Positions 1 to 64,000 of a stretch of 64,000 nt of DNA are shown in pieces (within the stretch, counting starts at the first letter, position 1; each line of letters begins with the position of its first letter). Position numbers and translations under genes: made by a program. Origin of the DNA: an uncultured Clostridium sp. (GTDB lineage Bacteria; Bacillota_I; Bacilli_A; RF39; UBA660); the NCBI GenBank assembly GCA_946414595.1, contig CAMKPE010000008.1, forward strand, positions 1,152 to 65,151, given 5' to 3'. The notes below the pieces were generated by a model that was not told the DNA's origin, did not search any database, and saw only the letters and a program-made list of their open reading frames with translations.

Positions 1-1
1 T

Positions 2-112
2 CCTGATATCATTGGACCACTATTATGGTTAAGGCAAAGAGAAGTTGTGCACTTTTCAAGATTTAAAGAACTTGTAGAAATATATGAAAAAGAAAAAAGT
101 GGATTAAATTAA
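2..112 (+). CDS. 3' end of an unidentified CDS (partial, continues upstream of the window)
   Basis: Frame 2 is open from nt 2 and ends ...FKELVEIYEKEKSGLN at TAA 110-112. A hairpin terminator follows. Only 36 aa are visible and carry no recognisable motif. Confidence 0.35.
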   Translation, partial: PDIIGPLLWLRQREVVHFSRFKELVEIYEKEKSGLN

Positions 113-125
113 TCCACTTTATTTT
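96..125. terminator. Bidirectional intrinsic terminator between convergent genes
   Basis: 10-bp stem aaagtggatt (96-105) / aatccacttt (111-120) with a 5-nt loop. An A-run lies upstream and a T-rich run downstream. Confidence 0.6.
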
Positions 126-837
126 AATAGAAATATAATATTTCGTTATTGATGACATCTTCCATTTCAAGTTTTCTAACTTTTTTATAAATACCATTAT
201 AAACGTCATCTGGTTGAACTTCGCTTTCGTTCATTGTAACAAACTCTATTTCATCATCTTTAACAATTATTCCATAACTCATTTCTTTAAAAGATTTAAC
301 TAAATAATTGTCTGCTGATTCAATAAATGAATTTTTTAAGTCTCCGTTCTTAGTAGTTATTATTACCATAACTTGTTTATCAGCTATAGGATACATCATA
401 ATTGTTCCATTATCATTTTGATATAACCCATTGTATTTGGAATCAAATATTTTACTATCACCATACCATGAATCAAATATATAATTTATCGTTACTTTTT
501 CTTCACTGCCTTCTTCTTTTATATATACTCCTGAAGGTATATTTTCATTATTTGATTCTAACTTAATATTATCGTCTTCTTTAGTAAATTTATAAGTATA
601 TTGAGCAACTTCTCCTGTTGCAACACCATCTTCAATATACGCAAGTCCATATAATTTATTGCTTCCAGTAAAATATATTTTCTCATCAGTATATTGATAA
701 ACGTTTATTACAACATCATCTTTTTTATAAATTCCTATATACTCAATTTTTTCTTTTTTGTTATTAAATAATAGTAATACTATTCCTGTTATTAATAAGA
801 CTGCACTTATTAGGATTACGATAATTGATTTTTTCAT
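124..837 (-). CDS. Hypothetical N-terminally membrane-anchored protein (237 aa)
   Basis: From the ORF track. MKKSIIVILISAVLLITGIVLLLF is a single N-terminal TM/signal anchor and the rest is hydrophilic. It lies 18 nt downstream of the pilin-like gene 856-3735. Confidence 0.6.
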   Translation of the reverse strand: MKKSIIVILISAVLLITGIVLLLFNNKKEKIEYIGIYKKDDVVINVYQYTDEKIYFTGSNKLYGLAYIEDGVATGEVAQYTYKFTKEDDNIKLESNNENIPSGVYIKEEGSEEKVTINYIFDSWYGDSKIFDSKYNGLYQNDNGTIMMYPIADKQVMVIITTKNGDLKNSFIESADNYLVKSFKEMSYGIIVKDDEIEFVTMNESEVQPDDVYNGIYKKVRKLEMEDVINNEILYFY

Positions 838-855
838 ATCTTAATCAGCCCCATT

Positions 856-3735
856 CTATTTACATACTTGATGACATCTACATCCATACATTACGTGAGG
901 AGTTTGACATCTTTTTTCGTTATTACAACAGAAGTTTTTACATGAACCATCTGATCTACACCATGCTCCTTGATTTACATTACATGATGTAAGTGGTCTT
1001 GTTGACCAAGTATTTTCAACTTCCCATACCCAAGTACAACTTGCTGTACATTCTGATGATCCTGCTTCACTTTCTTCTCCTTCTGGACAGGCTACACAAC
1101 TAGCCCATCCTGACCCAGAGTATGTATTTGCTGGACAAGTACTACAACTATCTGATGAATTGTAATATGATTTATGTTTTGCTTTATAACTACCAGCGGA
1201 ACACCATGATGTGTCACTTCCTGTTGGGCTGTTTTTATATTTTCCATCTGGTACATTTATGTAACAACTTGTTGCAGCTCCTGCTTTGGCATCACTTGTA
1301 TATCCTGTTGGACATGCTGTTTGACTACATGCACCTTCTCCAGCATAATTTCCTGCTGTTGCATCAGAACATGAACTTGTTCCTCCATATGTTACATCAT
1401 GTTTTCCTTTATATGTTCCTGCTGCACACTTTGTTTCTGCACCTTTTGCATTTGCTACTTTATATCCACATGCTACTGATTTTACACAACCTGATTCAGC
1501 AGTTGTTCCTGCTCCTGCTTGGTATCCTGCTGGACATGCTGTACATGAACTTGTATTTCCATATGTTACTGTGTGAGCTCCTTTGTAAGTTCCTGTTCCG
1601 CATCCTTTCGCAGTTGTATCATTTGCTTTTTCAATGTAATTTCCTGCTGCAACGTTCTTTAGACATGCGCTTTGTGATGTCTTATTTGCCAATGCAGTTC
1701 CTTCTTGATATCCTGTTGGACATAAGCTACATGAACTTGTTTGACCATATGATACTACATGTGCAGTACTATAATATCCATCAGCACATACTTTCTTATC
1801 TTTTTTAGCTTCTTCTACAAAATATCCTGCAGCAACGTTCTTTTTACATTCTGCTTCAGTTCCAACTGGTGCACCATCTGTGTATCCTGTTGGACATGCT
1901 AAACAACTTGTACCTACAGAGTCTGTATATTCACCAGTTTTACATTGTTCATAAATTGCATACAATGTTACATCTGCACTTACAGTATGTGAAGTAATCT
2001 TTACTTTAGCATCTTTATCTGTATTCCATCCGATCATCTTCCATCCTGCTTTTCTTGCAGTTGGGTTTAAATCAGCTGATTCAGTTTCACGTTTAATTTC
2101 ACTTGTCTTTGTTGGACCTGTATCTCCACCATTTTTATCATAAGTTACTAAATAGTAATTTGAACTTGTTTGGAATGTATGTCCTGAGTGATCTGTTGCT
2201 TTCAAGTACCATGTTCCTGTTGAATCAACAGTACCAGTTCCAGTCCATTCACTTAAATAATTTAGGTTATCTCCACCTGAACTATTATTAGTTTTTCCAA
2301 AGTATACCTTAACTAACTTAGATGTAGCATCAGTACATTTTAATGATGCATGTCCAGTTATTGAACATGATGGTACTACTGTATCTTTTCTTACTTTAGT
2401 ACTACATGTTGCATAGTTTTGAGCTTTGTCTTCTACAAATCCATAGTACCAAATGAATTGACTTTCTTCAGTATGATTTAGTTCTAAGTTATTTGTTCTA
2501 CCTTGAGGTTTATATTCTTCATTACCTTTTCTTATTGCATTATATTCAATTCCACTCTTTGCTACTGCAATTGTGCTTTGTTGATCTTTTAATGTTCCAA
2601 AACTTATTTTAATATTTGAATGATACCATTCATTAGATCCAAGAGTACCTTCTTTTGTTAATGCACAAGTTGGTGCTGTTCTATCTATTCTAATTGTTAC
2701 TGCTGTTGTTACTTTACTAATGTTACCTTCATTGTCAACAACCCTGAATGCTATTTCTTCATTCATTTCTGTTCTATACTCTAAAGTACAATTTCCATTA
2801 CTATCTATATCATCACAAATTTTTTCCCATTTTCCACCTTTATTCCATTGGTATTGAGAAACTTTTTGTCCTGATTCTGAATAGAAATCAGATCCTGGAT
2901 GAAATACCATTGTTACTTCTTGAGCCCATTGTCCTGATGAATATGAAGTTGTAGCTGTTGTTTCAGTTACATCATCTTCTACTATTTTTGAAACATAAGT
3001 ATTTGTCTTTGTAAGAACTACTTCTGGTTCATTATTTTCATATACATGAACTCTTCTATCTACACTCTTATTATTATATTTATAAGTAACTGTATAAACA
3101 CCAACTTTTGATGTATCTACAACGTCAATGTTTTCTGGAAGTATTTGTGGAACTCCATCAACTCCATCTCCATCTATTATGTCTAGAACATTACCATTTC
3201 TATCTAATTTTGCTATTGATACAGATACTAATAATTTATCTCTTAATTTTTCTTGTGAAGTATTTTTGTAAACATAAGCATCATCAAAATGATCTATATC
3301 TGGTTGTATAGTTGATTGATCATCCCATGAGCTATCACAGTATTTATCTTCTAAATTTGAAAATGTATCTTCTGAACAAACTAAACAGGCATGATATATA
3401 TAATCATTTTTAGCAGCTTTTATTGCTATAACATAACTACTTCTATCACATTTATTTCCTGAATAATCTAAAATCTCATCGACATATGACCTTGATTCAA
3501 GAATTGATATAGGAACTTTTTGTGCTGCAAAAACAGAAGTTGGTCTATAGTTTCTATTATCTTCAAAGAATTCTTTTCCAGATTCAGTTAAAGTCCTTTC
3601 TAGAGAACTATAATAACTTTCTCTAAATTCTTGCATACTATTTGTATAAGTAATAATTGCTACTATAGAAATAATACCTAGTATAATTACTGCTGCTATT
3701 ATTTCTATTAAAGTAAATCCTTTTTTATTATTCAT
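856..3735 (-). CDS. Large modular protein with a prepilin-type (class III) N-terminus and cysteine-rich repeats, paralogue A (959 aa)
   Basis: N-terminus MNNKKG/FTLIEIIAAVIILGIISIVAI has G at -1, F at +1 and E at +5, followed by a hydrophobic helix. Next come Ig-like segments (GVYTVTYKY; VVDNEGNISKV..IDRTAPTC). One Listeria-Bacteroides-type repeat follows (YLVTYDKNGGD..GWKMIGWNT..VTLYAIYE). About 300 aa of ~50-aa Cys-rich repeats then follow (C..G.YKGAH.VTYG..SSC..CP.GY). The tail is Cys-dense (..CKNFCCNNEKRCQTPHVMYGCRCHQVCK). AGAGGTG lies just upstream of the ATG. Confidence 0.85.
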   Translation of the reverse strand: MNNKKGFTLIEIIAAVIILGIISIVAIITYTNSMQEFRESYYSSLERTLTESGKEFFEDNRNYRPTSVFAAQKVPISILESRSYVDEILDYSGNKCDRSSYVIAIKAAKNDYIYHACLVCSEDTFSNLEDKYCDSSWDDQSTIQPDIDHFDDAYVYKNTSQEKLRDKLLVSVSIAKLDRNGNVLDIIDGDGVDGVPQILPENIDVVDTSKVGVYTVTYKYNNKSVDRRVHVYENNEPEVVLTKTNTYVSKIVEDDVTETTATTSYSSGQWAQEVTMVFHPGSDFYSESGQKVSQYQWNKGGKWEKICDDIDSNGNCTLEYRTEMNEEIAFRVVDNEGNISKVTTAVTIRIDRTAPTCALTKEGTLGSNEWYHSNIKISFGTLKDQQSTIAVAKSGIEYNAIRKGNEEYKPQGRTNNLELNHTEESQFIWYYGFVEDKAQNYATCSTKVRKDTVVPSCSITGHASLKCTDATSKLVKVYFGKTNNSSGGDNLNYLSEWTGTGTVDSTGTWYLKATDHSGHTFQTSSNYYLVTYDKNGGDTGPTKTSEIKRETESADLNPTARKAGWKMIGWNTDKDAKVKITSHTVSADVTLYAIYEQCKTGEYTDSVGTSCLACPTGYTDGAPVGTEAECKKNVAAGYFVEEAKKDKKVCADGYYSTAHVVSYGQTSSCSLCPTGYQEGTALANKTSQSACLKNVAAGNYIEKANDTTAKGCGTGTYKGAHTVTYGNTSSCTACPAGYQAGAGTTAESGCVKSVACGYKVANAKGAETKCAAGTYKGKHDVTYGGTSSCSDATAGNYAGEGACSQTACPTGYTSDAKAGAATSCYINVPDGKYKNSPTGSDTSWCSAGSYKAKHKSYYNSSDSCSTCPANTYSGSGWASCVACPEGEESEAGSSECTASCTWVWEVENTWSTRPLTSCNVNQGAWCRSDGSCKNFCCNNEKRCQTPHVMYGCRCHQVCK

Positions 3736-3792
3736 AATACACCTCTATATTATTATACATATTAATTCTAACATACTTTAAAGTCAAATAAA

Positions 3793-3820
3793 ACAAAAAA
3801 ATAATGATATATAATCATTA
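3793..3820 (-). terminator. Intrinsic terminator after the 282-aa gene
   Basis: Stem taatgat/atcatta (3802-3808 / 3814-3820) overlaps the stop codon. A-run 3794-3801 gives a U-run on the minus strand. An extended -10-like TGTATAAT follows on the minus strand before the next gene. Confidence 0.5.
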
Positions 3821-4666
3821 CTTTTCATCTCTTATGATATATTGTTCTGTACTATACCAATAGTAGCTTCCATCGTCATTCTTTTTGTAAACATTTACAT
3901 ATGGTGTAGCAAATTCTCCATACTTTTCGAACAATTCATCTTCTGTGTATCCATGTATGTATCCTAAAGATTTTCCATTTTTTCTATTAAGAACATTTAT
4001 GTTAATACTACCTGATTCATCTTCTTCTTCATATACAAGATGTAGATGTTTAACATAAATATATAATATGTCATTTTTTTGTTCATATTTGTCTAATTTA
4101 ATAATATTTTTTTCATAACCAATTTCTGTTGTTGAATCTCCACAATAGCAATAATAGAATTCATTTTCTAAATAACAACTGCAATTGTCTTCATTAGAAA
4201 GAGTCTCTTTATCTTCTATTATGATGTCTTTTCCATACATGTTCTTTACTCTTTCAATAAACTTATCTTCTTTAAAATAGAAATTATTTGTAGTTACAAC
4301 TCCTTCTACATAGCAGTGGTCTTTAGAAAGAGTTCCTTCTTTCTTATCACATTCTTCTTTTGGAGTAGTATCCTTTTCACAACTTCCTTTTACATCATAT
4401 ATTCCCATAGTTGAATAGGCTGTATTTAATAATAACTGTGTTGGTACTTTATCTACTGTTACCATTTTTGTTTGAAAAACATTATATAAATCATCATTTA
4501 TAACTGGTATATAACTCAAATACTTTTCTACTTCTTCTTTTGTTACTTCTCTTTCTTTTTCCTTTTCATCCTCTTTATCACTAAATTTGATATTAGTGAA
4601 ACCATAGAATAATAATACAAGTGAAATTGCTATTAGTGATAATCCAATAATCTTATTTTTCTTCAT
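3818..4666 (-). CDS. Hypothetical N-terminally membrane-anchored, Cys-containing protein (282 aa)
   Basis: From the ORF track. It has the TM anchor IIGLSLIAISLVLLFYGF, a KE-rich linker and a Cys cluster (CSCYLENEFYYCYCG). RBS TAGGAGATT lies upstream. It is located between the two pilin-like paralogues. Confidence 0.65.
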   Translation of the reverse strand: MKKNKIIGLSLIAISLVLLFYGFTNIKFSDKEDEKEKEREVTKEEVEKYLSYIPVINDDLYNVFQTKMVTVDKVPTQLLLNTAYSTMGIYDVKGSCEKDTTPKEECDKKEGTLSKDHCYVEGVVTTNNFYFKEDKFIERVKNMYGKDIIIEDKETLSNEDNCSCYLENEFYYCYCGDSTTEIGYEKNIIKLDKYEQKNDILYIYVKHLHLVYEEEDESGSININVLNRKNGKSLGYIHGYTEDELFEKYGEFATPYVNVYKKNDDGSYYWYSTEQYIIRDEK

Positions 4667-4719
4667 ATTATAATCTCCTATTCTAATAAAAGTTTATCAT
4701 AATTATAAAATAATATCTA

Positions 4720-4752
4720 TAAAAAAAGATTTATATTTTTCAATATAAACCT
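4720..4752 (-). terminator. Intrinsic terminator after pilin-like paralogue B
   Basis: On the minus strand the stem is aggtttatatt / aatataaatct (one G-U pair), followed by a 7-nt U-run (plus-strand A-run 4721-4727). Confidence 0.6.
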
Positions 4753-4762
4753 TTTATTTTTA

Positions 4763-7700
4763 TTAACAGTTTGATGTAGTTGAACAACATCCTGAACTAT
4801 TTACACCATATGAAACAGATTTACTTCCTGTTGAACCATTAGTGTATTCAACACTTATTGTTGCAGAAATACCATTTGTTCCATTTTCGTTTCTAAATCT
4901 TAATATTATTCTACTTCCATCAGTGAAGAAGTTACCATTTGTACCAATACCAGTTTCTCCATAAGTTCCAGTATTATTAGATGCTGTCTTAGAGAAATAT
5001 GTTTTCTTTTGCCATCCACATGTTCCATCTGATGATTGCCATATATTTGTTGTTTGAGTATGAGCACTTGGATTTGGGCTAAATGTAACTGTTACTTTTC
5101 TAAATGTATATCCACTAGGTGGGTCAATATAGAATGCTTGAATTACACATGGGCAAGTAGAACCTGTACAAGTCGTACAAACAGTACTCATTGCTTCATC
5201 AGTTTCAGCTGCTAGACATGATCCACTTGGATGTCCACGTAACCTACGTAATGAAACTAATGGTTCTTTATTACTTAATTCCCAATGCGCATATACTGTT
5301 AAGTTTCCAGAAACTGTTGTACTTGCTGTTACTTGAGTTCCACCTGATGCTGCAGTCCACCATCCCTTGAAATCATATCCACTTCTTGATGGTGTACATA
5401 ATTCTCCCCAAGTACTTGCATATGTTCCACTCTTAGAAGTACATCCACTTCCATTATTATTATTGTAAGTTAATGTATATGTATTTGGTGTACATGAACT
5501 TGTATTTCCATATGCTACATTATGAGCTGATGAATGATATCCTGCTGGACATGCTACTGGTCCCCCCTTAGGGGTTGGAACATGATTATTTTCTGGTACG
5601 CTCTTTATACATCCACCTTCTGAAGAAGTTCCTGCTCCACTTCTATATCCATCTGGACATTGAGTTTGACTACAAGCACCTTGTGCTGCATAATATCCAG
5701 TACTTGCTGCTGTACATGAACTCTTTGCTCCATATGTTACAGTATGAGTTGCGCTATAACTTCCTCCAGCACATACAGTTTCAGCACCTTTTGCTGTATC
5801 TACTTTATATCCACATGCTACTGATTTAACGCATTTTGCTTCTTCAGTTGTTCCTGCTCCTGCTTGATATCCTGCTGGACATGATGTACATGAACTTTTA
5901 TTTCCATAAGTTACATTATGTGCTCCTTTATAAGTTCCTGTTCCACAACCTGTTGCATTTGCGTCATTTGCATTCTTTACAAAATTTCCCGCTGGAACGT
6001 TCTTTAGACATGTACTTTGTGCTTTTTTATTATCTACCGCTGTTCCATTTTGGTATCCTGTTGGACATAAGTTACATGAACTTTTTGCACCATATGTAAC
6101 TGAATGAGCTTCTTTGTAATATCCATTTGCACATTCTTTTGCATTTGCATCTTTTTCCTTTTCTACAAAATATCCTGCAGAAACACTCTTTCTACATTCT
6201 GCTTCTGTTCCTACTGGTGCTCCATCTTTATATCCTGTTGGACAAGCTAAACAGCTTGTTCCTACAGAGTCTGTATATTCACCAGTTTTACATTGTTCAT
6301 AAATTGCGTACAATGTAACATCTGCACTTACAGTATGTGATGTAATTGCTTTAGTAGCAGTTTTATTTGTATTCCATCCGATCATCTTCCATCCTGCTTT
6401 TCTTGCAGTTGGATTTAAATCAGCTGTTTCAGTTTCACGTTTAATTTCACTTGTTTTTGTTGGACCTGTATCTCCACCATTTTTATCGTAAGATACTAGG
6501 TAATAATTTGAACTTGTTTGGAATGTATATCCTGAATGATCTGTTGCTTTTAAGTACCATGTTCCTGTTGAATCAACAGTACCAGTTTCAGACCATGTTG
6601 CTTGATAATCTAATGCAGTACCTTCTGCACTATCATTTTCTTTACCAAAGTATACTTTTACTAGTTTTGAAGTAGCATCTGAACAGTTAAGTGATGCATG
6701 TCCAGTAATTGAACATGATGGCACTACTGTATCTTTTCTTACTTTAGCACTACATGTTGCATAGTTTTGTGCTTTATCTTCAACAAATCCATAATACCAA
6801 ACATATTGACTATCATCTTTATGAGTTTGTTCTAAACTATTTGTTCTATTTGATTGAACATATTTTTCTGTTTCAACTCTTACTGAATTAAACTCAATTC
6901 CACTCTTTGCTACTGCAATTAAGCTTTGTTGATCTTTTAATGTATCAAATTTAATCTTTATATTTGAATGATACCAGTCATTAGATCCTGTTGTACCTTC
7001 TTTTGTTAATGTACATATTGGTGCTGTTCTATCTATTCTTACTATAACACTTGTTGTTACTTTACTGATATTACCTTCAGTATCAACAACTCTGAATGCT
7101 ATTTCTTCATTCATTTCTGTTCTATAGTCAATAGTACAACTTCCATCTGCTGCTATATCATCACAAATTTTTTCCCATTTACCGCCTTTGTTCCATTGGT
7201 ATTGAGAAACTTTTTGTCCTGACTCTGAGTAGAAATTAGATCCTGCTGTAAATGACAATCTAACTTCTTGAGCCCATTGTCCTGATGAATATGAAGTAGT
7301 CTTTGTTGTTTCTGAAACTGTATCTCTATCAATAGTTGCTGCATATTTATTAGTCTTTGTAATAACTACTTCTGGTTCACTATTTTCATATACATGAACT
7401 CTTCTATCTACACTCTTATTATTGTATTTATAAGTTACTGTGTATACTCCTACTTTTGATGTATCAACTACATCAATGTTTTCTGGAAGGATTTGTGGAA
7501 CTCCATCAATTCCATCTCCACTAATTCTATCAATTACGTTACCAGCTCTATCAAATTTAGTTATAGAAACTGTTGCAAGTAATTTTTCTCTTAATTTTTC
7601 TTGTGAAGTATTTTTATAAACATAAGCATCTTCAAATTGGTCAATGTCCGGTCTTACTGTAGATGCATCATCCCATGAACTATCACAATATTTATCTTCT

Positions 7701-8083
7701 AAATTTGAGAATGTGTCTTCTGAACATACTAGACAGGTATAGTAAATGTAATCATTTTTAGCAGCCTTAATTGCTATAACATAACTACTTCTATCACATC
7801 TATTTCCTGAATAGTCTACAACCTCATCAATATATGATTTTGATTCTAGAATAGAAACAGGCACCTTTTGTGCAGTAAACACTGATGTAGGTCTATAGTT
7901 TCTATTATCCTCAAAGAACTCTTTTCCTGATTCAGTTAATGTTCTTTCTAAAGAAGTATAATAACTATCTCTAAATTCTTGCATACTATTTGTATAAGTT
8001 ATTACTGCAATAATTGAAATGATACCTAATATAATTACTGCTGCAATAATTTCAATTAAAGTAAAACCTTTTTTATTATTCAT
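4763..8083 (-). CDS. Large modular protein with a prepilin-type N-terminus and cysteine-rich repeats, paralogue B (1106 aa)
   Basis: It has the same MNNKKG/FTLIEIIAAVIILGIISIIAV N-terminus as paralogue A. It is collinear with paralogue A, and roughly four-fifths identical by eye, over the first ~640 aa. It has more Cys-rich repeats and a second Listeria-Bacteroides-type repeat (TYTLTYNNNNG..GYDFKGWW..LTVYAHWE). The C-terminal domain is distinct and ends ..SGCCSTTSNC. RBS GGAGGT lies upstream, and the start is 12 nt after the AAA+ gene stop. Confidence 0.85.
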   Translation of the reverse strand: MNNKKGFTLIEIIAAVIILGIISIIAVITYTNSMQEFRDSYYTSLERTLTESGKEFFEDNRNYRPTSVFTAQKVPVSILESKSYIDEVVDYSGNRCDRSSYVIAIKAAKNDYIYYTCLVCSEDTFSNLEDKYCDSSWDDASTVRPDIDQFEDAYVYKNTSQEKLREKLLATVSITKFDRAGNVIDRISGDGIDGVPQILPENIDVVDTSKVGVYTVTYKYNNKSVDRRVHVYENSEPEVVITKTNKYAATIDRDTVSETTKTTSYSSGQWAQEVRLSFTAGSNFYSESGQKVSQYQWNKGGKWEKICDDIAADGSCTIDYRTEMNEEIAFRVVDTEGNISKVTTSVIVRIDRTAPICTLTKEGTTGSNDWYHSNIKIKFDTLKDQQSLIAVAKSGIEFNSVRVETEKYVQSNRTNSLEQTHKDDSQYVWYYGFVEDKAQNYATCSAKVRKDTVVPSCSITGHASLNCSDATSKLVKVYFGKENDSAEGTALDYQATWSETGTVDSTGTWYLKATDHSGYTFQTSSNYYLVSYDKNGGDTGPTKTSEIKRETETADLNPTARKAGWKMIGWNTNKTATKAITSHTVSADVTLYAIYEQCKTGEYTDSVGTSCLACPTGYKDGAPVGTEAECRKSVSAGYFVEKEKDANAKECANGYYKEAHSVTYGAKSSCNLCPTGYQNGTAVDNKKAQSTCLKNVPAGNFVKNANDANATGCGTGTYKGAHNVTYGNKSSCTSCPAGYQAGAGTTEEAKCVKSVACGYKVDTAKGAETVCAGGSYSATHTVTYGAKSSCTAASTGYYAAQGACSQTQCPDGYRSGAGTSSEGGCIKSVPENNHVPTPKGGPVACPAGYHSSAHNVAYGNTSSCTPNTYTLTYNNNNGSGCTSKSGTYASTWGELCTPSRSGYDFKGWWTAASGGTQVTASTTVSGNLTVYAHWELSNKEPLVSLRRLRGHPSGSCLAAETDEAMSTVCTTCTGSTCPCVIQAFYIDPPSGYTFRKVTVTFSPNPSAHTQTTNIWQSSDGTCGWQKKTYFSKTASNNTGTYGETGIGTNGNFFTDGSRIILRFRNENGTNGISATISVEYTNGSTGSKSVSYGVNSSGCCSTTSNC

Positions 8084-8095
8084 AATATACCTCCG

Positions 8096-10921
8096 TTATT
8101 CATAGAAATCATCAAAGCCACCGTCTTCGTCTTCTTTTCCGTCTTCTAGATTAAGATCGAACTGTGGTTTATTCTCTGAAACTGGTATTCCCATATATTT
8201 ATTTGAGTCTTCCTCTTTTATTTTACCGCTATTCAAATCGTTTAGATTAACAAAATCTCCACTTTTCATATCTTCATAGTAATCTTTGTTACTTGTTGGT
8301 ACTGCACTATTAGCTGCAGGAGCAATTGTATTCTCTTCTTTTTTAGCTGCTTGCTCAAGAATATCATTTTGGAAGTTTCCATCATCCTGTTGTGTTTGAT
8401 CACTATCATCTATGAATGTCCAATTTTTACCACTTGATGTTCCACCTTGATCAGGCATTCCTGATGTAGCAGGCATTCCTGATGTAGCAGGCATTCCATC
8501 AATAATTCCTGCTATTGGACTCATTCCATCATCGTAATTATTCATTGGGCTTGTTTGTAAGAAGTTTCCTTCTTCTTCAGGGATTTCTCTTACATCACTA
8601 ATAACTGTTTTAATATTTGATAGATTATTTAATTTATCAAATGTTGGGAATTCATCAACAATTTTTCCATTTTTAATTCTCATATTATCAGTAATTAGCT
8701 GTCCAAATATATCTACTCCATTATTACTTGGTTCATCCATCATTCCACCGCTGTTGTACATTGGCGCTCCAAATAAACTTTCACTTGGATATCCTGATTC
8801 ATTTGGATTGATATCTAAGAATGTCTTATTTGGCATACTATTACTTGGAATACCCATTGGATTATATAAATCTGGAACATTTTGATATGGGTCTTCTTTT
8901 GGACCATTATCATCATACATTGGTGCTCCAAAAATTGTTTCTACTGGCTCTTCTTGTTGTCTTGGTTCTTCAACATTTAAGAATCGATTATTTTGTGGAC
9001 CATTAGGCATATATCCATTATTCTGTGGTGGCATGTTTTGGTAACCTTGTTGTGGCATTCCACCATTTTGATATCGTCCATTTCCTCTGTTTGGATATTG
9101 TTGTGGTGGTCTTGGACCATTAGGCATATATCCATTATTCTGTGGTGGCATGTTTTGGTAACCTTGTTGTGGCATTCCACCATTTTGATATTGTCCATTT
9201 CCTCTATTTGGATATTGTCCTTGTGGTCTTGGACCATTTTGGTAATATCCATTTCCCTGTGGTGGCATGTTTTGATAATTTCCTTGAGGTCCTCCGTTAT
9301 ATCCATTCATGTTTTGATTGTTTGGATAATAACCATTATTTTGTGGAGGCATATTTGGATAATTTCCACCTTGGTTATTGTATTGTCTATTTTGCGGTAG
9401 GAAATCATTTGCAGGATTATTACTTTGATCATCTTCATCTTTTGAAAAGAAATTGCTGTATTTATCAAAATTTTGAGTGCTTATATCTTGTCTTACAGGT
9501 CTTCTTCTATCTTCTTGCATTATATTTCCTCCCTTCTTATGATTCTTTCTTGAAGAATTATAAGTATTATCTTGTGTATACTCACTTAATTCTTCTTCTA
9601 ATGTACTTTGAATTGGTTTACCAAGAAGTATATTATCGCTTACTCCCGGTTTTATTTCTTCTGTTACAACATATTTTGTTGGCATCTTTACTTTTTGTGG
9701 TTCATCAGGTTTAATAACCTCTAAGTCACCAGATAGTAACATGTCATCTAATTTGCTAGCATCTTGTGATCTGTTTATTTTTTCTTTTAATCCTTGAGAT
9801 ACTGCTGTTGAACCAACTATATCAGTATTTGAAATAATTGATTTAACAGGTCTATTTATTTTTTCTATATTTCTATCAATTATGCTTGGTTTTTTATCTA
9901 ACTTATCAACTTCACCTGTTTGTTCTGGTTCTGCTTGATTAGGAAGCCCTTCTTGTTCAGCCCTTGTTGGAGTATTATCTTGTCTCCATGCTTCAATTGG
10001 CTTCTCACCTTTTTCCTCTAACATAATGTCATTAAATGTTTGATCAAAATTTGGTAATTCTTTTTTAATAACATCTGGATAAATGTTTTTAGAATTCTCT
10101 ATTGCCTTTCTAACATCAAATATATCCATATATGGACGGTTATCATAAACCGTATATGAGAATGCTTGTTTAAGTAAAGTTAAACATACATCTGGATATC
10201 TTGATCCTAGTGCATATACTCTTTTGTATTCACTAGTTATATCTACTAGGAAACTCATTATTCTTTCTTGAATAAATGGAGTATATTTCATTTTTCTTCC
10301 AGTTTGTTTTTCAAACTTAGGAAGTGTTCCCATCATAATCTTTATTGTTTCATCTCTACTTGGTTCAGGAACTTCAACTTTTTGAAAACGTCTTGTAAAC
10401 GCTTTATCACGAAGAATATATCTTTCATACTCTTCTGTAGTTGTGGCACCAATTACTTTAATACTTCCACGTCCTAATCCCTCTTTGAAGATATTAGCGA
10501 AGTCAAGTGAAGAAGTATCAGTTGCTCCAATTAACATGTGAATTTCATCTATAAATAAAATTAATTTTTCTTTTGTTTTAAGTTCATCAATCATTTTTTG
10601 AACTTTACTTTCTCCACTAGGCATTGTACCTAATAGTGAAGCAGTTTTTATATTTACTATTGAGTATCCTTTTAAGGCGTCTGGCACGTCATCTTTTTGT
10701 AAGCGGTATGCAAGACCTTCAACAATAGCAGTTTTACCTATACCTGGCTTACCAATCAAAATGGCTGATTTTTCAGGAGTAAGAAGTATAAGAATAAGTT
10801 GTCTTATTTGCTCGTCACGACCAATAGCTGGATTTGTGATGTATTCGTCTTTAGTGATATCAGTACCATAACGCTCTAAGACACTAAAATTGGCTTCGAA
10901 TTCTAACGTTTTCTCATCCAT
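8096..10921 (-). CDS. ClpA/ClpB-family D1-type AAA+ ATPase (single AAA+ module) with a long Q/N/G/P/Y-rich low-complexity region and an acidic C-terminus (941 aa)
   Basis: Motifs match Clp D1 domains: IGRDEQIRQLILIL, Walker A GKPGIGKTAIVEGLAYRL, Walker B LILFIDEIHMLIGA, IGATTTEEYERYILRDKAFTRRFQKVEVPEPS. No second AAA+ module is present. Residues ~500-640 are almost exclusively N, Q, G, P, Y, M and R. Confidence 0.8.
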   Translation of the reverse strand: MDEKTLEFEANFSVLERYGTDITKDEYITNPAIGRDEQIRQLILILLTPEKSAILIGKPGIGKTAIVEGLAYRLQKDDVPDALKGYSIVNIKTASLLGTMPSGESKVQKMIDELKTKEKLILFIDEIHMLIGATDTSSLDFANIFKEGLGRGSIKVIGATTTEEYERYILRDKAFTRRFQKVEVPEPSRDETIKIMMGTLPKFEKQTGRKMKYTPFIQERIMSFLVDITSEYKRVYALGSRYPDVCLTLLKQAFSYTVYDNRPYMDIFDVRKAIENSKNIYPDVIKKELPNFDQTFNDIMLEEKGEKPIEAWRQDNTPTRAEQEGLPNQAEPEQTGEVDKLDKKPSIIDRNIEKINRPVKSIISNTDIVGSTAVSQGLKEKINRSQDASKLDDMLLSGDLEVIKPDEPQKVKMPTKYVVTEEIKPGVSDNILLGKPIQSTLEEELSEYTQDNTYNSSRKNHKKGGNIMQEDRRRPVRQDISTQNFDKYSNFFSKDEDDQSNNPANDFLPQNRQYNNQGGNYPNMPPQNNGYYPNNQNMNGYNGGPQGNYQNMPPQGNGYYQNGPRPQGQYPNRGNGQYQNGGMPQQGYQNMPPQNNGYMPNGPRPPQQYPNRGNGRYQNGGMPQQGYQNMPPQNNGYMPNGPQNNRFLNVEEPRQQEEPVETIFGAPMYDDNGPKEDPYQNVPDLYNPMGIPSNSMPNKTFLDINPNESGYPSESLFGAPMYNSGGMMDEPSNNGVDIFGQLITDNMRIKNGKIVDEFPTFDKLNNLSNIKTVISDVREIPEEEGNFLQTSPMNNYDDGMSPIAGIIDGMPATSGMPATSGMPDQGGTSSGKNWTFIDDSDQTQQDDGNFQNDILEQAAKKEENTIAPAANSAVPTSNKDYYEDMKSGDFVNLNDLNSGKIKEEDSNKYMGIPVSENKPQFDLNLEDGKEDEDGGFDDFYE
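8985..9440 (-). repeat. Coding low-complexity / tandem repeat region (Q/N-rich) inside the AAA+ gene
   Basis: Two 117-bp (39-aa) tandem units lie at 8997-9113 and 9114-9230. Their first ~78 nt are identical (ggaccattaggcatatatccattattctgtggtggcatgttttggtaaccttgttgtggcattccaccattttgata). More degenerate copies lie upstream. A separate 18-bp repeat (GMPATS x2.5) lies at ~8452-8500. Confidence 0.85.
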
Positions 10922-11002
10922 TTGCCAAGCCTCCTATCATAAATCATTATACCATTTTAAAATAATTAAATAAAGAGAAAAAGAACTATTTTTAGTTCTT
11001 TT

Positions 11003-11704
11003 TTAATTACAAGATATTCCAAGTCCAAGATAATATTCTTTCAACTTGCTAAGTAATATTTTGTTGCCTTCCATGAAAGAAGCCATTTCTGGTGAGTCAC
11101 TTAGCATTTTTGATATATCAACTTTAGTGTAATCAATTTCAACATATGAAATTATAGACAAATCGTGTCTTTCAATTTTAACTGTATAACCACCATATTT
11201 CTCTTTTGCACCTTCATACGTTTCTTTTAATAATTCTTCATATGCATTTGCATATTCAGTTGATTCTGTATCGTATTTCTCATCAAGTATTAGTGTAGTT
11301 ACGTATTTACCATCATGTTTTGCTGTATATTTAAGTGTTACTTTTGTTCCAGTTGCTTGACTTGAAGAAGTGCAAACCATTGTCTTTGATCCACCATTAT
11401 CAACAATTGTATTTGTGTTATTGTCTGAATTACCGTTTTTGTTTCCAGAATCATCACCTTTTCCGTTAAATACAAAGAACCATAGTAGTAATCCTACTCC
11501 AACTAAAACTATTACAGAAATAATAGAAATAATTGCAATAGTTGCTCCTTTACCTTTCTTTGGCATTTGTGGTTGATATACTGGCGCAGGTTGAACTTGT
11601 GGTTGTACTTCTGGTTGAGGTTGTACGTTTGCCATGCTCTCTCCACATGCATCACAAAATTTTGCAGTATCAACTAATTCGTTTCCACATTTTGGACACT
11701 TCAT
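11003..11704 (-). CDS. Zinc-ribbon / TM / extracellular-domain protein (possibly YehR/DUF1307-like ectodomain)
   Basis: MKCPKCGNELVDTAKFCDACG is a zinc ribbon. It is followed by a Q/P-rich linker, the TM segment ATIAIISIISVIVLVGVGLLLWFFVF and a ~130-aa C-terminal domain. I moved the start to ATG 11704, which has AGGAG 8 nt upstream. The ORF track starts at 11728. Confidence 0.65.
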   Translation of the reverse strand: MKCPKCGNELVDTAKFCDACGESMANVQPQPEVQPQVQPAPVYQPQMPKKGKGATIAIISIISVIVLVGVGLLLWFFVFNGKGDDSGNKNGNSDNNTNTIVDNGGSKTMVCTSSSQATGTKVTLKYTAKHDGKYVTTLILDEKYDTESTEYANAYEELLKETYEGAKEKYGGYTVKIERHDLSIISYVEIDYTKVDISKMLSDSPEMASFMEGNKILLSKLKEYYLGLGISCN

Positions 11705-11766
11705 TTTATCATCTCCTATTATCATCATTATATCAAAACAAAAAGAAATAGAAAAGTTATTATTTT

Positions 11767-13722
11767 CTATTTCTTAAATTGTGAATTATATAAATCTGCA
11801 TAGAAGCCATTTTTCTTCATCAATTGTTCATGTGTTCCTTGCTCTACAATGTCTCCTTCATTCATTACAAGAATTAAGTTAGCATTTTTAATTGTAGATA
11901 ATCTATGTGCAATTATGAATGATGTTCTTCCAACAGTTAATTTATCCATTGCTTTTTGAACAAGTTCCTCTGTTCTTGTATCAACGCTTGATGTTGCTTC
12001 ATCAAGTATTAAGAATGGTGCATCTTTAATCATCCCACGTGCTATTGTTAATAATTGTTTTTGCCCTTGGCTTATTGCTTCACTATTATCTATTTTTGCA
12101 TCCAATTGTCCTGGTAATGTTTTAATAAAGTGATCTACTCCAACAGTTGCACATGCATCCCAAATAGTTGTATCAGTAACATTACTGTTATATTGTAAGT
12201 TTTCTCTTACAGTACCTTCAAATAACCATGTATCTTGTAATACCATGATAAATAAATCATGAATATTTTCTCTTGTTAAATTCTTTGTAGATACTCCATC
12301 AATAATTATTTCTCCATCGTTGATATCATAGAATTTCATTAATAAGTTAACTAAAGTAGTCTTACCTGCTCCAGTTGGTCCAACTATAGCAATCTTTTCT
12401 CCTGGAGTTGCTTCCAAGTTAAAGTTTTTGATAATTGTTCTATTTTCATCATAACCAAATTTAACATTCTTGAATTCAATTTTACCTTTAGCATCTGCTC
12501 TTTTTAACTCTTTGAACCCTTCTTTTTCTTCTGGTAATTCTTGTTCATCTAAGAATTCAAATACACGCTCTGATGCTGCAGCTGTTGATTGAAGTGCAGT
12601 TAATGCTTGAGCAATTTGTGAAAGTGGATTTGTAAACATTCTTACATAAATCATGAATGCTACTATTACACCAAATGTAATTACGTTGTTAGCAGTTAAT
12701 ATAGCACCAACAATACATACTGCAACATATCCTAAGTTACCAACAAATCCCATTATTGGTCCCATTAGTCCTGATAAGAATTGACTCTTCTTGTTGCATA
12801 CATAAAGTGATTCATTTAATTCATCAAATTCTTCTGTTACATGTTTTGTAGCATTATAGCTTCTAATAACATTATGTCCTGAATATACTTCTTCAATGTG
12901 TCCATTCATTTTACCTAATTCTTTTTGTCTTGCAGTAAAATATTTTTGACTATTCTTTAAGATAACTGCAATTAAAGAGAATCCAATAATACTTGCACTT
13001 ATTGCAGTTATAGCCATAATCCAGTTAGTTATAAACATCATTAATGTTGATCCAAGAAGTAAAGTTATACTCGTAATCATTGTTGATAATGACTCATCTA
13101 AATTTTGTGACATCGAATCAACGTCATTAGTAACACGAGATAATACGTCTCCTTTTTCATGACTGTCAAAATATCTAAGTGGTAATTTATTAATTTTTAC
13201 TATTATCTTAGATCTTAAATCTTGTGCAAATTCATTAGACACAGTTGTTAATGAATAAGATTGTATAAATTGTAGTAATGAACTAGATACATGTAGTATT
13301 AATAATAAAAGTGCTAATGTCTTAATTGCATCTAAATCCATGCGTGGCTCTATTTTTGCTTTAACTTTATCAGATAAAGCATCTAGTTTTGCTAATACTT
13401 CGGTACTTTTTCCATCATTCTCATTTTGTTTTGATTCTTGAAGTATTAGCATAAATTCATTTTTATCTTCTTGTGATATTTCATCGCTAACCATTATCTC
13501 ATTAATAGTTTCTTCAGTTATTTGAGGTCTCAACCCCTCAGTTATTTTATCTGTTAATGAAGATAATTTGTTTGGAGTAATAAGTCCTAGAATAGCTGCT
13601 ACAAAAGCAAGTAGCAAAGAACCTATTATTAAAACTCTCCATCTTTTTAAACTTTTAAATAAATTTATCATTGCTCCTTTAAAGTCTTTTGACTTCTCAG
13701 GAACTCCAGTAGGTCTAGGCAT
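11767..13722 (-). CDS. ABC exporter, fused permease/ATP-binding subunit (heterodimer partner 2)
   Basis: N-terminal 6-TM exporter domain, Walker A GPTGAGKTT, signature ISQGQKQLL, Walker B FLILDEATS. It overlaps the upstream partner by 8 nt. Confidence 0.9.
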   Translation of the reverse strand: MPRPTGVPEKSKDFKGAMINLFKSLKRWRVLIIGSLLLAFVAAILGLITPNKLSSLTDKITEGLRPQITEETINEIMVSDEISQEDKNEFMLILQESKQNENDGKSTEVLAKLDALSDKVKAKIEPRMDLDAIKTLALLLLILHVSSSLLQFIQSYSLTTVSNEFAQDLRSKIIVKINKLPLRYFDSHEKGDVLSRVTNDVDSMSQNLDESLSTMITSITLLLGSTLMMFITNWIMAITAISASIIGFSLIAVILKNSQKYFTARQKELGKMNGHIEEVYSGHNVIRSYNATKHVTEEFDELNESLYVCNKKSQFLSGLMGPIMGFVGNLGYVAVCIVGAILTANNVITFGVIVAFMIYVRMFTNPLSQIAQALTALQSTAAASERVFEFLDEQELPEEKEGFKELKRADAKGKIEFKNVKFGYDENRTIIKNFNLEATPGEKIAIVGPTGAGKTTLVNLLMKFYDINDGEIIIDGVSTKNLTRENIHDLFIMVLQDTWLFEGTVRENLQYNSNVTDTTIWDACATVGVDHFIKTLPGQLDAKIDNSEAISQGQKQLLTIARGMIKDAPFLILDEATSSVDTRTEELVQKAMDKLTVGRTSFIIAHRLSTIKNANLILVMNEGDIVEQGTHEQLMKKNGFYADLYNSQFKK

Positions 13723-15472
13723 TTTCCAATTCCTCCTTTGATAGTTGTGATAAAGCTATTTCTTTATATACTTCACATGTATCAAGAAGTTCTTTGTGTG
13801 TACCAATTCCCACACATTTACCTTTATCTAGAACAACAATTTTATCTGCATTAACAATTGTTCCTATTCTTTGAGCAACTATTAAGTTAGTAGCATTTTT
13901 AGTATATTTCTTTAATTCTCTTCTTAAGTTTAAATCTGTTTTATAGTCAAGCGCAGAAAATGAATCATCAAAAATATAAATTTCTGGTTTTCTTGCAACT
14001 GCTCTTGATATAGCAAGTCTTTGTTTTTGCCCACCTGAAACGTTACTTCCACCTTGAGCAATTTCAGCTGCTATTCCACCTTCCATATCATTAACAAAAT
14101 CAAATGCTTGAGCAACTTTAATTGCTTCTAATACATCTTTTTCATTTCTTTCTTTTCCGTTATCACCATATAAAACATTTTCTTGTATAGTTCCTTTAAA
14201 TAAAACTGCTTTTTGAGGAATATATCCAAGTTTATTATTTAATGCTTCAAACTTATAATCTTTTACATTTACTCCATCAATAAATATTTCACCTTCAGTA
14301 ACATCATAGAATCTTGGTACTAAATTAATAAGTGTGCTCTTACCACTACCAGTTGATCCAATAAAGGCCACTGTTTCTCCTTGATTTGCTCTAAAACTAA
14401 TATTTTCAATTATATTTTCTTCAGCATCAGGATACTTAAATGAAACATTTTTAAATTCAACAGTACCTTTTTCAGATGTTTCTCCATCGAAGTTACCTTC
14501 TTTAAGTGATACTTCTTCCTCTAATACTTCATTAATACGTTTTGCAGATATTTGTGCTCTTGGAATAATCATAAAGATCATTGCAAGCATTAGGAATGAG
14601 AATATTACTTGCATTCCATAGCTTGAGAATACTACCATATCACTAAATAATGTAATCTTATCAAGCATTCCTGCTTCACTAATTAGCAAAGCTCCTATGA
14701 AATATATTCCAAGACTTAATGAATGGTTAACAAACATCATAACTGGCTGCATAAGCGCAAACATTCTTTGATTAAATAATCTTGTTTTAGTTAAATCATC
14801 ATTAACTTCTTCAAATCTACCTTCTTGGAATTTTTCAGCATTAAATGCATGGATAACTCTAATACCATTTAAGTTTTCTCCAGTTACCCCATTTACTTTA
14901 TCAGTAAGCTTTTGAACTTTCTCAAATCTTGGTATTACTATTATTAATATCGTTGATATAGTTGCTAAAAGTATGAATACTCCTACTCCTGTTAAAGCAC
15001 TCCATTCAAAACTTTTATTTAATATTTTTGATACTGCCCATACTGCCATTATTGGAGCTTTAATTAACATTTGAAGTCCCATAGCAATAGTCATTTCAAT
15101 TTGAGTAACATCATTAGTAGTTCTTGTTATTAAACTACTTGTTGAAAACTTTCTCATTTCTTCCATTCCAAAGCTTTCAACTTTATTAAATATCTTACTT
15201 CTTAATTTTAATGATAGAGATGCTGATAATGTTGCTGCAAAATATCCAATTATTATAGCTGTTATTAAACTACCTATAGAACAAAGTAGCATGAAGCCAC
15301 CTTGTACAATTATTTCTCCTATATTATCTGATCCGGTTTGAACAAGTGTTGTAACTTTATTCATAAATTCAGGTATCTTTAATTCTAACCATACTTGTGA
15401 AACCATTAAAAGTACGCAAGTTAGTATAATTAAATAATCCTTACGTTTAAAGTTTTTAAGTACTTTTATCAT
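13715..15472 (-). CDS. ABC exporter, fused permease/ATP-binding subunit (heterodimer partner 1)
   Basis: 6-TM domain, Walker A GSTGSGKST, signature VSGGQKQRL, Walker B IYIFDDSFS. The paired arrangement is typical of heterodimeric multidrug-type exporters. Confidence 0.9.
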   Translation of the reverse strand: MIKVLKNFKRKDYLIILTCVLLMVSQVWLELKIPEFMNKVTTLVQTGSDNIGEIIVQGGFMLLCSIGSLITAIIIGYFAATLSASLSLKLRSKIFNKVESFGMEEMRKFSTSSLITRTTNDVTQIEMTIAMGLQMLIKAPIMAVWAVSKILNKSFEWSALTGVGVFILLATISTILIIVIPRFEKVQKLTDKVNGVTGENLNGIRVIHAFNAEKFQEGRFEEVNDDLTKTRLFNQRMFALMQPVMMFVNHSLSLGIYFIGALLISEAGMLDKITLFSDMVVFSSYGMQVIFSFLMLAMIFMIIPRAQISAKRINEVLEEEVSLKEGNFDGETSEKGTVEFKNVSFKYPDAEENIIENISFRANQGETVAFIGSTGSGKSTLINLVPRFYDVTEGEIFIDGVNVKDYKFEALNNKLGYIPQKAVLFKGTIQENVLYGDNGKERNEKDVLEAIKVAQAFDFVNDMEGGIAAEIAQGGSNVSGGQKQRLAISRAVARKPEIYIFDDSFSALDYKTDLNLRRELKKYTKNATNLIVAQRIGTIVNADKIVVLDKGKCVGIGTHKELLDTCEVYKEIALSQLSKEELENA

Positions 15473-15502
15473 TTATTCACCTTCTTAAAACAGACTACTA
15501 AC

Positions 15503-15531
15503 ATATTACTATTTTGATTTTTTAATGTCAA
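15503..15531 (-). promoter_or_regulatory. Sigma-A-type promoter for the ABC exporter operon
   Basis: On the minus strand, TTGACA (15531-15526), a 17-nt spacer and TAATAT (15508-15503). RBS AAGGTG lies before ATG 15472. Confidence 0.5.
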
Positions 15532-15540
15532 TAAGACAAA

Positions 15541-15563
15541 TAAAAAAATCTCTTTCGAGATTG
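15541..15563 (-). terminator. Intrinsic terminator after the small gene 15566-15760
   Basis: On the minus strand the stem is aatctcg/cgagatt with loop aaa, followed by a 7-nt U-run. Confidence 0.55.
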
Positions 15564-15565
15564 TT

Positions 15566-15760
15566 TTATGCCGCTTTCAAATCACTAAGTTTTTCTACTC
15601 CAGAAATCCTATCGTCATCATCAAAATACACTATGAAAGTTTGAATTCCTCCGTTTACTTCATTCCATACAAGTTCTATTCCTTGCACGTAATCACCAAT
15701 TGTTCTTCCTTTTCTTAGTGCATCTCTTACTATTCTTAAAGTATCCTCATCATAATTCAT
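15566..15760 (-). CDS. Small hypothetical protein (64 aa)
   Basis: The ORF track frame is kept, but the start is moved to MNYDEDTL.. (ATG 15760), which is preceded by AAAAGGGGA. No recognisable motif. Confidence 0.5.
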   Translation of the reverse strand: MNYDEDTLRIVRDALRKGRTIGDYVQGIELVWNEVNGGIQTFIVYFDDDDRISGVEKLSDLKAA

Positions 15761-15876
15761 AGCAATTCCCCTTTTCCTAAGTATATTTTTCTTCAACTAT
15801 AATATATCATGCAAACAGTTTATTTACACTATAAAGTGTTAATCTTTTTGTAAACTTTACTATTTTGTTTACACAG

Positions 15877-15907
15877 CAAAAAAAATAGAAAGATTAAATC
15901 TTTCTAT
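15877..15907 (-). terminator. Intrinsic terminator after the hybrid kinase gene
   Basis: Stem atagaaagatt / aatctttctat (15885-15907) overlaps the stop codon. A-run 15877-15885 gives a U-run on the minus strand. Confidence 0.6.
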
Positions 15908-17817
15908 TTAAATAACACATCTAGTTTTTCTTTTATTTGTTCTCTATTAAATGGTTTAGCAAGATAATCATTGAATCCTACTTCTTTATAGTGCTCTAAA
16001 GCCCCAGCTACTGCATCTGCTGTTAGTGCTATTGTAGGTATATTGAAGTTTGGATCTTCTTTCAATTTTTTAAATGCTTCTTCTCCATTCATATTAGGCA
16101 TCATTATATCCATAAGAATTAAATCATATGTCTTGCCTTCTTTGAATTTTTGAAGTACTTGTTCACCATCATATGCTTCATCTATTTCAAAATTGAAATC
16201 ATTTAAAGCACGTCTTGCAACTTTAATATTAAGTTTATTATCGTCTGCAATTAAGATTTTCTTAGCACCATATGCTCCAACTGTTGGGACTCCTTCAACC
16301 TTAGGTGGTTCAGAAATAACAGGTTGTGTATATTGCTTTGAATTTATTTTTGGAATAACCATTGTCCTTTCAAATCCACCAACTTCATCTTTTGCTTGTG
16401 GCTCTGTCATTTTACTAATCTTTTGTGGAATAGTTACCATGAACAACGATCCTTTTCCATATTGAGATTGAACGTTAATTTTACCCCCCATCATCTCAAC
16501 CAGTTTTTTAGTAATTGCAAGTCCAAGTCCTGTTCCTTCTACTGTTGTATTTTTTTCAACATCTAATCTTTCAAACTTATTAAATAATTTATTAATCATA
16601 TCCGCTTTAATACCGATACCAGTATCTTGAACTGTAATAACTAATTCACACATTCCTTCTTGATTTATACAATTAACGTTAAAATTAACCGTTCCTTCAT
16701 TTGTATATTTAATAGCATTAGATAATAAATTGTTCAATATTTGTTTAATATGAGTTTTATCTCCAAGAAGTTCATAAGGTATATCTTCAGCTATATGATA
16801 TTTAAAATTAATTGGTTTTTCTCCAATTCTTACTGCATTTATCTTAGCTAAAGTCTCTGCATCTTTCTTGAAATCATACGGAACTTCAGTAATAACCATC
16901 TTATCAGATTCAATTTTACTAATATCAAGAATGTTACCAACTATCTCAAGAAGTGTTTGTGAAGCATTAATAATATCTTCTGAATCTTCTTTAACTTGTG
17001 GTGGTACTTGATCTTTAAATGTACCAATATCTTCTGATAATCCTACTATAGCATTAAGTGGTGTTCTAATCTCATGTGACATAGATGATAAGAAATCACT
17101 CTTTGCCCTATTTGCTTTATCAGCTTGATCTTTTGCAACCTCCAATTGTTGAATCATTTTTACATCTGGGTTCTCTACAGTAAAGTACATTAAGAAAACT
17201 ATTAATGCTTCAGTAGAAGATATTAATGTCAACTCTGGATGTGAGCCTCTAAGCAATAATATTATACTCGCCATTACAGCAAAAACATACAATGGATATA
17301 ATTTCTTTTTTACTGCTTTTTTGATATTTAGCATCAAGCAAACAAACCAAGAAGTTATTAGTATTCCTGCCCCTAAGAAGCAGCAATTAGTCGATGCACC
17401 ATAAGAGTAAACCAAACTTCCATCATAATAAAAATTTAAAGGTAATAGTATAATTCCTATACAAAATATACCATAAACAATAAAATACGTTTTTTTCACT
17501 TTGTTTTTAATCATTAGTTTTTCAGTTGCTTTGTCATAAAAAATAGTCCATGCATATAACGACAAAGAAAGAACGTACGTCATAATCGAAATAATAAATA
17601 TCTTATTTACTATTAATGCAGTTATCGGAAAATCTTTGTATCTAGAAACAAAAATAACGCTCAAAATTTCCGTAACGACTGATATAAATGTAGTAATCAT
17701 AATTCTTCCATATAATTTTACTTCGTCTGATTCTACTTTTTTCTTAACAAAATAGTTAATCATTAAAATAGTTAAATACATTAATGAAACTAGCATGATT
17801 GTAAACAAAACGCTCAT
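15904..17817 (-). CDS. Hybrid sensor histidine kinase / response regulator
   Basis: ~6 N-terminal TM helices, H-box [12 protein letters not shown]-box [10 protein letters not shown]-boxes DTGIGI and GTGLGLAI, and a C-terminal receiver domain ([32 protein letters not shown]). I prefer the start at ATG 17817 after AGGTGGGTG. The track starts at GTG 17829. Confidence 0.9.
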
Positions 17818-17856
17818 AGGAACACCCACCTATCTTATAAAAATTATATCATAAAA

Positions 17857-17886
17857 CAAAAAAATAGAATAATTTTATTCTATTTT
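17857..17886 (-). terminator. Intrinsic terminator after the AMP-ligase gene
   Basis: Stem aatagaataa / ttattctatt is flanked by A- and T-runs. On the minus strand an extended -10-like TGATATAAT follows before the kinase gene. Confidence 0.55.
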
Positions 17887-17894
17887 TTTTATTA

Positions 17895-19733
17895 TTAAAA
17901 TATATTTCTTCTTTTCACTAAGGATTTTCCTTTTTCTTCATTATATCTTTTTCTCATTGCATCCTTATCATCCTTCATCATTGGAGTGTATAAAATTTTT
18001 CCACAGTAGTATGCCTTTGGTCTATAATAAGATGATAAGTTTTTCTCACAGATTGTTTTAATTTCTTGAATAATTCTTCTCTTTTCTTGATAAGAAGCTT
18101 TATCATTTTTCAACTCTACACATGCAACTGGATAATCCCCAAATTCAAAGTTTGTATCTCTTACTCCAAATACGATACAGTTACTAACTGCTTCATGCAT
18201 ACATATTTTAGATTCAATTTCATTTGGAGCTATCTTAAATCCATCTGGTGCTATGATAAGATTTTTTTGTCTACCTGACAAGAATAGGAAGCCATCTTCA
18301 TCGAAGTATCCAATGTCTCCAGTAACACACCATTCTTTTCCGTCTATTGTTTTGATTACTTTACTTGTTTCATCTGGATCATTTAAGTATCCATTCATAA
18401 GAGCTCCTCTTAAACATACAATACCTTCTTGATTGTATTTTAATGGTTCTCCTGTTTTTTCATCTATAATCATTCCTTCAAGGTCTGGAAGCAATATACC
18501 TACGCTACCAAGTTTGTTATATCTTTCTTGGTTAACGGTTCCTATACTATTATTTTCACTACATGAATATCCTGGGTTAAATGTACCAGTTGATCCATGA
18601 GAATGAAGGAAATCTTCTGTTTCTTCTTGTTTTTCAGAGTTTATTGCAGCTCCTCCGCATGAATAAGTCTTAGCAAAAGATAAATCAGTATCTTTTGTTA
18701 TTAACGGACTATTATTGAACATTATATAATGATTTGGTACACCGGCTGAATGGTTTGCTTTTGTATCCAATAATAATTTATCAAACTTTTCTTTAGATGG
18801 GTCAAGCACTGGAAATACATTCATTTTTGTCGCAAAAGAAGTATGGAAAGCTAGAATTCCATAGACGATCCATGGTGGCATTATTGCTAAGAATCTATCA
18901 TGAGGCTCAAATGGCATTAATGATCTTTCATATTGATCTGCTACAAAATTTTGTTTTTCATCAGATATCATGACTGTTTTTGGAAAACTTACAGTACCTG
19001 ATGTATGAACATATGTTGATGGTTCAGTAGGAGATAATGAATTTTCGATTTTTACATCAGAATCAACATAACTATGGAAGCCTTTAAATTCTTCCAATTG
19101 CAATATCTCATTTCCTAATCTTCTATATCCAAATTCTTGAAATTTCATTGCACCCTTTGCTATTGTTTGTACCATTTTGTTTCCTAAAAACTTATATGAT
19201 GGAATTTTAGCGACTATTACTTTTTTAGTAGCTGTTTTATCTAATAATTTTTTTACACCGTTTATTGGAAAATTTTCTAAACATACAAAATATTGTGATT
19301 CAGACTCGTTTATATACTTACTTATCCCTTCTATAGAAGTTCTTAAGTCGACCATATTTCTTTTTGCTCCAAGAATATCTAATGCATAATACATAATATA
19401 TGTATCAGGGCACGATGGCATCAAGAAAGTAACAGTATCTCCTTGTCTAACTCCTAGATGATAGAAAGATTTAGCATACTTCATTATTTTAACTATCATC
19501 TCATCATAACTTATATTGTCTTTATCAGTAGTAATAGCAGTTCCATTAAATCCTTTTGTTTTATCAAGAATATATCTAAACATAGATTGATTAGTATTAT
19601 TCTTTATATTCGTTTCTGGATAATAATACCTATGGATATTATCTATATGTGGATATCCTGTTAATCTTGAACGGTCAACATCTTTTAAAGCCTCTCTAAT
19701 TGCGGCTTCATTTCCTTCTCTATATTCTCGCAT
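17895..19733 (-). CDS. AMP-dependent synthetase/ligase (acyl-CoA synthetase family)
   Basis: AMP-binding motif HTSGTVSFPKTV, plus later GYLNDPDETSKV..WCVTGDIGYFDEDGFLFLSGRQKNLI, typical of ANL enzymes. The start is moved to MREYREGNE (ATG 19733) after AAGGGGGA, because the first 19 track codons overlap the promoter. Confidence 0.85.
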   Translation of the reverse strand: MREYREGNEAAIREALKDVDRSRLTGYPHIDNIHRYYYPETNIKNNTNQSMFRYILDKTKGFNGTAITTDKDNISYDEMIVKIMKYAKSFYHLGVRQGDTVTFLMPSCPDTYIMYYALDILGAKRNMVDLRTSIEGISKYINESESQYFVCLENFPINGVKKLLDKTATKKVIVAKIPSYKFLGNKMVQTIAKGAMKFQEFGYRRLGNEILQLEEFKGFHSYVDSDVKIENSLSPTEPSTYVHTSGTVSFPKTVMISDEKQNFVADQYERSLMPFEPHDRFLAIMPPWIVYGILAFHTSFATKMNVFPVLDPSKEKFDKLLLDTKANHSAGVPNHYIMFNNSPLITKDTDLSFAKTYSCGGAAINSEKQEETEDFLHSHGSTGTFNPGYSCSENNSIGTVNQERYNKLGSVGILLPDLEGMIIDEKTGEPLKYNQEGIVCLRGALMNGYLNDPDETSKVIKTIDGKEWCVTGDIGYFDEDGFLFLSGRQKNLIIAPDGFKIAPNEIESKICMHEAVSNCIVFGVRDTNFEFGDYPVACVELKNDKASYQEKRRIIQEIKTICEKNLSSYYRPKAYYCGKILYTPMMKDDKDAMRKRYNEEKGKSLVKRRNIF

Positions 19734-19762
19734 AATACCTATCCCCCTTAAATTGCTATACA

Positions 19763-19790
19763 TTATACCATAATTTGGGATTTTTGTCAA
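19763..19790 (-). promoter_or_regulatory. Near-consensus sigma-A promoter for the AMP-ligase gene
   Basis: On the minus strand, TTGACA (19790-19785), a 16-nt spacer with TG at -15/-14, and TATAAT (19768-19763). Confidence 0.65.
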
Positions 19791-19850
19791 TTTTTGTATA
19801 TGTACACAAAAAAAATACTAGTTAATAGCATTTTTATTATTTTATTATTG

Positions 19851-20525
19851 TTACTTATTCATTTTAGAGTTTACAGTTCTTAAAGTAAATATTATCAAAT
19901 AAGTTGTTACAATCATAATGACAGATACTAATAAAGCAGACATGAATGAAGCTCCACTTTTAAAAAAACCATACCAATCATATCCTTCTGTAACCTTACC
20001 ATCAACCACATGACTATAAGCACCAATCATATAATATATTGAATAAATAAATATTGGAACAAATCCCCACAAAATAGTTTTGTTATTTATTTCATATTTG
20101 TTTTCAAAGCAGACAAAAGTAATAATACTTAAAATAGGGACAAACAAATGAAAGAACAAGTTACTATTTGTATAAAAATCAAAGAATCCATAATTAGAAA
20201 AAGGCGCTAAATAGAATAATACAATAGTAAATGTCAAACTGATAGATACTGTTGCTACAAATTTTAATATATATACTATTTTTGGTATTTCTTTTATTCT
20301 ATTTTTTTCAATTAGTACTTGGCAAGTAATATATATAAGTGCTGCTATTCCCATAAGAGCATTAGAATCTACAGTGAAGAATTTGAATGCTTCAATATTT
20401 TTAGCCACTAGCAATTTGTCTTCACCCATGAATCTAAATCCTGTAATCATAAAAATAATTCCTATAAGAACAAGCACAAAAATAATAATATTAAAAAATA
20501 AAGATAATTTATACTTCTTTGTCAT
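19851..20525 (-). CDS. Integral membrane protein, ~6 TM, function unknown
   Basis: Hydrophobic throughout. The start is moved to MTKKYKL (ATG 20525), which has AGAGGT 6 nt upstream and TGGTAAAAT further upstream. Confidence 0.6.
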   Translation of the reverse strand: MTKKYKLSLFFNIIIFVLVLIGIIFMITGFRFMGEDKLLVAKNIEAFKFFTVDSNALMGIAALIYITCQVLIEKNRIKEIPKIVYILKFVATVSISLTFTIVLFYLAPFSNYGFFDFYTNSNLFFHLFVPILSIITFVCFENKYEINNKTILWGFVPIFIYSIYYMIGAYSHVVDGKVTEGYDWYGFFKSGASFMSALLVSVIMIVTTYLIIFTLRTVNSKMNK

Positions 20526-20583
20526 ACTACTACCTCTTAAAATCATTTTACCATAAAAATCTTCAAATGATATATAAAATATG

Positions 20584-21291
20584 TTATCTTGTCACAATAT
20601 TACAGAAATCTTCTACCCTTTTCCTATCAGGATAATCCAGTTTCTGTACTGAACTTTCAAATTTTTTTCTATCGAATAGAACTTCTTTCTTATCTATTCT
20701 TACATTTTTACCATCTATTGTTACTTTAGTGTAGAATGTTACATTATCTTTTCTACAGCCACTACTACCTACACAAGTAAATAATGCTTTATTACTTAAA
20801 TTAAATGCTTCATGAGAATGTCCCATAAACATATAATCTGTTTCATAATTATTCATAATATCAAATACTGTTGTATCTTTTAATATTGGTAATGGTTCAT
20901 AATATGTTTTATCTTGATTTAAAAAGAAATGAGAAAAAGTAAATAATTGCCCTCCAATTAATTCTTCATATTCAATTGGAAGATTATTAATAAAGTTAAT
21001 TTCTTCATCATTTAGTGTAGATCTAACCCATTCTTTATGATTATATTCATCTTCATTTAATAATTCTTTTGCAAGATCTTCATTTATCTGATATATCTCA
21101 TGATTTCCTTTAACCATCTTGATATTAGAGTCCATTATGATATCTAAACATTCTTTTGAATTAGGTCCAATACCAATTATGTCTCCAAGACATATTACTT
21201 CATCATAATCTTCTTTATCAATTTCTTCAACGATACTGTTTAATGCTTGTAAATTACCATGAATATCACTAAATATTGCTATCTTTTTCAT
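20584..21291 (-). CDS. Metallophosphoesterase (YfcE/MJ0936-like)
   Basis: Motifs are in canonical order: IAIFSDIHGN, LGDIIGIGP, KGNHE, MGHSH. Confidence 0.85.
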   Translation of the reverse strand: MKKIAIFSDIHGNLQALNSIVEEIDKEDYDEVICLGDIIGIGPNSKECLDIIMDSNIKMVKGNHEIYQINEDLAKELLNEDEYNHKEWVRSTLNDEEINFINNLPIEYEELIGGQLFTFSHFFLNQDKTYYEPLPILKDTTVFDIMNNYETDYMFMGHSHEAFNLSNKALFTCVGSSGCRKDNVTFYTKVTIDGKNVRIDKKEVLFDRKKFESSVQKLDYPDRKRVEDFCNIVTR

Positions 21292-21314
21292 ATTATCACC
21301 ATAATAATTATAAC

Positions 21315-21342
21315 ATAAAAAGAATACCTGTAGGTATTCTTT
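21315..21342 (-). terminator. Intrinsic terminator after the 510-aa gene
   Basis: Stem aagaatacc/ggtattctt (21320-21341) overlaps the stop codon, and a U-run follows on the minus strand. TGTTATAAT and GGTGA follow before the phosphoesterase ATG. Confidence 0.6.
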
Positions 21343-22873
21343 ATACTTCTATATTTTCTTTATCTAAAATCTTCTTCATTTCACACATACTGTTGAAATC
21401 AGAATATTTTAAATTGCTTTGATTAATACAATTACTCATTAATAATTTCTTAACTGTACTTACAATTATTTCAAGATTAGACTCTTCTAATTGTTCACTT
21501 GTTATAGTAACATTCATTAATTTATATTTATCAAGAATCATTTCTACAACATTGCGTTCTTCAACAATAGTTATATTATTTATAATTGTATTATTTGGAT
21601 AATAGATAAAGTCTTCTAGTAATTCTATTTCTTTATCTAATTCTTCATTACTAATCTCTTCATTATCTATTTTTAATAGTCTTCTAAGATTAATCTTATA
21701 ACCATCAATCAAATATAATAAATCTAATATTGTTGAACCATCATTAAGATTATTAACAATCTTTTCTTTATATTTAGATTCTTCTAATTCTTCATATAAA
21801 GGTCTTAATTCTTTCATATTATTATTAATCTTTTCATACAGTTTTTCTTTATTCTTACTACCAAAGAATTTACGATTAATTTTCTTATTAAGTTTCTTTA
21901 TACTTCCTTCAAGTTTAGAAATCTTTTTAAGAATAGATTTAGTTAAGTTCTTATTATTCTTATCTTGATAGATTTTTTTAATTTCTTCAATTAAATTCTT
22001 ATATCTTAAATAATATTTATATTCATATAATGTATAAGATAATTTTAAGATATTTTCATTTTGCTCTTTCTCTTCTTTACCATTAATAGAGAAAGATTCT
22101 TTAATTTTATCTATCTTAGAATCTTCAAATTCTTTAACATCTATTTCTCCACTTAAGAATTTATCTTGTAAAACTTTAATATTAGAATCTTTAATAAGCA
22201 TATATTTAGATAATTCACTCTTATAATTATTTAAATACTCTTCTTTATTTGTAATCTTTAATTCTTTTAATCTATTAGTGTAATAACTTTCAAACTTCTT
22301 TATATTACTAAAATATAAGTGTTTAAAATTAAGACAAATATAATTAATTAAATCAGGACATTTCCAATATAATTTATCAAATTCTTCTTTTAATAAACTA
22401 GATTCTGGATTACTATCTTTAAAGAATACTTCCATATAAGATTTAGTTTCAAGTCCATAATCAAAGTCATTTGCAGTAAGTACTATACCTACTTCCTTGA
22501 ATATGTCTAAACTTTTCTTTATATCATTATTAACTTTTATTAAATCATTATCATAATAATTTTTTAAATCATATAATACTTCATTTAATTTACTTTTTTC
22601 ATAAGAATCATTGTTATCATTTAGAAGATATAAATTGCTTTTTATATCTTCTAAATGTTTTTCTAACATAAATACTTCTTCATTATCTTTTGTTATAACT
22701 ATATTTTTATATCTTTTTTTGATATCGTTTAATAATTCTCTTTTAAATTCGACAGCGGTTTGTTTCATTAATAGAGCTTTTTTCATGTAGACTCTTGAGT
22801 TTTTAACATTGTTTCTTGGTAATACTTGTAATAATTCTTTGTAATGTTCTAAAGTTTTATTCACTTGAATCAC
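21341..22873 (-). CDS. Hypothetical K/E/N/L-rich, probably coiled-coil cytoplasmic protein (510 aa)
   Basis: From the ORF track. No TM segment and no recognisable motif. The start is uncertain: GTG 22873 (track), or GTG 22864, which is preceded by AGGTGA at 5-nt spacing. Confidence 0.6.
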   Translation of the reverse strand: MIQVNKTLEHYKELLQVLPRNNVKNSRVYMKKALLMKQTAVEFKRELLNDIKKRYKNIVITKDNEEVFMLEKHLEDIKSNLYLLNDNNDSYEKSKLNEVLYDLKNYYDNDLIKVNNDIKKSLDIFKEVGIVLTANDFDYGLETKSYMEVFFKDSNPESSLLKEEFDKLYWKCPDLINYICLNFKHLYFSNIKKFESYYTNRLKELKITNKEEYLNNYKSELSKYMLIKDSNIKVLQDKFLSGEIDVKEFEDSKIDKIKESFSINGKEEKEQNENILKLSYTLYEYKYYLRYKNLIEEIKKIYQDKNNKNLTKSILKKISKLEGSIKKLNKKINRKFFGSKNKEKLYEKINNNMKELRPLYEELEESKYKEKIVNNLNDGSTILDLLYLIDGYKINLRRLLKIDNEEISNEELDKEIELLEDFIYYPNNTIINNITIVEERNVVEMILDKYKLMNVTITSEQLEESNLEIIVSTVKKLLMSNCINQSNLKYSDFNSMCEMKKILDKENIEV

Positions 22874-23021
22874 CTGTATCTGTTTTCTTTATCTCTTCTT
22901 CTACAATCTTTAAAAAAGCTTCTGTTTCTTGATACTGTTCAATGATTTCTTGATCATCTAGAGCATCAAGTGAGATATATTCATCATCAATTTTTTCTTC
23001 TTCAAAATCCATATTTATCAT
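22857..23021 (-). CDS. Possible small, very acidic protein (54 aa; below the ORF-track cutoff)
   Basis: My hand translation gives MINMDFEEEKIDDEYISLDALDDQEIIEQYQETEAFLKIVEEEIKKTDTGDSSE*. It overlaps the start of the 510-aa gene by ~17 nt and is preceded by TGTTATAAT. The RBS is weak. Confidence 0.4.
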   Translation of the reverse strand: MINMDFEEEKIDDEYISLDALDDQEIIEQYQETEAFLKIVEEEIKKTDTGDSSE

Positions 23022-23054
23022 CTCGCTATCATAATAATTATAACATAGTTTTAT

Positions 23055-26000
23055 TTATTTAATAATAATATATTTATAAACCTCTCCAATATATGTATTG
23101 TTGTCATATAGGGAGAATACAATCTTGTAAGTACCTGATCTTAAGTTGTCTTTTAAATATAATACCTGTGACATAGTAGCTTGTGGATCATCGAATACTA
23201 AGTATAATTTTTCTACATTTGTATCACTAAAATTATTAGTAAAGAAATCTTTAAAGTCTACTAAGTGATATATACTTGAATATACTTCATCGTAGTCTCT
23301 TCTATATAGAGATACTCTGATATTTGGATTTAATAATCCACTTGAGAATTGGAAGTTAAATGCCATTGCATTAGTACCATTTTGTGTTTCTCCAGTTGTT
23401 TTATCCACAATTAAGTCTTCCGAATCAACGACTGCTTTTAATCCATAAATAGTGTTTTTAACTGTAAATGGAATTGTAACGCTATCAGATGATGTTAACC
23501 CATAATAGATTCCATCTGGAGATCCAAATGACTCGATTAACATCTTATAATTTCCTGATGCTAAGTTACTTCCTTCAGTGTTAATTGTGATGTTTGATGA
23601 TACGTTTGCAATACGTTCTGCAACGTTAATTCTTACCGTTCCATCAAATCTAGGATAATATGTTGTATTACCAAGAGTATAGGAAATTCCCATTATACTT
23701 GGACCATTTACAACGTTATCATTAGAGTCTAGGATTGATATTTTAATACCTGATCTATAATCATAGAAGTTTGTATCTATAACTGGGTTATTATTAACTT
23801 TTTGTTGAACGAAGTTTGTCGTAACATTTAACATTACTTCTTCTCCTATGTATACTTCATCAGTCGACATCGTTCCATCAACATCAATAATTGAATCTTT
23901 ATTAGCGTATAAGTTATAGAACAATTGCTGTTGCTGGACACCAATTACCGATAGAATTATTTCATCATCAGAACTTCGAAGCTCTAACAACAAGTATTTT
24001 TCTATGGCATCTTCTTCTATACCTGCTTCTTTAAAGTCTACAATGAAGATAAACTCTTCTTCTGCAATACCGAGGTCATCATCGTAATATAACAGGTTCT
24101 TCGTTGCATCATTATAATGGTTATTTGGATTATCACTACCCATTTTAATGAATTTAGAAAGTGGATATGCGACATCTCCATTAGCTTGTAATTCTGCTTG
24201 TTTATTTACAAAGTCATCATGAGTTACAACATAGTAATAATATTCAGGAGTTGTTCCACTTAATAAGTCAATCATTGTAATCTTTGTATTTTCTGGGAAG
24301 TTATAAGTAGATGCTAGAACTCTATGATATCCTTCTCTATAAATTGTTTCATCTTTTTCTACGAATAATGAATAGTATGTTGTAAAGGCACTCTTTGAAG
24401 TTATATTAACTACACCTGGTGCAAACATTTCATATACTTTTCCGGTTGTAATTGTTCCTTCATAGTCATCTGTCGTATATAACGCTCTTGATATATTAAC
24501 ATTAATATTAATTCTTTTTACTTCGTTATTTAAATCATCAATTGGAATAATTGCTACCATTGAAATGGTTGCAGTTCCCATGCTTCCAGCTGTCTCCAAA
24601 TTCTTAGAGTGGTATAGATAGAATAACAGTGTTGGAACTGTATTTGAGTTTTCACTCTTATAATTAATTGTTCCATCAAAGTAAGATTCATTAGTTAAGA
24701 ATGTTGTCTTACCTATTGTTAACCATCCATTATCACTACTCTTCATTACAAGAGCCATTCTATTATCAGCAAGTTCATGAGTCTCAGCAATTCTTGGTAT
24801 TTCATCTTTTCCAACAAGTTCAACTTCACTATTTAAGTCATTATAGTTGAATCCTAAAACAGAGAACGTTGTATTAGCTTGTGAGAAGTTAATTAATGGT
24901 AACTCATAAGTTCCAAGTGTAGAATATTTAGATGCTGTTAAATCTATTTCTATAGAAGTAACTTGATCTCCAACAACCCACATATAATAGTTAGAATCTT
25001 CTGGTGTTGGAATTATGTATCCAACAAATATTTTATCTGTCTCAGTTTTATTTGGATAATTTGTATAGAATCCATCTTCTTCATAATTATGGTTTGTTTT
25101 ATGAAGTCCTAGTACATAACTACCTTTAGTAAAGTGTACTATTTCTGAAGATGGTACTGTAGTAGTATTTGTATAGTCTGTATTATACATAGCTGGATAT
25201 ACTTTACCATTTCTATCATAAGTAAACATTCCAAAGAATGTCATTCCACTAACTTCTCCGTATGCTGTTATGTTTTCGTTTGTTGCTATGTTAATATTCT
25301 TTCCTTCATAAACATATAATTTGTTATTAACGTTTCTTGATTGTATTCCATCTTCATCTATTTCTACTGCTTCTTTAACAACAGTATTTCCAGTTTTTAA
25401 TCCACTAGAGAATTTCTTAACTAAGTTAGTACCGTTCTTTAAGTATATAACTGAGTTATTAACTAATGCGATTTCATCCAATCTACTTAATGAGAACAAT
25501 ACATCAGAGTATTCGTTTGTTCTGTCTGTTGCTCCAATAAGTTCGATTACTGAATTCTCAAGAGTTACTGTAGATGCTCTTTGAATTGATACATTTGTTT
25601 TGTAATTTGCTTCAGTTCCATAGTTTTTAATTAAGATGTTACTATAACCACTTGTACTTGAAGCATTACCACTTCCAAATATAGATCCGTGTATATCAAA
25701 TACATTATGGCTATTAGCATCTATATTAATTGTTATTCCTGTCGTAACACTTATGAATGAGAAGTCATAAATTTCTGATCCTGAAGCATTGGCTTCTCCT
25801 CCACCAAATACTGTTCCAGTAATATCAATATCACCTTTTGTTAATGTATTTTCTGTTACTACATCCTTACCAATATTTACATTTACTGTTCCGTAAAGTA
25901 CTGAAGTATTAGCTCCTCCATATACATTACCTCCACAAGTAAGTCCTGCAATATTTACTAAACTTGTTGAGTTATTAGCCTCAGGTGTTCCTGTTGCAGC

Positions 26001-29000
26001 GGCATTTCCTCCACCAAATACGTGGTTTGCAACTGACGTTGTTCCACCAACATTTAATACTGTATTTCCATGTACTATGGCAGTAGTTCCGTTTCCTCCT
26101 GCAAATAAGTTTGCTCCTAAAGTACTATTTTGAACAAATACATCTGTATCATGTCCAACTATTCCTAGGTTTCCTCCACCGAAGACATTTCCACTTATTG
26201 TCGCATTAACAATTCTTAATACTGAATTATTATCAACTGCAGCTTGGTTTCCTCCTCCATAGACTTGACCATTAATAATTGCATTTTCAATATTTGTATT
26301 TGTTCCTGTTGTATCAGCGTAGTTTCCTCCACCATAGACATAAGTTACTTGCCCTGCTTTTAGATCTACGTTAGCGCTTATTGTTCTTCCTCCACGGTTA
26401 TTACCACCGAATATTTTATTAACAATTACACTGCTGTTATTTGCTGGTATACTTACATGGCTTTCTTGAACTGCTCCAGCCATATTAGATCCACCATAAA
26501 CATTTGTAATTCTTGATACACCTTTTAAAATTACATTTGCAGTATCTACAGAAGCTTGGTTTCCTCCACCATAGATATTAGAAATTGTAGATGCTGTTTT
26601 ATTAATTGTTACATTACTTGTTGTAGAGTCAGCATAATTTCCTCCTCCATAAATATCTGTAACATTTCCATCATTTACAGTGACATGAGTTGTTGTTGTA
26701 GTTCCACCTTGATTATTACCACCATAAATATTTGTAGTTGTTCCTCCTGCTACTATGATATTAGAAACAGGAACTGTACCACTTTGATTTGATCCTCCAT
26801 AAATTGAACCAACTGTGGCATTATTTTGATTAACACTCGTACTTACTGTTATTCCGGCTTCATTTCCTCCACCATAAACATCAGTTATATTTCCACTATT
26901 TAAGTTAATTATTGTTGTGTCTGTTTCTGCAACATTTCCTCCACCAAAGATAGTAGCAATTGTTCCTCCACCTGTTGTTATCTTTGTTGTATTAGTTTTT
27001 CCACCTAAGTTGTTACCACCATAGATTGTTGTGGCATTACCACTTGATGTTGTTATATTAGATTCTACAACTGTACCACTTTGATTTGATCCACCAAATA
27101 TCGTTGTTACAGTTGATCCCTGTAATGTTACATTTGTTTTATTTGTAATACCTGCTTGGTTTCCTCCACCATATACATTTGCAATAGTTGCACCATTTAA
27201 AGTAAGGTTTGTTGTATCTGTTTCTGCAACATTTCCTCCACCATAAATAGTATCTATATTTCCACCATTTATAGTTAAGTTTGAAGTTAGAGTTTTACCT
27301 CCTAAATTATTTCCTCCATAGATATTTGTTGCAGTTCCGCTTGATGTTGTTATGTATGATGCTGTAACATTTCCTGAGTTATTACTTCCTCCAAAAAGGT
27401 TTGTTACTGTTGCACCATTTAATATTGTATTAGTACTTGATGTAACACCTGCTTGGTTTCCTCCTGCATAAGCATTTGGAATTGTTCCTCCATTTAGGTA
27501 TAAATGTGTAGTTCCAGTTGTTGCAACATTTCCTCCACCATAAACAGCGCTCAATGTTCCACCTGTTATTGTTACATTAGAAGTTGTTGTTGTTCCTCCT
27601 AAGTTATTACCACCATATATAGTTGTAGCAGAGCCACTGCTTGAAGTTACATTTGCTGTTGTAACTGTACCACTTTCATTAGAACCACCATATATTGTAG
27701 TAGCATTAGCTCCTTGTAAATGAACATTAGTAGTTGTAGCATTAGCAAGGTTTCCTCCACCATAAACATTAGTTATAGTACCGCCATTTAAATATACATG
27801 GCTTGTATTTATTGGTGCATAATTTCCTCCACCAAATACATTGGTAGTATTTCCACCATTTATATAAACATTTATATTTCCATTTGGAGTTCCCTTAACA
27901 TCATTTCCTCCAAATACATCATTAATAGTTCCATTATTAACTGTTACAGTTACGTTTCCTCTAACATATGGAGTTGTTGAATTATCACCTTGTCCTCCAC
28001 CAAAAACAGAACCAGATATACTACCATTATTAATTGTTATAGAAGTATTACCACTAGCACTACCATTTGATGAATTGCTGTTAACAATTCCTAAAGCACT
28101 TCCTCCATAAATATTTCCTTGAATAATTGGAGTATTAGTAATACCATTTCTACCTATAGTTATATCAATATTATTAGATACAAATGTTGGAGCACCTTTA
28201 CCTCCACCATAAACGTTTCCAGTAATTGTACCACCAATAATATCCATATCAACTGATCCATACACTTCACCTGTAGTATTAGATCCTCCGTAGACATTTC
28301 CAATTGTTCCACCACTTATATCAATATCAATTACACTGCTTGATTTATATTCATTTTTACTAAATCCTGCTGATTTAGATCCACCATATACATTGCCTAT
28401 TGTTCCACTTAATATTTCTATTTTAGCAGTTGATGATTGTGTAGTTTGTGTTCCTGTACTACCAAAGTTTCCTCCACCATATACACCATCAGTTATAGTT
28501 GCTCCATTGATAATTACATGTGAATTTTTAACAGATCCTCTTGTTGGATATCCATCAGCACCTCCACCAGCTCCAAATACAGAACCAGCTTCAACATCAT
28601 TTATAGAACCTGTTTGATCACCAACTACTGCAGTACCTCCAACATATACAATGGTATCTCCATCTATAATACCTATATTATTTCCTGTTCCTCCATTACT
28701 ATTTGATCCACCTAAAACACTATAGTGGATAACTCCTCCAGAAATATTAATAATTCTATTTCCGTATGTTGTATTTTGAGTAGCTCCTCCATAAATCTGC
28801 CTTACGTCTCCCCCACTCATACCAATATAAACCGCATTTGCTCCATTGTTATTATTATATCTATAACCAGATCCCCCAAGAATTATGTTAATTGAACCAC
28901 CTTCAATTTTAATTCCATTAGTTGCATGTGTAGTAACTGAAGTACCTCTTCCGCTTATGTAAGCTCCAGCACCATCAGGATCATTACTTGGTGTACCATC

Positions 29001-30989
29001 AGGGTTATATCCGTACATTCCACTTTTAAATGTTACAAATATTCCATAAATATCTGCAGTACCTGCATTTATAGCACCATTTCTTCCCGTTAAGTATCCT
29101 AGGAAGAATTTCAATTTAGAATTATCATTCATTGCTCTATCATAGTCACTACCCAAGATTATTGTTTCATTAACAGTTGCAGTACCACTATTATAAGTAC
29201 CATAGTAACCATTATAGAAACCACTTTCGACAATTACTCTAAAGTGTCCATTTAATCCACCATAAATAGTATGCGCTACCATGTTAGCACTATTAGATCC
29301 ATTCGATACATTTCTTCCGATTTTTAAATTGTGTGTATTTGCATTTATATAAGGGCTTTGCCCAATTTGACCAAAGTCATTATTACTAGTTCCTGCATTA
29401 GCTCCAGTAAAATGAATATTTTCTATTACTAAATCATTTTGAAGTGTTAAGTTACCAGTTATACTAATTGATCCAGTAATATTTGTTCCTGTTTCTGAAA
29501 CACCTGTTACTGTATATGGTTTATTTTGTGCTAAGTTAGATGCAGTTAAATTAGTTGTACTTGTATATCTAAATATATTCAAATCTCTTGTTACTAGATA
29601 ATAATATCTATCCTGGTCTACAATATTATTATTAGCTTCTTCAAGAGTATATATAGAATGACCATTAGAGTTATTAACACTATCTTGATATTCAATTAAT
29701 TTATATGCTGTTCTACAGTTATTAGCGTTAGTACATACTGAACCATCACTATTGTAGTATTCACCTGTATTAACCATTGTAGTTGTTGGGTTACTTACTT
29801 GATAGAAGAATCCTCCTGTAACATCCCCTACTTCTAAGTCAAATACATAATGTGTTATTGGTACAGACATTTGATATGATCCATTTGGATCTTCAACAAG
29901 GTCCATATATGTAGCATTATAAGCATTAATTGTTGTTGATGTATTATTTCCTCTAGAGCTAAAATTAGGTACAAATTCAAATGATCCACCAGTATATTCA
30001 CTTCCGCCAACTATACCAGAAGTATTTGCAGTATATGCATAACAAGTCCTGTTATTTCCACATCTTGTATAGTTATTATAACGAACATAAGTATAGGAAT
30101 TACTATTTATGTTAGTTTTGTACCAAATACCCGCAGGCATATATCCATCACTACGCACATAAGTACGAGTATATACCATTGTTGTATAATTTTGTTTCCA
30201 TACTGCTTTTGCAGGATGGTTTTCATATGTAATTATAGTACGCTGTACTGGTTGCATACCCATACTATTGAATGTACTAATATTAGAGTATGATGTAACA
30301 ACATCTGCTCTATACCAACTAGCATTTAAATGAATTGTAAATTCATCTTGTCCATCGCATTCTATATCCATATATCTTGTGTAATTATCTTTTGTAAAAT
30401 ACATTTTAGTATTATTACATACACCACTTGTAGTATCTTCATTTGAATTACATACCCATCCGTTAAAACCATATTCTACTCCATCTACATATGGTCTTTT
30501 ACTAAACAAGTTATCAGGTAATTCTATTCTTATATAATGATGTCCATTACTATTAGTTGCAAGTGTTCCATTAGCATTTCTTTCTAATGCATAATATTTA
30601 TAATAAATATATTTATTAACATTCTCACTACTTAATGGAGAAACATATCCAACTAGTGATGAATCATTAATATCTTTACCATCATAAATTACTCTTACTT
30701 TTACTAAATATTCATCGTTATAATATCCAGTATTAGTAGAACTTGGAATTATATTTTGATTAAATATTTTCGTATAATTTAGTCCTTTAAAATAGTTATA
30801 ATCACTAGCTAAATCATTTATATGCATTGTAGTATCAACTTTTCCAGATACTGGAGCATCAAACGTTGATACAAATTCTCCATAAGTGAAGAACGTAGTT
30901 AATCCAAAACAAAAAAGAAGAAAAGAAAGAGCTGCAAAAATTATTCTTTTTGTTTTAATTTTTATGATCTTCTTTTTCTTCTTTTTCAT
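23055..30989 (-). CDS. Giant secreted or surface protein (2644 aa) with a long parallel-beta-helix-like (V/I)(Y/F)GG(G/S)N repeat array
   Basis: The N-terminus is K-rich, then hydrophobic, ending ..GLTTFFTYGEFVSTF (TasA/SipW-type signal-like). Dozens of ~24-25-aa units containing YGGGN / YGGSN / YGGNN lie between ~25650 and ~29550. The ~850-aa C-terminal region is non-repetitive. There is no LPXTG motif and no C-terminal TM segment. Confidence 0.85.
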   Translation of the reverse strand: MKKKKKKIIKIKTKRIIFAALSFLLFCFGLTTFFTYGEFVSTFDAPVSGKVDTTMHINDLASDYNYFKGLNYTKIFNQNIIPSSTNTGYYNDEYLVKVRVIYDGKDINDSSLVGYVSPLSSENVNKYIYYKYYALERNANGTLATNSNGHHYIRIELPDNLFSKRPYVDGVEYGFNGWVCNSNEDTTSGVCNNTKMYFTKDNYTRYMDIECDGQDEFTIHLNASWYRADVVTSYSNISTFNSMGMQPVQRTIITYENHPAKAVWKQNYTTMVYTRTYVRSDGYMPAGIWYKTNINSNSYTYVRYNNYTRCGNNRTCYAYTANTSGIVGGSEYTGGSFEFVPNFSSRGNNTSTTINAYNATYMDLVEDPNGSYQMSVPITHYVFDLEVGDVTGGFFYQVSNPTTTMVNTGEYYNSDGSVCTNANNCRTAYKLIEYQDSVNNSNGHSIYTLEEANNNIVDQDRYYYLVTRDLNIFRYTSTTNLTASNLAQNKPYTVTGVSETGTNITGSISITGNLTLQNDLVIENIHFTGANAGTSNNDFGQIGQSPYINANTHNLKIGRNVSNGSNSANMVAHTIYGGLNGHFRVIVESGFYNGYYGTYNSGTATVNETIILGSDYDRAMNDNSKLKFFLGYLTGRNGAINAGTADIYGIFVTFKSGMYGYNPDGTPSNDPDGAGAYISGRGTSVTTHATNGIKIEGGSINIILGGSGYRYNNNNGANAVYIGMSGGDVRQIYGGATQNTTYGNRIINISGGVIHYSVLGGSNSNGGTGNNIGIIDGDTIVYVGGTAVVGDQTGSINDVEAGSVFGAGGGADGYPTRGSVKNSHVIINGATITDGVYGGGNFGSTGTQTTQSSTAKIEILSGTIGNVYGGSKSAGFSKNEYKSSSVIDIDISGGTIGNVYGGSNTTGEVYGSVDMDIIGGTITGNVYGGGKGAPTFVSNNIDITIGRNGITNTPIIQGNIYGGSALGIVNSNSSNGSASGNTSITINNGSISGSVFGGGQGDNSTTPYVRGNVTVTVNNGTINDVFGGNDVKGTPNGNINVYINGGNTTNVFGGGNYAPINTSHVYLNGGTITNVYGGGNLANATTTNVHLQGANATTIYGGSNESGTVTTANVTSSSGSATTIYGGNNLGGTTTTSNVTITGGTLSAVYGGGNVATTGTTHLYLNGGTIPNAYAGGNQAGVTSSTNTILNGATVTNLFGGSNNSGNVTASYITTSSGTATNIYGGNNLGGKTLTSNLTINGGNIDTIYGGGNVAETDTTNLTLNGATIANVYGGGNQAGITNKTNVTLQGSTVTTIFGGSNQSGTVVESNITTSSGNATTIYGGNNLGGKTNTTKITTGGGTIATIFGGGNVAETDTTIINLNSGNITDVYGGGNEAGITVSTSVNQNNATVGSIYGGSNQSGTVPVSNIIVAGGTTTNIYGGNNQGGTTTTTHVTVNDGNVTDIYGGGNYADSTTSNVTINKTASTISNIYGGGNQASVDTANVILKGVSRITNVYGGSNMAGAVQESHVSIPANNSSVIVNKIFGGNNRGGRTISANVDLKAGQVTYVYGGGNYADTTGTNTNIENAIINGQVYGGGNQAAVDNNSVLRIVNATISGNVFGGGNLGIVGHDTDVFVQNSTLGANLFAGGNGTTAIVHGNTVLNVGGTTSVANHVFGGGNAAATGTPEANNSTSLVNIAGLTCGGNVYGGANTSVLYGTVNVNIGKDVVTENTLTKGDIDITGTVFGGGEANASGSEIYDFSFISVTTGITINIDANSHNVFDIHGSIFGSGNASSTSGYSNILIKNYGTEANYKTNVSIQRASTVTLENSVIELIGATDRTNEYSDVLFSLSRLDEIALVNNSVIYLKNGTNLVKKFSSGLKTGNTVVKEAVEIDEDGIQSRNVNNKLYVYEGKNINIATNENITAYGEVSGMTFFGMFTYDRNGKVYPAMYNTDYTNTTTVPSSEIVHFTKGSYVLGLHKTNHNYEEDGFYTNYPNKTETDKIFVGYIIPTPEDSNYYMWVVGDQVTSIEIDLTASKYSTLGTYELPLINFSQANTTFSVLGFNYNDLNSEVELVGKDEIPRIAETHELADNRMALVMKSSDNGWLTIGKTTFLTNESYFDGTINYKSENSNTVPTLLFYLYHSKNLETAGSMGTATISMVAIIPIDDLNNEVKRININVNISRALYTTDDYEGTITTGKVYEMFAPGVVNITSKSAFTTYYSLFVEKDETIYREGYHRVLASTYNFPENTKITMIDLLSGTTPEYYYYVVTHDDFVNKQAELQANGDVAYPLSKFIKMGSDNPNNHYNDATKNLLYYDDDLGIAEEEFIFIVDFKEAGIEEDAIEKYLLLELRSSDDEIILSVIGVQQQQLFYNLYANKDSIIDVDGTMSTDEVYIGEEVMLNVTTNFVQQKVNNNPVIDTNFYDYRSGIKISILDSNDNVVNGPSIMGISYTLGNTTYYPRFDGTVRINVAERIANVSSNITINTEGSNLASGNYKMLIESFGSPDGIYYGLTSSDSVTIPFTVKNTIYGLKAVVDSEDLIVDKTTGETQNGTNAMAFNFQFSSGLLNPNIRVSLYRRDYDEVYSSIYHLVDFKDFFTNNFSDTNVEKLYLVFDDPQATMSQVLYLKDNLRSGTYKIVFSLYDNNTYIGEVYKYIIIK
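26480..27665 (-). repeat. Four tandem ~297-bp (99-aa) higher-order repeats within the giant gene
   Basis: Each unit is four coils, e.g. V..S.ITTSSG.AT.IYGGNNLGG / ....S..TI.GG.....YGGGNVA. / TDTT.L.LNG..I..VYGGGNQAG / IT..TNV.LQG.TVT..FGGSNQSG. The units are recognisably repeated at the DNA level. Confidence 0.8.
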
Positions 30990-31003
30990 AATTTTTATCC
31001 TTT

Positions 31004-32011
31004 CTATGATGGATTAACTGTTAGTTGTAAATCAAATTGAATATCATCATATGAGGCATCATTTTCACAATCTACATCTTGTCCTTCAATCCACATGTAT
31101 ATTCTCATTTTTGTGATTCCACTTTCTAATGTAAATACAGGTACATATGCTGTGAAATCATTTCTTGTGTAATAATCAATATTTACTGTTTTAAATTTTG
31201 TTGGAAAATATGCTCCTTTAGCATTTCTTAGTAATACGTTATCTGCTTTTGCTATTTCCTCTATTATTCCATCATATATTATTCTATTTGCATTTTCTGT
31301 TTGTGTTATTATTCCATACAAGTTGTTAGCGTGGTTAACTGCTGCTGTTGTATGAATATCATAGTTTGGTTCCCAAGAGTAAACTGTGTTATTTGTTGCT
31401 CCTTTCAAACTTTGTATTTCACTTAAATCAGTTCCTGCTGGAACAGTTCCCTCATTTACAAATACTATTCTTGTAGCATTTGCAATTCCTTTTCCTGTTT
31501 CGTTATTCATATAAGTTACTTTTGAATTACTTGTTAAGTATAATTGTGTATCACTACTTACTTTAAAGAACAAATCAAATACGATAAATTTTCCATCATT
31601 TGATGATCCATTACCTTCTGTTTCAATACTTCTTGTACTTGTTAGTATGTAATCACCAGTTGCATTGTTATCTGTTGTTCCGTAATACATTTTTAGGTAT
31701 CCAGTTGTTGTATCAACTTCAAGTCCACTTGATACTGGCTCTAATGTATAAGGTATTTGGTTAACACTAGTTGGGTAAGTAGTCGCATGTACGTTTGTTA
31801 TATCTTCTGGTGTAATAATTGATTTCCAATTTGTACCATCAGCAGATATTTCTATACCTCCACTTGCTGCTACGTGAACGTTGATTGTATTTACTGTTAC
31901 TATTCTGTTTGATGTGAACCATGCATAAGTTGTTGTTGAAAGCATTGTTAGTGTAAACAAAAATAGTACCAATAAGTAAATGCGTCTTAGTTTTCTATTC
32001 ATTACTATCAT
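31004..32011 (-). CDS. SipW-type-signal exported protein, ~335-360 aa, paralogue of 39545-40576
   Basis: The signal ends ..LSTTTYAWFTSN. Shared blocks with the paralogue are GIEISADGTNWKSI, NQIPYTLEPVS, GKFIVFDLFFKV, WEPNYDIHTTAAVNHA and GITKMRIYMWIEGQDVDCEN. The ORF is open to 32092. I favour ATG 32011, which has GGTGG 9 nt upstream; 32002 and 32020 are also possible. Confidence 0.8.
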   Translation of the reverse strand: MIVMNRKLRRIYLLVLFLFTLTMLSTTTYAWFTSNRIVTVNTINVHVAASGGIEISADGTNWKSIITPEDITNVHATTYPTSVNQIPYTLEPVSSGLEVDTTTGYLKMYYGTTDNNATGDYILTSTRSIETEGNGSSNDGKFIVFDLFFKVSSDTQLYLTSNSKVTYMNNETGKGIANATRIVFVNEGTVPAGTDLSEIQSLKGATNNTVYSWEPNYDIHTTAAVNHANNLYGIITQTENANRIIYDGIIEEIAKADNVLLRNAKGAYFPTKFKTVNIDYYTRNDFTAYVPVFTLESGITKMRIYMWIEGQDVDCENDASYDDIQFDLQLTVNPS

Positions 32012-32786
32012 TTTGTTCATCCACCTTTTCTTCTTCGCTTTCCTTACTTTCTTCAATCTTTTGTAATTCGTTTGGATTAATTCTTTCTTCACGGATATTC
32101 ATATGCATTTTTATATCTCCACCAATAAGTGAATTAACAGTATCAGGATCATCTCCTTCAATCCATACGACTATTGTTATTCTATCTGGTGAGTTTGGAG
32201 CAAGTGTTTTTCTTTCTTCCAAAACAGCAATATATTCTTCGCTTCTTCTATTTCCTTCGTAGAAAGGTTTAGTATCAGGTTCAGCTTCACCTGTATCAGC
32301 ATTCTTTTTAGCATATACAGTAGGTTCACCATTTAAGTAGATCATTATTCTTATTCCTTCATCTACTCTTTTAATAACGTCATCAATTACTACTTCATAC
32401 CAATAGTCTACTGCAACATTACTAATGTTTTCTACATAGAATGTATAAGCTATATAGTTTTGTCCATTATGTGAACCTTCTTTTTCTGTATCTATATCAG
32501 CTGGAATCCATTTAATAGAAATGTTATCCATATAAGGCATTTCATCAGCATATAATTTTCTTTTAATGTCTCTATCTTCTTTAAAGTCGTAGATAACTAA
32601 ACTACTATCACGAGTTGCATCTTTATCAAGTTGAATTACAAATCTACCACCTTTAAAAATAACAGTTAGGATAACGAAAATTGTTGTTAACACACCCAAA
32701 AGAACTAAACTAGCTATTTTAGCCACTTTAGCTGTCTTTTTTCTCTTATTTAATTTCTCAGCAGTAAGCAATACATCTTTAGCCAT
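31995..32786 (-). CDS. Membrane-anchored exported protein related to the locus subunits (263 aa)
   Basis: TM anchor IASLVLLGVLTTIFVILTVIF. The C-terminal block IVVWIEGDDPDTVNSLIGGDIKMHM resembles YMWIEGQDVDCEN of the ~360-aa paralogues. The tail is acidic. The start is moved to MAKDVLL (ATG 32786), which is preceded by AGGAG. Confidence 0.7.
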   Translation of the reverse strand: MAKDVLLTAEKLNKRKKTAKVAKIASLVLLGVLTTIFVILTVIFKGGRFVIQLDKDATRDSSLVIYDFKEDRDIKRKLYADEMPYMDNISIKWIPADIDTEKEGSHNGQNYIAYTFYVENISNVAVDYWYEVVIDDVIKRVDEGIRIMIYLNGEPTVYAKKNADTGEAEPDTKPFYEGNRRSEEYIAVLEERKTLAPNSPDRITIVVWIEGDDPDTVNSLIGGDIKMHMNIREERINPNELQKIEESKESEEEKVDEQNDSNE

Positions 32787-32909
32787 ATTAGTCTCCTGTT
32801 TTCTTATCCTATATACGTAAAATTTTATCATATTTTGCCTATTTTTACAACAATTTGGCTTTAAAAATAATCTTTATGATATACTTAATTTAAAGTAGGA
32901 GGTGTTTGT

Positions 32910-33488
32910 TTGTTAGAGAAGAAATTTTTAATGATTGCACTATCATTAAGCTCTTTATTTTTAACAATGTGCATGATTAACGAAACGTATGCTAAATACG
33001 CTACAGTTGCAACCTCTACTACATCATCTTCAATTGCAAGATGGAAAATTTTAGTTAATAATGATGACATTACTTTAGGTGCTACATCTTCTTCATTAAT
33101 AACACCAGTATTTCCTGGTTCTAGCGATATTAGTGAAGATGTTATAGCCCCAAATGCTGAAGGATATTTTGATTTAGTACTAGACGCAAGTAGTGTTGAT
33201 GTTTCATTTGAATATAGTATTACTATTGGAACCAATCCAAATAGTCCTGTAACCGAACTTGTTGCTACTAAATACGTTATTAATGGTGGCGATGAAATAG
33301 AATTTGGCTCAGAGAAAAAAGTTGAAGGAATTGTAAGACTTGCTGATAGAGATGACCCAATTAATATAAGAGTTTATGTTAAATGGGATGATTCATTAGA
33401 GTTAATGACTAACGCTGAAGATACTGATACTACTGTTGGGAATCAGCAAGGAATGCTTGATGTAACAATTAGAGTTGTACAAATATAA
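32910..33488 (+). CDS. Small TasA-like exported protein (192 aa), paralogue of 41842-42453; the only plus-strand gene in the locus
   Basis: TTG start 5 nt after AGGAGGTG. The signal ends ..CMINETYAKYATV. Shared blocks with the 203-aa paralogue are IARWKILVNNDDI / IAKWQVKVNNDSI, APNAEGYFDL / APGMTGYFDI and IRVYVKWDD / IRVYLSWVN. A strong terminator follows. Confidence 0.75.
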   Translation: MLEKKFLMIALSLSSLFLTMCMINETYAKYATVATSTTSSSIARWKILVNNDDITLGATSSSLITPVFPGSSDISEDVIAPNAEGYFDLVLDASSVDVSFEYSITIGTNPNSPVTELVATKYVINGGDEIEFGSEKKVEGIVRLADRDDPINIRVYVKWDDSLELMTNAEDTDTTVGNQQGMLDVTIRVVQI

Positions 33489-33516
33489 AAGATACACAAA
33501 TGTGTATCTTTTTTTA
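33488..33516. terminator. Bidirectional intrinsic terminator between convergent genes
   Basis: Stem aaagatacaca / tgtgtatcttt with a 2-nt loop, a T-run downstream and an A-rich run upstream. Confidence 0.7.
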
Positions 33517-34137
33517 ATCGTTTGTTTGTACTGCTGATATTTTAATTGTTATTTCTATACTTGGTTCTTGCGGATAATCAGAATGATATTGGTATGATCT
33601 ATTTCCCCAGTATGTATCCAAAGAATCATTACCAGATTCAAATGGCCATTCTACGTTTATCGAGAATGTTGCATAACCAGTACCTGCATCTAATTCACCT
33701 GTAGTTAAATCAAATGTGATACTAAATGGATAATCATCTGCGAGCATATTTTTAAGCATATCGCTAGTTAATACAGTACCATCTACTGTATATAAAGTAC
33801 CTAATATCTTAGCACTTATTATTTCATAAGCAATTTCAGCATCACGCTCACCACGATTGTATGCGGTAATGCTATCTGTATAATCATCCATACCTGGTCT
33901 AATACTAGGAATATTAAAACTAATATATTCTTCTACCTGTGTATTATTTTGAGTAAACATAATCTCCCACGAATCAATGTGAGCTGTTATACTACCAGAT
34001 ACTTTTGTTGCATATATAAACCAAGCAAATGTAGTTGACGAAAATGTAATCACAAGCAAAATAAGAGTACTAAGACGTACTCTTTTGAAAATAATCTTTA
34101 ATATTTCAATTAATGTTACTTTCTTTTTAGAGCTCAT
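33514..34137 (-). CDS. SipW-type-signal exported TasA-like protein (207 aa)
   Basis: The signal ends ..FSSTTFAWFIYATKV. It has the TasA-like strand FNIPSIRPGMDDYTDSITAYNRGE. RBS AAGGAG lies upstream, and the start is 2 nt after the sipW stop. Confidence 0.75.
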   Translation of the reverse strand: MSSKKKVTLIEILKIIFKRVRLSTLILLVITFSSTTFAWFIYATKVSGSITAHIDSWEIMFTQNNTQVEEYISFNIPSIRPGMDDYTDSITAYNRGERDAEIAYEIISAKILGTLYTVDGTVLTSDMLKNMLADDYPFSITFDLTTGELDAGTGYATFSINVEWPFESGNDSLDTYWGNRSYQYHSDYPQEPSIEITIKISAVQTND

Positions 34138-34139
34138 AA

Positions 34140-34766
34140 TTACTCCTTATTTTCTTCTTTAACCTCTTCTATTTCTTCTTTTACTTCTTCTTGAACTTCA
34201 GGTATTTTAACCTCTTCTTGTAGTTTTTCAGGTTCTTTTACCTTTTCTTTTTTTGGTTCATTTTTCTCAAGAACAATATCTCTAATATCTAAGAATATTA
34301 ATATTGAGAATGGTACGAATACCATAATATAGAACATTACGCTGTTGTTCATTAATTTACTAAAAGCACTTAAAACACCTAATTTAGTTATTACCTTTCC
34401 TTGTACTTGATTATAAGTAATTGCAGGATCTTCAAAATCATTAGCGTCTCCTTTTGTATGAATTTCATTATCAATTCTTATAACTCTATGGGTTACTATC
34501 TTTCCTGCAAAGTCATCTACTTCTCCTTGATAAACAATATTATCGCCTACTTTAATATCGTCTTTAGATACTTCCTTAGCAAGAAGCATATCCCCTATTT
34601 CATACTCTGGTTCCATTGATCCAGTTAATACTGTATAAACACCATAACCGAACATTCTAGCTTTGTTTCCAGAGAATTTTTGTACTAATACTACTATTAA
34701 AATTAATACTACTAGAATAGTTAATAAAACTTTTAATGATTTTAAAAATATTTTTAATGCTTTCAT
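34140..34766 (-). CDS. sipW: Signal peptidase I, SipW (archaeal/ER S26B) type, with a K/E-rich C-terminal tail
   Basis: N-terminal TM, catalytic-Ser motif LTGSMEPEYEIGD, His motif IVTHRVIRI, Asp motif TKGDANDFED, a C-terminal TM segment, and then EKNEPKKEKVKEPEKLQEE... Confidence 0.85.
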   Translation of the reverse strand: MKALKIFLKSLKVLLTILVVLILIVVLVQKFSGNKARMFGYGVYTVLTGSMEPEYEIGDMLLAKEVSKDDIKVGDNIVYQGEVDDFAGKIVTHRVIRIDNEIHTKGDANDFEDPAITYNQVQGKVITKLGVLSAFSKLMNNSVMFYIMVFVPFSILIFLDIRDIVLEKNEPKKEKVKEPEKLQEEVKIPEVQEEVKEEIEEVKEENKE

Positions 34767-34773
34767 ATTACCT

Positions 34774-35961
34774 CTATTCTAAGTTTAATGAATCAAATCT
34801 TTCAACATATTGTTTTATTGCCATCTTAAACTTATCATGTATTTCCTTGTCGTTAACAACATTTTTATATTTTACAACTGTATAATACTTATCAATTAAA
34901 TCAAGTATTTCTTTCTTATCAATAGCATTCATTTCAATTAATTTTTGAAGCATACTATTAACAATCTTTTTAGATACTTCTTTCTTTCTACTATCTGTTT
35001 TTCTTGATGATCCATTAGCATATAAATTAAGTACTAAATAGTTAAGTAAGAAAATTTCATCTTGATAATCTTTAGGTTTACCTTCTACTTTTTCATTTTT
35101 TGTTTCTTTAACATTTTTAGTTTCTGTATTCATATGCTCTTGCATATAATTCCATAATTTTAATGCATATTGGAAGTTTGTATTTTTAAGTATTACATTT
35201 GTCTTTTTAATTGGTGAAGTAACTAGTGTTATATGTAATTTTTGTATTGTTTTATATGTTTCTGATCCAGTTAAATCAGTAACTTTATTTTCTAATTTTT
35301 CTATACGTTCTAGTACTTTACCAATACTATTTTCATCTTGAGAATCCTCTTCTAGATTACTATCTAATACGATATTCATACTGTATTTTGTGTTACCTAG
35401 TTTTGTTGATGCATTATATTTTAATTTCTTATTATCTTTTGCACAAGTAACACCTTCAAGAGCTTTTTTCTTGAAGTTTATGTATGCTCTCATATTCTGA
35501 ATTAAGCTGTAGATAAACCTATTTTCATAAGTATCATAGCTCTCTTCTTTGTTGATATTTAAAATCTTAGAGGGTTTAACTTCTCCTGTTTTTTTATCAA
35601 ATTTTTGTATTAAGTTAGTATTTCTTGAAAGGTGCTTAATACTTTCTACAGTAACACGTCTTGCAAGTTCTACTTTAACTATATCTTCTTCATTTATTAT
35701 GAATCTATTAGGGTTTCTTAAGATATTATCGATGTACCTAACTGTGTCTTCCATTATGGTTAACCATTCTGTTGAAAACTCTGTTTTATCGTAGTCTATA
35801 TCTATGTCTAAACTAGATATAATACCATTATTGAATTCTTCAATTGTTTCATTTGAATGTTCATTATACAAATCTGTTATTTGAAGTTCTCCGACATTAG
35901 TATCATCAGTTTCAACTAGTTCTGATACTTCAGTATCTTCAGTTTCAACAACTTCATCCAT
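34774..35961 (-). CDS. McrC N-terminal / DUF2357-like protein without a recognisable nuclease domain (395 aa)
   Basis: Acidic N-terminus, then ILRNPNRFIINEEDIVKVELARRVTVESIKHL...SYDTYENRFIYSLIQNM, which resembles the McrC/DUF2357 core (E. coli McrC NEDTLANRIIKSTL, from memory). It lies directly downstream of the McrB-like gene. I saw no canonical PD-(D/E)xK motif. Confidence 0.6.
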   Translation of the reverse strand: MDEVVETEDTEVSELVETDDTNVGELQITDLYNEHSNETIEEFNNGIISSLDIDIDYDKTEFSTEWLTIMEDTVRYIDNILRNPNRFIINEEDIVKVELARRVTVESIKHLSRNTNLIQKFDKKTGEVKPSKILNINKEESYDTYENRFIYSLIQNMRAYINFKKKALEGVTCAKDNKKLKYNASTKLGNTKYSMNIVLDSNLEEDSQDENSIGKVLERIEKLENKVTDLTGSETYKTIQKLHITLVTSPIKKTNVILKNTNFQYALKLWNYMQEHMNTETKNVKETKNEKVEGKPKDYQDEIFLLNYLVLNLYANGSSRKTDSRKKEVSKKIVNSMLQKLIEMNAIDKKEILDLIDKYYTVVKYKNVVNDKEIHDKFKMAIKQYVERFDSLNLE

Positions 35962-36000
35962 AATATCACCCCAATTCTTTTTATTCTTTTTAATTCTTTA

Positions 36001-37524
36001 TTAAGTAAGTTTCTTAAGTCTTAATACATATTCAATACATTCTTTCATTTTATCTTTACCAAATGTATTGTCCAAAAACTCTACGAATCCATCAATTTCA
36101 TCTCTTATGTAAGAGATATTTAATTGTTCAAATTTTCTTAAGATCTTCTTAGCAATGAAATAATCTACTCCTTCAATTTCATCTCCGCCACAGGCAACAT
36201 ATACTGGTACGAATTTCTTTAAGTGAGAAACGATACGGTTACCAAATGCGATACGGAAATGTTGTATTACATAGTTATCCATTTCTTCGATTTTATTAAG
36301 TGTATCTTCTGATACAGGATTCTTTTCCATTGCATCTTTAAATAGACTGTTGATATAACTAAAGTTAATATCTTGTGCAGGTATTTCTTCAGGTGTAAAT
36401 ACCTCACCTTTTTCATTGATATCTATTGGCATAGCACGGTCGTAAACTTTATCTGTAACCATAAATGTTGAGTCGTCGTTATTGATTGTACCTATGTACC
36501 ATACATTCTCTGGTATTTTAAGTTTTCCACCTATAACATGTTTTGGATCGTTCTTCCAAGAGGATGCAACTAATTCTACTATCCACTCATCGTGGTTAGG
36601 CATTTCTAGGATTGATAACATTTCTGCAAAGTAATACTCAACACGGGAGATATTCATCTCGTCCAAGATTACTGTATAAACGTCATCTGTATATCCAGCT
36701 ATATATAATTCTTTTAATACTTCTGTTTCATTAAACTTTTTAGTAAACTCGTTGAAGTAACCAAAAAGCTCTGTTCTATCACGCCATGATGGTTGTACTG
36801 ATGCGATACATGAGTCATGCTTTAAGAATTTTCCCCAAGCATAAGCAAGTGATGTTTTACCTGTTCCTGAAATACCTTGTAATATAACAAGTTTTGTTGA
36901 TGCAAGAGCAGATATAAATAATCTAATCATCTGTGGTCTATAGTAAAGTCTTAACTGCGATGCAGCGAAGTTTCTAAAGTTACTGCATAATTCTTCAAGA
37001 GTAAATGAATTACCATAGTTTTGTATTTTGTAGTTAGCATATTCTTGGTCAATATCAAATAACTTAGAGAATCTTGGTGCTTCAGTTGGTCCATTATCTT
37101 CTTGATTTTCACTTACATCTTCAGTATCTGGTTCATTAGGTTTGATACCTAAATGTGATACTTTCATTGCAAGTATTTCTTCACGTTCTTTTACAAGTGT
37201 TGCAACTTTGTTATTAAGTTCTCCAACTTCTTCAAGAAGTGATTCTTGATCTACTAAAGTCTTTCTAAATCTTAATAATCTTCTTGCTGCTAAGTATACT
37301 AGTAAACATAGTACAAAGATTAATGCTAAGACTACAATTATAGCAAGTACAACAAGTATCCATTCACCTACTGTAAAATCATCTTTATAGTCATTAATAA
37401 CTGCAATATATTCTTTAATATTGAATATCTTTGCTACTCCATTTACTATTCCCATTACTATTTCTAAAAGTCCTGAAAATAATTGTGAAAGAAATTCATA
37501 CAAAAATTTTAAAAACGTATCCAT
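36001..37524 (-). CDS. Membrane-tethered McrB-family AAA+ (GTPase-type) protein (507 aa)
   Basis: Two N-terminal hydrophobic segments followed by RRLLRFRK (positive-inside) and a coiled coil. Walker A is LQGISGTGKT. VILDEMNISRVEYYFAEMLSILE and IPENVWYIGTINNDDSTFMVTDKVYDRAM parallel McrB DEINRANLSKVFGE and [16 protein letters not shown]..RRRF (from memory). Confidence 0.8.
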   Translation of the reverse strand: MDTFLKFLYEFLSQLFSGLLEIVMGIVNGVAKIFNIKEYIAVINDYKDDFTVGEWILVVLAIIVVLALIFVLCLLVYLAARRLLRFRKTLVDQESLLEEVGELNNKVATLVKEREEILAMKVSHLGIKPNEPDTEDVSENQEDNGPTEAPRFSKLFDIDQEYANYKIQNYGNSFTLEELCSNFRNFAASQLRLYYRPQMIRLFISALASTKLVILQGISGTGKTSLAYAWGKFLKHDSCIASVQPSWRDRTELFGYFNEFTKKFNETEVLKELYIAGYTDDVYTVILDEMNISRVEYYFAEMLSILEMPNHDEWIVELVASSWKNDPKHVIGGKLKIPENVWYIGTINNDDSTFMVTDKVYDRAMPIDINEKGEVFTPEEIPAQDINFSYINSLFKDAMEKNPVSEDTLNKIEEMDNYVIQHFRIAFGNRIVSHLKKFVPVYVACGGDEIEGVDYFIAKKILRKFEQLNISYIRDEIDGFVEFLDNTFGKDKMKECIEYVLRLKKLT

Positions 37525-37534
37525 ACTTCACCAC

Positions 37535-38509
37535 CTATTCATTAATAACAATAATCTTCTTATTCTTTTCTTTTAAGAACTTAGAGTTATTATCTACAAT
37601 TATGTAGCTAAACATCTCAAATAAGATGAAATCATTCTTATCTATATCATCATTTACTTTGACTGCAAACATATATCCATCTCTAATCATGTTTTTAATA
37701 TCATTACCATATTTAGTATAATCTTCATATTTTATCTTAAATATAGTTTGGCCTTTAAAACAGTCATCACTAGAAATCTCTAATAGTTTTGCTAGTCTTT
37801 CTTTATCTTCAAATAAAGAAGTTGCAAAGTCAATTAAGTAGAATCTATCAAATACACACCCACGTATATCGTTAATTATCATACTAGTTAGTAAGTAGTA
37901 TTCTACTAATAATTTATCTTCATTAATAACTCCTTCATGGAATACTCTATCTATTGCAAATTCACTATATAATCTAGGAAATTTAATGTTATATTTTAGT
38001 TCAACATCTACTAAGTTATCTTTAGATGTTGTATATTTCTTTATCTCAAAATCACTTGTCTTGAAGTAATCAAAGAACTTCTTTCTTTTATCTTCAATAT
38101 TTTTTAATAGTTTAGTTATTTCTTCTCTAAACAATGTTACATCATCAAGATTATAAAGGTTTCTATGATATTCTGATACTAATCTTACTAGTGTTTTATA
38201 TGTTATTGTTTTAACTCCATCAAGGCATAATACATAGTTGAATACAGTAAACATTTCTATTAATCTGTCTTTAACTGATTCATCTTCACCTTCACTTAGT
38301 TTCATTACAGCTTTTCTTAAGTGATTGAATATCCTTTCTTCGAAAGGTGTAGCTTCATCACTATAAAAGTTGTAATATCTATTTTCCATATAAATATCTA
38401 ATAGTTTACTAAAGGCTTCTTCTTCATAATAATCAGTAGATAGAACTTGTTTAGCGAATAATGTAATATTATTCTTTTCGAAGTCTATATACTCCTTTAG
38501 CATATTCAT
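37535..38509 (-). CDS. Hypothetical cytoplasmic protein (324 aa); C-terminal half possibly a degenerate EAL-like fold
   Basis: From the ORF track. No TM segment. It is tightly packed with its neighbours (10-11 nt gaps). The EAL resemblance is weak: FYLIDFATSLF, IFKIKYED, DGYMFAVKVNDDI, FSYIIVD. Confidence 0.55.
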   Translation of the reverse strand: MNMLKEYIDFEKNNITLFAKQVLSTDYYEEEAFSKLLDIYMENRYYNFYSDEATPFEERIFNHLRKAVMKLSEGEDESVKDRLIEMFTVFNYVLCLDGVKTITYKTLVRLVSEYHRNLYNLDDVTLFREEITKLLKNIEDKRKKFFDYFKTSDFEIKKYTTSKDNLVDVELKYNIKFPRLYSEFAIDRVFHEGVINEDKLLVEYYLLTSMIINDIRGCVFDRFYLIDFATSLFEDKERLAKLLEISSDDCFKGQTIFKIKYEDYTKYGNDIKNMIRDGYMFAVKVNDDIDKNDFILFEMFSYIIVDNNSKFLKEKNKKIIVINE

Positions 38510-38520
38510 AAAACCACTTC

Positions 38521-39447
38521 CTATTCACTTGAGAATGTAATAATTGGTGTATTTGTTTCAAACGGATAAGTATAATCGTTATTCGTATGTAACTTATAAA
38601 ATCTTACAGATGTACTTGATAAAGCATCTGTACCAAATGTTACACTGTTGATGTAATCAAATCCATCGCTCATTGTTGTTGTCGTTGTTCTTTTAGCTTG
38701 TAGATATGCCTCACTAGTATTATCTAATCTAAATAAGTTTGGATCGAATGTTAATGTAATTAATGCTGATGTACAATGAGTTTTGTTTTCAGGGGATAAC
38801 GCTAAATACTCTCTTATTTCCATCCTATCACCTACACTATAATCACCAAAGGCTTCAATTACTTCGTAGTAATCTAGTGTATTAGTAATATTAAAGTCCA
38901 AATAAGGGCTTCCCATTGAATCAACTATTTCATATGATAGCCCAATCTCACCAACGTTGATTGTAAACTTACCACTTAGTGTTTTTGTATAAGGGCTTGT
39001 TGCACTTGTTTCTACTTCAAGCCATATAGAGTCTCCATCTCCTAACTGTACTGTTGGAGTCATAGTAATAGTAAAATAATCAGTATTAGAACCATTCATG
39101 ATTAAACCAGTGTCTTTAGATGCTGTACAAGAAACATTAGTTGAACATTCATAGCTAATCGTGTAACTAATATTGTCACTTGATGCTACAATATTATTTT
39201 TTTTGCTATTCATATTAATCGTAATTGTTACTGGTTCAACTCCTGACCAGTTATCAAGTTGGTAATATGATTCATCTTCTGATAACTTATCACTATTAAA
39301 GTAAAAGTTTTTAGTACTTAAATAATAATTTCTAAGTCCACGATATATATATCTACCATATGTACCAATTAGAAAGACACCTGTTAAAAGAGCAACAATT
39401 ATAATTATATTTTTGTTGTTTAGCTTCTTCTTTCTACTCTTTTTCAT
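38521..39447 (-). CDS. Exported protein with a SipW-type-like signal (308 aa)
   Basis: The K-rich N-terminus and hydrophobic segment end ..GVFLIGTYGRYIY. The mature part is beta-rich and S/T-rich. RBS GTGGAGAG lies upstream. Confidence 0.7.
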   Translation of the reverse strand: MKKSRKKKLNNKNIIIIVALLTGVFLIGTYGRYIYRGLRNYYLSTKNFYFNSDKLSEDESYYQLDNWSGVEPVTITINMNSKKNNIVASSDNISYTISYECSTNVSCTASKDTGLIMNGSNTDYFTITMTPTVQLGDGDSIWLEVETSATSPYTKTLSGKFTINVGEIGLSYEIVDSMGSPYLDFNITNTLDYYEVIEAFGDYSVGDRMEIREYLALSPENKTHCTSALITLTFDPNLFRLDNTSEAYLQAKRTTTTTMSDGFDYINSVTFGTDALSSTSVRFYKLHTNNDYTYPFETNTPIITFSSE

Positions 39448-39504
39448 ATACTCTCCACTATACTATATAGAATATCATATTTTGAGAGTATTTACAATTA
39501 AAGC

Positions 39505-39537
39505 ATAAAAAAAATACATCCTTTTAGGATGTATTTA
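39505..39537 (-). terminator. Strong intrinsic terminator after the ~343-aa putative major subunit gene
   Basis: On the minus strand the stem is aaatacatcc / ggatgtattt with a 4-nt loop and an 8-nt U-run. A TTGTAA-17-TATTCT promoter-like element (with TGn) follows. Confidence 0.7.
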
Positions 39538-39544
39538 ATTTGTA

Positions 39545-40576
39545 TTATTCACTTAATGTTGTAATTACTAAATCGTAAGTAATTGTTCCTCCTGATGCAT
39601 TGTTTTCACAGTCAACATCTTGACCTTCAACCCACATGTATACTCTTACTTTAGTTATACCAGCTTGTAGAGTAAATAATTGTAAGTTAGAAGCAAATCC
39701 TGCACCTGCTTTAGTTGAATGAGTTACAGTAACAGATCCAAATAATGATCCAAAGTCAGTTACATAATCAAGTGGATCTTCAACTTGAACTAATACGTTA
39801 TTTGTTGTAGTTATATCAGCTTTAACTCCTGCATAAGCAATTTGTGAACCACCAGTTTGTGAAGTTGTTACACCATATGTATCACGTGCGTGTGATACAG
39901 CTGCTGCTGTATGAACATCATAGTTTGGTTCCCAAATATATTTAGTAATTGCTGCAGCTTCATCGTTATCCAAATCTAATCCCATGTTTTGAATGTTTTG
40001 AACTGTATCTCCGGCATCAGCATTTCCAAGCATTACAAATCCAATTCTTGAAGCATTCTTGATACCTGTATCAGTATCATCTGTAGTTTTAACGCCAGAG
40101 TTAGTTGATAGATATACTGTTGTAGGAGCTGTTACTTTAAAGAATAAATCGAAAGCTATAAACTTACCAGAAGTTCCGCTAACTTCAGTGTCTCTCTCAG
40201 CAGTTAAAATATAATTTCCGCCAGCATTACTTGTTATTTGTCCATAGTACATTTTCATCTTACCAGTGTTATCAATTTCACCAATAGTAGATACTGGTTC
40301 CATAGTGTCTGGTAATTGGTTAACGCTATTTCCATAAGTAGTAGATGCTCCAGTTATATCTGCTTCTTGAACTATAGACTTCCAGTTAGTTCCATCAACA
40401 GAAATTTGTATACCGTTTTTAGCTTCTACATTAACAGTTAATGTATTAACTTTAACAGTTTGGTTTGCTGTAAACCATGCATAAGTTGTTGTTGTAAACA
40501 TTACAGTTGTGAAAAACAACGCTATTAAAAGTATTAATAATCTTCTCTTACGATTCCTTTTTCTTCTTTTCTCCAT
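39545..40576 (-). CDS. SipW-type-signal exported protein, putative major subunit (343 aa), paralogue of 31004-32011
   Basis: The start is moved to MEKRRKRNRKRR (ATG 40576), which has GGAGGG 7 nt upstream. The signal ends ..FTTTTYAWFTAN. It shares blocks with the paralogue (see 31004). It has its own promoter and terminator. Confidence 0.85.
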   Translation of the reverse strand: MEKRRKRNRKRRLLILLIALFFTTVMFTTTTYAWFTANQTVKVNTLTVNVEAKNGIQISVDGTNWKSIVQEADITGASTTYGNSVNQLPDTMEPVSTIGEIDNTGKMKMYYGQITSNAGGNYILTAERDTEVSGTSGKFIAFDLFFKVTAPTTVYLSTNSGVKTTDDTDTGIKNASRIGFVMLGNADAGDTVQNIQNMGLDLDNDEAAAITKYIWEPNYDVHTAAAVSHARDTYGVTTSQTGGSQIAYAGVKADITTTNNVLVQVEDPLDYVTDFGSLFGSVTVTHSTKAGAGFASNLQLFTLQAGITKVRVYMWVEGQDVDCENNASGGTITYDLVITTLSE

Positions 40577-40632
40577 TTTTATTCCCTCCAATATAAATAT
40601 CCTCACGCGATATTTTTGTCTAAGATAATTGT

Positions 40633-40661
40633 AGTATACCAATTGACATTATCTTTATCAA
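40633..40661 (-). promoter_or_regulatory. Sigma-A-type promoter for the putative major subunit gene
   Basis: On the minus strand, TTGATA (40661-40656), a 17-nt spacer ending TGG, and TATACT (40638-40633). Repeated TGTAAAC/GTTTACA motifs lie just upstream (40665-40707). Confidence 0.6.
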
Positions 40662-40714
40662 TAGTTTTTGTAAACTTTTACACAAAATTGTCACAATATG
40701 TGTAAACTTGTCGA

Positions 40715-41845
40715 TTATTCGTCTGTATCTAGCTTTTGCTTTGCATTTACTGATATTTCTATATTTTCGGCAACATCTTGGTAATTATGTGAAGTATATC
40801 CACTTCCAAAGGTAATTGTCAATTTGTAATAATCTGTATAATCATTATTGTAATTTAATGGCCTACTTGACGTTTTAATTATTTTGAAATATGTACCATC
40901 ATCATCACTAATAATTTCTTCTTCTCCTATTATAGGTAGATCTACTCCACCATTAGTAAGATAGAATTCATAACCAAGTGGCAAGTTAGTAGTGGCTTTT
41001 ATCTCTACATAATAGTCCATATTAACTTCTGATCTATGTTCTCCATCTGTATTAGAAACACTGAATGTATATGAATATGTATCTCCAGGTTTCATATTAG
41101 TAAGATTTATCTCATCGTGTGTATACGTATCTTTTGCTAAAAAGAATGCTATATCAACAGGAGCTGCAGCTCTTGTTTCTGTTCTCAATCTAGAAAAAGT
41201 ATATGGTATTAAGAATGTTAATAATGCTAATAAGATAACAAATATACATATTTCAATTTTAAGTCTATTATTGTGTTTTAACTTCTCTATCATTTCTCTT
41301 CTTCTTTCAACATTATCTTCTTTTATTTCTCTTACTTGTTTTTCTTCTTTTATCTTTAGCATCCTTATTGTATATAACATAAGTATCATTGTTATAAAGC
41401 ATGCTATCATAATCTTTGGTGTAGTAAGTACTTTTATCCATACTCCTACTTTAGAAAAAGTTCTAACAACTTTACCTATAACCATATCTTTATTTATAGG
41501 TTTATCTATTGTGTTATTAGCATCTCCTCTTGTTATATAAGTATCACCTTTTATTTCAGTGATTCTGTGGGTTATTATCGCACCATTACTTTTGAATGAT
41601 ATAACATCCCCTACTTTGTAGTCATCATCAATTTTAACTAAGATTACATCGTATTTGTCAATTGTTGGTGACATACTACCACTTATTACTTCAAATACTG
41701 TATAACCAAATACATTAGAATAATCTTGTTTTAATACTTTAACTGAAAAAAAGTTATATACAGCAAGTAACATAGGTAATAGCATCATTATACTAAGTAT
41801 TGTTGTAATAACTCTTCTTGTTATTTTTAATATTCTATTTTTCAT
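40715..41845 (-). CDS. SipW-type signal peptidase fused to a C-terminal TasA-like exported domain (376 aa)
   Basis: Residues 1-~165 form a peptidase: TM, ISGSMSPTIDKYD, IITHRITEI, TRGDANNTID, second TM. A KE-rich linker follows, then a third hydrophobic segment ending ..LIPYTFSRLRTETRAAAP. The C-terminal domain carries INLTNMKPGDTYSYTFSVSNTDG (cf. TasA VNLSNLKPGDKLTKDFQFENNG, from memory). There is an ATGA overlap with the upstream gene. Confidence 0.8.
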   Translation of the reverse strand: MKNRILKITRRVITTILSIMMLLPMLLAVYNFFSVKVLKQDYSNVFGYTVFEVISGSMSPTIDKYDVILVKIDDDYKVGDVISFKSNGAIITHRITEIKGDTYITRGDANNTIDKPINKDMVIGKVVRTFSKVGVWIKVLTTPKIMIACFITMILMLYTIRMLKIKEEKQVREIKEDNVERRREMIEKLKHNNRLKIEICIFVILLALLTFLIPYTFSRLRTETRAAAPVDIAFFLAKDTYTHDEINLTNMKPGDTYSYTFSVSNTDGEHRSEVNMDYYVEIKATTNLPLGYEFYLTNGGVDLPIIGEEEIISDDDGTYFKIIKTSSRPLNYNNDYTDYYKLTITFGSGYTSHNYQDVAENIEISVNAKQKLDTDE

Positions 41846-42453
41846 GGTGTAATCTCCTCTATACTAGTCAAAGTATCACCATCCATATATTGTAGAATTT
41901 CAACTGTTATTGGTATATCTATACTATTATTGTATACTTTACCTAAATCAGAGTCTTTTTCATTATTATTCTCATCATTAACCCAACTTAAGTATACTCT
42001 TATCGTGTTAGTTTCATTATCTTCGATATCTTCTAATGTAATTATATTACTATATGTAAATGTACCCGTATGTACTATTGGTTTATCATCTATTTCTTTT
42101 ATTTCTTCAATTACAAATTGGTCTTCATCTAAATTAGAGAAATCAAATGTTACATTATAGATAATTGATACATCTGTATCATTTGGATCAATTTCTATAT
42201 CAAAGTACCCAGTCATTCCTGGCGCTACTTTTCCTTCTTTAACATTTGCTGATGAATTCCAATTAATACTATCAACTGTAAAAGTTGATTCGCTTCCATT
42301 TATACTATCATTATTAACTTTTACTTGCCATTTAGCTATATCAATCTGACTTGTATTAGTTCTTTCACTTTCAAACAATCCATACGATCCTATTAAAAGA
42401 TATATTCCTATTAAGAAAAAGAATGGTGCTAAGACCATTATATGTTTTTTCAT
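41842..42453 (-). CDS. Small TasA-like exported protein (203 aa), paralogue of 32910-33488
   Basis: The signal ends ..LLIGSYGLFESE. The blocks shared with the plus-strand paralogue are listed there. It has 4-nt overlaps with both neighbours. Confidence 0.75.
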   Translation of the reverse strand: MKKHIMVLAPFFFLIGIYLLIGSYGLFESERTNTSQIDIAKWQVKVNNDSINGSESTFTVDSINWNSSANVKEGKVAPGMTGYFDIEIDPNDTDVSIIYNVTFDFSNLDEDQFVIEEIKEIDDKPIVHTGTFTYSNIITLEDIEDNETNTIRVYLSWVNDENNNEKDSDLGKVYNNSIDIPITVEILQYMDGDTLTSIEEITP

Positions 42454-42980
42454 TCTTTATTTTTAATTTCTTTATAGATTGCGTATATTTCGTATATGAA
42501 AGCCAAGAATAATGGAAATACAACTATAAATAAGAATCCCCATTTAGATTGTAATACATAAAGTAATTGTCCTAAGAAATGGAATGCTGTTGTAGATTCA
42601 TGTGTACCTAAAACATATTCGCTTGATACTGATGTATTATCTTTTAAATGGAATGTTGTTTCTTTATCACTTATTTTTTCTTTTCTTACAACTTCTACGT
42701 ATCTAATACGATTTCCTGCAGGAATATCATAGAAGAATACTTTTTGTCCGGTTTCAACATCATCGTTTGATACTGGCTTAATAAATAAAAGCGTATTATT
42801 TTCATAATCTTCTATTTGTTTTTCCCCATCTTCTCCTTCTTCAACAAGAACTAAATATCTTCCTGCAAATGAAGAAACTCCATAGTCATTTCTATTTAAT
42901 AAAAATGCTGTTGTAAATACTATTAGTATTAAATATATTGATACTACTATACTTAAAATAATTTTCAAAGTCTTATTCAT
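42450..42980 (-). CDS. SipW-like membrane protein lacking catalytic residues (pseudo-peptidase, 176 aa)
   Basis: It has the same N-TM / beta-core / C-TM layout and spacing as the two SipW proteins (e.g. DVETGQKVFFYD vs DIKVGDNIVYQG). The Ser, His and Asp motifs are replaced: LVEEGEDG for GSM(E/S)P, IRYVEVV for THR(V/I), LKDNTS for GDAN. It is the first gene of the locus. Confidence 0.6.
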   Translation of the reverse strand: MNKTLKIILSIVVSIYLILIVFTTAFLLNRNDYGVSSFAGRYLVLVEEGEDGEKQIEDYENNTLLFIKPVSNDDVETGQKVFFYDIPAGNRIRYVEVVRKEKISDKETTFHLKDNTSVSSEYVLGTHESTTAFHFLGQLLYVLQSKWGFLFIVVFPLFLAFIYEIYAIYKEIKNKE

Positions 42981-43042
42981 AATATACCCTCTTCTATTAT
43001 TACTATATATATAAGTGTATCATATTTTAGTGGTTTATGTAA

Positions 43043-43069
43043 ATAAAAAACTTCACGATGTGAAGTTTG
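43043..43069 (-). terminator. Intrinsic terminator after ffh
   Basis: On the minus strand the stem is aaacttcac / gtgaagttt with a 4-nt loop and a U-run. Confidence 0.7.
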
Positions 43070-43079
43070 ATATTTGATA

Positions 43080-44387
43080 TTAAAATGGCATTTTCATGTT
43101 CCCGTTTGACATTTGTTTCATCATTTTTTTCATTTGTTCAAATTGTTGTAACAACTGATTAACTTCTTGTACTGATCTTCCTGATCCTTTAGCAATTCTT
43201 GTCTTTCTGCTTGCTTTTATTATATCAGGATTTTTTCTTTCTTTTGGTGTCATTGAAAGTACAATTGCTTCAATATGTGCAAGTTGTTTTGGATCAATAT
43301 TTACCTTATTTAATCCCATCTTAGAAGCACCTGGTACTAGTTTAAGAAGATTTTCAAGCGGTCCAAGTTTTTTAACTTGTTTCATACTTGATAAGAAGTC
43401 TTCTAAGTCAAATTTACCATTTTGCATTTTCTTAGCAGTTTTCTCTGCTTCTTTTTCATCTATTTCTGATTGAACTTTTTCAACAAGAGATATAATATCT
43501 CCCATTCCTAAGATTCTTCCAGCCATACGTTCTGGATCAAAGGCATCAAGTCCATCCATTTTTTCACTAATACCAATAAACTTAATTGGAACATTAGTTA
43601 AATGTCTTACTGATAGTGCGACACCTCCTCGAGTATCTCCATCAAGTTTTGTTAAGATAACTCCAGTAAGTGGCAATTTACTGTTAAATCCTTCAATTAC
43701 ATTTATAGCATCTTGTCCCATCATTGAGTCAATTACTAATAATATTTCTTGTGGATTAACTTTTGTTCTTATGTTTTCTAGCTCTTCCATTAAGTCTTCA
43801 TCAATGTGAAGTCTTCCTGCTGTATCTATTAAAACATAATCAAATTTATTTTCTTTAGCATACTTTATAGCATTTTCTGCAATTTCTACAGGATCTTTCT
43901 TCCCTTCTTCGTATACTTCAATATTTAGTTGTTTTCCTATTTGTTTTAATTGGTCTATAGCTGCAGGACGATATACATCACATGCTACTAAAAGTGGTTT
44001 CTTGGCATGTTTCTTTCTTAACATTAAAGAAAGTTTTCCTATATGAGTAGTTTTACCACTACCTTGTAAACCTACTAACATAAGTATTGCTGGATTTCCA
44101 TTAAGGTTTAATGGTTTTTGTTCTCCTCCTAAAAGTTCTGTTAATTCATCTTTTACGATTTTAACAAATACTTCTCCAGGTTTTAAGCTTCTTTGAACTT
44201 CTTCTCCTAAAGCTTTTTCTTTAACTTTATTAGTAAATTCTTTAACAACTGTATAGTTAACATCAGCCTCTAATAATGCAAGACGAATATCACGCATCAT
44301 ATCACTGATATTATTTTCAGTAATTTTTCCTGTTCCTTTTATTTTTGAAAGAGCACTTTGTAATCTTTCCCCCAAGCTCTCAAACAT
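43080..44387 (-). CDS. ffh: Signal recognition particle protein Ffh
   Basis: MFESLGERLQ.., the NG domain with GLQGSGKTT, DTAGR and TKLDGD, and a Met-rich M domain at the C-terminus. Confidence 0.95.
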   Translation of the reverse strand: MFESLGERLQSALSKIKGTGKITENNISDMMRDIRLALLEADVNYTVVKEFTNKVKEKALGEEVQRSLKPGEVFVKIVKDELTELLGGEQKPLNLNGNPAILMLVGLQGSGKTTHIGKLSLMLRKKHAKKPLLVACDVYRPAAIDQLKQIGKQLNIEVYEEGKKDPVEIAENAIKYAKENKFDYVLIDTAGRLHIDEDLMEELENIRTKVNPQEILLVIDSMMGQDAINVIEGFNSKLPLTGVILTKLDGDTRGGVALSVRHLTNVPIKFIGISEKMDGLDAFDPERMAGRILGMGDIISLVEKVQSEIDEKEAEKTAKKMQNGKFDLEDFLSSMKQVKKLGPLENLLKLVPGASKMGLNKVNIDPKQLAHIEAIVLSMTPKERKNPDIIKASRKTRIAKGSGRSVQEVNQLLQQFEQMKKMMKQMSNGNMKMPF

Positions 44388-44397
44388 GTTATCACCT

Positions 44398-46152
44398 CTA
44401 TATATTTTTCCAATTTAATACGATATCACTATTTGATGATAGTGGTGTTGGATCTGGTAAATCAAGATGTACAATTACTGGGATTTTGAATGCTGTTCCA
44501 AATCCTAAACATGTACCTGATTGTAATCCTTTTTGTTTATCTACTATATCTGAATTAATATTAGGTATCATCTTTCTTATATATTCTTCATCACTAGGAT
44601 GGTTTGTTTTAAATATTAAGAAGTTTGAACACTGTGAAATAACTGTATCAGATAGTTCAACAGGTCTTTGTGATATAACACCTAAAATAACTCCATATTT
44701 TCTTCCTTCTTTTGCTACACGTTCAAATATATTATAACCAATTAAGTAATGGTCATTGTCATTTTTAATATATCTGTGTGCTTCTTCTACTATGATATGG
44801 AATGGTATAGATCCTTTATTAGGAACAATCTTAGCAAAGTCAAAGATTATTCTTGTATAAATCTTTGTAATAACTGCTGCTAAAGAGTCATCCATATCTT
44901 CCAGATTGATAATTACAACTTGACGTTTCTTATTATCTTTAAATAATGTTGCACTTAAGAACTTTTGAACATCAACATGATCTGGATAATCGAAGATCTT
45001 TGAATGTTCACTAGTTATTAGTGAATGTAGCCTTACTCTAACACTTGCAGAATCTGCATATGTGTTTGGATTATTATACCAACCTTCTGATATTAAAGTA
45101 AAGTCTAAAGCTTTCTCTAAATCTTGTAAGTTATAGTATGTAAGACCCGTTGGTTCATAATTATCTAATTCTTCTTTTATAAATGAAGTAACATATTCAG
45201 TAAATAAAATACTTTCAGTAAATGTTCCTGTCTTATCTATGTTAAAACATTCTCTTAATTTTCTTGTATAACCAACTCCTGTTATAGTTGCATCTAAGTT
45301 GAAAAATGGTGTTGGACATGTTTCAACGATAGCAAATATGTCATTTTTCTTTTTAACTGGAGTTGAATCACTAAATAGAACTGAAACAATTGCTTTAGCT
45401 ATTAAGTGATTTTTATACATTTCACTCATTTCACTAGATTCAGCAAATATTCTTGCTAGTTTTAACATTCTTTCTACAATTGGTAATTGTGAATGTTGTG
45501 TAGACATTAATAATAGTGCTAAATCATTGGCATTTAACAACCATAGTGGAATTCTCAATTGTTCATATTCTTTATTTGTTTCACTAGTTGTTAATACTCT
45601 ATAATCAAATCTTGGATCTATCTCTGATATTTTAGAAAAAGCATTTGGATACTCTCCTGCTACATCAAAGATAAATATGTTTGCATTAAAAGGTGGAGTG
45701 TCTTTATTTTGAAATATGTTTTGGAATAATCTTGCAGTACCATAAGATTTACCACTTCCAGAGTTACCAAATATAGCGAAATGATTTCCAAAGAAATTAT
45801 TAACGCTTAAACATACTGGTGCTCCATTATAGAATGGACTCTTACCTAAATACATTGCTCCTTCATTAGTTTGTCCTAATATGATAGCAATCTCTTGTTC
45901 ATTAACAGGTCTAATTTTAGCATCCATTAATGGCTTTCTAATAATACCACCATAAAGTTTTCCATTAGAAAACTCACCTAATAACTTAATATTAACTTTT
46001 ACTTTATCTACTTCTGATATTTCTCCTAATAATTGTTTTTCAGCATCTTCAATAACTACATGAGAACTTAATATATTATTAGTTATTTCTACACCAGGAA
46101 TTAGATCAACAAAAACGCTAGTCTCATTAATCAATGATATTTTATCAAACAT
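44398..46152 (-). CDS. HerA/FtsK-superfamily ATPase (DUF87-like) with an N-terminal HAS-barrel-like domain (584 aa)
   Basis: Walker A FGNSGSGKSYGTARL and Walker B FHIIVEEAHRYI. The N-terminal ~100 aa are beta-rich, as in HerA. RBS AGAGGTGG lies upstream. There are 9-10 nt gaps to ylxM and ffh. Confidence 0.7.
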   Translation of the reverse strand: MFDKISLINETSVFVDLIPGVEITNNILSSHVVIEDAEKQLLGEISEVDKVKVNIKLLGEFSNGKLYGGIIRKPLMDAKIRPVNEQEIAIILGQTNEGAMYLGKSPFYNGAPVCLSVNNFFGNHFAIFGNSGSGKSYGTARLFQNIFQNKDTPPFNANIFIFDVAGEYPNAFSKISEIDPRFDYRVLTTSETNKEYEQLRIPLWLLNANDLALLLMSTQHSQLPIVERMLKLARIFAESSEMSEMYKNHLIAKAIVSVLFSDSTPVKKKNDIFAIVETCPTPFFNLDATITGVGYTRKLRECFNIDKTGTFTESILFTEYVTSFIKEELDNYEPTGLTYYNLQDLEKALDFTLISEGWYNNPNTYADSASVRVRLHSLITSEHSKIFDYPDHVDVQKFLSATLFKDNKKRQVVIINLEDMDDSLAAVITKIYTRIIFDFAKIVPNKGSIPFHIIVEEAHRYIKNDNDHYLIGYNIFERVAKEGRKYGVILGVISQRPVELSDTVISQCSNFLIFKTNHPSDEEYIRKMIPNINSDIVDKQKGLQSGTCLGFGTAFKIPVIVHLDLPDPTPLSSNSDIVLNWKNI

Positions 46153-46161
46153 ATTCCACCT

Positions 46162-46455
46162 CTAAATTATTCCTTTTATCTCTTCTAACAAACTTTCTGA
46201 AACATTATTTTCTAGTTTCTTTATTATTTTTTCTTTCTTCTCATTAAGCTTTAATTTATCTTCTAGTTCAATCAATCTTTCTTCCATAATCTTTATTTGA
46301 TTATGAACAGCATTTCTTGATACATCGTTATTTTCGGCAATCTCACTTAATGATAAGTTTTCAAAATAGTATGACTCAAAATACATCTGTTGTTTTTCTG
46401 TAAACAACTCTTTGTATAAGTCATATAGTAAATTTAAATATACAACTCTATCCAT
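46162..46455 (-). CDS. ylxM: YlxM/p13-like putative DNA-binding protein (UPF0122)
   Basis: It is 97 aa with the HTH LSLSEIAENNDVSRNAVHNQIK, and holds the canonical position between ftsY and ffh. Confidence 0.85.
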   Translation of the reverse strand: MDRVVYLNLLYDLYKELFTEKQQMYFESYYFENLSLSEIAENNDVSRNAVHNQIKIMEERLIELEDKLKLNEKKEKIIKKLENNVSESLLEEIKGII

Positions 46456-46462
46456 AAGTCAC

Positions 46463-47656
46463 CTACATCATATCTTTAAATAATCCATAAATATATTTTT
46501 CTATATCGAATACTTGTAAGTCTTCTTTTCTTTCTCCTAGTCCAATATATTTAACTGGAATACCTACACTTTCTTTAATTGCTAGAACTATACCACCTTT
46601 AGCAGTACCATCTAGTTTTGTAAGTACAATACCTGTTATATTTGTTATTTCTTTGAAGGCCTTAGCTTGGCTAATTCCATTTTGACCAGTTGTTGCATCA
46701 ATTACTAGTAATGTCTCATGTGGTCCACCTTCAACAACTTTTCCAATTACTTTATTAATTTTCTCTAACTCTTTCATTAAGTTAACTTTGTTTTGAAGTC
46801 TTCCTGCAGTATCTATTAATACTACATCGATGTTGTCTTTAACTGCTTGTTCAAGTCCATCAAATATTACGCTTGATGGATCAGCGCCTTCTTCTTTTCC
46901 AACAAATACAGAATCAGTTCTTTGCGCCCATTCTTTAAGTTGTTCTGTTGCTCCTGCTCTAAATGTATCTCCTGCAACCATCATTACTTTCTTACCTTCA
47001 TCATGAAGTTTTGCTGCTATCTTAGCAATTGTTGTAGTCTTTCCTACTCCGTTTACTCCAACAAATAAAATTACTGTTGGTCCAGTTTCTGCAAAGTTAA
47101 TTTTATTAACAATTACTTCATCACTAACATAGATAATGAATAACTCATCGACTATAACTTCTTTTAAGTATTCTAAGTCTTCGATATTTTCTGATCTAAC
47201 TCTTTTTCTTAGTCTATCCATAAAGCTCATAACAGTATCAATACCAATATCTGCCATGATAAGAATTTCTTCTAGTTCATCAAAATATTCTTCATCTACT
47301 TTATTATGCCTATTAGTTAAGTTAATTAATTTAGAAACAAAGTTTTCACGAGTCTTAGTTAAACCTTTTTCATATACTTTAACTGACTCTTTAACTTCCT
47401 CTTTCTTCTCTTCTTTCTTAACTTCTTTTTTAGGCTCAGTCTTTTCTTCAGCTTTAACCTCTTTTTTTGGTTCAGTTTTTTCTTCAACATGTTTAGGTTC
47501 TTCTTTCTTAACCTCTACATGTTCTTCTTCTATTTCAGGTGTTTCTTCTACTTCTACTTCTGATTCAGTAACTTTCTCTTCTTCTATTTGTTCATTAATA
47601 ACTTCTTCTTTATTATCTTTTTTGAACATGTTTTTAATTTTGCTAAATAAACCCAT
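46463..47656 (-). CDS. ftsY: SRP receptor FtsY
   Basis: K/E-rich N-terminus with the repeated EKTEPKKEVK, and the NG domain with GVNGVGKTT, DTAGR and TKLDGT. Confidence 0.95.
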   Translation of the reverse strand: MGLFSKIKNMFKKDNKEEVINEQIEEEKVTESEVEVEETPEIEEEHVEVKKEEPKHVEEKTEPKKEVKAEEKTEPKKEVKKEEKKEEVKESVKVYEKGLTKTRENFVSKLINLTNRHNKVDEEYFDELEEILIMADIGIDTVMSFMDRLRKRVRSENIEDLEYLKEVIVDELFIIYVSDEVIVNKINFAETGPTVILFVGVNGVGKTTTIAKIAAKLHDEGKKVMMVAGDTFRAGATEQLKEWAQRTDSVFVGKEEGADPSSVIFDGLEQAVKDNIDVVLIDTAGRLQNKVNLMKELEKINKVIGKVVEGGPHETLLVIDATTGQNGISQAKAFKEITNITGIVLTKLDGTAKGGIVLAIKESVGIPVKYIGLGERKEDLQVFDIEKYIYGLFKDMM

Positions 47657-47706
47657 TATTAATCACCATATTAAGTATATCAAAAAAAAGATGATAAATC
47701 ATCTTT

Positions 47707-48339
47707 TTATTTTATTTCTTTTACTAATGTTTTTGTTCTATAAACTTGCTTATGAACAAGTTCCATATCTTGTTCTTGGTTAACAGAGAATGGTGAAGAT
47801 AATTTCTTACCTTCGTTTACATAGAATGAATGTAAGAACTCATTCTTTTGTTGGTAATCTTCTAGCATTAAAGTACCATTCTTTTTGTAATTATATAAAG
47901 CGTCTTGGTCATTTGTTTCTTTTGTTTGTGTATCGCTCCAATCACTCAATTCATATACGTTATATGATTGTCCTTGAGTACCTTCAATTAGATAGTTTCC
48001 ACATATTAGTGTTACTTTCTTATTATTAGGTGCTGGTACTTCTACATAAGAATTATATTTATCACAATATTCTCCTGTACTTAATGGATTAGGAAGTTCT
48101 TCAATAAACTCTTTTTCAATTAATTCATATAAGTAATAAATATTTGAATCTTTAGTATATTTATCTTTATATTTACTTACTTGATTTGCAAAATTGTTGG
48201 CAGTTGTTTTAAAACTGTTATAATTCTTACTTGTACTATCTAGTACTATCTTTGATCCTACTGCTAAAAGTATTGCGATTAGGGCTAACATAGCCATTAT
48301 TTCTACTTTACCAAATCCTCTGTTATTTGTTTTTTTCAT
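47707..48339 (-). CDS. Protein with a prepilin-type N-terminal domain (pilin or pseudopilin-like, 210 aa)
   Basis: MKKTNNRG/FGKVEIMAMLALIAILLAV has G at -1, F at +1 and E at +5, followed by a hydrophobic helix. It overlaps the ezrA 3' end by 17 nt. A terminator follows at ~47670-47700. Confidence 0.65.
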   Translation of the reverse strand: MKKTNNRGFGKVEIMAMLALIAILLAVGSKIVLDSTSKNYNSFKTTANNFANQVSKYKDKYTKDSNIYYLYELIEKEFIEELPNPLSTGEYCDKYNSYVEVPAPNNKKVTLICGNYLIEGTQGQSYNVYELSDWSDTQTKETNDQDALYNYKKNGTLMLEDYQQKNEFLHSFYVNEGKKLSSPFSVNQEQDMELVHKQVYRTKTLVKEIK

Positions 48340-50041
48340 AAATTTCTGTCACCTTTCTTCTTATGTCTTTGTCAATTCTTTCGATTGTAGAAAGACTTAC
48401 TTCTAATGATTTTTTATAGTTTCCTTTATAGAATAACATCTGTGCTTGATTAAGACCACTATCAACATTTACGTTTTCGCTTCTATATCTATTTCCATAG
48501 ACAATTGAATACTCCGCTATCTTAGCTGTCTTAACCATTTCATTTGTAGTATTAAATAGTTTTAATACTAAATCTCTAGATGTATCTACCCTTGTATTAA
48601 GTGTTCTAATTACAATTGGTTTTCTTTCTAATTCTTTAATTATTTCAAGAATAGATTCATTAGCTTCTTGTAATTGAACAAAATAAGTATCTGATACAAT
48701 TGGAAGTTTATAGCTTCTAATTCTGGCTTTAGATTGTTTCAATAATTCTTGAATTTCATCCAATTGTTCTCTTGCTCTTACTTCATCATCATATAAGTGT
48801 CCTAAATTCTTTAAGGAAACATCTAATTCATCTTCAATAACTTTTAACTTATCCAAATAATCTTTAATATTTACAGCAAGTTCTGAATAAGGTATTTTCT
48901 TTCTAGGTGCACCTTTTATTAATGTTTTATATTCTTCGTTTAATTCTTTTGTTTTTTCATTAACTGTATCTATTGCTTTTATATCTTCATCTTTTAAATC
49001 ATACATGCTCTTAATGTCATCCATTTGAGCATATATATCATTAACTTCACCAGTTGTCTTTTCAAGTCTTTTGTCAAATACTTCTTTTGACTCTTCATAT
49101 TCTTTCTTAGCTTGTTTTTCAATTTCAAATTCATCAAATAAAGAATCTAGATATTCAAGCATTGTCTTTAACTCAAACATACAGTTTTCTAAGTTAAGTA
49201 CTTTAATTCTATCCAATATCTTATTAACATTTTTTAAAGATTCTTCTACGTTATATTCAATCTTTAAATGTTTTAATGGATATTTCTTATTCTTTAATTC
49301 AGAATAAGTCTTAGTAATTTGTTCAATTCGTTTTGGAATAATTCTATTAGCAAGAAGTACTAAATCAGGAACTTCTTCAATTACTATTCCCATGTGATCA
49401 ATCATTATATCTATACCTTTAACAATATGGTATACTTCTTGATAATCATTTTGATCCATATAGTATTCAAAATCTTGGAATCTTTTTTCAATATTCTCAA
49501 ATTGAAGTTCTATTGGATTAGCAATTTCTTCATATTCGTTTCTTTTGTTTTCAAATATGTCATTTAACTCTCTATATTTAGTTTTAAGTTTAGTTATTAT
49601 TCTTCTATACTTTTCTTCACTAAGATTTACTTCTTTTATTTCATCAAGTAAGTAATCAGTAGCATTTCTTGCTTTATAAATTGCAAGTTCTGTTTTAGCA
49701 ATATTAATATGATATTCTTTGTATTGTTTTTTATCTAGATATGAATCAAGATCAATAATCATATCATTAATCTTAGGTATATCTGTATTCTTAATACTTT
49801 CAAATGTATTAAACCATTCTTTATATTTCTCTTCAATCTTATCATTCTTAACAAGAGTTTCTAGTTTAGCAAGTTCTGATACGATTGGAGCACTTTCTAT
49901 TTCATTTTTCTTTTTATCTAGAAGTTCTAACTCTCTTCTATACTCTTTTAATTTCTTTCTTTTAACAAGTGATACCACAATAAAAACAAGTAGTACAAAA
50001 ACAGCTATATAACCAAACGCTATTAGTAATACAGTTTTCAT
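48323..50041 (-). CDS. ezrA: Septation ring formation regulator EzrA
   Basis: A single N-terminal TM segment (LLIAFGYIAVFVLLVFIVVSLV) is followed by ~540 aa of coiled-coil repeats. The size and architecture are typical of EzrA. Confidence 0.75.
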   Translation of the reverse strand: MKTVLLIAFGYIAVFVLLVFIVVSLVKRKKLKEYRRELELLDKKKNEIESAPIVSELAKLETLVKNDKIEEKYKEWFNTFESIKNTDIPKINDMIIDLDSYLDKKQYKEYHINIAKTELAIYKARNATDYLLDEIKEVNLSEEKYRRIITKLKTKYRELNDIFENKRNEYEEIANPIELQFENIEKRFQDFEYYMDQNDYQEVYHIVKGIDIMIDHMGIVIEEVPDLVLLANRIIPKRIEQITKTYSELKNKKYPLKHLKIEYNVEESLKNVNKILDRIKVLNLENCMFELKTMLEYLDSLFDEFEIEKQAKKEYEESKEVFDKRLEKTTGEVNDIYAQMDDIKSMYDLKDEDIKAIDTVNEKTKELNEEYKTLIKGAPRKKIPYSELAVNIKDYLDKLKVIEDELDVSLKNLGHLYDDEVRAREQLDEIQELLKQSKARIRSYKLPIVSDTYFVQLQEANESILEIIKELERKPIVIRTLNTRVDTSRDLVLKLFNTTNEMVKTAKIAEYSIVYGNRYRSENVNVDSGLNQAQMLFYKGNYKKSLEVSLSTIERIDKDIRRKVTEIYEKNK

Positions 50042-50113
50042 TCTATCACCTCTATTCTATATACTTTTATTTTAACACATATCTACTTTATTTTCATTAT
50101 TTTTTTGTTTTTA

Positions 50114-50140
50114 TAAAAAAAGACTAGATATTTCTAGTCT
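50114..50140 (-). terminator. Intrinsic terminator after the 361-aa gene
   Basis: Stem agactaga / tctagtct (50121-50128 / 50133-50140) overlaps the stop codon, and a U-run follows on the minus strand. Confidence 0.6.
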
Positions 50141-51224
50141 ATTTAATATCTAATTGTAATGTTTCATCGCCATTTTGAGCATAAGGATGATAAATTGATT
50201 TGTTTTGTCTATTAAGAGTATATTTACCATCTATTTCCATTATATATGGATAATATACATAATCCTTGTTTGTGTTTTCTTCAATTGTTTTAGCATTACC
50301 TTTAATATCATATAATACTAATTTGTTGTCCTCTTGTACAACAACATAATCTTCTCTTACTGCTACAACATTATTGTATGTTTTTGCAACATTACCAGTA
50401 GCATCATATATTATTGCTTTTGATTCAGAATAATTACCTTCTTCATAATCAGTTATTAATGGCATGTTTACTAATGTGTATGATTCATCGGAATTGTTCA
50501 TCATGAAAGATGATTTTAATGTTATTATGTTTCCATTTTTAACAAATAATAATACTTCTCTTAGTACACCATCAGATGAAGCAAAATCAAAATACCATCC
50601 TGAAGATATATCGTCGTGTCCTATTGATAATCTAAGTCCAAATACTCCATCTTTAAATGTGTAAGCAGTTGTAGATCTTAGTTCTTTCAATTCTCCTGTT
50701 TCTGGTACATATATCATTCCATATGAGATTCCATCAGCATGTCCTGATGCAACTACATAAATATATAAGTAATCTTTTTCACCTGAATGGAACACATATA
50801 CTCTTGCAGCTTGTTCTACGATATCAAAATTATCATTACCTTCCCTTTGACTGGCATATGGCCCATCACGGAAATCGTAATCAGTTAATATCTTTTGCTT
50901 ATCAGCATCATAAACAGCATATGTAGGTTTATCCCCACCTGTTTTCTTAGCTAATCTAATGTTATAACTTTTTAATGTCTTACTTAAATATTTAGTTTTG
51001 ATACCAATGTATCCATCTTTATCAGCACTAGTATCATCACTATCTTCAAACTGTTTTGTATTATCTTCTACAGTTGTGTTTTGAGTATTATTCTGGTTAT
51101 CATCACTTTTATCAGATTTATTAAAAACTCCGCTTAATAAAAGACCAACAACTACTCCTGTTAATAGTAATACAACACCTACAATAATTATAATTATGTT
51201 ATTTTTTTTCTTAGTCTCTTCCAT
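50139..51224 (-). CDS. Hypothetical N-terminally membrane-anchored protein (361 aa)
   Basis: The start is moved to MEETKKKNN (ATG 51224), which has AAAGAGGT 8 nt upstream. It has the TM anchor IIIIIVGVVLLLTGVVVGLLL and a D/N-rich linker. Confidence 0.65.
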   Translation of the reverse strand: MEETKKKNNIIIIIVGVVLLLTGVVVGLLLSGVFNKSDKSDDNQNNTQNTTVEDNTKQFEDSDDTSADKDGYIGIKTKYLSKTLKSYNIRLAKKTGGDKPTYAVYDADKQKILTDYDFRDGPYASQREGNDNFDIVEQAARVYVFHSGEKDYLYIYVVASGHADGISYGMIYVPETGELKELRSTTAYTFKDGVFGLRLSIGHDDISSGWYFDFASSDGVLREVLLFVKNGNIITLKSSFMMNNSDESYTLVNMPLITDYEEGNYSESKAIIYDATGNVAKTYNNVVAVREDYVVVQEDNKLVLYDIKGNAKTIEENTNKDYVYYPYIMEIDGKYTLNRQNKSIYHPYAQNGDETLQLDIK

Positions 51225-51293
51225 ATTATCTAACCTCTTTCTACTATATAAGTATATCATTACTTTTTACTTTTTTAAATATCAATAATATTC

Positions 51294-51322
51294 TTGACTT
51301 ATATAGTGTTTTAATATATAAT
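51294..51322 (+). promoter_or_regulatory. Near-consensus sigma-A promoter for rpsD
   Basis: TTGACT (51294-51299), a 17-nt spacer and TATAAT (51317-51322). This leaves a ~165-nt leader before ATG 51494. Confidence 0.65.
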
Positions 51323-51493
51323 CTTTATTGCATATTCAAACAGCGATTATTTACTTATTTTTAATGTGTCTATTAAGTTTATTAGTAACTTTTTCGTGAA
51401 ATGCTGTTTAAGTGAAAATATTAAAATAGACTCCCTATAAATAAGAAGTATGTAGTCTTTTGTTTATGTTAATAAATAAAGGAGGAAAGAATT

Positions 51494-52096
51494 ATGGCAA
51501 GATATACTGGATCTAGTTACAAACAAGCTCGTAGAGTTGGTATGAGTTTATTAGAAAACGGTAAAGAAATTGCAAAGCGTCCTTATGGTCCTGGTCAACA
51601 TGGAGCAGACAGACGTGGAAAATTATCTGACTATGGTGTTCAATTAAAAGAAAAACAAAAAGTTAGATTTATGTACGGATTAACTGAAAAGCAATTCCGT
51701 AAGACATTTGATGAAGCTGGAAAAATGAAAGGTATCCATGGTGAAAACTTCTTAAAAATGCTTGAATCTCGTTTAGATAATTTAGTATACCGTATCGGAT
51801 TTGCTAGTACTAGACGTGGAGCTAGACAACTTGTTAACCATGGTCATATCTTAGTTAATGGACAAAAAGTTGATATCCCTTCATTCAGAGTTAAAGTTGG
51901 TTCTGTAATCACTTTAAAAGATAAGGATAAAGACTTAAAAGTAGTTAACGAAAGTTTAGAAAAAGTTGTTTCTCGTGTTGAATACATCACTTATGATGAA
52001 AACAAAAAAGAAGCTACTTATGTAAGATTACCAGAAAGACAAGAATTAAATGCTGATATCGACGAATCATTAATCGTTGAATTCTATAACAGATAA
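51494..52096 (+). CDS. rpsD: 30S ribosomal protein S4
   Basis: [19 protein letters not shown].., 200 aa with an S4 RNA-binding domain ([31 protein letters not shown]). RBS AAAGGAGGA lies upstream. Confidence 0.95.
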
Positions 52097-52100
52097 AATT

Positions 52101-52128
52101 AGATTGACATTATTGTCAATCTTTTTTG
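52101..52128 (+). terminator. rpsD intrinsic terminator (first copy of a duplicated ~85-bp intergenic module)
   Basis: Stem agattgaca / tgtcaatct with a 4-nt loop and a T-run. Confidence 0.75.
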
Positions 52129-52188
52129 TGCTCTTTTATTTACTAATTTCTACCCTTTTGTTAAGATTTCATTAGAGGTGTGTCTTAT

Positions 52189-53151
52189 ATGTTAGAAAGA
52201 AATAAAGAAAGCAACAAGTTCGGATTTATACTAACTTTTATTGGATTGTTGTTTTTTGTTATATTATTGGTTGTTTTAATAAACATGACTAGTAAGAAAA
52301 ATAAAATGGATCAAAAAACAACAGCAACAAGTATTGATGAAAACTTTCATTACGATGATGATGGAAGCGGAATATATTCCCCTGTTTTTTATTATATAGT
52401 AAATGGTAATACATACTCATGTAAGGCTTCAGTATCATCTTCAAATAGACCAAGCAGCAATACTACTATTTATTACGATTCAAAAAATCCTAGTTCATGT
52501 ATAACAGAATATGATTTATCAACAGCTGGATTCCTTTATATTTTCATTGGAATTTCTGGGTTTATATTAGCAATCGGATTATACTTCCTTGTTAAGAATT
52601 TTAGAATAAAGAATAGATTCAAATCTCTTAGTACTAAAGGAAAACTAATTAAAGGTCTTCCATATACTGTAAAAACTACTAATTCTTATTTAAACGGACA
52701 TCAAGGAGAAAAAATTATAGTTACTTATACTACTCCAAGTGGAGAAACTAAAGAATTCGTTGGGAAAACTAGATATGATTTAGATAATATTGAAAATACA
52801 GATGTAGTAGATTTATTAGTTGACCCAGATAATTATAATAATTATTATATCGATTTTGATATTCAATATACTGAAGATGCTCCTGTTGAGTTCTATCAGA
52901 AAAAAACAGATAGTAATAGCCAAACTAATGATTCAAAAACTGTATTACAGGAAAATCAAAATGTAGAACAACAAATACAAGAACCTGTTCAAAATGTTCA
53001 GCAAAATGTTGAACCAGTTGTTCAAAATGTCGTACCTCAAGTTCAAAGTGTACAACAACCTATTCAAGAGCAAAACACTAATTCATTAGATGATTTTGGT
53101 TTTTATACTACTCCAGTAGAAAACACAAATAATAAAACTGATAATCAATAA
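52189..53151 (+). CDS. DUF3592-like membrane protein, paralogue 1 (320 aa) with a Q/N/V-rich tail
   Basis: The layout is TM, beta-domain, TM: YSPVFYYIVNGNTYSCKASVSSSNRPSSNTTIYYDSKNPSSCITEYD. The start is moved to ATG 52189, 8 nt after AGAGGTG. Confidence 0.65.
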   Translation: MLERNKESNKFGFILTFIGLLFFVILLVVLINMTSKKNKMDQKTTATSIDENFHYDDDGSGIYSPVFYYIVNGNTYSCKASVSSSNRPSSNTTIYYDSKNPSSCITEYDLSTAGFLYIFIGISGFILAIGLYFLVKNFRIKNRFKSLSTKGKLIKGLPYTVKTTNSYLNGHQGEKIIVTYTTPSGETKEFVGKTRYDLDNIENTDVVDLLVDPDNYNNYYIDFDIQYTEDAPVEFYQKKTDSNSQTNDSKTVLQENQNVEQQIQEPVQNVQQNVEPVVQNVVPQVQSVQQPIQEQNTNSLDDFGFYTTPVENTNNKTDNQ

Positions 53152-53156
53152 TATAA

Positions 53157-53185
53157 GGATTGACACTGTTGTCAATCTTTTTTTG
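53157..53185 (+). terminator. Intrinsic terminator (second copy of the duplicated intergenic module)
   Basis: Stem gattgaca / tgtcaatc with loop ctgt and a 7-nt T-run. The following ~60 nt match the region downstream of the rpsD terminator. Confidence 0.7.
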
Positions 53186-53243
53186 TGCTCAAATATTTAC
53201 TATTTCCTACCCTTTTGTTAATATTTCATTAGAGGTGTTCTTG

Positions 53244-53936
53244 ATGTATAAGATAAAAGAAAGGTTTGGTTTTACTACTTTTATGTTATGGTTTGCAACT
53301 ATTTTAGCAGCAGTAATAATTGCAGTATGTACAGGTGTAGTCATTAGAAATGTCGTTGCTAAAATATCTGTGGATGAAACTACTGATGCAATAAGTATTG
53401 AATATAAAGAAAGTTTAGACGATGACAACAATGTTGTTTATAAACCAATTTATCAATACGAAGTAAACGGAAAAGAATATTCCTGTGAATCAATGTTTAC
53501 AGTTAAATCAAAAATAGAAGGAAAAGCAATAGTGCATTATGACAAAAGTAAACCTCAGATGTGTATAACTGATTATAGTTATTCACGTTATGCTGCTAAT
53601 TATCTTATGATATTTATAATTCCTTTCATGGCTTTAATTCTTGTAATATCTTTTGGAACTTTAAAAAAGCATAAAAAAAGAATAGAAATGATCAAGTATT
53701 TATTAAATAATGGTGTTTTAATAAAAAACATTCCTCATGAATTAGAAATAAATACTTCTGATGACCCTCGTGATACAAAATATGTTAGCACATACAAGTT
53801 CCCTGATGGTGTAACAAGAAAAATAGAAAGCAAAGAAATGTATTATTTAACTGCTAAAAAAGGAAGCGCTGATTTATTATACGATCCTAAAAATTGTGAT
53901 AATTATTATTTCGGTGCTAATATAGAAAAAATATAA
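53244..53936 (+). CDS. DUF3592-like membrane protein, paralogue 2 (230 aa)
   Basis: YKPIYQYEVNGKEYSCESMFTVKSKIEGKAIVHYDKSKPQMCITDY is flanked by TM segments. The start is moved to MYKIKERFG (ATG 53244) after AGAGGTG, because the track start at 53160 lies inside the terminator. Confidence 0.65.
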   Translation: MYKIKERFGFTTFMLWFATILAAVIIAVCTGVVIRNVVAKISVDETTDAISIEYKESLDDDNNVVYKPIYQYEVNGKEYSCESMFTVKSKIEGKAIVHYDKSKPQMCITDYSYSRYAANYLMIFIIPFMALILVISFGTLKKHKKRIEMIKYLLNNGVLIKNIPHELEINTSDDPRDTKYVSTYKFPDGVTRKIESKEMYYLTAKKGSADLLYDPKNCDNYYFGANIEKI

Positions 53937-53947
53937 AAGGAGATATT

Positions 53948-54403
53948 ATGGAAAAAGAAGATTATAAAACTTTAAAGAAAAGAAGAAAACAAGGATTAAT
54001 TGCCGCCGGTATCTTAGTAATTTTATTCGTATTTGTTCCTATAGGAGCAATATGCTATTATAAAGGTGAAAAAAGTGGTATGGACGGGGAAACAAAAGTT
54101 GTAGATATAATTGAAAATGAACATCGTTCAACTAATGAACCATATGACCTAATTTATTCTCCTGAATTTAAATATGTTGTTGATGGAAAAGAATATTCTT
54201 GTAAAACAAAACTTCATACAAGTAGAAAGCCAGATAAAGATACAATTGTTTATTATAAAACTGATGATCCTAGCAAATGTATAACAAGTTATGAACTTAC
54301 TAATTACGATGTTTTTTATGTAATTATAGGATTTGGAGTATTAATAGCTATCATCTCATCATTTTCAATGTGGCGAATTACTAAAAAAATGAATGAACTA
54401 TAA
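53948..54403 (+). CDS. DUF3592-like membrane protein, paralogue 3 (151 aa)
   Basis: YSPEFKYVVDGKEYSCKTKLHTSRKPDKDTIVYYKTDDPSKCITSYE lies between two TM segments. RBS AAGGAG lies upstream. Confidence 0.65.
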   Translation: MEKEDYKTLKKRRKQGLIAAGILVILFVFVPIGAICYYKGEKSGMDGETKVVDIIENEHRSTNEPYDLIYSPEFKYVVDGKEYSCKTKLHTSRKPDKDTIVYYKTDDPSKCITSYELTNYDVFYVIIGFGVLIAIISSFSMWRITKKMNEL

Positions 54404-54430
54404 AAAAAAGAGTTATTAAACTCTTTTTTA
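54403..54430. terminator. Bidirectional intrinsic terminator (convergent with tyrS)
   Basis: Stem aaaagagtt / aactctttt with a 4-nt loop, flanked by A- and T-runs. Confidence 0.7.
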
Positions 54431-55654
54431 TTTGCATTTAATTAAGAAGTATTTCTTCTTTCCTCTTCTTAAAATAATATATTTACCTTCAATAGCATCT
54501 TTTTTAGAAACAACTTTCTCTAAGTCAGTTACTTTATCACCATTAATTGATATAGTTCCACCAGTTACAAATTCTCTTGCTTCTCTTTTACTTGAACATA
54601 TTTGTTTATCAACAAGTAAATCAACAAGATTTAATTCACCAGTTAATTCTTTCTTTTCAGCATCTTTAAATAATAAATCTATATCTTTAACTGTTAGGTC
54701 TTTAACGTTACCACTAAATAATGCTTCACTCATCTTTAATGCTTTTTGATATTCTTCTTCACCATGAAGATCTGTAATTATTTCTTTTGCTAATGCTTGA
54801 TGTGCAATTCTCTTTTCTGGTGCAGCATTATGTTCTTTTTCGATACTTTCTATTTCTTCTTTAGATAAGAATGTTAATTTCTTTAAGTATTCAATTATCA
54901 TTGTATCTTCAAGATTGATTAGATATTGATACATTTCATAACTTGAAGTCTTATTCTTATCAAGCCATAAAGCATTACCTTCAGTCTTACCAAACTTCTT
55001 TCCAGTTGAGTCAGTTACTAAAGGCATTACCATACCATAAGCTTCTTTATCAAGTTTCTTTCTAATTAACTCAATACCTGAAGTTATATTTCCCCATTGA
55101 TCACTACCTGCTACTTGAAGAGTTACTCCTCTATTTTCATATAAATATAAGAAATCTAATGCTTGTAAAATCATATATGAGAATTCAGCATAAGTAATTC
55201 CAGATTCCATTCTTGATTTTACTTTATCTTTTGCAAGCATATAATTTACATTAAAATACTTACCATAATCTCTTAAGAAATCAATTACATTTATATCTTT
55301 TGTCCAATCCCAGTTGTTAACAACTTCAAATCCAAATAATTCTTCTGCTTGTTTCTTCAAACCATTAAAGTTATGTTCAACTTCTTCTTTAGTAATCATT
55401 GGACGTTCTGCATCTGGTTTAGGATCTCCAATAAGTCCAGTTGCTCCACCTACTAAAAGAATTGGATGATGTCCAGCCTTTGCAAGACGTTTTGATATTA
55501 GAAAAGATGAATAATGTCCAATATGCATAGAATCTGCTGTTGGATCAGTTCCAATATAGAAAGTAAGTCCTCCATTATTAAGTTTTTCAATTAAGTCAGG
55601 GCTTGAAATATCTTGTATCAATCCACGCCATACTAGTTCGTCATATAATTTCAT
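54428..55654 (-). CDS. tyrS: Tyrosine--tRNA ligase
   Basis: HIGH motif (MHIGHYSS), KMSKS-type motif (KFGKT), and a C-terminal S4-like domain. 408 aa. RBS AGGAGGAA lies upstream. Confidence 0.95.
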   Translation of the reverse strand: MKLYDELVWRGLIQDISSPDLIEKLNNGGLTFYIGTDPTADSMHIGHYSSFLISKRLAKAGHHPILLVGGATGLIGDPKPDAERPMITKEEVEHNFNGLKKQAEELFGFEVVNNWDWTKDINVIDFLRDYGKYFNVNYMLAKDKVKSRMESGITYAEFSYMILQALDFLYLYENRGVTLQVAGSDQWGNITSGIELIRKKLDKEAYGMVMPLVTDSTGKKFGKTEGNALWLDKNKTSSYEMYQYLINLEDTMIIEYLKKLTFLSKEEIESIEKEHNAAPEKRIAHQALAKEIITDLHGEEEYQKALKMSEALFSGNVKDLTVKDIDLLFKDAEKKELTGELNLVDLLVDKQICSSKREAREFVTGGTISINGDKVTDLEKVVSKKDAIEGKYIILRRGKKKYFLIKCK

Positions 55655-55868
55655 AATTTCCTCCTAAAAAAAGATGCTATAAATGTAAGAACGAATTATC
55701 GCGGTACCATCTTACTTTATAACATCTGTTATACACTCTACTCTTTAACGCAAGTATGCGATTTAACTCAGAATATGTATCTTCATTATTAATCTCTTAA
55801 GTATTTCCATCCTCTACTCTTTCTAGAAAGATAATTAATAACTACTATTATTCCTCATCGTTAAATAT
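55655..55868 (-). promoter_or_regulatory. T-box riboswitch leader of tyrS (candidate UAC Tyr specifier)
   Basis: On the minus strand the T-box core is AGATGGTACCGCG (plus-strand cgcggtaccat at 55700-55710), followed by ..CATCTTTTTTT directly before the RBS. The stem I-like 5' part has GATGAGGA (K-turn-like), AGAGTAGAGGATGGAAA and TTAAGAGA. GAAGA-TAC-A (TAC = plus-strand gta at 55777-55779) is the likely specifier, with the conserved purine after it. Confidence 0.8.
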
Positions 55869-55913
55869 ACATATAGTTTATCATATTTTATAAATAAATC
55901 AATAACTAGTTAT

Positions 55914-55942
55914 TTGATATTTTAAAGAATTTGTGGTATACT
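55914..55942 (+). promoter_or_regulatory. Sigma-A-type promoter for the serine hydrolase gene
   Basis: TTGATA (55914-55919), a 17-nt spacer ending TGG, and TATACT (55937-55942). RBS GAGGTG lies before ATG 55971. Confidence 0.6.
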
Positions 55943-55970
55943 AACCTCCGTTGTTTATTGAGGTGAACTT

Positions 55971-57392
55971 ATGTTTAAAAATAAAGTTGTCGAAAAATAT
56001 GTTCAAAATTTACAAGACACTGACAACATTGGAACTACTTTGTTATATTCAAAAAGAGATTATTTAGAGTTATATAAAGTAGTTATGGATGTATTAAGAA
56101 AGAATAAAGATGCTAGTATCGAAGAAATTAGAGAACAGTTATATCAAAGATCGGGATTAGAAGATGTTTTAAGAAAAGTATATTTAGAACAATTAAAAGC
56201 TCCTGGTGCGGTTATCAGTTTTGGTACTTTTAGACATCAGGATAAATTTGTAATTGGAAATAAACAAGAAATTGTTATTAATGACGGTAAAATAAATATT
56301 GATATGCAAGAAATGAAAGAAGATACAATATTTGATATTGCATCTTGTACTAAGTTATTCACTGCTGTAGTAATGCTTAGATTATCTTTACATCCAACTA
56401 TTTCATTAAATGATAAAGTTACTAAATATGCTCCACAGTTTAAAAATCTTGAAAATGTTACAATATATGATTTATTAACATACATTCCTCTTGTTACTGA
56501 AAGAAGAATTGATAATGCTAAAAATATTGAAGAAGCTGAAAACATTCTATTTAGTGCTAGAGTAAAAACACCAAGTGAAACAGAATATCAAGATAGATAT
56601 AATGATATAGCTCCAATGGTTTTAAAGTATGTTATTGAAAAAATAATTGATATGCCAATTGATCAATACATTCGTGAAAATATATTAGAAAAGTTAGCTA
56701 TGAGTGATACGCATGTTAAAGTACCTAGTTATAAATTAAATAGAGTTGCAAATAGTAACTATGCGATTAGTTTAATTTCAAATGGTGGAATACATATTAA
56801 TAATAATTCTCCTCTTGGTGTAGCAACTGATAGAAAGGCTGTCGTATTAGGACAACCAGAAGGTATTTTATCTGGGCATGCTGGATTATTCTCTAGTATT
56901 GATGATATGGTTATGTTTGCAAAAAGTTTGTCATGCGGTATAACTATTCATCCTGCTCTATATCGTGAGATGGCTAGAAATAGAACACCAGATGATATAG
57001 TAAAATATGATGGATTTAAATATACTCCATCATACGGATATTTATGTAATGTAAAAAATAATGATCCAAGATTTGCATTAATTTATCCAGGACTAAGTGG
57101 TCAAAGTATTGGACAAACTGGATGGAGTGGTTCATTTATTGCAATAGATCCGTTAAATGATATTAACGTTAATTTATTAAGTAACAGAACTCACAATAGA
57201 ATTGTATCAATTGATCCAAATGCAAGACATAGATTACCTGTCGGGTTAATTGATTCAAGTAATTATTGGTTTGATAGAAAAACAGTAACTGATGCTTGTT
57301 CAAAACTTGCCTTACAAGAAAAGATGCTTGAAGACATAGTTGGTGAAGCAAATGTACCACTTAAAACATATAAAGTTAGAACATTAAAATAA
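55971..57392 (+). CDS. Serine hydrolase of the beta-lactamase / penicillin-binding (class C-like) family
   Basis: SxxK motif IASCTKLFTAVV, a Y-x-N-like RYNDIAP, and a late QTGWSG in the KTG position. 473 aa. Confidence 0.75.
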   Translation: MFKNKVVEKYVQNLQDTDNIGTTLLYSKRDYLELYKVVMDVLRKNKDASIEEIREQLYQRSGLEDVLRKVYLEQLKAPGAVISFGTFRHQDKFVIGNKQEIVINDGKINIDMQEMKEDTIFDIASCTKLFTAVVMLRLSLHPTISLNDKVTKYAPQFKNLENVTIYDLLTYIPLVTERRIDNAKNIEEAENILFSARVKTPSETEYQDRYNDIAPMVLKYVIEKIIDMPIDQYIRENILEKLAMSDTHVKVPSYKLNRVANSNYAISLISNGGIHINNNSPLGVATDRKAVVLGQPEGILSGHAGLFSSIDDMVMFAKSLSCGITIHPALYREMARNRTPDDIVKYDGFKYTPSYGYLCNVKNNDPRFALIYPGLSGQSIGQTGWSGSFIAIDPLNDINVNLLSNRTHNRIVSIDPNARHRLPVGLIDSSNYWFDRKTVTDACSKLALQEKMLEDIVGEANVPLKTYKVRTLK

Positions 57393-57402
57393 AAAAAGAA
57401 GC

Positions 57403-57822
57403 TTATGCTTCTTTTTCTTTTTTAGCTTGTTTTCTTTCCTCAAGTTTTTCAACAACTTCTTTTGTTACTTCTTGAGCTTTTGCTTTTAATTCTTTAGCAG
57501 TCTTTTCTACTGCAGGAATTCCTTTTTCTTTAGCAAATTCAATTAAGTCTTCGCATCTTTCTTTTAAAAGAGTTCCTTTTTCTTTTGCTATTTCTAATAT
57601 CTTTTCTTTATCTAATTCAGAAAGACTCTTTTTAATTTCAGCAATTTTATTAGCAACTGCTTCCTTAACTTCATCTAAGTCAATATCTCTTATTTTGTTC
57701 ATTAATTCTTCAAATAATTCTTTTAAGTCTTCTCTTGTTTCACTACCCTTTTTAGGTGCATATAAAACTCCAAGAGCTGCTCCTACAGCAAGACCTGCTA
57801 TAAATGTTTTTGTTTTACTCAT
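57403..57822 (-). CDS. YtxH-like protein
   Basis: MSKTKTFIAGLAVGAALGVLYAPKKGSETREDL is the YtxH signature. The remainder is K/E-rich and helical. It overlaps the upstream DUF948-like gene by 8 nt. Confidence 0.8.
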   Translation of the reverse strand: MSKTKTFIAGLAVGAALGVLYAPKKGSETREDLKELFEELMNKIRDIDLDEVKEAVANKIAEIKKSLSELDKEKILEIAKEKGTLLKERCEDLIEFAKEKGIPAVEKTAKELKAKAQEVTKEVVEKLEERKQAKKEKEA

Positions 57823-58123
57823 CGTCCTCTACCTCCTCTTTCTTAACTTTTTTATTTTTCTTTTTTTGTTTAAATACAGTGCTAACTATTTTAGCTACAA
57901 CACCGCTTACTTTACTATTTGCACTCTTGATAGTATCTCCTACTTTTTCAATAGCATCAAATAATCCGTTTAATTTTTGTGATTTCCCTTCAACATCATC
58001 AAGTAAGATGTTAACTTTTTCAACAGTACTAATTAATCTTGTAATTAAGATTATAATTACAAATAATAGAACTGCTACTAGGAAATAAATAATAATTGGA
58101 AAAATGTCATTTAATAATTCCAT
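57815..58123 (-). CDS. DUF948-like membrane protein
   Basis: N-terminal TM IFPIIIYFLVAVLLFVIIILI followed by a helical LISTVEKVNILLDDVEGKSQKLNGLFDAIEKVGDTI. Pairing with YtxH is typical. Confidence 0.7.
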   Translation of the reverse strand: MELLNDIFPIIIYFLVAVLLFVIIILITRLISTVEKVNILLDDVEGKSQKLNGLFDAIEKVGDTIKSANSKVSGVVAKIVSTVFKQKKKNKKVKKEEVEDDE

Positions 58124-58126
58124 AGC

Positions 58127-59116
58127 CTACTCCTTATCCTCATACATTGAATCTATTAAATCAAAAATATTTTTATCATCTTCTGATTCATCTAAATCGA
58201 TTTTGTTATCTTCTTTCTTTTCTTCAATATCGATAACATCTTCGTTGTCGCCTTCATCTAAGATTTCTTCTTCTACTTTTTCTTCTTTAGGTTCATCTTT
58301 TTCTACTTTATAATCTACATTATATTCTAACCCTAAATCATGATAATATTCTTCAGCATCTCCAACTGTTACAACTTTTACTGTAGGAGATTCATCATTT
58401 AAGTCATAAAGTAAATCTTCTTTTGTTTCTGCAACATCTTCTTTATCCTGAGATTTTTCTCCTTCTTCAATGGATGCTGAAATATCACCAGCTAAGTCAC
58501 CATAAGCTTTTTCTCTAATGATATCTAAATCAGCTTTCTTTGCAGAAGTTTGGGATAATCTAATTTCTTTTTTTGATACTATTTCTTCTTTCTTATAGTT
58601 CTTATTTAAGATTCCATAGATTGGAGAAATAATTGGTGAAGGAGTAAATGTTGATTTTTGTTCACGATCTTTTGATCCTTCATATAATCCTTGATATGGC
58701 ATAGATCTTTCTTCTCTTTTAGGAAGATGTTCTTCTTCATATCTTACTTCTTCATAGTGATATTCTTCAACAGGTTCTTCTTCGATTTCTACAGGTTTTT
58801 CTTCTTCCTCTTCTTCTATTATTTCTCTAATAGGAGCTTCAAGTTCCATAGTCTTTTCAACTTCAAAGTCTTTATCATCAAAACTTGGAAAGAAATCTTT
58901 TTCTCTTTTAAACTCTTCAGTATTATCACTTTCAAGATCTATTTCTTCTTTTTCTTCTTGCTTAATAATAGGTTCTTCTTTTTTCTTAACTTCAGGAGTT
59001 TCTATTTTCTTAGCTACTGCTACTTTGTCCTTAAGTTCTTTTTCTTTTTCGTCTTCTTCTACTTCTACTACTTCTTCTTCAAAGAAAACACCTTTTAACT
59101 TATTTAAAAATCCCAT
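58127..59116 (-). CDS. Highly acidic E/K/D-rich hypothetical protein (329 aa) with an N-terminal amphipathic segment
   Basis: From the ORF track. It starts MGFLNKLKGVFFEEE. It contains the central motif TFTPSPIISPIYGILN. No TM segment. Confidence 0.6.
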   Translation of the reverse strand: MGFLNKLKGVFFEEEVVEVEEDEKEKELKDKVAVAKKIETPEVKKKEEPIIKQEEKEEIDLESDNTEEFKREKDFFPSFDDKDFEVEKTMELEAPIREIIEEEEEEKPVEIEEEPVEEYHYEEVRYEEEHLPKREERSMPYQGLYEGSKDREQKSTFTPSPIISPIYGILNKNYKKEEIVSKKEIRLSQTSAKKADLDIIREKAYGDLAGDISASIEEGEKSQDKEDVAETKEDLLYDLNDESPTVKVVTVGDAEEYYHDLGLEYNVDYKVEKDEPKEEKVEEEILDEGDNEDVIDIEEKKEDNKIDLDESEDDKNIFDLIDSMYEDKE

Positions 59117-59128
59117 AATAGCACCTTC

Positions 59129-59794
59129 CTATACGCCATCTGCGTCCAAAATATCTTCGTCTTTATTATTTTCTTCTTCATCATCGTATTCATAATACTC
59201 TTCAATGTAATCTAAGAAAGTTCCATCTTCTCTTTTTGATTCAAATTCACTATAAACTTCTTCTTTATTGTCTAATGTCTTATCTCCAATTAAAGTTTCA
59301 AGAATTACATCGTTATATTGAATGGAAGCTAAAATTCTTATTGAGTTTTTAATTGCACTCTCTAAGTTTTCTTTTTTAACATATGCTTCTATTTTTGAAT
59401 AATTATATGATAATTCTATATAATAAATATCATTTTCTGGATTACCTATTTTAATATACCCATCAATATTATTATAAGATATTTTCTTAAAAAAGTATAG
59501 TTCATTATCATTAGTTGCGTTTTTCTGTACCTTGTTAAAATATGATACTATATCAACGTATAAATAAAAGTAATCATCATTCGATAATAGTACATGATTA
59601 TTACCCTTTCTGTTTACAATGCTGAACCCTTGTGGCAAATAGTATTTATATCCTTCAAAATACTTATTTGCTTTTTGACTTTTTAAAGAAGTTGTCTCTT
59701 CTATTACTCTATCTATATCACTATTTGTGATCTCTTTTACTTCGCATCCTGTAAACACTATAAGCAAGGCTAATAATACAATTAATTTTTTCAT
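59129..59794 (-). CDS. Putative lipoprotein (221 aa)
   Basis: The signal peptide has a lipobox: MKKLIVLLALLIVFTG/C. Confidence 0.7.
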   Translation of the reverse strand: MKKLIVLLALLIVFTGCEVKEITNSDIDRVIEETTSLKSQKANKYFEGYKYYLPQGFSIVNRKGNNHVLLSNDDYFYLYVDIVSYFNKVQKNATNDNELYFFKKISYNNIDGYIKIGNPENDIYYIELSYNYSKIEAYVKKENLESAIKNSIRILASIQYNDVILETLIGDKTLDNKEEVYSEFESKREDGTFLDYIEEYYEYDDEEENNKDEDILDADGV

Positions 59795-59860
59795 ATTACA
59801 CCTACTTTATATAGATTATATCAAACAAATTAAATCTATAATAATATTTTAACACTTTTT

Positions 59861-60511
59861 TTATTTATTAGACACCTTTTTTATGGCTACTAAATAATTA
59901 ATTTTTATATTCTTTTCAACAAATTTTTTCTCATATTCTGTCATAATATTTGATTCTATATCACTGTTATGTAAATCAAGTGAAACTTTATCAAAATAAT
60001 ATCCATTTGTACTCAATGTAACAAGTGAATATTCAAATAGATTTACATTATCTGTCTTCATTATTATTTCGTAATCGTTTTTAAATATTTTTGCATATTT
60101 ATCTAAAAATGTTTTAGATGTTAATCTTCTTTCACTATGTCTATTCTTAGGCCATGGATCAGAGAAGTTTAGATAAATTCTATCTACTTCTTTTTCAAAT
60201 ACTTCATCAATTACTTTAGCATCCATTCTAAGTAGTTTTAAGTTAGATGGAATATCTTCTCTACCCTCTATCTTTTGAATGGCTCTTGCTACAATACTAT
60301 CGTATTTTTCAATACCAATAAAATTGATATTTGGATATGTTAAAGCATTTTCTAAAATGAAATCTCCCTTACCCATTCCTATTTCTATATAGATTGGATT
60401 ATCGTTATTAAATAGTTTCTTCCAATTACCTTTTAAACCTTCTAAATTAGTAATTAGTAAAGTTGAATTTGATAAGATATCTTGTTTGTTTTTTACGTTT
60501 CTTAACCTCAC
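59861..60511 (-). CDS. trmB: tRNA (guanine-N7)-methyltransferase TrmB
   Basis: SAM motif IYIEIGMGKGDFI and NFSDPWPKNRHSERRL. The start is moved to GTG 60511 (M)RLRNVKNK, preceded by GGTGA and by TGTGATATAAT. The upstream part of the track ORF overlaps that promoter. Confidence 0.85.
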   Translation of the reverse strand: MRLRNVKNKQDILSNSTLLITNLEGLKGNWKKLFNNDNPIYIEIGMGKGDFILENALTYPNINFIGIEKYDSIVARAIQKIEGREDIPSNLKLLRMDAKVIDEVFEKEVDRIYLNFSDPWPKNRHSERRLTSKTFLDKYAKIFKNDYEIIMKTDNVNLFEYSLVTLSTNGYYFDKVSLDLHNSDIESNIMTEYEKKFVEKNIKINYLVAIKKVSNK

Positions 60512-60580
60512 TTGAATCACCAAAAATATTATATCACAATTAGCATTTATTGCATATAATAAAACGAATAAGGAGGATTT

Positions 60581-60775
60581 ATGAATAATCAAATGCCATA
60601 TGGTTTTATGCCAAATTTTGGCCCTATGATGAACGATAATCGTGAGATAAAAATGCTTAATGATCGAATAGATAAAATGGAAGGTCAAATCAAAAGGCTT
60701 GAGAAGAAAGTGGCTATGTTAGAACAACCTTTACCAATGCCTTATAATGGACTACAAAATAATTATTCAATATAA
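60581..60775 (+). CDS. Small hypothetical protein (64 aa), M/P/N-rich N-terminus plus a short coiled coil
   Basis: RBS AAGGAGGA lies 5 nt upstream. The sequence is MNNQMPYGFMPNFGPMMNDN + IKMLNDRIDKMEGQIKRLEKKVAMLEQ. A terminator follows. Confidence 0.55.
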   Translation: MNNQMPYGFMPNFGPMMNDNREIKMLNDRIDKMEGQIKRLEKKVAMLEQPLPMPYNGLQNNYSI

Positions 60776-60800
60776 AAAAAGTTGTGTAAAACAACTTTTT
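60775..60800. terminator. Bidirectional intrinsic terminator
   Basis: Stem aaaaagttgt / acaacttttt with loop gtaaa, between convergent genes. Confidence 0.7.
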
Positions 60801-63385
60801 TATATTCTATGAACAAAAGATATAAAGAATGCTAATATACATATAATGTATGCAAATATAATTAAGTAATATATTCCAAGATATGTATAGTATGCAATGT
60901 TATTTAAAACATCAGATTTATAAATCTTTTGTAGTTTTTTAGTTCTATCTACAAGTAATAATAGTACTACTCCTACTATTGTAAGAAGAAGTCCTGGTAC
61001 AATTCCTTTTGGTGTATAAGTAAGTTCTATAATGTTTAAACCATAGTTAAGTGGTATTGCTACAAAGTTACCAAAGATAGTTTGAACATCAAGTCCTTGA
61101 GAATTATATCCAATATTTGGAAGTGGTACAAATAAAGTACTTGTTGTAAATGCTGTAGTTTCTATCGTTACTGTTCCTTTATTAATATCAAATTTTACTT
61201 CATCATGTTTAGCGTTAATAAACTCTTCATACTTGTCTAAGTCTAATAGACCTACTGATATATTTCTAACGTTTACTTTCTTTAATACTTCTATTTTAAT
61301 ATTAAGTTTTGTATTTTCATAAATACCTAAATCAAGTGTTCCATTTCTATCTTCATTCGGATAATTTTCATAGAATAATTCTCCATTTACATAGATATTA
61401 AATGATTTATAAGTATTTGTTTTCTTACTACTTTCGTATTCAGTGAATAACTCTAAATAAACTTCTTTTTTATTCTTTACTTCTATTTCTTTTTCAATAA
61501 CAGTATCTTTTGCTAATTCATTGGTTTCATTTAAATCTTCTATTGTAAAGATTTCTAAATTATTTGTTAAATAGCTATAGATAAGATTACTTGCTTCAAA
61601 ACTGTTTTTAACATCATCTAGTGTTGTTACTGAATCTTCATGATTATATACTACATAAGCATAAGGCATTTCATATTTGAACTTATATATTTTAATATTT
61701 TCTAATTCTTTATATAGTTCATAATATGGACTAGTATATTCATCTTTAGTAACTATGTATTTATATCCTAGAACTGTATCAATAAATAAGTTACCACCAA
61801 TTGACTCTGTATCCATCCAGTAAGAATCATATCCTAAAGTTTGTAATGTTCTAAAGTTATTCTTTTCTGTTAACGAAGTAAAGTTAGAGAATGTTCTAAA
61901 TCCAGTAACCATACCATAGTTACTAATTAAGTCTCTTTTAACTTCTTTAACGTTATAATACTCTGTTTCGTCTTTTAATTCATATAACTCATTCATAGTA
62001 TTATATTGTTCTTTTAATTTAGGATCATAGTTATAGAATCCAAAATACATATATGCATTTAGTAATACTACTAATAAAGAGATTGAACATATTATTGTTC
62101 TATTTCTTTTGCTCTTTTTAATTTCTAATAGTAATACTGCAATAATGGTAATAATTAATAATGCTGCCATTATTATGAATGCTGATTTATTCTTTGTATA
62201 AGTTAGTTTATATATTGCGCTTCTAATTGTTTGTCTTTTTAATAATGCTGCTACTATTGCAAGAACTACACCGCATGCTGCAACAAGACCAAATAGATTA
62301 GATTTTTTTATTTCAAACTTGTTATCTACTCTTTCTAAATAGTAAGCTGCTGCTACTACAAGTAAGAAGATAAAGATAAATCCATATCTATAAGTAAAGT
62401 ATACATAACTTCCTAAATGCCATATCTTGTTTATTGGTTCTACAAGTATTGGTAGACCCATTAATAGTAATAATGGGAAAATAAATAATGCAAACTTTTT
62501 ATGCTTTTTATAGTTAAGCCCTAAAAGAATAGTTAAAGCAATTAATGGTCCACTTGTAAATAATAATGCAATCTTATCAAGAAGTGGTCCTTTATTAGAA
62601 TTTAAAATTACTTTTAAATCTAATCCAGCTCTTTCAGAACTAGTTGTTTGTAATATTGCAGGAAGTACTATAACTGCTGATAAAAGCAATGATATTAATG
62701 TACAAATACCAAGAGTTAAGAGAGCTTTCTTCATATTCTTTTTATTAAAAATATATAAATAAATTCCTGATCCAATTAAGACAAATATTAATACAATAAT
62801 TGTTAAATAATAGTTAAGAATTAATGATAAAGCAAGAATAATTATATATAATTTCTTATCTTTTAATTCAAGTAATTCTTTTAATCCAACCATTAATAAT
62901 GGGAATAAATATACTATATCAATCCATCCAGTTATTATATGCATTACTAAGTTATAACTTGAGAATGCATATAGTAAAGATAAGAATACTTTTTCATATG
63001 TTTTTAATTTATTAAAGTATCTATCAACAAAGAATAAACATGTTACTGCTGATAATACTATTTTAAGAGCCACTATTATTGATACAGCTTCAGGTATCAT
63101 ATCACGTGGGAATAATAGAATAATTGCTGTAAATGGACTTAATATGTAATATGCAAGTATTCCTAAAAAGTTAATAGCACCCCCTGAATTAAAATTAACA
63201 AGAAGTGAGCCATCATATATAGCGTCCCTCAAGTGATAATAAAGTGCTGTTACTTGTTCATGCATATCGCTCCATATTACAGAATCACTTCCAAATGGGA
63301 ATATTCCTTTAAAAGCGAATATCAAGGATATTATTAGTAAAGAAATAATACTTGTTAAAAAATATTTGTTTTTTAGTAGTTTCAT
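60800..63385 (-). CDS. YfhO-family polytopic membrane protein (putative glycosyltransferase/flippase-like)
   Basis: 861 aa, with ~12 N-terminal TM helices, a large extracytoplasmic domain and one C-terminal TM segment. The size and layout are typical of YfhO. Confidence 0.6.
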   Translation of the reverse strand: MKLLKNKYFLTSIISLLIISLIFAFKGIFPFGSDSVIWSDMHEQVTALYYHLRDAIYDGSLLVNFNSGGAINFLGILAYYILSPFTAIILLFPRDMIPEAVSIIVALKIVLSAVTCLFFVDRYFNKLKTYEKVFLSLLYAFSSYNLVMHIITGWIDIVYLFPLLMVGLKELLELKDKKLYIIILALSLILNYYLTIIVLIFVLIGSGIYLYIFNKKNMKKALLTLGICTLISLLLSAVIVLPAILQTTSSERAGLDLKVILNSNKGPLLDKIALLFTSGPLIALTILLGLNYKKHKKFALFIFPLLLLMGLPILVEPINKIWHLGSYVYFTYRYGFIFIFLLVVAAAYYLERVDNKFEIKKSNLFGLVAACGVVLAIVAALLKRQTIRSAIYKLTYTKNKSAFIIMAALLIITIIAVLLLEIKKSKRNRTIICSISLLVVLLNAYMYFGFYNYDPKLKEQYNTMNELYELKDETEYYNVKEVKRDLISNYGMVTGFRTFSNFTSLTEKNNFRTLQTLGYDSYWMDTESIGGNLFIDTVLGYKYIVTKDEYTSPYYELYKELENIKIYKFKYEMPYAYVVYNHEDSVTTLDDVKNSFEASNLIYSYLTNNLEIFTIEDLNETNELAKDTVIEKEIEVKNKKEVYLELFTEYESSKKTNTYKSFNIYVNGELFYENYPNEDRNGTLDLGIYENTKLNIKIEVLKKVNVRNISVGLLDLDKYEEFINAKHDEVKFDINKGTVTIETTAFTTSTLFVPLPNIGYNSQGLDVQTIFGNFVAIPLNYGLNIIELTYTPKGIVPGLLLTIVGVVLLLLVDRTKKLQKIYKSDVLNNIAYYTYLGIYYLIIFAYIICILAFFISFVHRI

Positions 63386-63416
63386 AAAATACTCCTTTCA
63401 TGTAGAAAAGAACTGA

Positions 63417-64000
63417 TTATTCAGTTCTTAATGCCTCTACTGGATCTTTCTTACTAGCCATCTTGGCTGGTATTAATCCACCAATAATAGTTAAAGTTAA
63501 GCTTATTACTATTAATATTATTGCATGTAATGGATTTAATCTAGCCACATTTGATAGCTCAGTTAAATCATATAATACCATATTTATAGGTATCGTTAAT
63601 AATAATGCAATCAATATTCCTAATAATCCTGATGTGACTCCTATTATAAATGTCTCGGCATTAAATACTCTAGTAATGTCTTTCTTTCTAGCACCTAACG
63701 CCCTTAATATTCCTATTTCTTTTGTTCTTTCAAGAACACTTATATATGTTATTATACCAATCATTATTGAAGATACAATTAATGAAATTGAAGAGAATCC
63801 AATTAATACATAAGTAACAGCATCCATAATTGATCCTGATAAAGCAACAATTGTTTCAGCTAAATCTGTATATGTTACTCCACCATTAGAACTCTTTATT
63901 TCATTATTTTCAACAACGAACTCCACACCTTCAAAGTTTATTTGTCCACTTATCTTACCATCTATGTAAGTTAAATTTACAAGTATTGGAGATACATCTT
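63417..64000 (-). CDS. ABC transporter permease, FtsX/MacB type (C-terminal part; gene continues beyond the window)
   Basis: FtsX-domain TM helices with ISVLERTKEIGILRALGARKKDI and a C-terminus ..KKDPVEALRTE. I checked codon by codon that the frame stays open upstream of the track start to nt 63998. Confidence 0.8.
   Translation of the reverse strand, partial: DVSPILVNLTYIDGKISGQINFEGVEFVVENNEIKSSNGGVTYTDLAETIVALSGSIMDAVTYVLIGFSSISLIVSSIMIGIITYISVLERTKEIGILRALGARKKDITRVFNAETFIIGVTSGLLGILIALLLTIPINMVLYDLTELSNVARLNPLHAIILIVISLTLTIIGGLIPAKMASKKDPVEALRTE

Follow-up and report, generated by a model that had tools for sequence, protein, structure and literature searches.

The closest described relatives of the genes analyzed here are the systems to which Bell et al. 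(2024; PMC11090510) gave the name CoCoPALM. This class is known from two sentences and a figure supplement; in the two sentences, an NxD McrB-like GTPase with an N-terminal transmembrane and helical segment, termed FtsB-like, adjoins a McrC N-terminal (DUF2357) homologue, genes of the signal peptidase family are associated and no nuclease was detected. The passages of that paper on the NxD clade present its other members as predicted conflict or defence systems. The CoCoNuT systems of the same clade combine an NxD GTPase with a McrC homologue often devoid of an active nuclease and, as described there, have long coiled coils and always HEPN or other nucleases. In McrBC of E. coli the AAA+ GTPase carries an NxxD signature and a DNA-binding N-terminal domain, and the gene directly downstream encodes McrC with its GTPase-activating domain and a PD-(D/E)xK nuclease. 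The tapA-sipW-tasA operon of B. subtilis and the sipW-bsaABC operon of C. perfringens encode a dedicated SipW-type peptidase together with several exported proteins, whose signal sequences end in a characteristic motif; neither a cytoplasmic NTPase nor an EAL protein belongs to these operons. A decayed EAL domain encoded with an appendage-implicated NTPase is found in FimX-PilZ-PilB of type IV pili and with LapD; FimX and LapD are c-di-GMP receptors with a degenerate EAL domain.

In the window (the whole stretch of 64,000 nucleotides analyzed) three adjacent minus-strand genes encode proteins of 324, 507 and 395 aa (Table 1). In our best explanation, which we consider likely, this trio constitutes the cytoplasmic and membrane module of CoCoPALM, a two-subunit GTPase machine derived from McrBC that lost DNA reader and nuclease and was inherited with a SipW-dependent surface-structure locus of approximately 21 kb (about 21341-42980) in an uncultured gut and rumen Bacilli lineage. 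While the preliminary description had recognized no described system in this architecture, the NxD signature, the DUF2357 partner and the adjacent SipW-type peptidase match the published two-sentence account of CoCoPALM. Different from that account, the helical segments were short and not clearly coiled-coil, and FtsB homology of the GTPase N-terminus was not detected by Pfam search. An EAL or EAL-like third gene is not mentioned in the main text of PMC11090510 or its preprint. Unlike CoCoNuTs, the trio came without a HEPN or other nuclease gene, with a membrane anchor and in a different gene context. Compared to E. coli McrBC, NxD replaces NxxD, a transmembrane anchor replaces the DNA-binding domain, the partner is nuclease-free, and the trio is strongly conserved, vertically inherited and located inside a secretion/surface locus instead of near restriction-modification genes. 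This locus differs from the tapA-sipW-tasA and sipW-bsaABC operons by the NTPase and the EAL-like protein, three SipW-like genes, a 2644-aa surface protein and cargo without detectable TasA sequence or profile similarity. Likeness to FimX and LapD is at the fold level only; type IV pili use an NTPase of another family, a PilB-type ATPase, and are pili of another kind.

Table 1. Coordinates of genes and terminator-like hairpins of the locus within the window.
Feature	Coordinates	Strand	Basis or remark
176-aa SipW-like membrane protein, first gene of locus	42450..42980	-	Weak SipW match, E 8e-4; position conserved
203-aa exported protein	41842..42453	-	SYGLF motif; paralogous to plus-strand 32910-33488
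Second SipW-type signal peptidase, 376 aa, fused C-terminal TM and extracellular region	40715..41845	-	TIGR02228, E 2.2e-20; TM segments
365-aa exported protein, candidate major subunit	39545..40642	-	Signal motif TTTYAWFT; paralogue of 31004-32092
Terminator-like hairpin	39512..39536	-	11-bp stem then TTTTTAT; after 365-aa subunit gene, upstream of 308-aa protein gene
308-aa exported/membrane-anchored protein	38521..39447	-	Hydrophobic 9-34 then TYGRY; first gene of unit
324-aa cytoplasmic protein, proposed regulatory/adaptor subunit	37535..38509	-	AF2 model; Foldseek; replacement by EAL genes
CoCoPALM-type McrB-like AAA+ GTPase, 507 aa	36001..37524	-	PDB, PADLOC and AAA_5 matches; motifs; TM prediction
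McrC N-terminal-domain (DUF2357) partner, 395 aa	34774..35961	-	Pfam DUF2357; conservation map; gene order
SipW/archaeal-type signal peptidase I, 208 aa	34140..34766	-	TIGR02228, E 2.9e-23 (over cutoff); SipW model, E 1.7e-19
207-aa exported protein	33514..34137	-	Signal-like N-terminus ending TTFAWF; last gene of unit; kept after sipW
Terminator-like hairpin	33487..33512	-	11-bp stem; 3' end of unit, directly after 207-aa protein gene
192-aa exported protein	32910..33488	+	TYAKY motif; inverted orientation conserved
278-aa membrane-anchored/exported protein	31995..32831	-	Sequence; TM prediction
362-aa exported protein	31004..32092	-	Signal motif TTTYAWFT
2644-aa repeat-rich surface protein, candidate adhesin	23055..30989	-	Signal motif FTYGEF; conserved neighbour

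The genes for the 308-aa protein, the EAL-like protein, the GTPase, the DUF2357 partner, SipW and the 207-aa protein follow each other in this order, bracketed by the two hairpins. Gaps of 11 nt (308-aa/324-aa gene), 10 nt (324-aa gene/GTPase), 39 nt (GTPase/DUF2357) and 7 nt (DUF2357/sipW) agreed with the tight same-strand packing of 7-40 nt noted before, and a hairpin search yielded no convincing terminator inside the unit, as had been stated.

By sequence, the 507-aa protein is an McrB-like AAA+ GTPase of the NxD clade. E. coli McrB (6hz4, E 1.9e-4, residues 199-369) was the top and sole match in a PDB sequence search and Pfam AAA_5 matched 24 of 33 family members, which confirmed the proposed family; the NCBIfam McrB model matched with an E of 1.4e-5, at a score far under its cutoff. 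Both Walker motifs and the signature region were alignable to E. coli McrB across about 170 residues, and the two McrB strings quoted earlier proved correct. The motifs Walker A GISGTGKT (217-224), VILDEMNISRVEYYFAEMLSILE (285-307) and IPENVWYIGTINNDDSTFMVTDKVYDRAM (337-365) were present as quoted in the preliminary description; its McrB motif set nevertheless had to be amended, with the signature being the variant N-x-D-[D/E/Q] (N348 and D350 invariant, D351 varying between D, E and Q) and not the canonical NxxD. Residues G217, G220, G222, K223 and T224 of Walker A as well as D288, N348, D350 and R363 did not vary among relatives with as little as 31% identity. The positions of both Walker motifs, the sensor and the arginine were intact, and the GTPase domain (approximately 190-370, followed by a C-terminal lid) was 92-99% conserved across 120 clusters. 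Of the two hydrophobic segments and the coiled coil described before, a strong predicted transmembrane segment (about 55-80, Kyte-Doolittle 3.7), followed by RRLLRFRK, and a weaker segment (about 8-33, 1.64), which may be a second transmembrane or an interfacial helix, were found. The coiled coil was not clearly recognizable: residues about 88-122 form a helical, charged stalk, which a heptad test did not set apart from shuffles (19 of 200). Then follows an acidic linker (approximately 126-150) in a region of lower conservation (121-160). Overall, replacement of the McrB DNA-reader domain by a membrane anchor, as suggested initially, was supported.

The 395-aa partner, judged by its sequence family, carries only the McrC N-terminal domain. 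Pfam DUF2357 matched residues 55-200 over the cutoff (E 6e-13) and was found in 38 of 38 relatives, in agreement with the earlier assignment. None of these relatives matched a nuclease family, the family profile matched nothing among PDB sequences, and no D...(D/E)xK pattern was conserved in the family, so that the reported lack of a nuclease was corroborated; longer DUF2357 partners in distant loci were likewise without a nuclease family. Conservation was concentrated at residues 66-157 and 243-274, with an acidic, variable N-terminus and roughly 115 poorly conserved residues at the end. The stretch LDLIDKYY was kept only among close relatives.

For the 324-aa protein, previously listed as unknown, the predicted structure shows an EAL-like fold whose catalytic positions have decayed. 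An AF2 model from a 41-sequence alignment (pLDDT 91.5, pTM 0.87) showed a helical N-terminal domain (1-147) and a degenerate EAL-like alpha/beta domain (approximately 154-322). Nearly all of the top approximately 43 Foldseek matches in the PDB were EAL domains (Bd1971, FimX, BifA, MorA, LapD, RocR), with FimX and LapD among the best, at E 2e-4 and weaker and TM scores of 0.3-0.46. No significant link to EAL was found at the sequence level, and the position equivalent to the EAL glutamate was only 44% conserved. In sister clusters the family was exchanged for stand-alone, mostly degenerate Pfam EAL proteins: in the 41 loci whose upstream sequence spans 5 kb or more, 24 contained the 324-aa family, 10 a Pfam EAL gene, 7 neither and none both. 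These EAL proteins were genuine in 8 of 8 tested cases (E 1e-26 to 4e-52) and formed a degeneration series from intact (locus L082) to nearly fully decayed; locus L086 adds a GGDEF and a second EAL gene. The EAL-like fold and its mutually exclusive replacement by Pfam EAL proteins are new here, and together they suggest that the protein is a regulatory subunit of c-di-GMP type or what is left of such a subunit. As neither a GGDEF motif nor a c-di-GMP riboswitch was found in the window, c-di-GMP signaling may be absent from the organism.

The peptidase adjoining the DUF2357 gene, with its GSMEP and THRV motifs, placed the trio in a SipW-type locus, as had been proposed. Judged by eye, the catalytic Ser and His appear to be missing from the 176-aa SipW-like protein. 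A motif [TS][YF][AG]x[FY] after the hydrophobic core was common to 7 of 8 exported proteins and represents a shared cargo signal. The label TasA-like for these proteins was not confirmed: no TasA or camelysin signal emerged from Pfam or NCBIfam, or when three family profiles were compared with the sequences of the PDB. The 2644-aa protein had no NCBIfam match.

The following mechanism, from the ring and its GTPase activity to the contacts between subunits and the output, is inferred by analogy with E. coli McrBC. The GTPase would assemble into a ring at the cytoplasmic side of the membrane, anchored by its transmembrane helices via the short stalk and the flexible linker. The DUF2357 subunit would enter the ring and boost GTP hydrolysis, as McrC does on McrB. 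The EAL-like subunit might serve as regulator or adaptor, either a c-di-GMP receptor or its relic, comparable to the degenerate EAL domain of FimX, controller of the type IV pilus motor. The GTP cycle would then serve assembly, export, anchoring or turnover of SipW-processed subunits and not nucleic-acid cutting.

A regulatory switch in place of a motor is a less likely, still serious alternative. GTPase and DUF2357 activator would act as timer or checkpoint with an EAL-like input, gating SipW processing, secretion or expression of the subunits with no work done on them. The flexible acidic linker that separates the stalk from the GTPase speaks against a rigid transfer of force across the membrane, the EAL-like partner resembles a receptor, and SipW genes directly adjoin both sides in many layouts. 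To our knowledge, TasA-type fibres in Bacillus assemble without a cytoplasmic NTPase and need no energy source. On the other hand, McrB-family AAA+ proteins are motors which hydrolyze GTP processively after stimulation by McrC, and the GTPase is extremely conserved over its entire surface, in keeping with a machine that makes multiple contacts. We are aware of the fact that sequence analysis cannot separate switch and motor.

For the comparison of related loci, about 160 were used, 80 from GTDB species and 80 from metagenomes (49-95% identity). Gene order was identical in essentially all GTDB species loci, with sipW after the DUF2357 gene in 80 of 80 wherever the contig allowed. The gene immediately upstream of the 324-aa gene was invariably that for the 308-aa protein. 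In the metagenome set the DUF2357 gene directly followed the GTPase gene in 64 of 65 loci, and both sipW and the exported families were present in 32 of 32. Over the roughly 160 loci, the linkage was conserved. Seven more distinct distant loci (35-51% identity) mostly retained sipW and homologous exported proteins. The GTPase had the lowest dN/dS of the locus (0.042), compared to 0.050 for the 308-aa protein, 0.10-0.26 for exported subunits and 0.023 for ffh. Only 3 weak matches to the family were found in 2.9 million viral contigs. Because of the conserved linkage, the constraint on the GTPase and the near-absence from viral contigs, the first of two options in the preliminary description, in which the surface structure has taken over a motor derived from McrBC, was strongly favoured by these comparative data over the second, an inserted nuclease-free defence module. 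The latter would be an anti-phage or conflict module, a McrBC or CoCoNuT derivative at the membrane merely resident in the locus; it could sense infection via the surface fibre, a possible phage receptor, and respond with a block on entry, release of the fibre or abortive infection. We regard this reading as improbable. Its sole positive evidence, a match to the PADLOC candidate system PDC-M26A (E 2e-34), did not extend beyond the shared GTPase domain; the two partner proteins had no PADLOC match. The predicted defence function of other NxD-clade members, as far as given in the published passages, agrees with such a module and speaks against our best explanation. An NxD relative without transmembrane segment lies, in contrast to the trio, in a conflict-type operon of kinase, phosphatase and helicase genes without sipW, and another relative (L092) adjoins holin and DUF859 genes; both are in line with a conflict module. 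Against a conflict module, neither a nuclease nor another recognizable effector was found, GC content was ordinary, and the near-Ffh constraint and fixed position are unlike typical defence genes, which are fast-evolving and patchy. A factor linked to envelope or cell division, positioning the surface structure at septum or poles or acting in division itself, is very improbable: the FtsB-like annotation of the CoCoPALM N-terminus, a DivIC match in 1 of 33 GTPase relatives (E 0.012) and a weak recurring FtsA SHS2 match in the partner C-terminus (14 of 38, E 0.003 at best) are all signals below significance here, the neighbourhood contains no genes for division, and RRLLRFRK with the positive-inside rule would make the stalk cytoplasmic, opposite to FtsB.

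Homologues of the 365-aa exported protein also occurred in distant CoCoPALM loci, and homologues of the 278-aa protein adjoined EAL genes in distant loci.

The three minus-strand open reading frames proposed in the preliminary description were found exactly as claimed in position and length (324, 507 and 395 aa). They are separated by gaps of 10 nt and 39 nt, and the trio is placed 11 nt 3' of an exported-protein gene (p308) and 7 nt 5' of a gene for a SipW-type signal peptidase. For the 507-aa protein, the quoted Walker A motif GISGTGKT (residues 217-224), the Walker B region and the signature region were all present, and direct BLASTP versus K-12 McrB confirmed both E. coli strings given for comparison in the preliminary description. 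The sole PDB sequence match of this protein was E. coli McrB (E 1.9e-4, residues 199-369). The NCBIfam McrB match was far below the cutoff of the model (E 1.4e-5), and Pfam AAA_5 was matched in 24 of 33 relatives. The signature residues N348-N349-D350-D351 alone are readable as NxxD or NxD, therefore relatives were used to decide. An exhaustive HMMER search yielded 8435 matches at E <= 1e-3 and 767 at E <= 1e-30. The signature motif of the relatives was G-T-[AIV]-N-x-D-[D/E/Q]-S-T; N348 and D350 were invariant and D351 variable among 33 proteins of the transmembrane class, down to 31% identity. Thus, the signature is NxD, which fits the wording "usually followed by E or D" in the McrBC census of Bell et al. 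(eLife 2024; PMC11090510), where an NxD branch is described among the McrB GTPases. The GTPase is apparently active.

Positions of the features in the window, with conservation values for the locus genes (identity to the window across the best 80 species loci; dN/dS versus the closest relative)
Feature	Coordinates	Strand	Description	Identity	dN/dS
HerA-like gene	44398-46152	-	DUF87 ATPase (E 1e-24)		
ffh					0.023
p176	42450-42980	-	first locus gene; SipW-like membrane protein		
p203	41842-42453		exported protein		
Exported subunit gene	39545-40642		365-aa exported subunit		
Hairpin	39536-39512	-	terminator-like, 11-bp stem and T-run		
p308	38521-39447		exported protein		
324-aa gene	37535-38509	-	EAL-like candidate	25-58%; 90% in closest locus	0.065
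GTPase gene	36001-37524	-	507 aa, McrB-like	70-95%	0.042
DUF2357 gene	34774-35961	-	395-aa partner	42-74%; 91% in closest locus	0.081
sipW	34140-34766		SipW-type signal peptidase		
p207	33514-34137		locus gene		
Hairpin	33512-33487		terminator-like		
p192	32910-33488	+	exported 192-aa paralogue of p203; single plus-strand gene of the locus		
p278	31995-32831		locus gene		
Giant-protein gene	23055-30989		2644-aa surface protein		
510-aa gene	21341-22873	-	after the giant-protein gene		
Pilin-like genes and ATPase gene	856-3735, 4763-8083, 8096-10921	-	two very large proteins (959, 1106 aa) beside 941-aa AAA ATPase gene		
Exported subunits					0.10-0.26

No DNA-binding family was matched at the N-terminus of the GTPase, where a transmembrane region and a stalk were found instead. 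Transmembrane prediction gave a strong hydrophobic segment at residues ~55-80, preceded by a weaker one at ~8-33; the sequence RRLLRFRK following the strong segment would place the GTPase domain on the cytoplasmic side. The helical segment comprises ~35 residues, and the heptad score of residues 92-119 was equalled by 19 of 200 shuffles, i.e. was not significant. An FtsB-like feature, the Pfam DivIC family, was matched in one of 33 relatives (E 0.012).

The 395-aa partner matched Pfam DUF2357 above the gathering score (E 6e-13), which is the N-terminal McrC domain that binds and activates McrB (PMC11090510). DUF2357 was matched in all 38 aligned partners and a nuclease family in none of them, nor in the longer partners of distant loci (604-790 aa). 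Among the metagenome loci, the DUF2357 gene was directly downstream of the GTPase gene in 64 of 65. Residues 66-157 and 243-274 were the only conserved stretches, conservation being poor over the C-terminal ~115 residues, and the family alignment contained no conserved D...(D/E)xK pattern or acidic-Lys triad. The family profile gave zero matches to PDB sequences and no significant hhalign alignment to E. coli McrC, and the single-sequence AlphaFold model (pLDDT 34) was unusable. The stretch LDLIDKYY near the C-terminus was rejected as a nuclease relic, because it is not conserved. The partner is of the McrC-N activator type, with no detectable nuclease. Its best coiled-coil window (204-231) was not above chance (score equalled by 75 of 200 shuffles); weak coiled-coil-type matches were found in a 790-aa partner from one distant locus. 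Residues ~323-367 gave a weak recurring match to FtsA SHS2 (14 of 38 relatives, best E 0.003, below significance), curious in that the N-terminus of the GTPase has been labelled "FtsB-like" in the literature. In one related locus (L081), whose GTPase is 44% identical, the DUF2357 partner (2681-4036) ends in a domain resembling ribosomal L15/L27A (PF00828, E 7e-15), which is either an unusual fusion or an error of gene calling or assembly.

The type IV restriction system McrBC, which translocates along and cleaves DNA at the expense of GTP, is the textbook example of such a motor. It has an NxxD signature, a DNA-binding or modified-base reader on McrB and a PD-(D/E)xK nuclease on McrC, whereas the window proteins have the NxD variant, the transmembrane region with stalk, and a partner in which a nuclease was not detectable. 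CoCoNuT systems combine a long coiled coil on the GTPase with an adjacent HEPN or other nuclease, while the window shows the short helix, the EAL-like protein, SipW and exported neighbours. NxD signature, transmembrane anchor, adjacent DUF2357 gene and signal-peptidase adjacency are features that the window shares with the CoCoPALM clade, which was named in PMC11090510 with its treatment deferred to a later paper. The published description also has an FtsB-like domain (transmembrane helix and coiled coil) fused to the GTPase and, usually, a coiled coil fused to the McrC homologue; of these, the window proteins gave the strongly predicted helix, with no significant heptad pattern or FtsB homology. 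The signal-peptidase association was seen in the window, in essentially all of the best 80 species loci (see below) and in most distant loci. The window module is therefore a CoCoPALM member and not a restriction module, whether conventional or inserted; the architecture, which the preliminary description did not know as a described system, belongs to a class already named and uncharacterised. A literature search found no follow-up paper on CoCoPALM and no paper for "PDC-M26", and the McrB mention in a paper on C. perfringens BsaA, tried as a link, was just an E. coli strain genotype.

Scanning GTDB with one genome per species, 230 species with a relative of the GTPase were found. Carriers of the best 80 of these relatives were recorded as uncultured gut and rumen Bacilli (labels Tenericutes, Erysipelotrichaceae, Clostridium sp. 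CAG:914, CAG:628 and CAG:567), which we take to belong to the GTDB order RF39. In essentially every locus of these 80 for which the contig permitted it, the order was alike: p176, (p203, sipW-fusion, subunit), p308, 324-aa gene, GTPase, DUF2357, sipW, p207, p192 (inverted), p278, subunit, giant protein. According to the identity and dN/dS values (table), no gene of the locus is as well conserved as that of the GTPase. Another 80 loci (GTPase 49-95% identical) came from a metagenome scan, and their genes were annotated with local profiles. Both sipW and an exported-family gene were present in 32 of 32 of those having both flanks. Seven further distinct loci (35-51% identity) mostly held sipW with homologous exported proteins, or lay beside giant LRR or transglutaminase-type surface proteins. 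New here are the NxD signature confirmed for this lineage and the quantitative synteny and constraint. In a separate locus of a GTPase class with two transmembrane segments (L085:6692-14923), two paralogous GTPase genes flank one DUF2357 gene; downstream are genes for a surface protein of the transglutaminase/AgI-II type (1141 aa) and for a protein of 2193 aa, upstream is one for an LRR_5 protein (1670 aa), and sipW was not found there. A third class of close NxD GTPases (representative proteins P0381-P0479) comprises 550-700 aa with about four N-terminal transmembrane segments.

The 324-aa protein matched no family, Pfam EAL included; the latter was matched in one of its 41 relatives (E 0.02). 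An AlphaFold model from a 41-sequence alignment (pLDDT 91.5, pTM 0.87) consisted of a helical N-domain (1-147), a beta-hairpin and an alpha/beta domain. In a Foldseek search of the PDB with this model the top ~43 places were almost exclusively EAL domains, among them those of FimX and LapD, non-catalytic c-di-GMP receptors. The model thus has an EAL-type fold, with a best E of 2.3e-4 and a probability near 1.0 at TM-scores of just 0.3-0.46. The viral fold library BFVD gave no match, and the family profile gave spurious helical matches only among PDB sequences. Aligning this profile by hhalign with 1, 3 and 10 genuine EALs yielded E-values of 0.65, 0.48 and 0.13, none significant, the last alignment being co-linear with the EAL strand order. 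The EAL catalytic set (EAL Glu, Asn, DDFG, KxD Lys, EGVE Glu, Gln) is not conserved in the family: the equivalent of the EAL Glu was 44% conserved, those of DDFG and KxD were variable.

Synteny provided independent support for the 324-aa protein as an EAL derivative. Upstream sequence of 5 kb or more was available for 41 metagenome loci; the 324-aa family was present in 24 of these, an EAL gene in 10, neither in 7 and both in none. All eight EAL proteins analyzed from such loci were genuine stand-alone domains (Pfam E 1e-26 to 4e-52), and, once aligned, the locus EALs could be ordered by degeneration, from intact proteins to ones decayed nearly throughout. One related locus (L082) has the order signal peptidase, GTPase, intact EAL protein (325 aa, Pfam E 2.9e-53, complete catalytic motifs), DUF2357; another (L086) has a GGDEF and two EAL genes around the GTPase module. 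The 324-aa protein is therefore probably a non-catalytic and strongly diverged derivative of EAL proteins, in a slot otherwise held by EAL genes. This EAL-like third component, mutually exclusive with genuine EAL genes, is also new; neither EAL nor c-di-GMP is mentioned in the main text of PMC11090510 or its preprint. A regular expression for GGDEF found none in the window or the 80 metagenome loci, a crude pattern that misses degenerate or elsewhere-encoded cyclases, and Rfam searches, with gathering as well as E-value thresholds, matched neither a riboswitch nor any other RNA family.

Terminator-like hairpins bracket a unit of p308, the 324-aa gene, GTPase, DUF2357, sipW and p207. In seven of eight exported proteins [TS][YF][AG]x[FY] directly follows the hydrophobic core, which fits one dedicated peptidase for all; the signal of TasA carries a similar motif. 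The label "TasA-like" given earlier to the exported neighbours is unproven, as neither Pfam nor NCBIfam showed similarity to TasA, camelysin or BsaA and three exported-family profiles (A3-A5) found no TasA among PDB sequences. The strong hairpin at 39512-39536 directly follows the gene of the 365-aa subunit just upstream of p308, as would be expected if this subunit were the major component, expressed at a high level, and the GTPase unit were transcribed by read-through. The p176 product, the third SipW-like membrane protein (weak match, E 8e-4), lacks by eye the catalytic Ser (SM.P motif) and His (THR motif) of the other two and may thus be a pseudo-peptidase; the position of its gene is kept in most related loci. 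The inverted orientation of p192 is kept in nearly all of them, which implies a conserved promoter of its own. The 510-aa protein, without transmembrane segment or family match, may be a further cytoplasmic component; its gene stays with the giant-protein gene even in permuted loci (giant, 510-aa, p176 onward).

The trio is packed in a co-transcription-like manner with SipW and presumed SipW substrates and is under strong vertical constraint. A nuclease-free, membrane-tethered derivative with constraint near that of Ffh, fixed in a secretion/fibre locus of hundreds of gut-bacterial species, points to re-use of the motor for cell-surface biology. A ring of the GTPase would sit on the cytoplasmic membrane face, where the DUF2357 subunit would stimulate GTP hydrolysis and the EAL-like subunit would regulate or adapt the machine; its output would affect how the surface structure is assembled, exported, anchored or turned over. 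In its full form, which we propose only tentatively, this would be a new surface-filament machine: a GTP-powered AAA+ ring of restriction-enzyme origin, gated by an EAL subunit that resembles c-di-GMP receptors, would drive or license the assembly of the giant adhesin and of subunits processed by SipW. If true, pili would be built here by a new pathway, different from the sortase, type IV, chaperone-usher, curli and TasA ones, and a defence motor would clearly have been exapted for building the cell surface. The candidate EAL-like subunit makes c-di-GMP-type control directly testable, with conserved residues defined for mutation, and as the carriers are abundant uncultured gut and rumen Bacilli, the locus may bear on their attachment to host or particles.

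A GTPase module working as a switch seems rather unlikely; in its favour, the GTPase has a flexible acidic linker (~126-150), and in Bacillus TasA assembles without an energy source. A defence role, the other option raised in the preliminary description, is quite improbable. Recent horizontal insertion of the trio was rejected because GC content is ordinary and synteny is conserved; 2.9 million viral contigs held just three weak GTPase matches (26-37% identity), and neither trio partner protein matched PADLOC. By contrast, an NxD relative lacking transmembrane segments has a conflict-system context, in an operon of VWA, Ser/Thr kinase, PP2C and Upf1-like helicase genes without sipW. Separately, in one related locus (L092:1-8695) Phage_holin_1 and DUF859 genes are directly followed by genes for a 42%-identical GTPase, whose Walker A is atypical (GSVGSGKT), for a homologue of the 324-aa family and for a DUF2357 protein; the variant may be carried by a prophage or lie next to phage genes.

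Two further features of the window were observed. The HerA-like gene, just upstream of ffh, adjoins the locus in the closest relatives only and is thus probably unrelated to it. The 959- and 1106-aa proteins combine an N-terminal type IV pilin N-methylation motif (PF07963) with Listeria-Bacteroides (Flg_new) repeats and would be a second, unrelated surface system.
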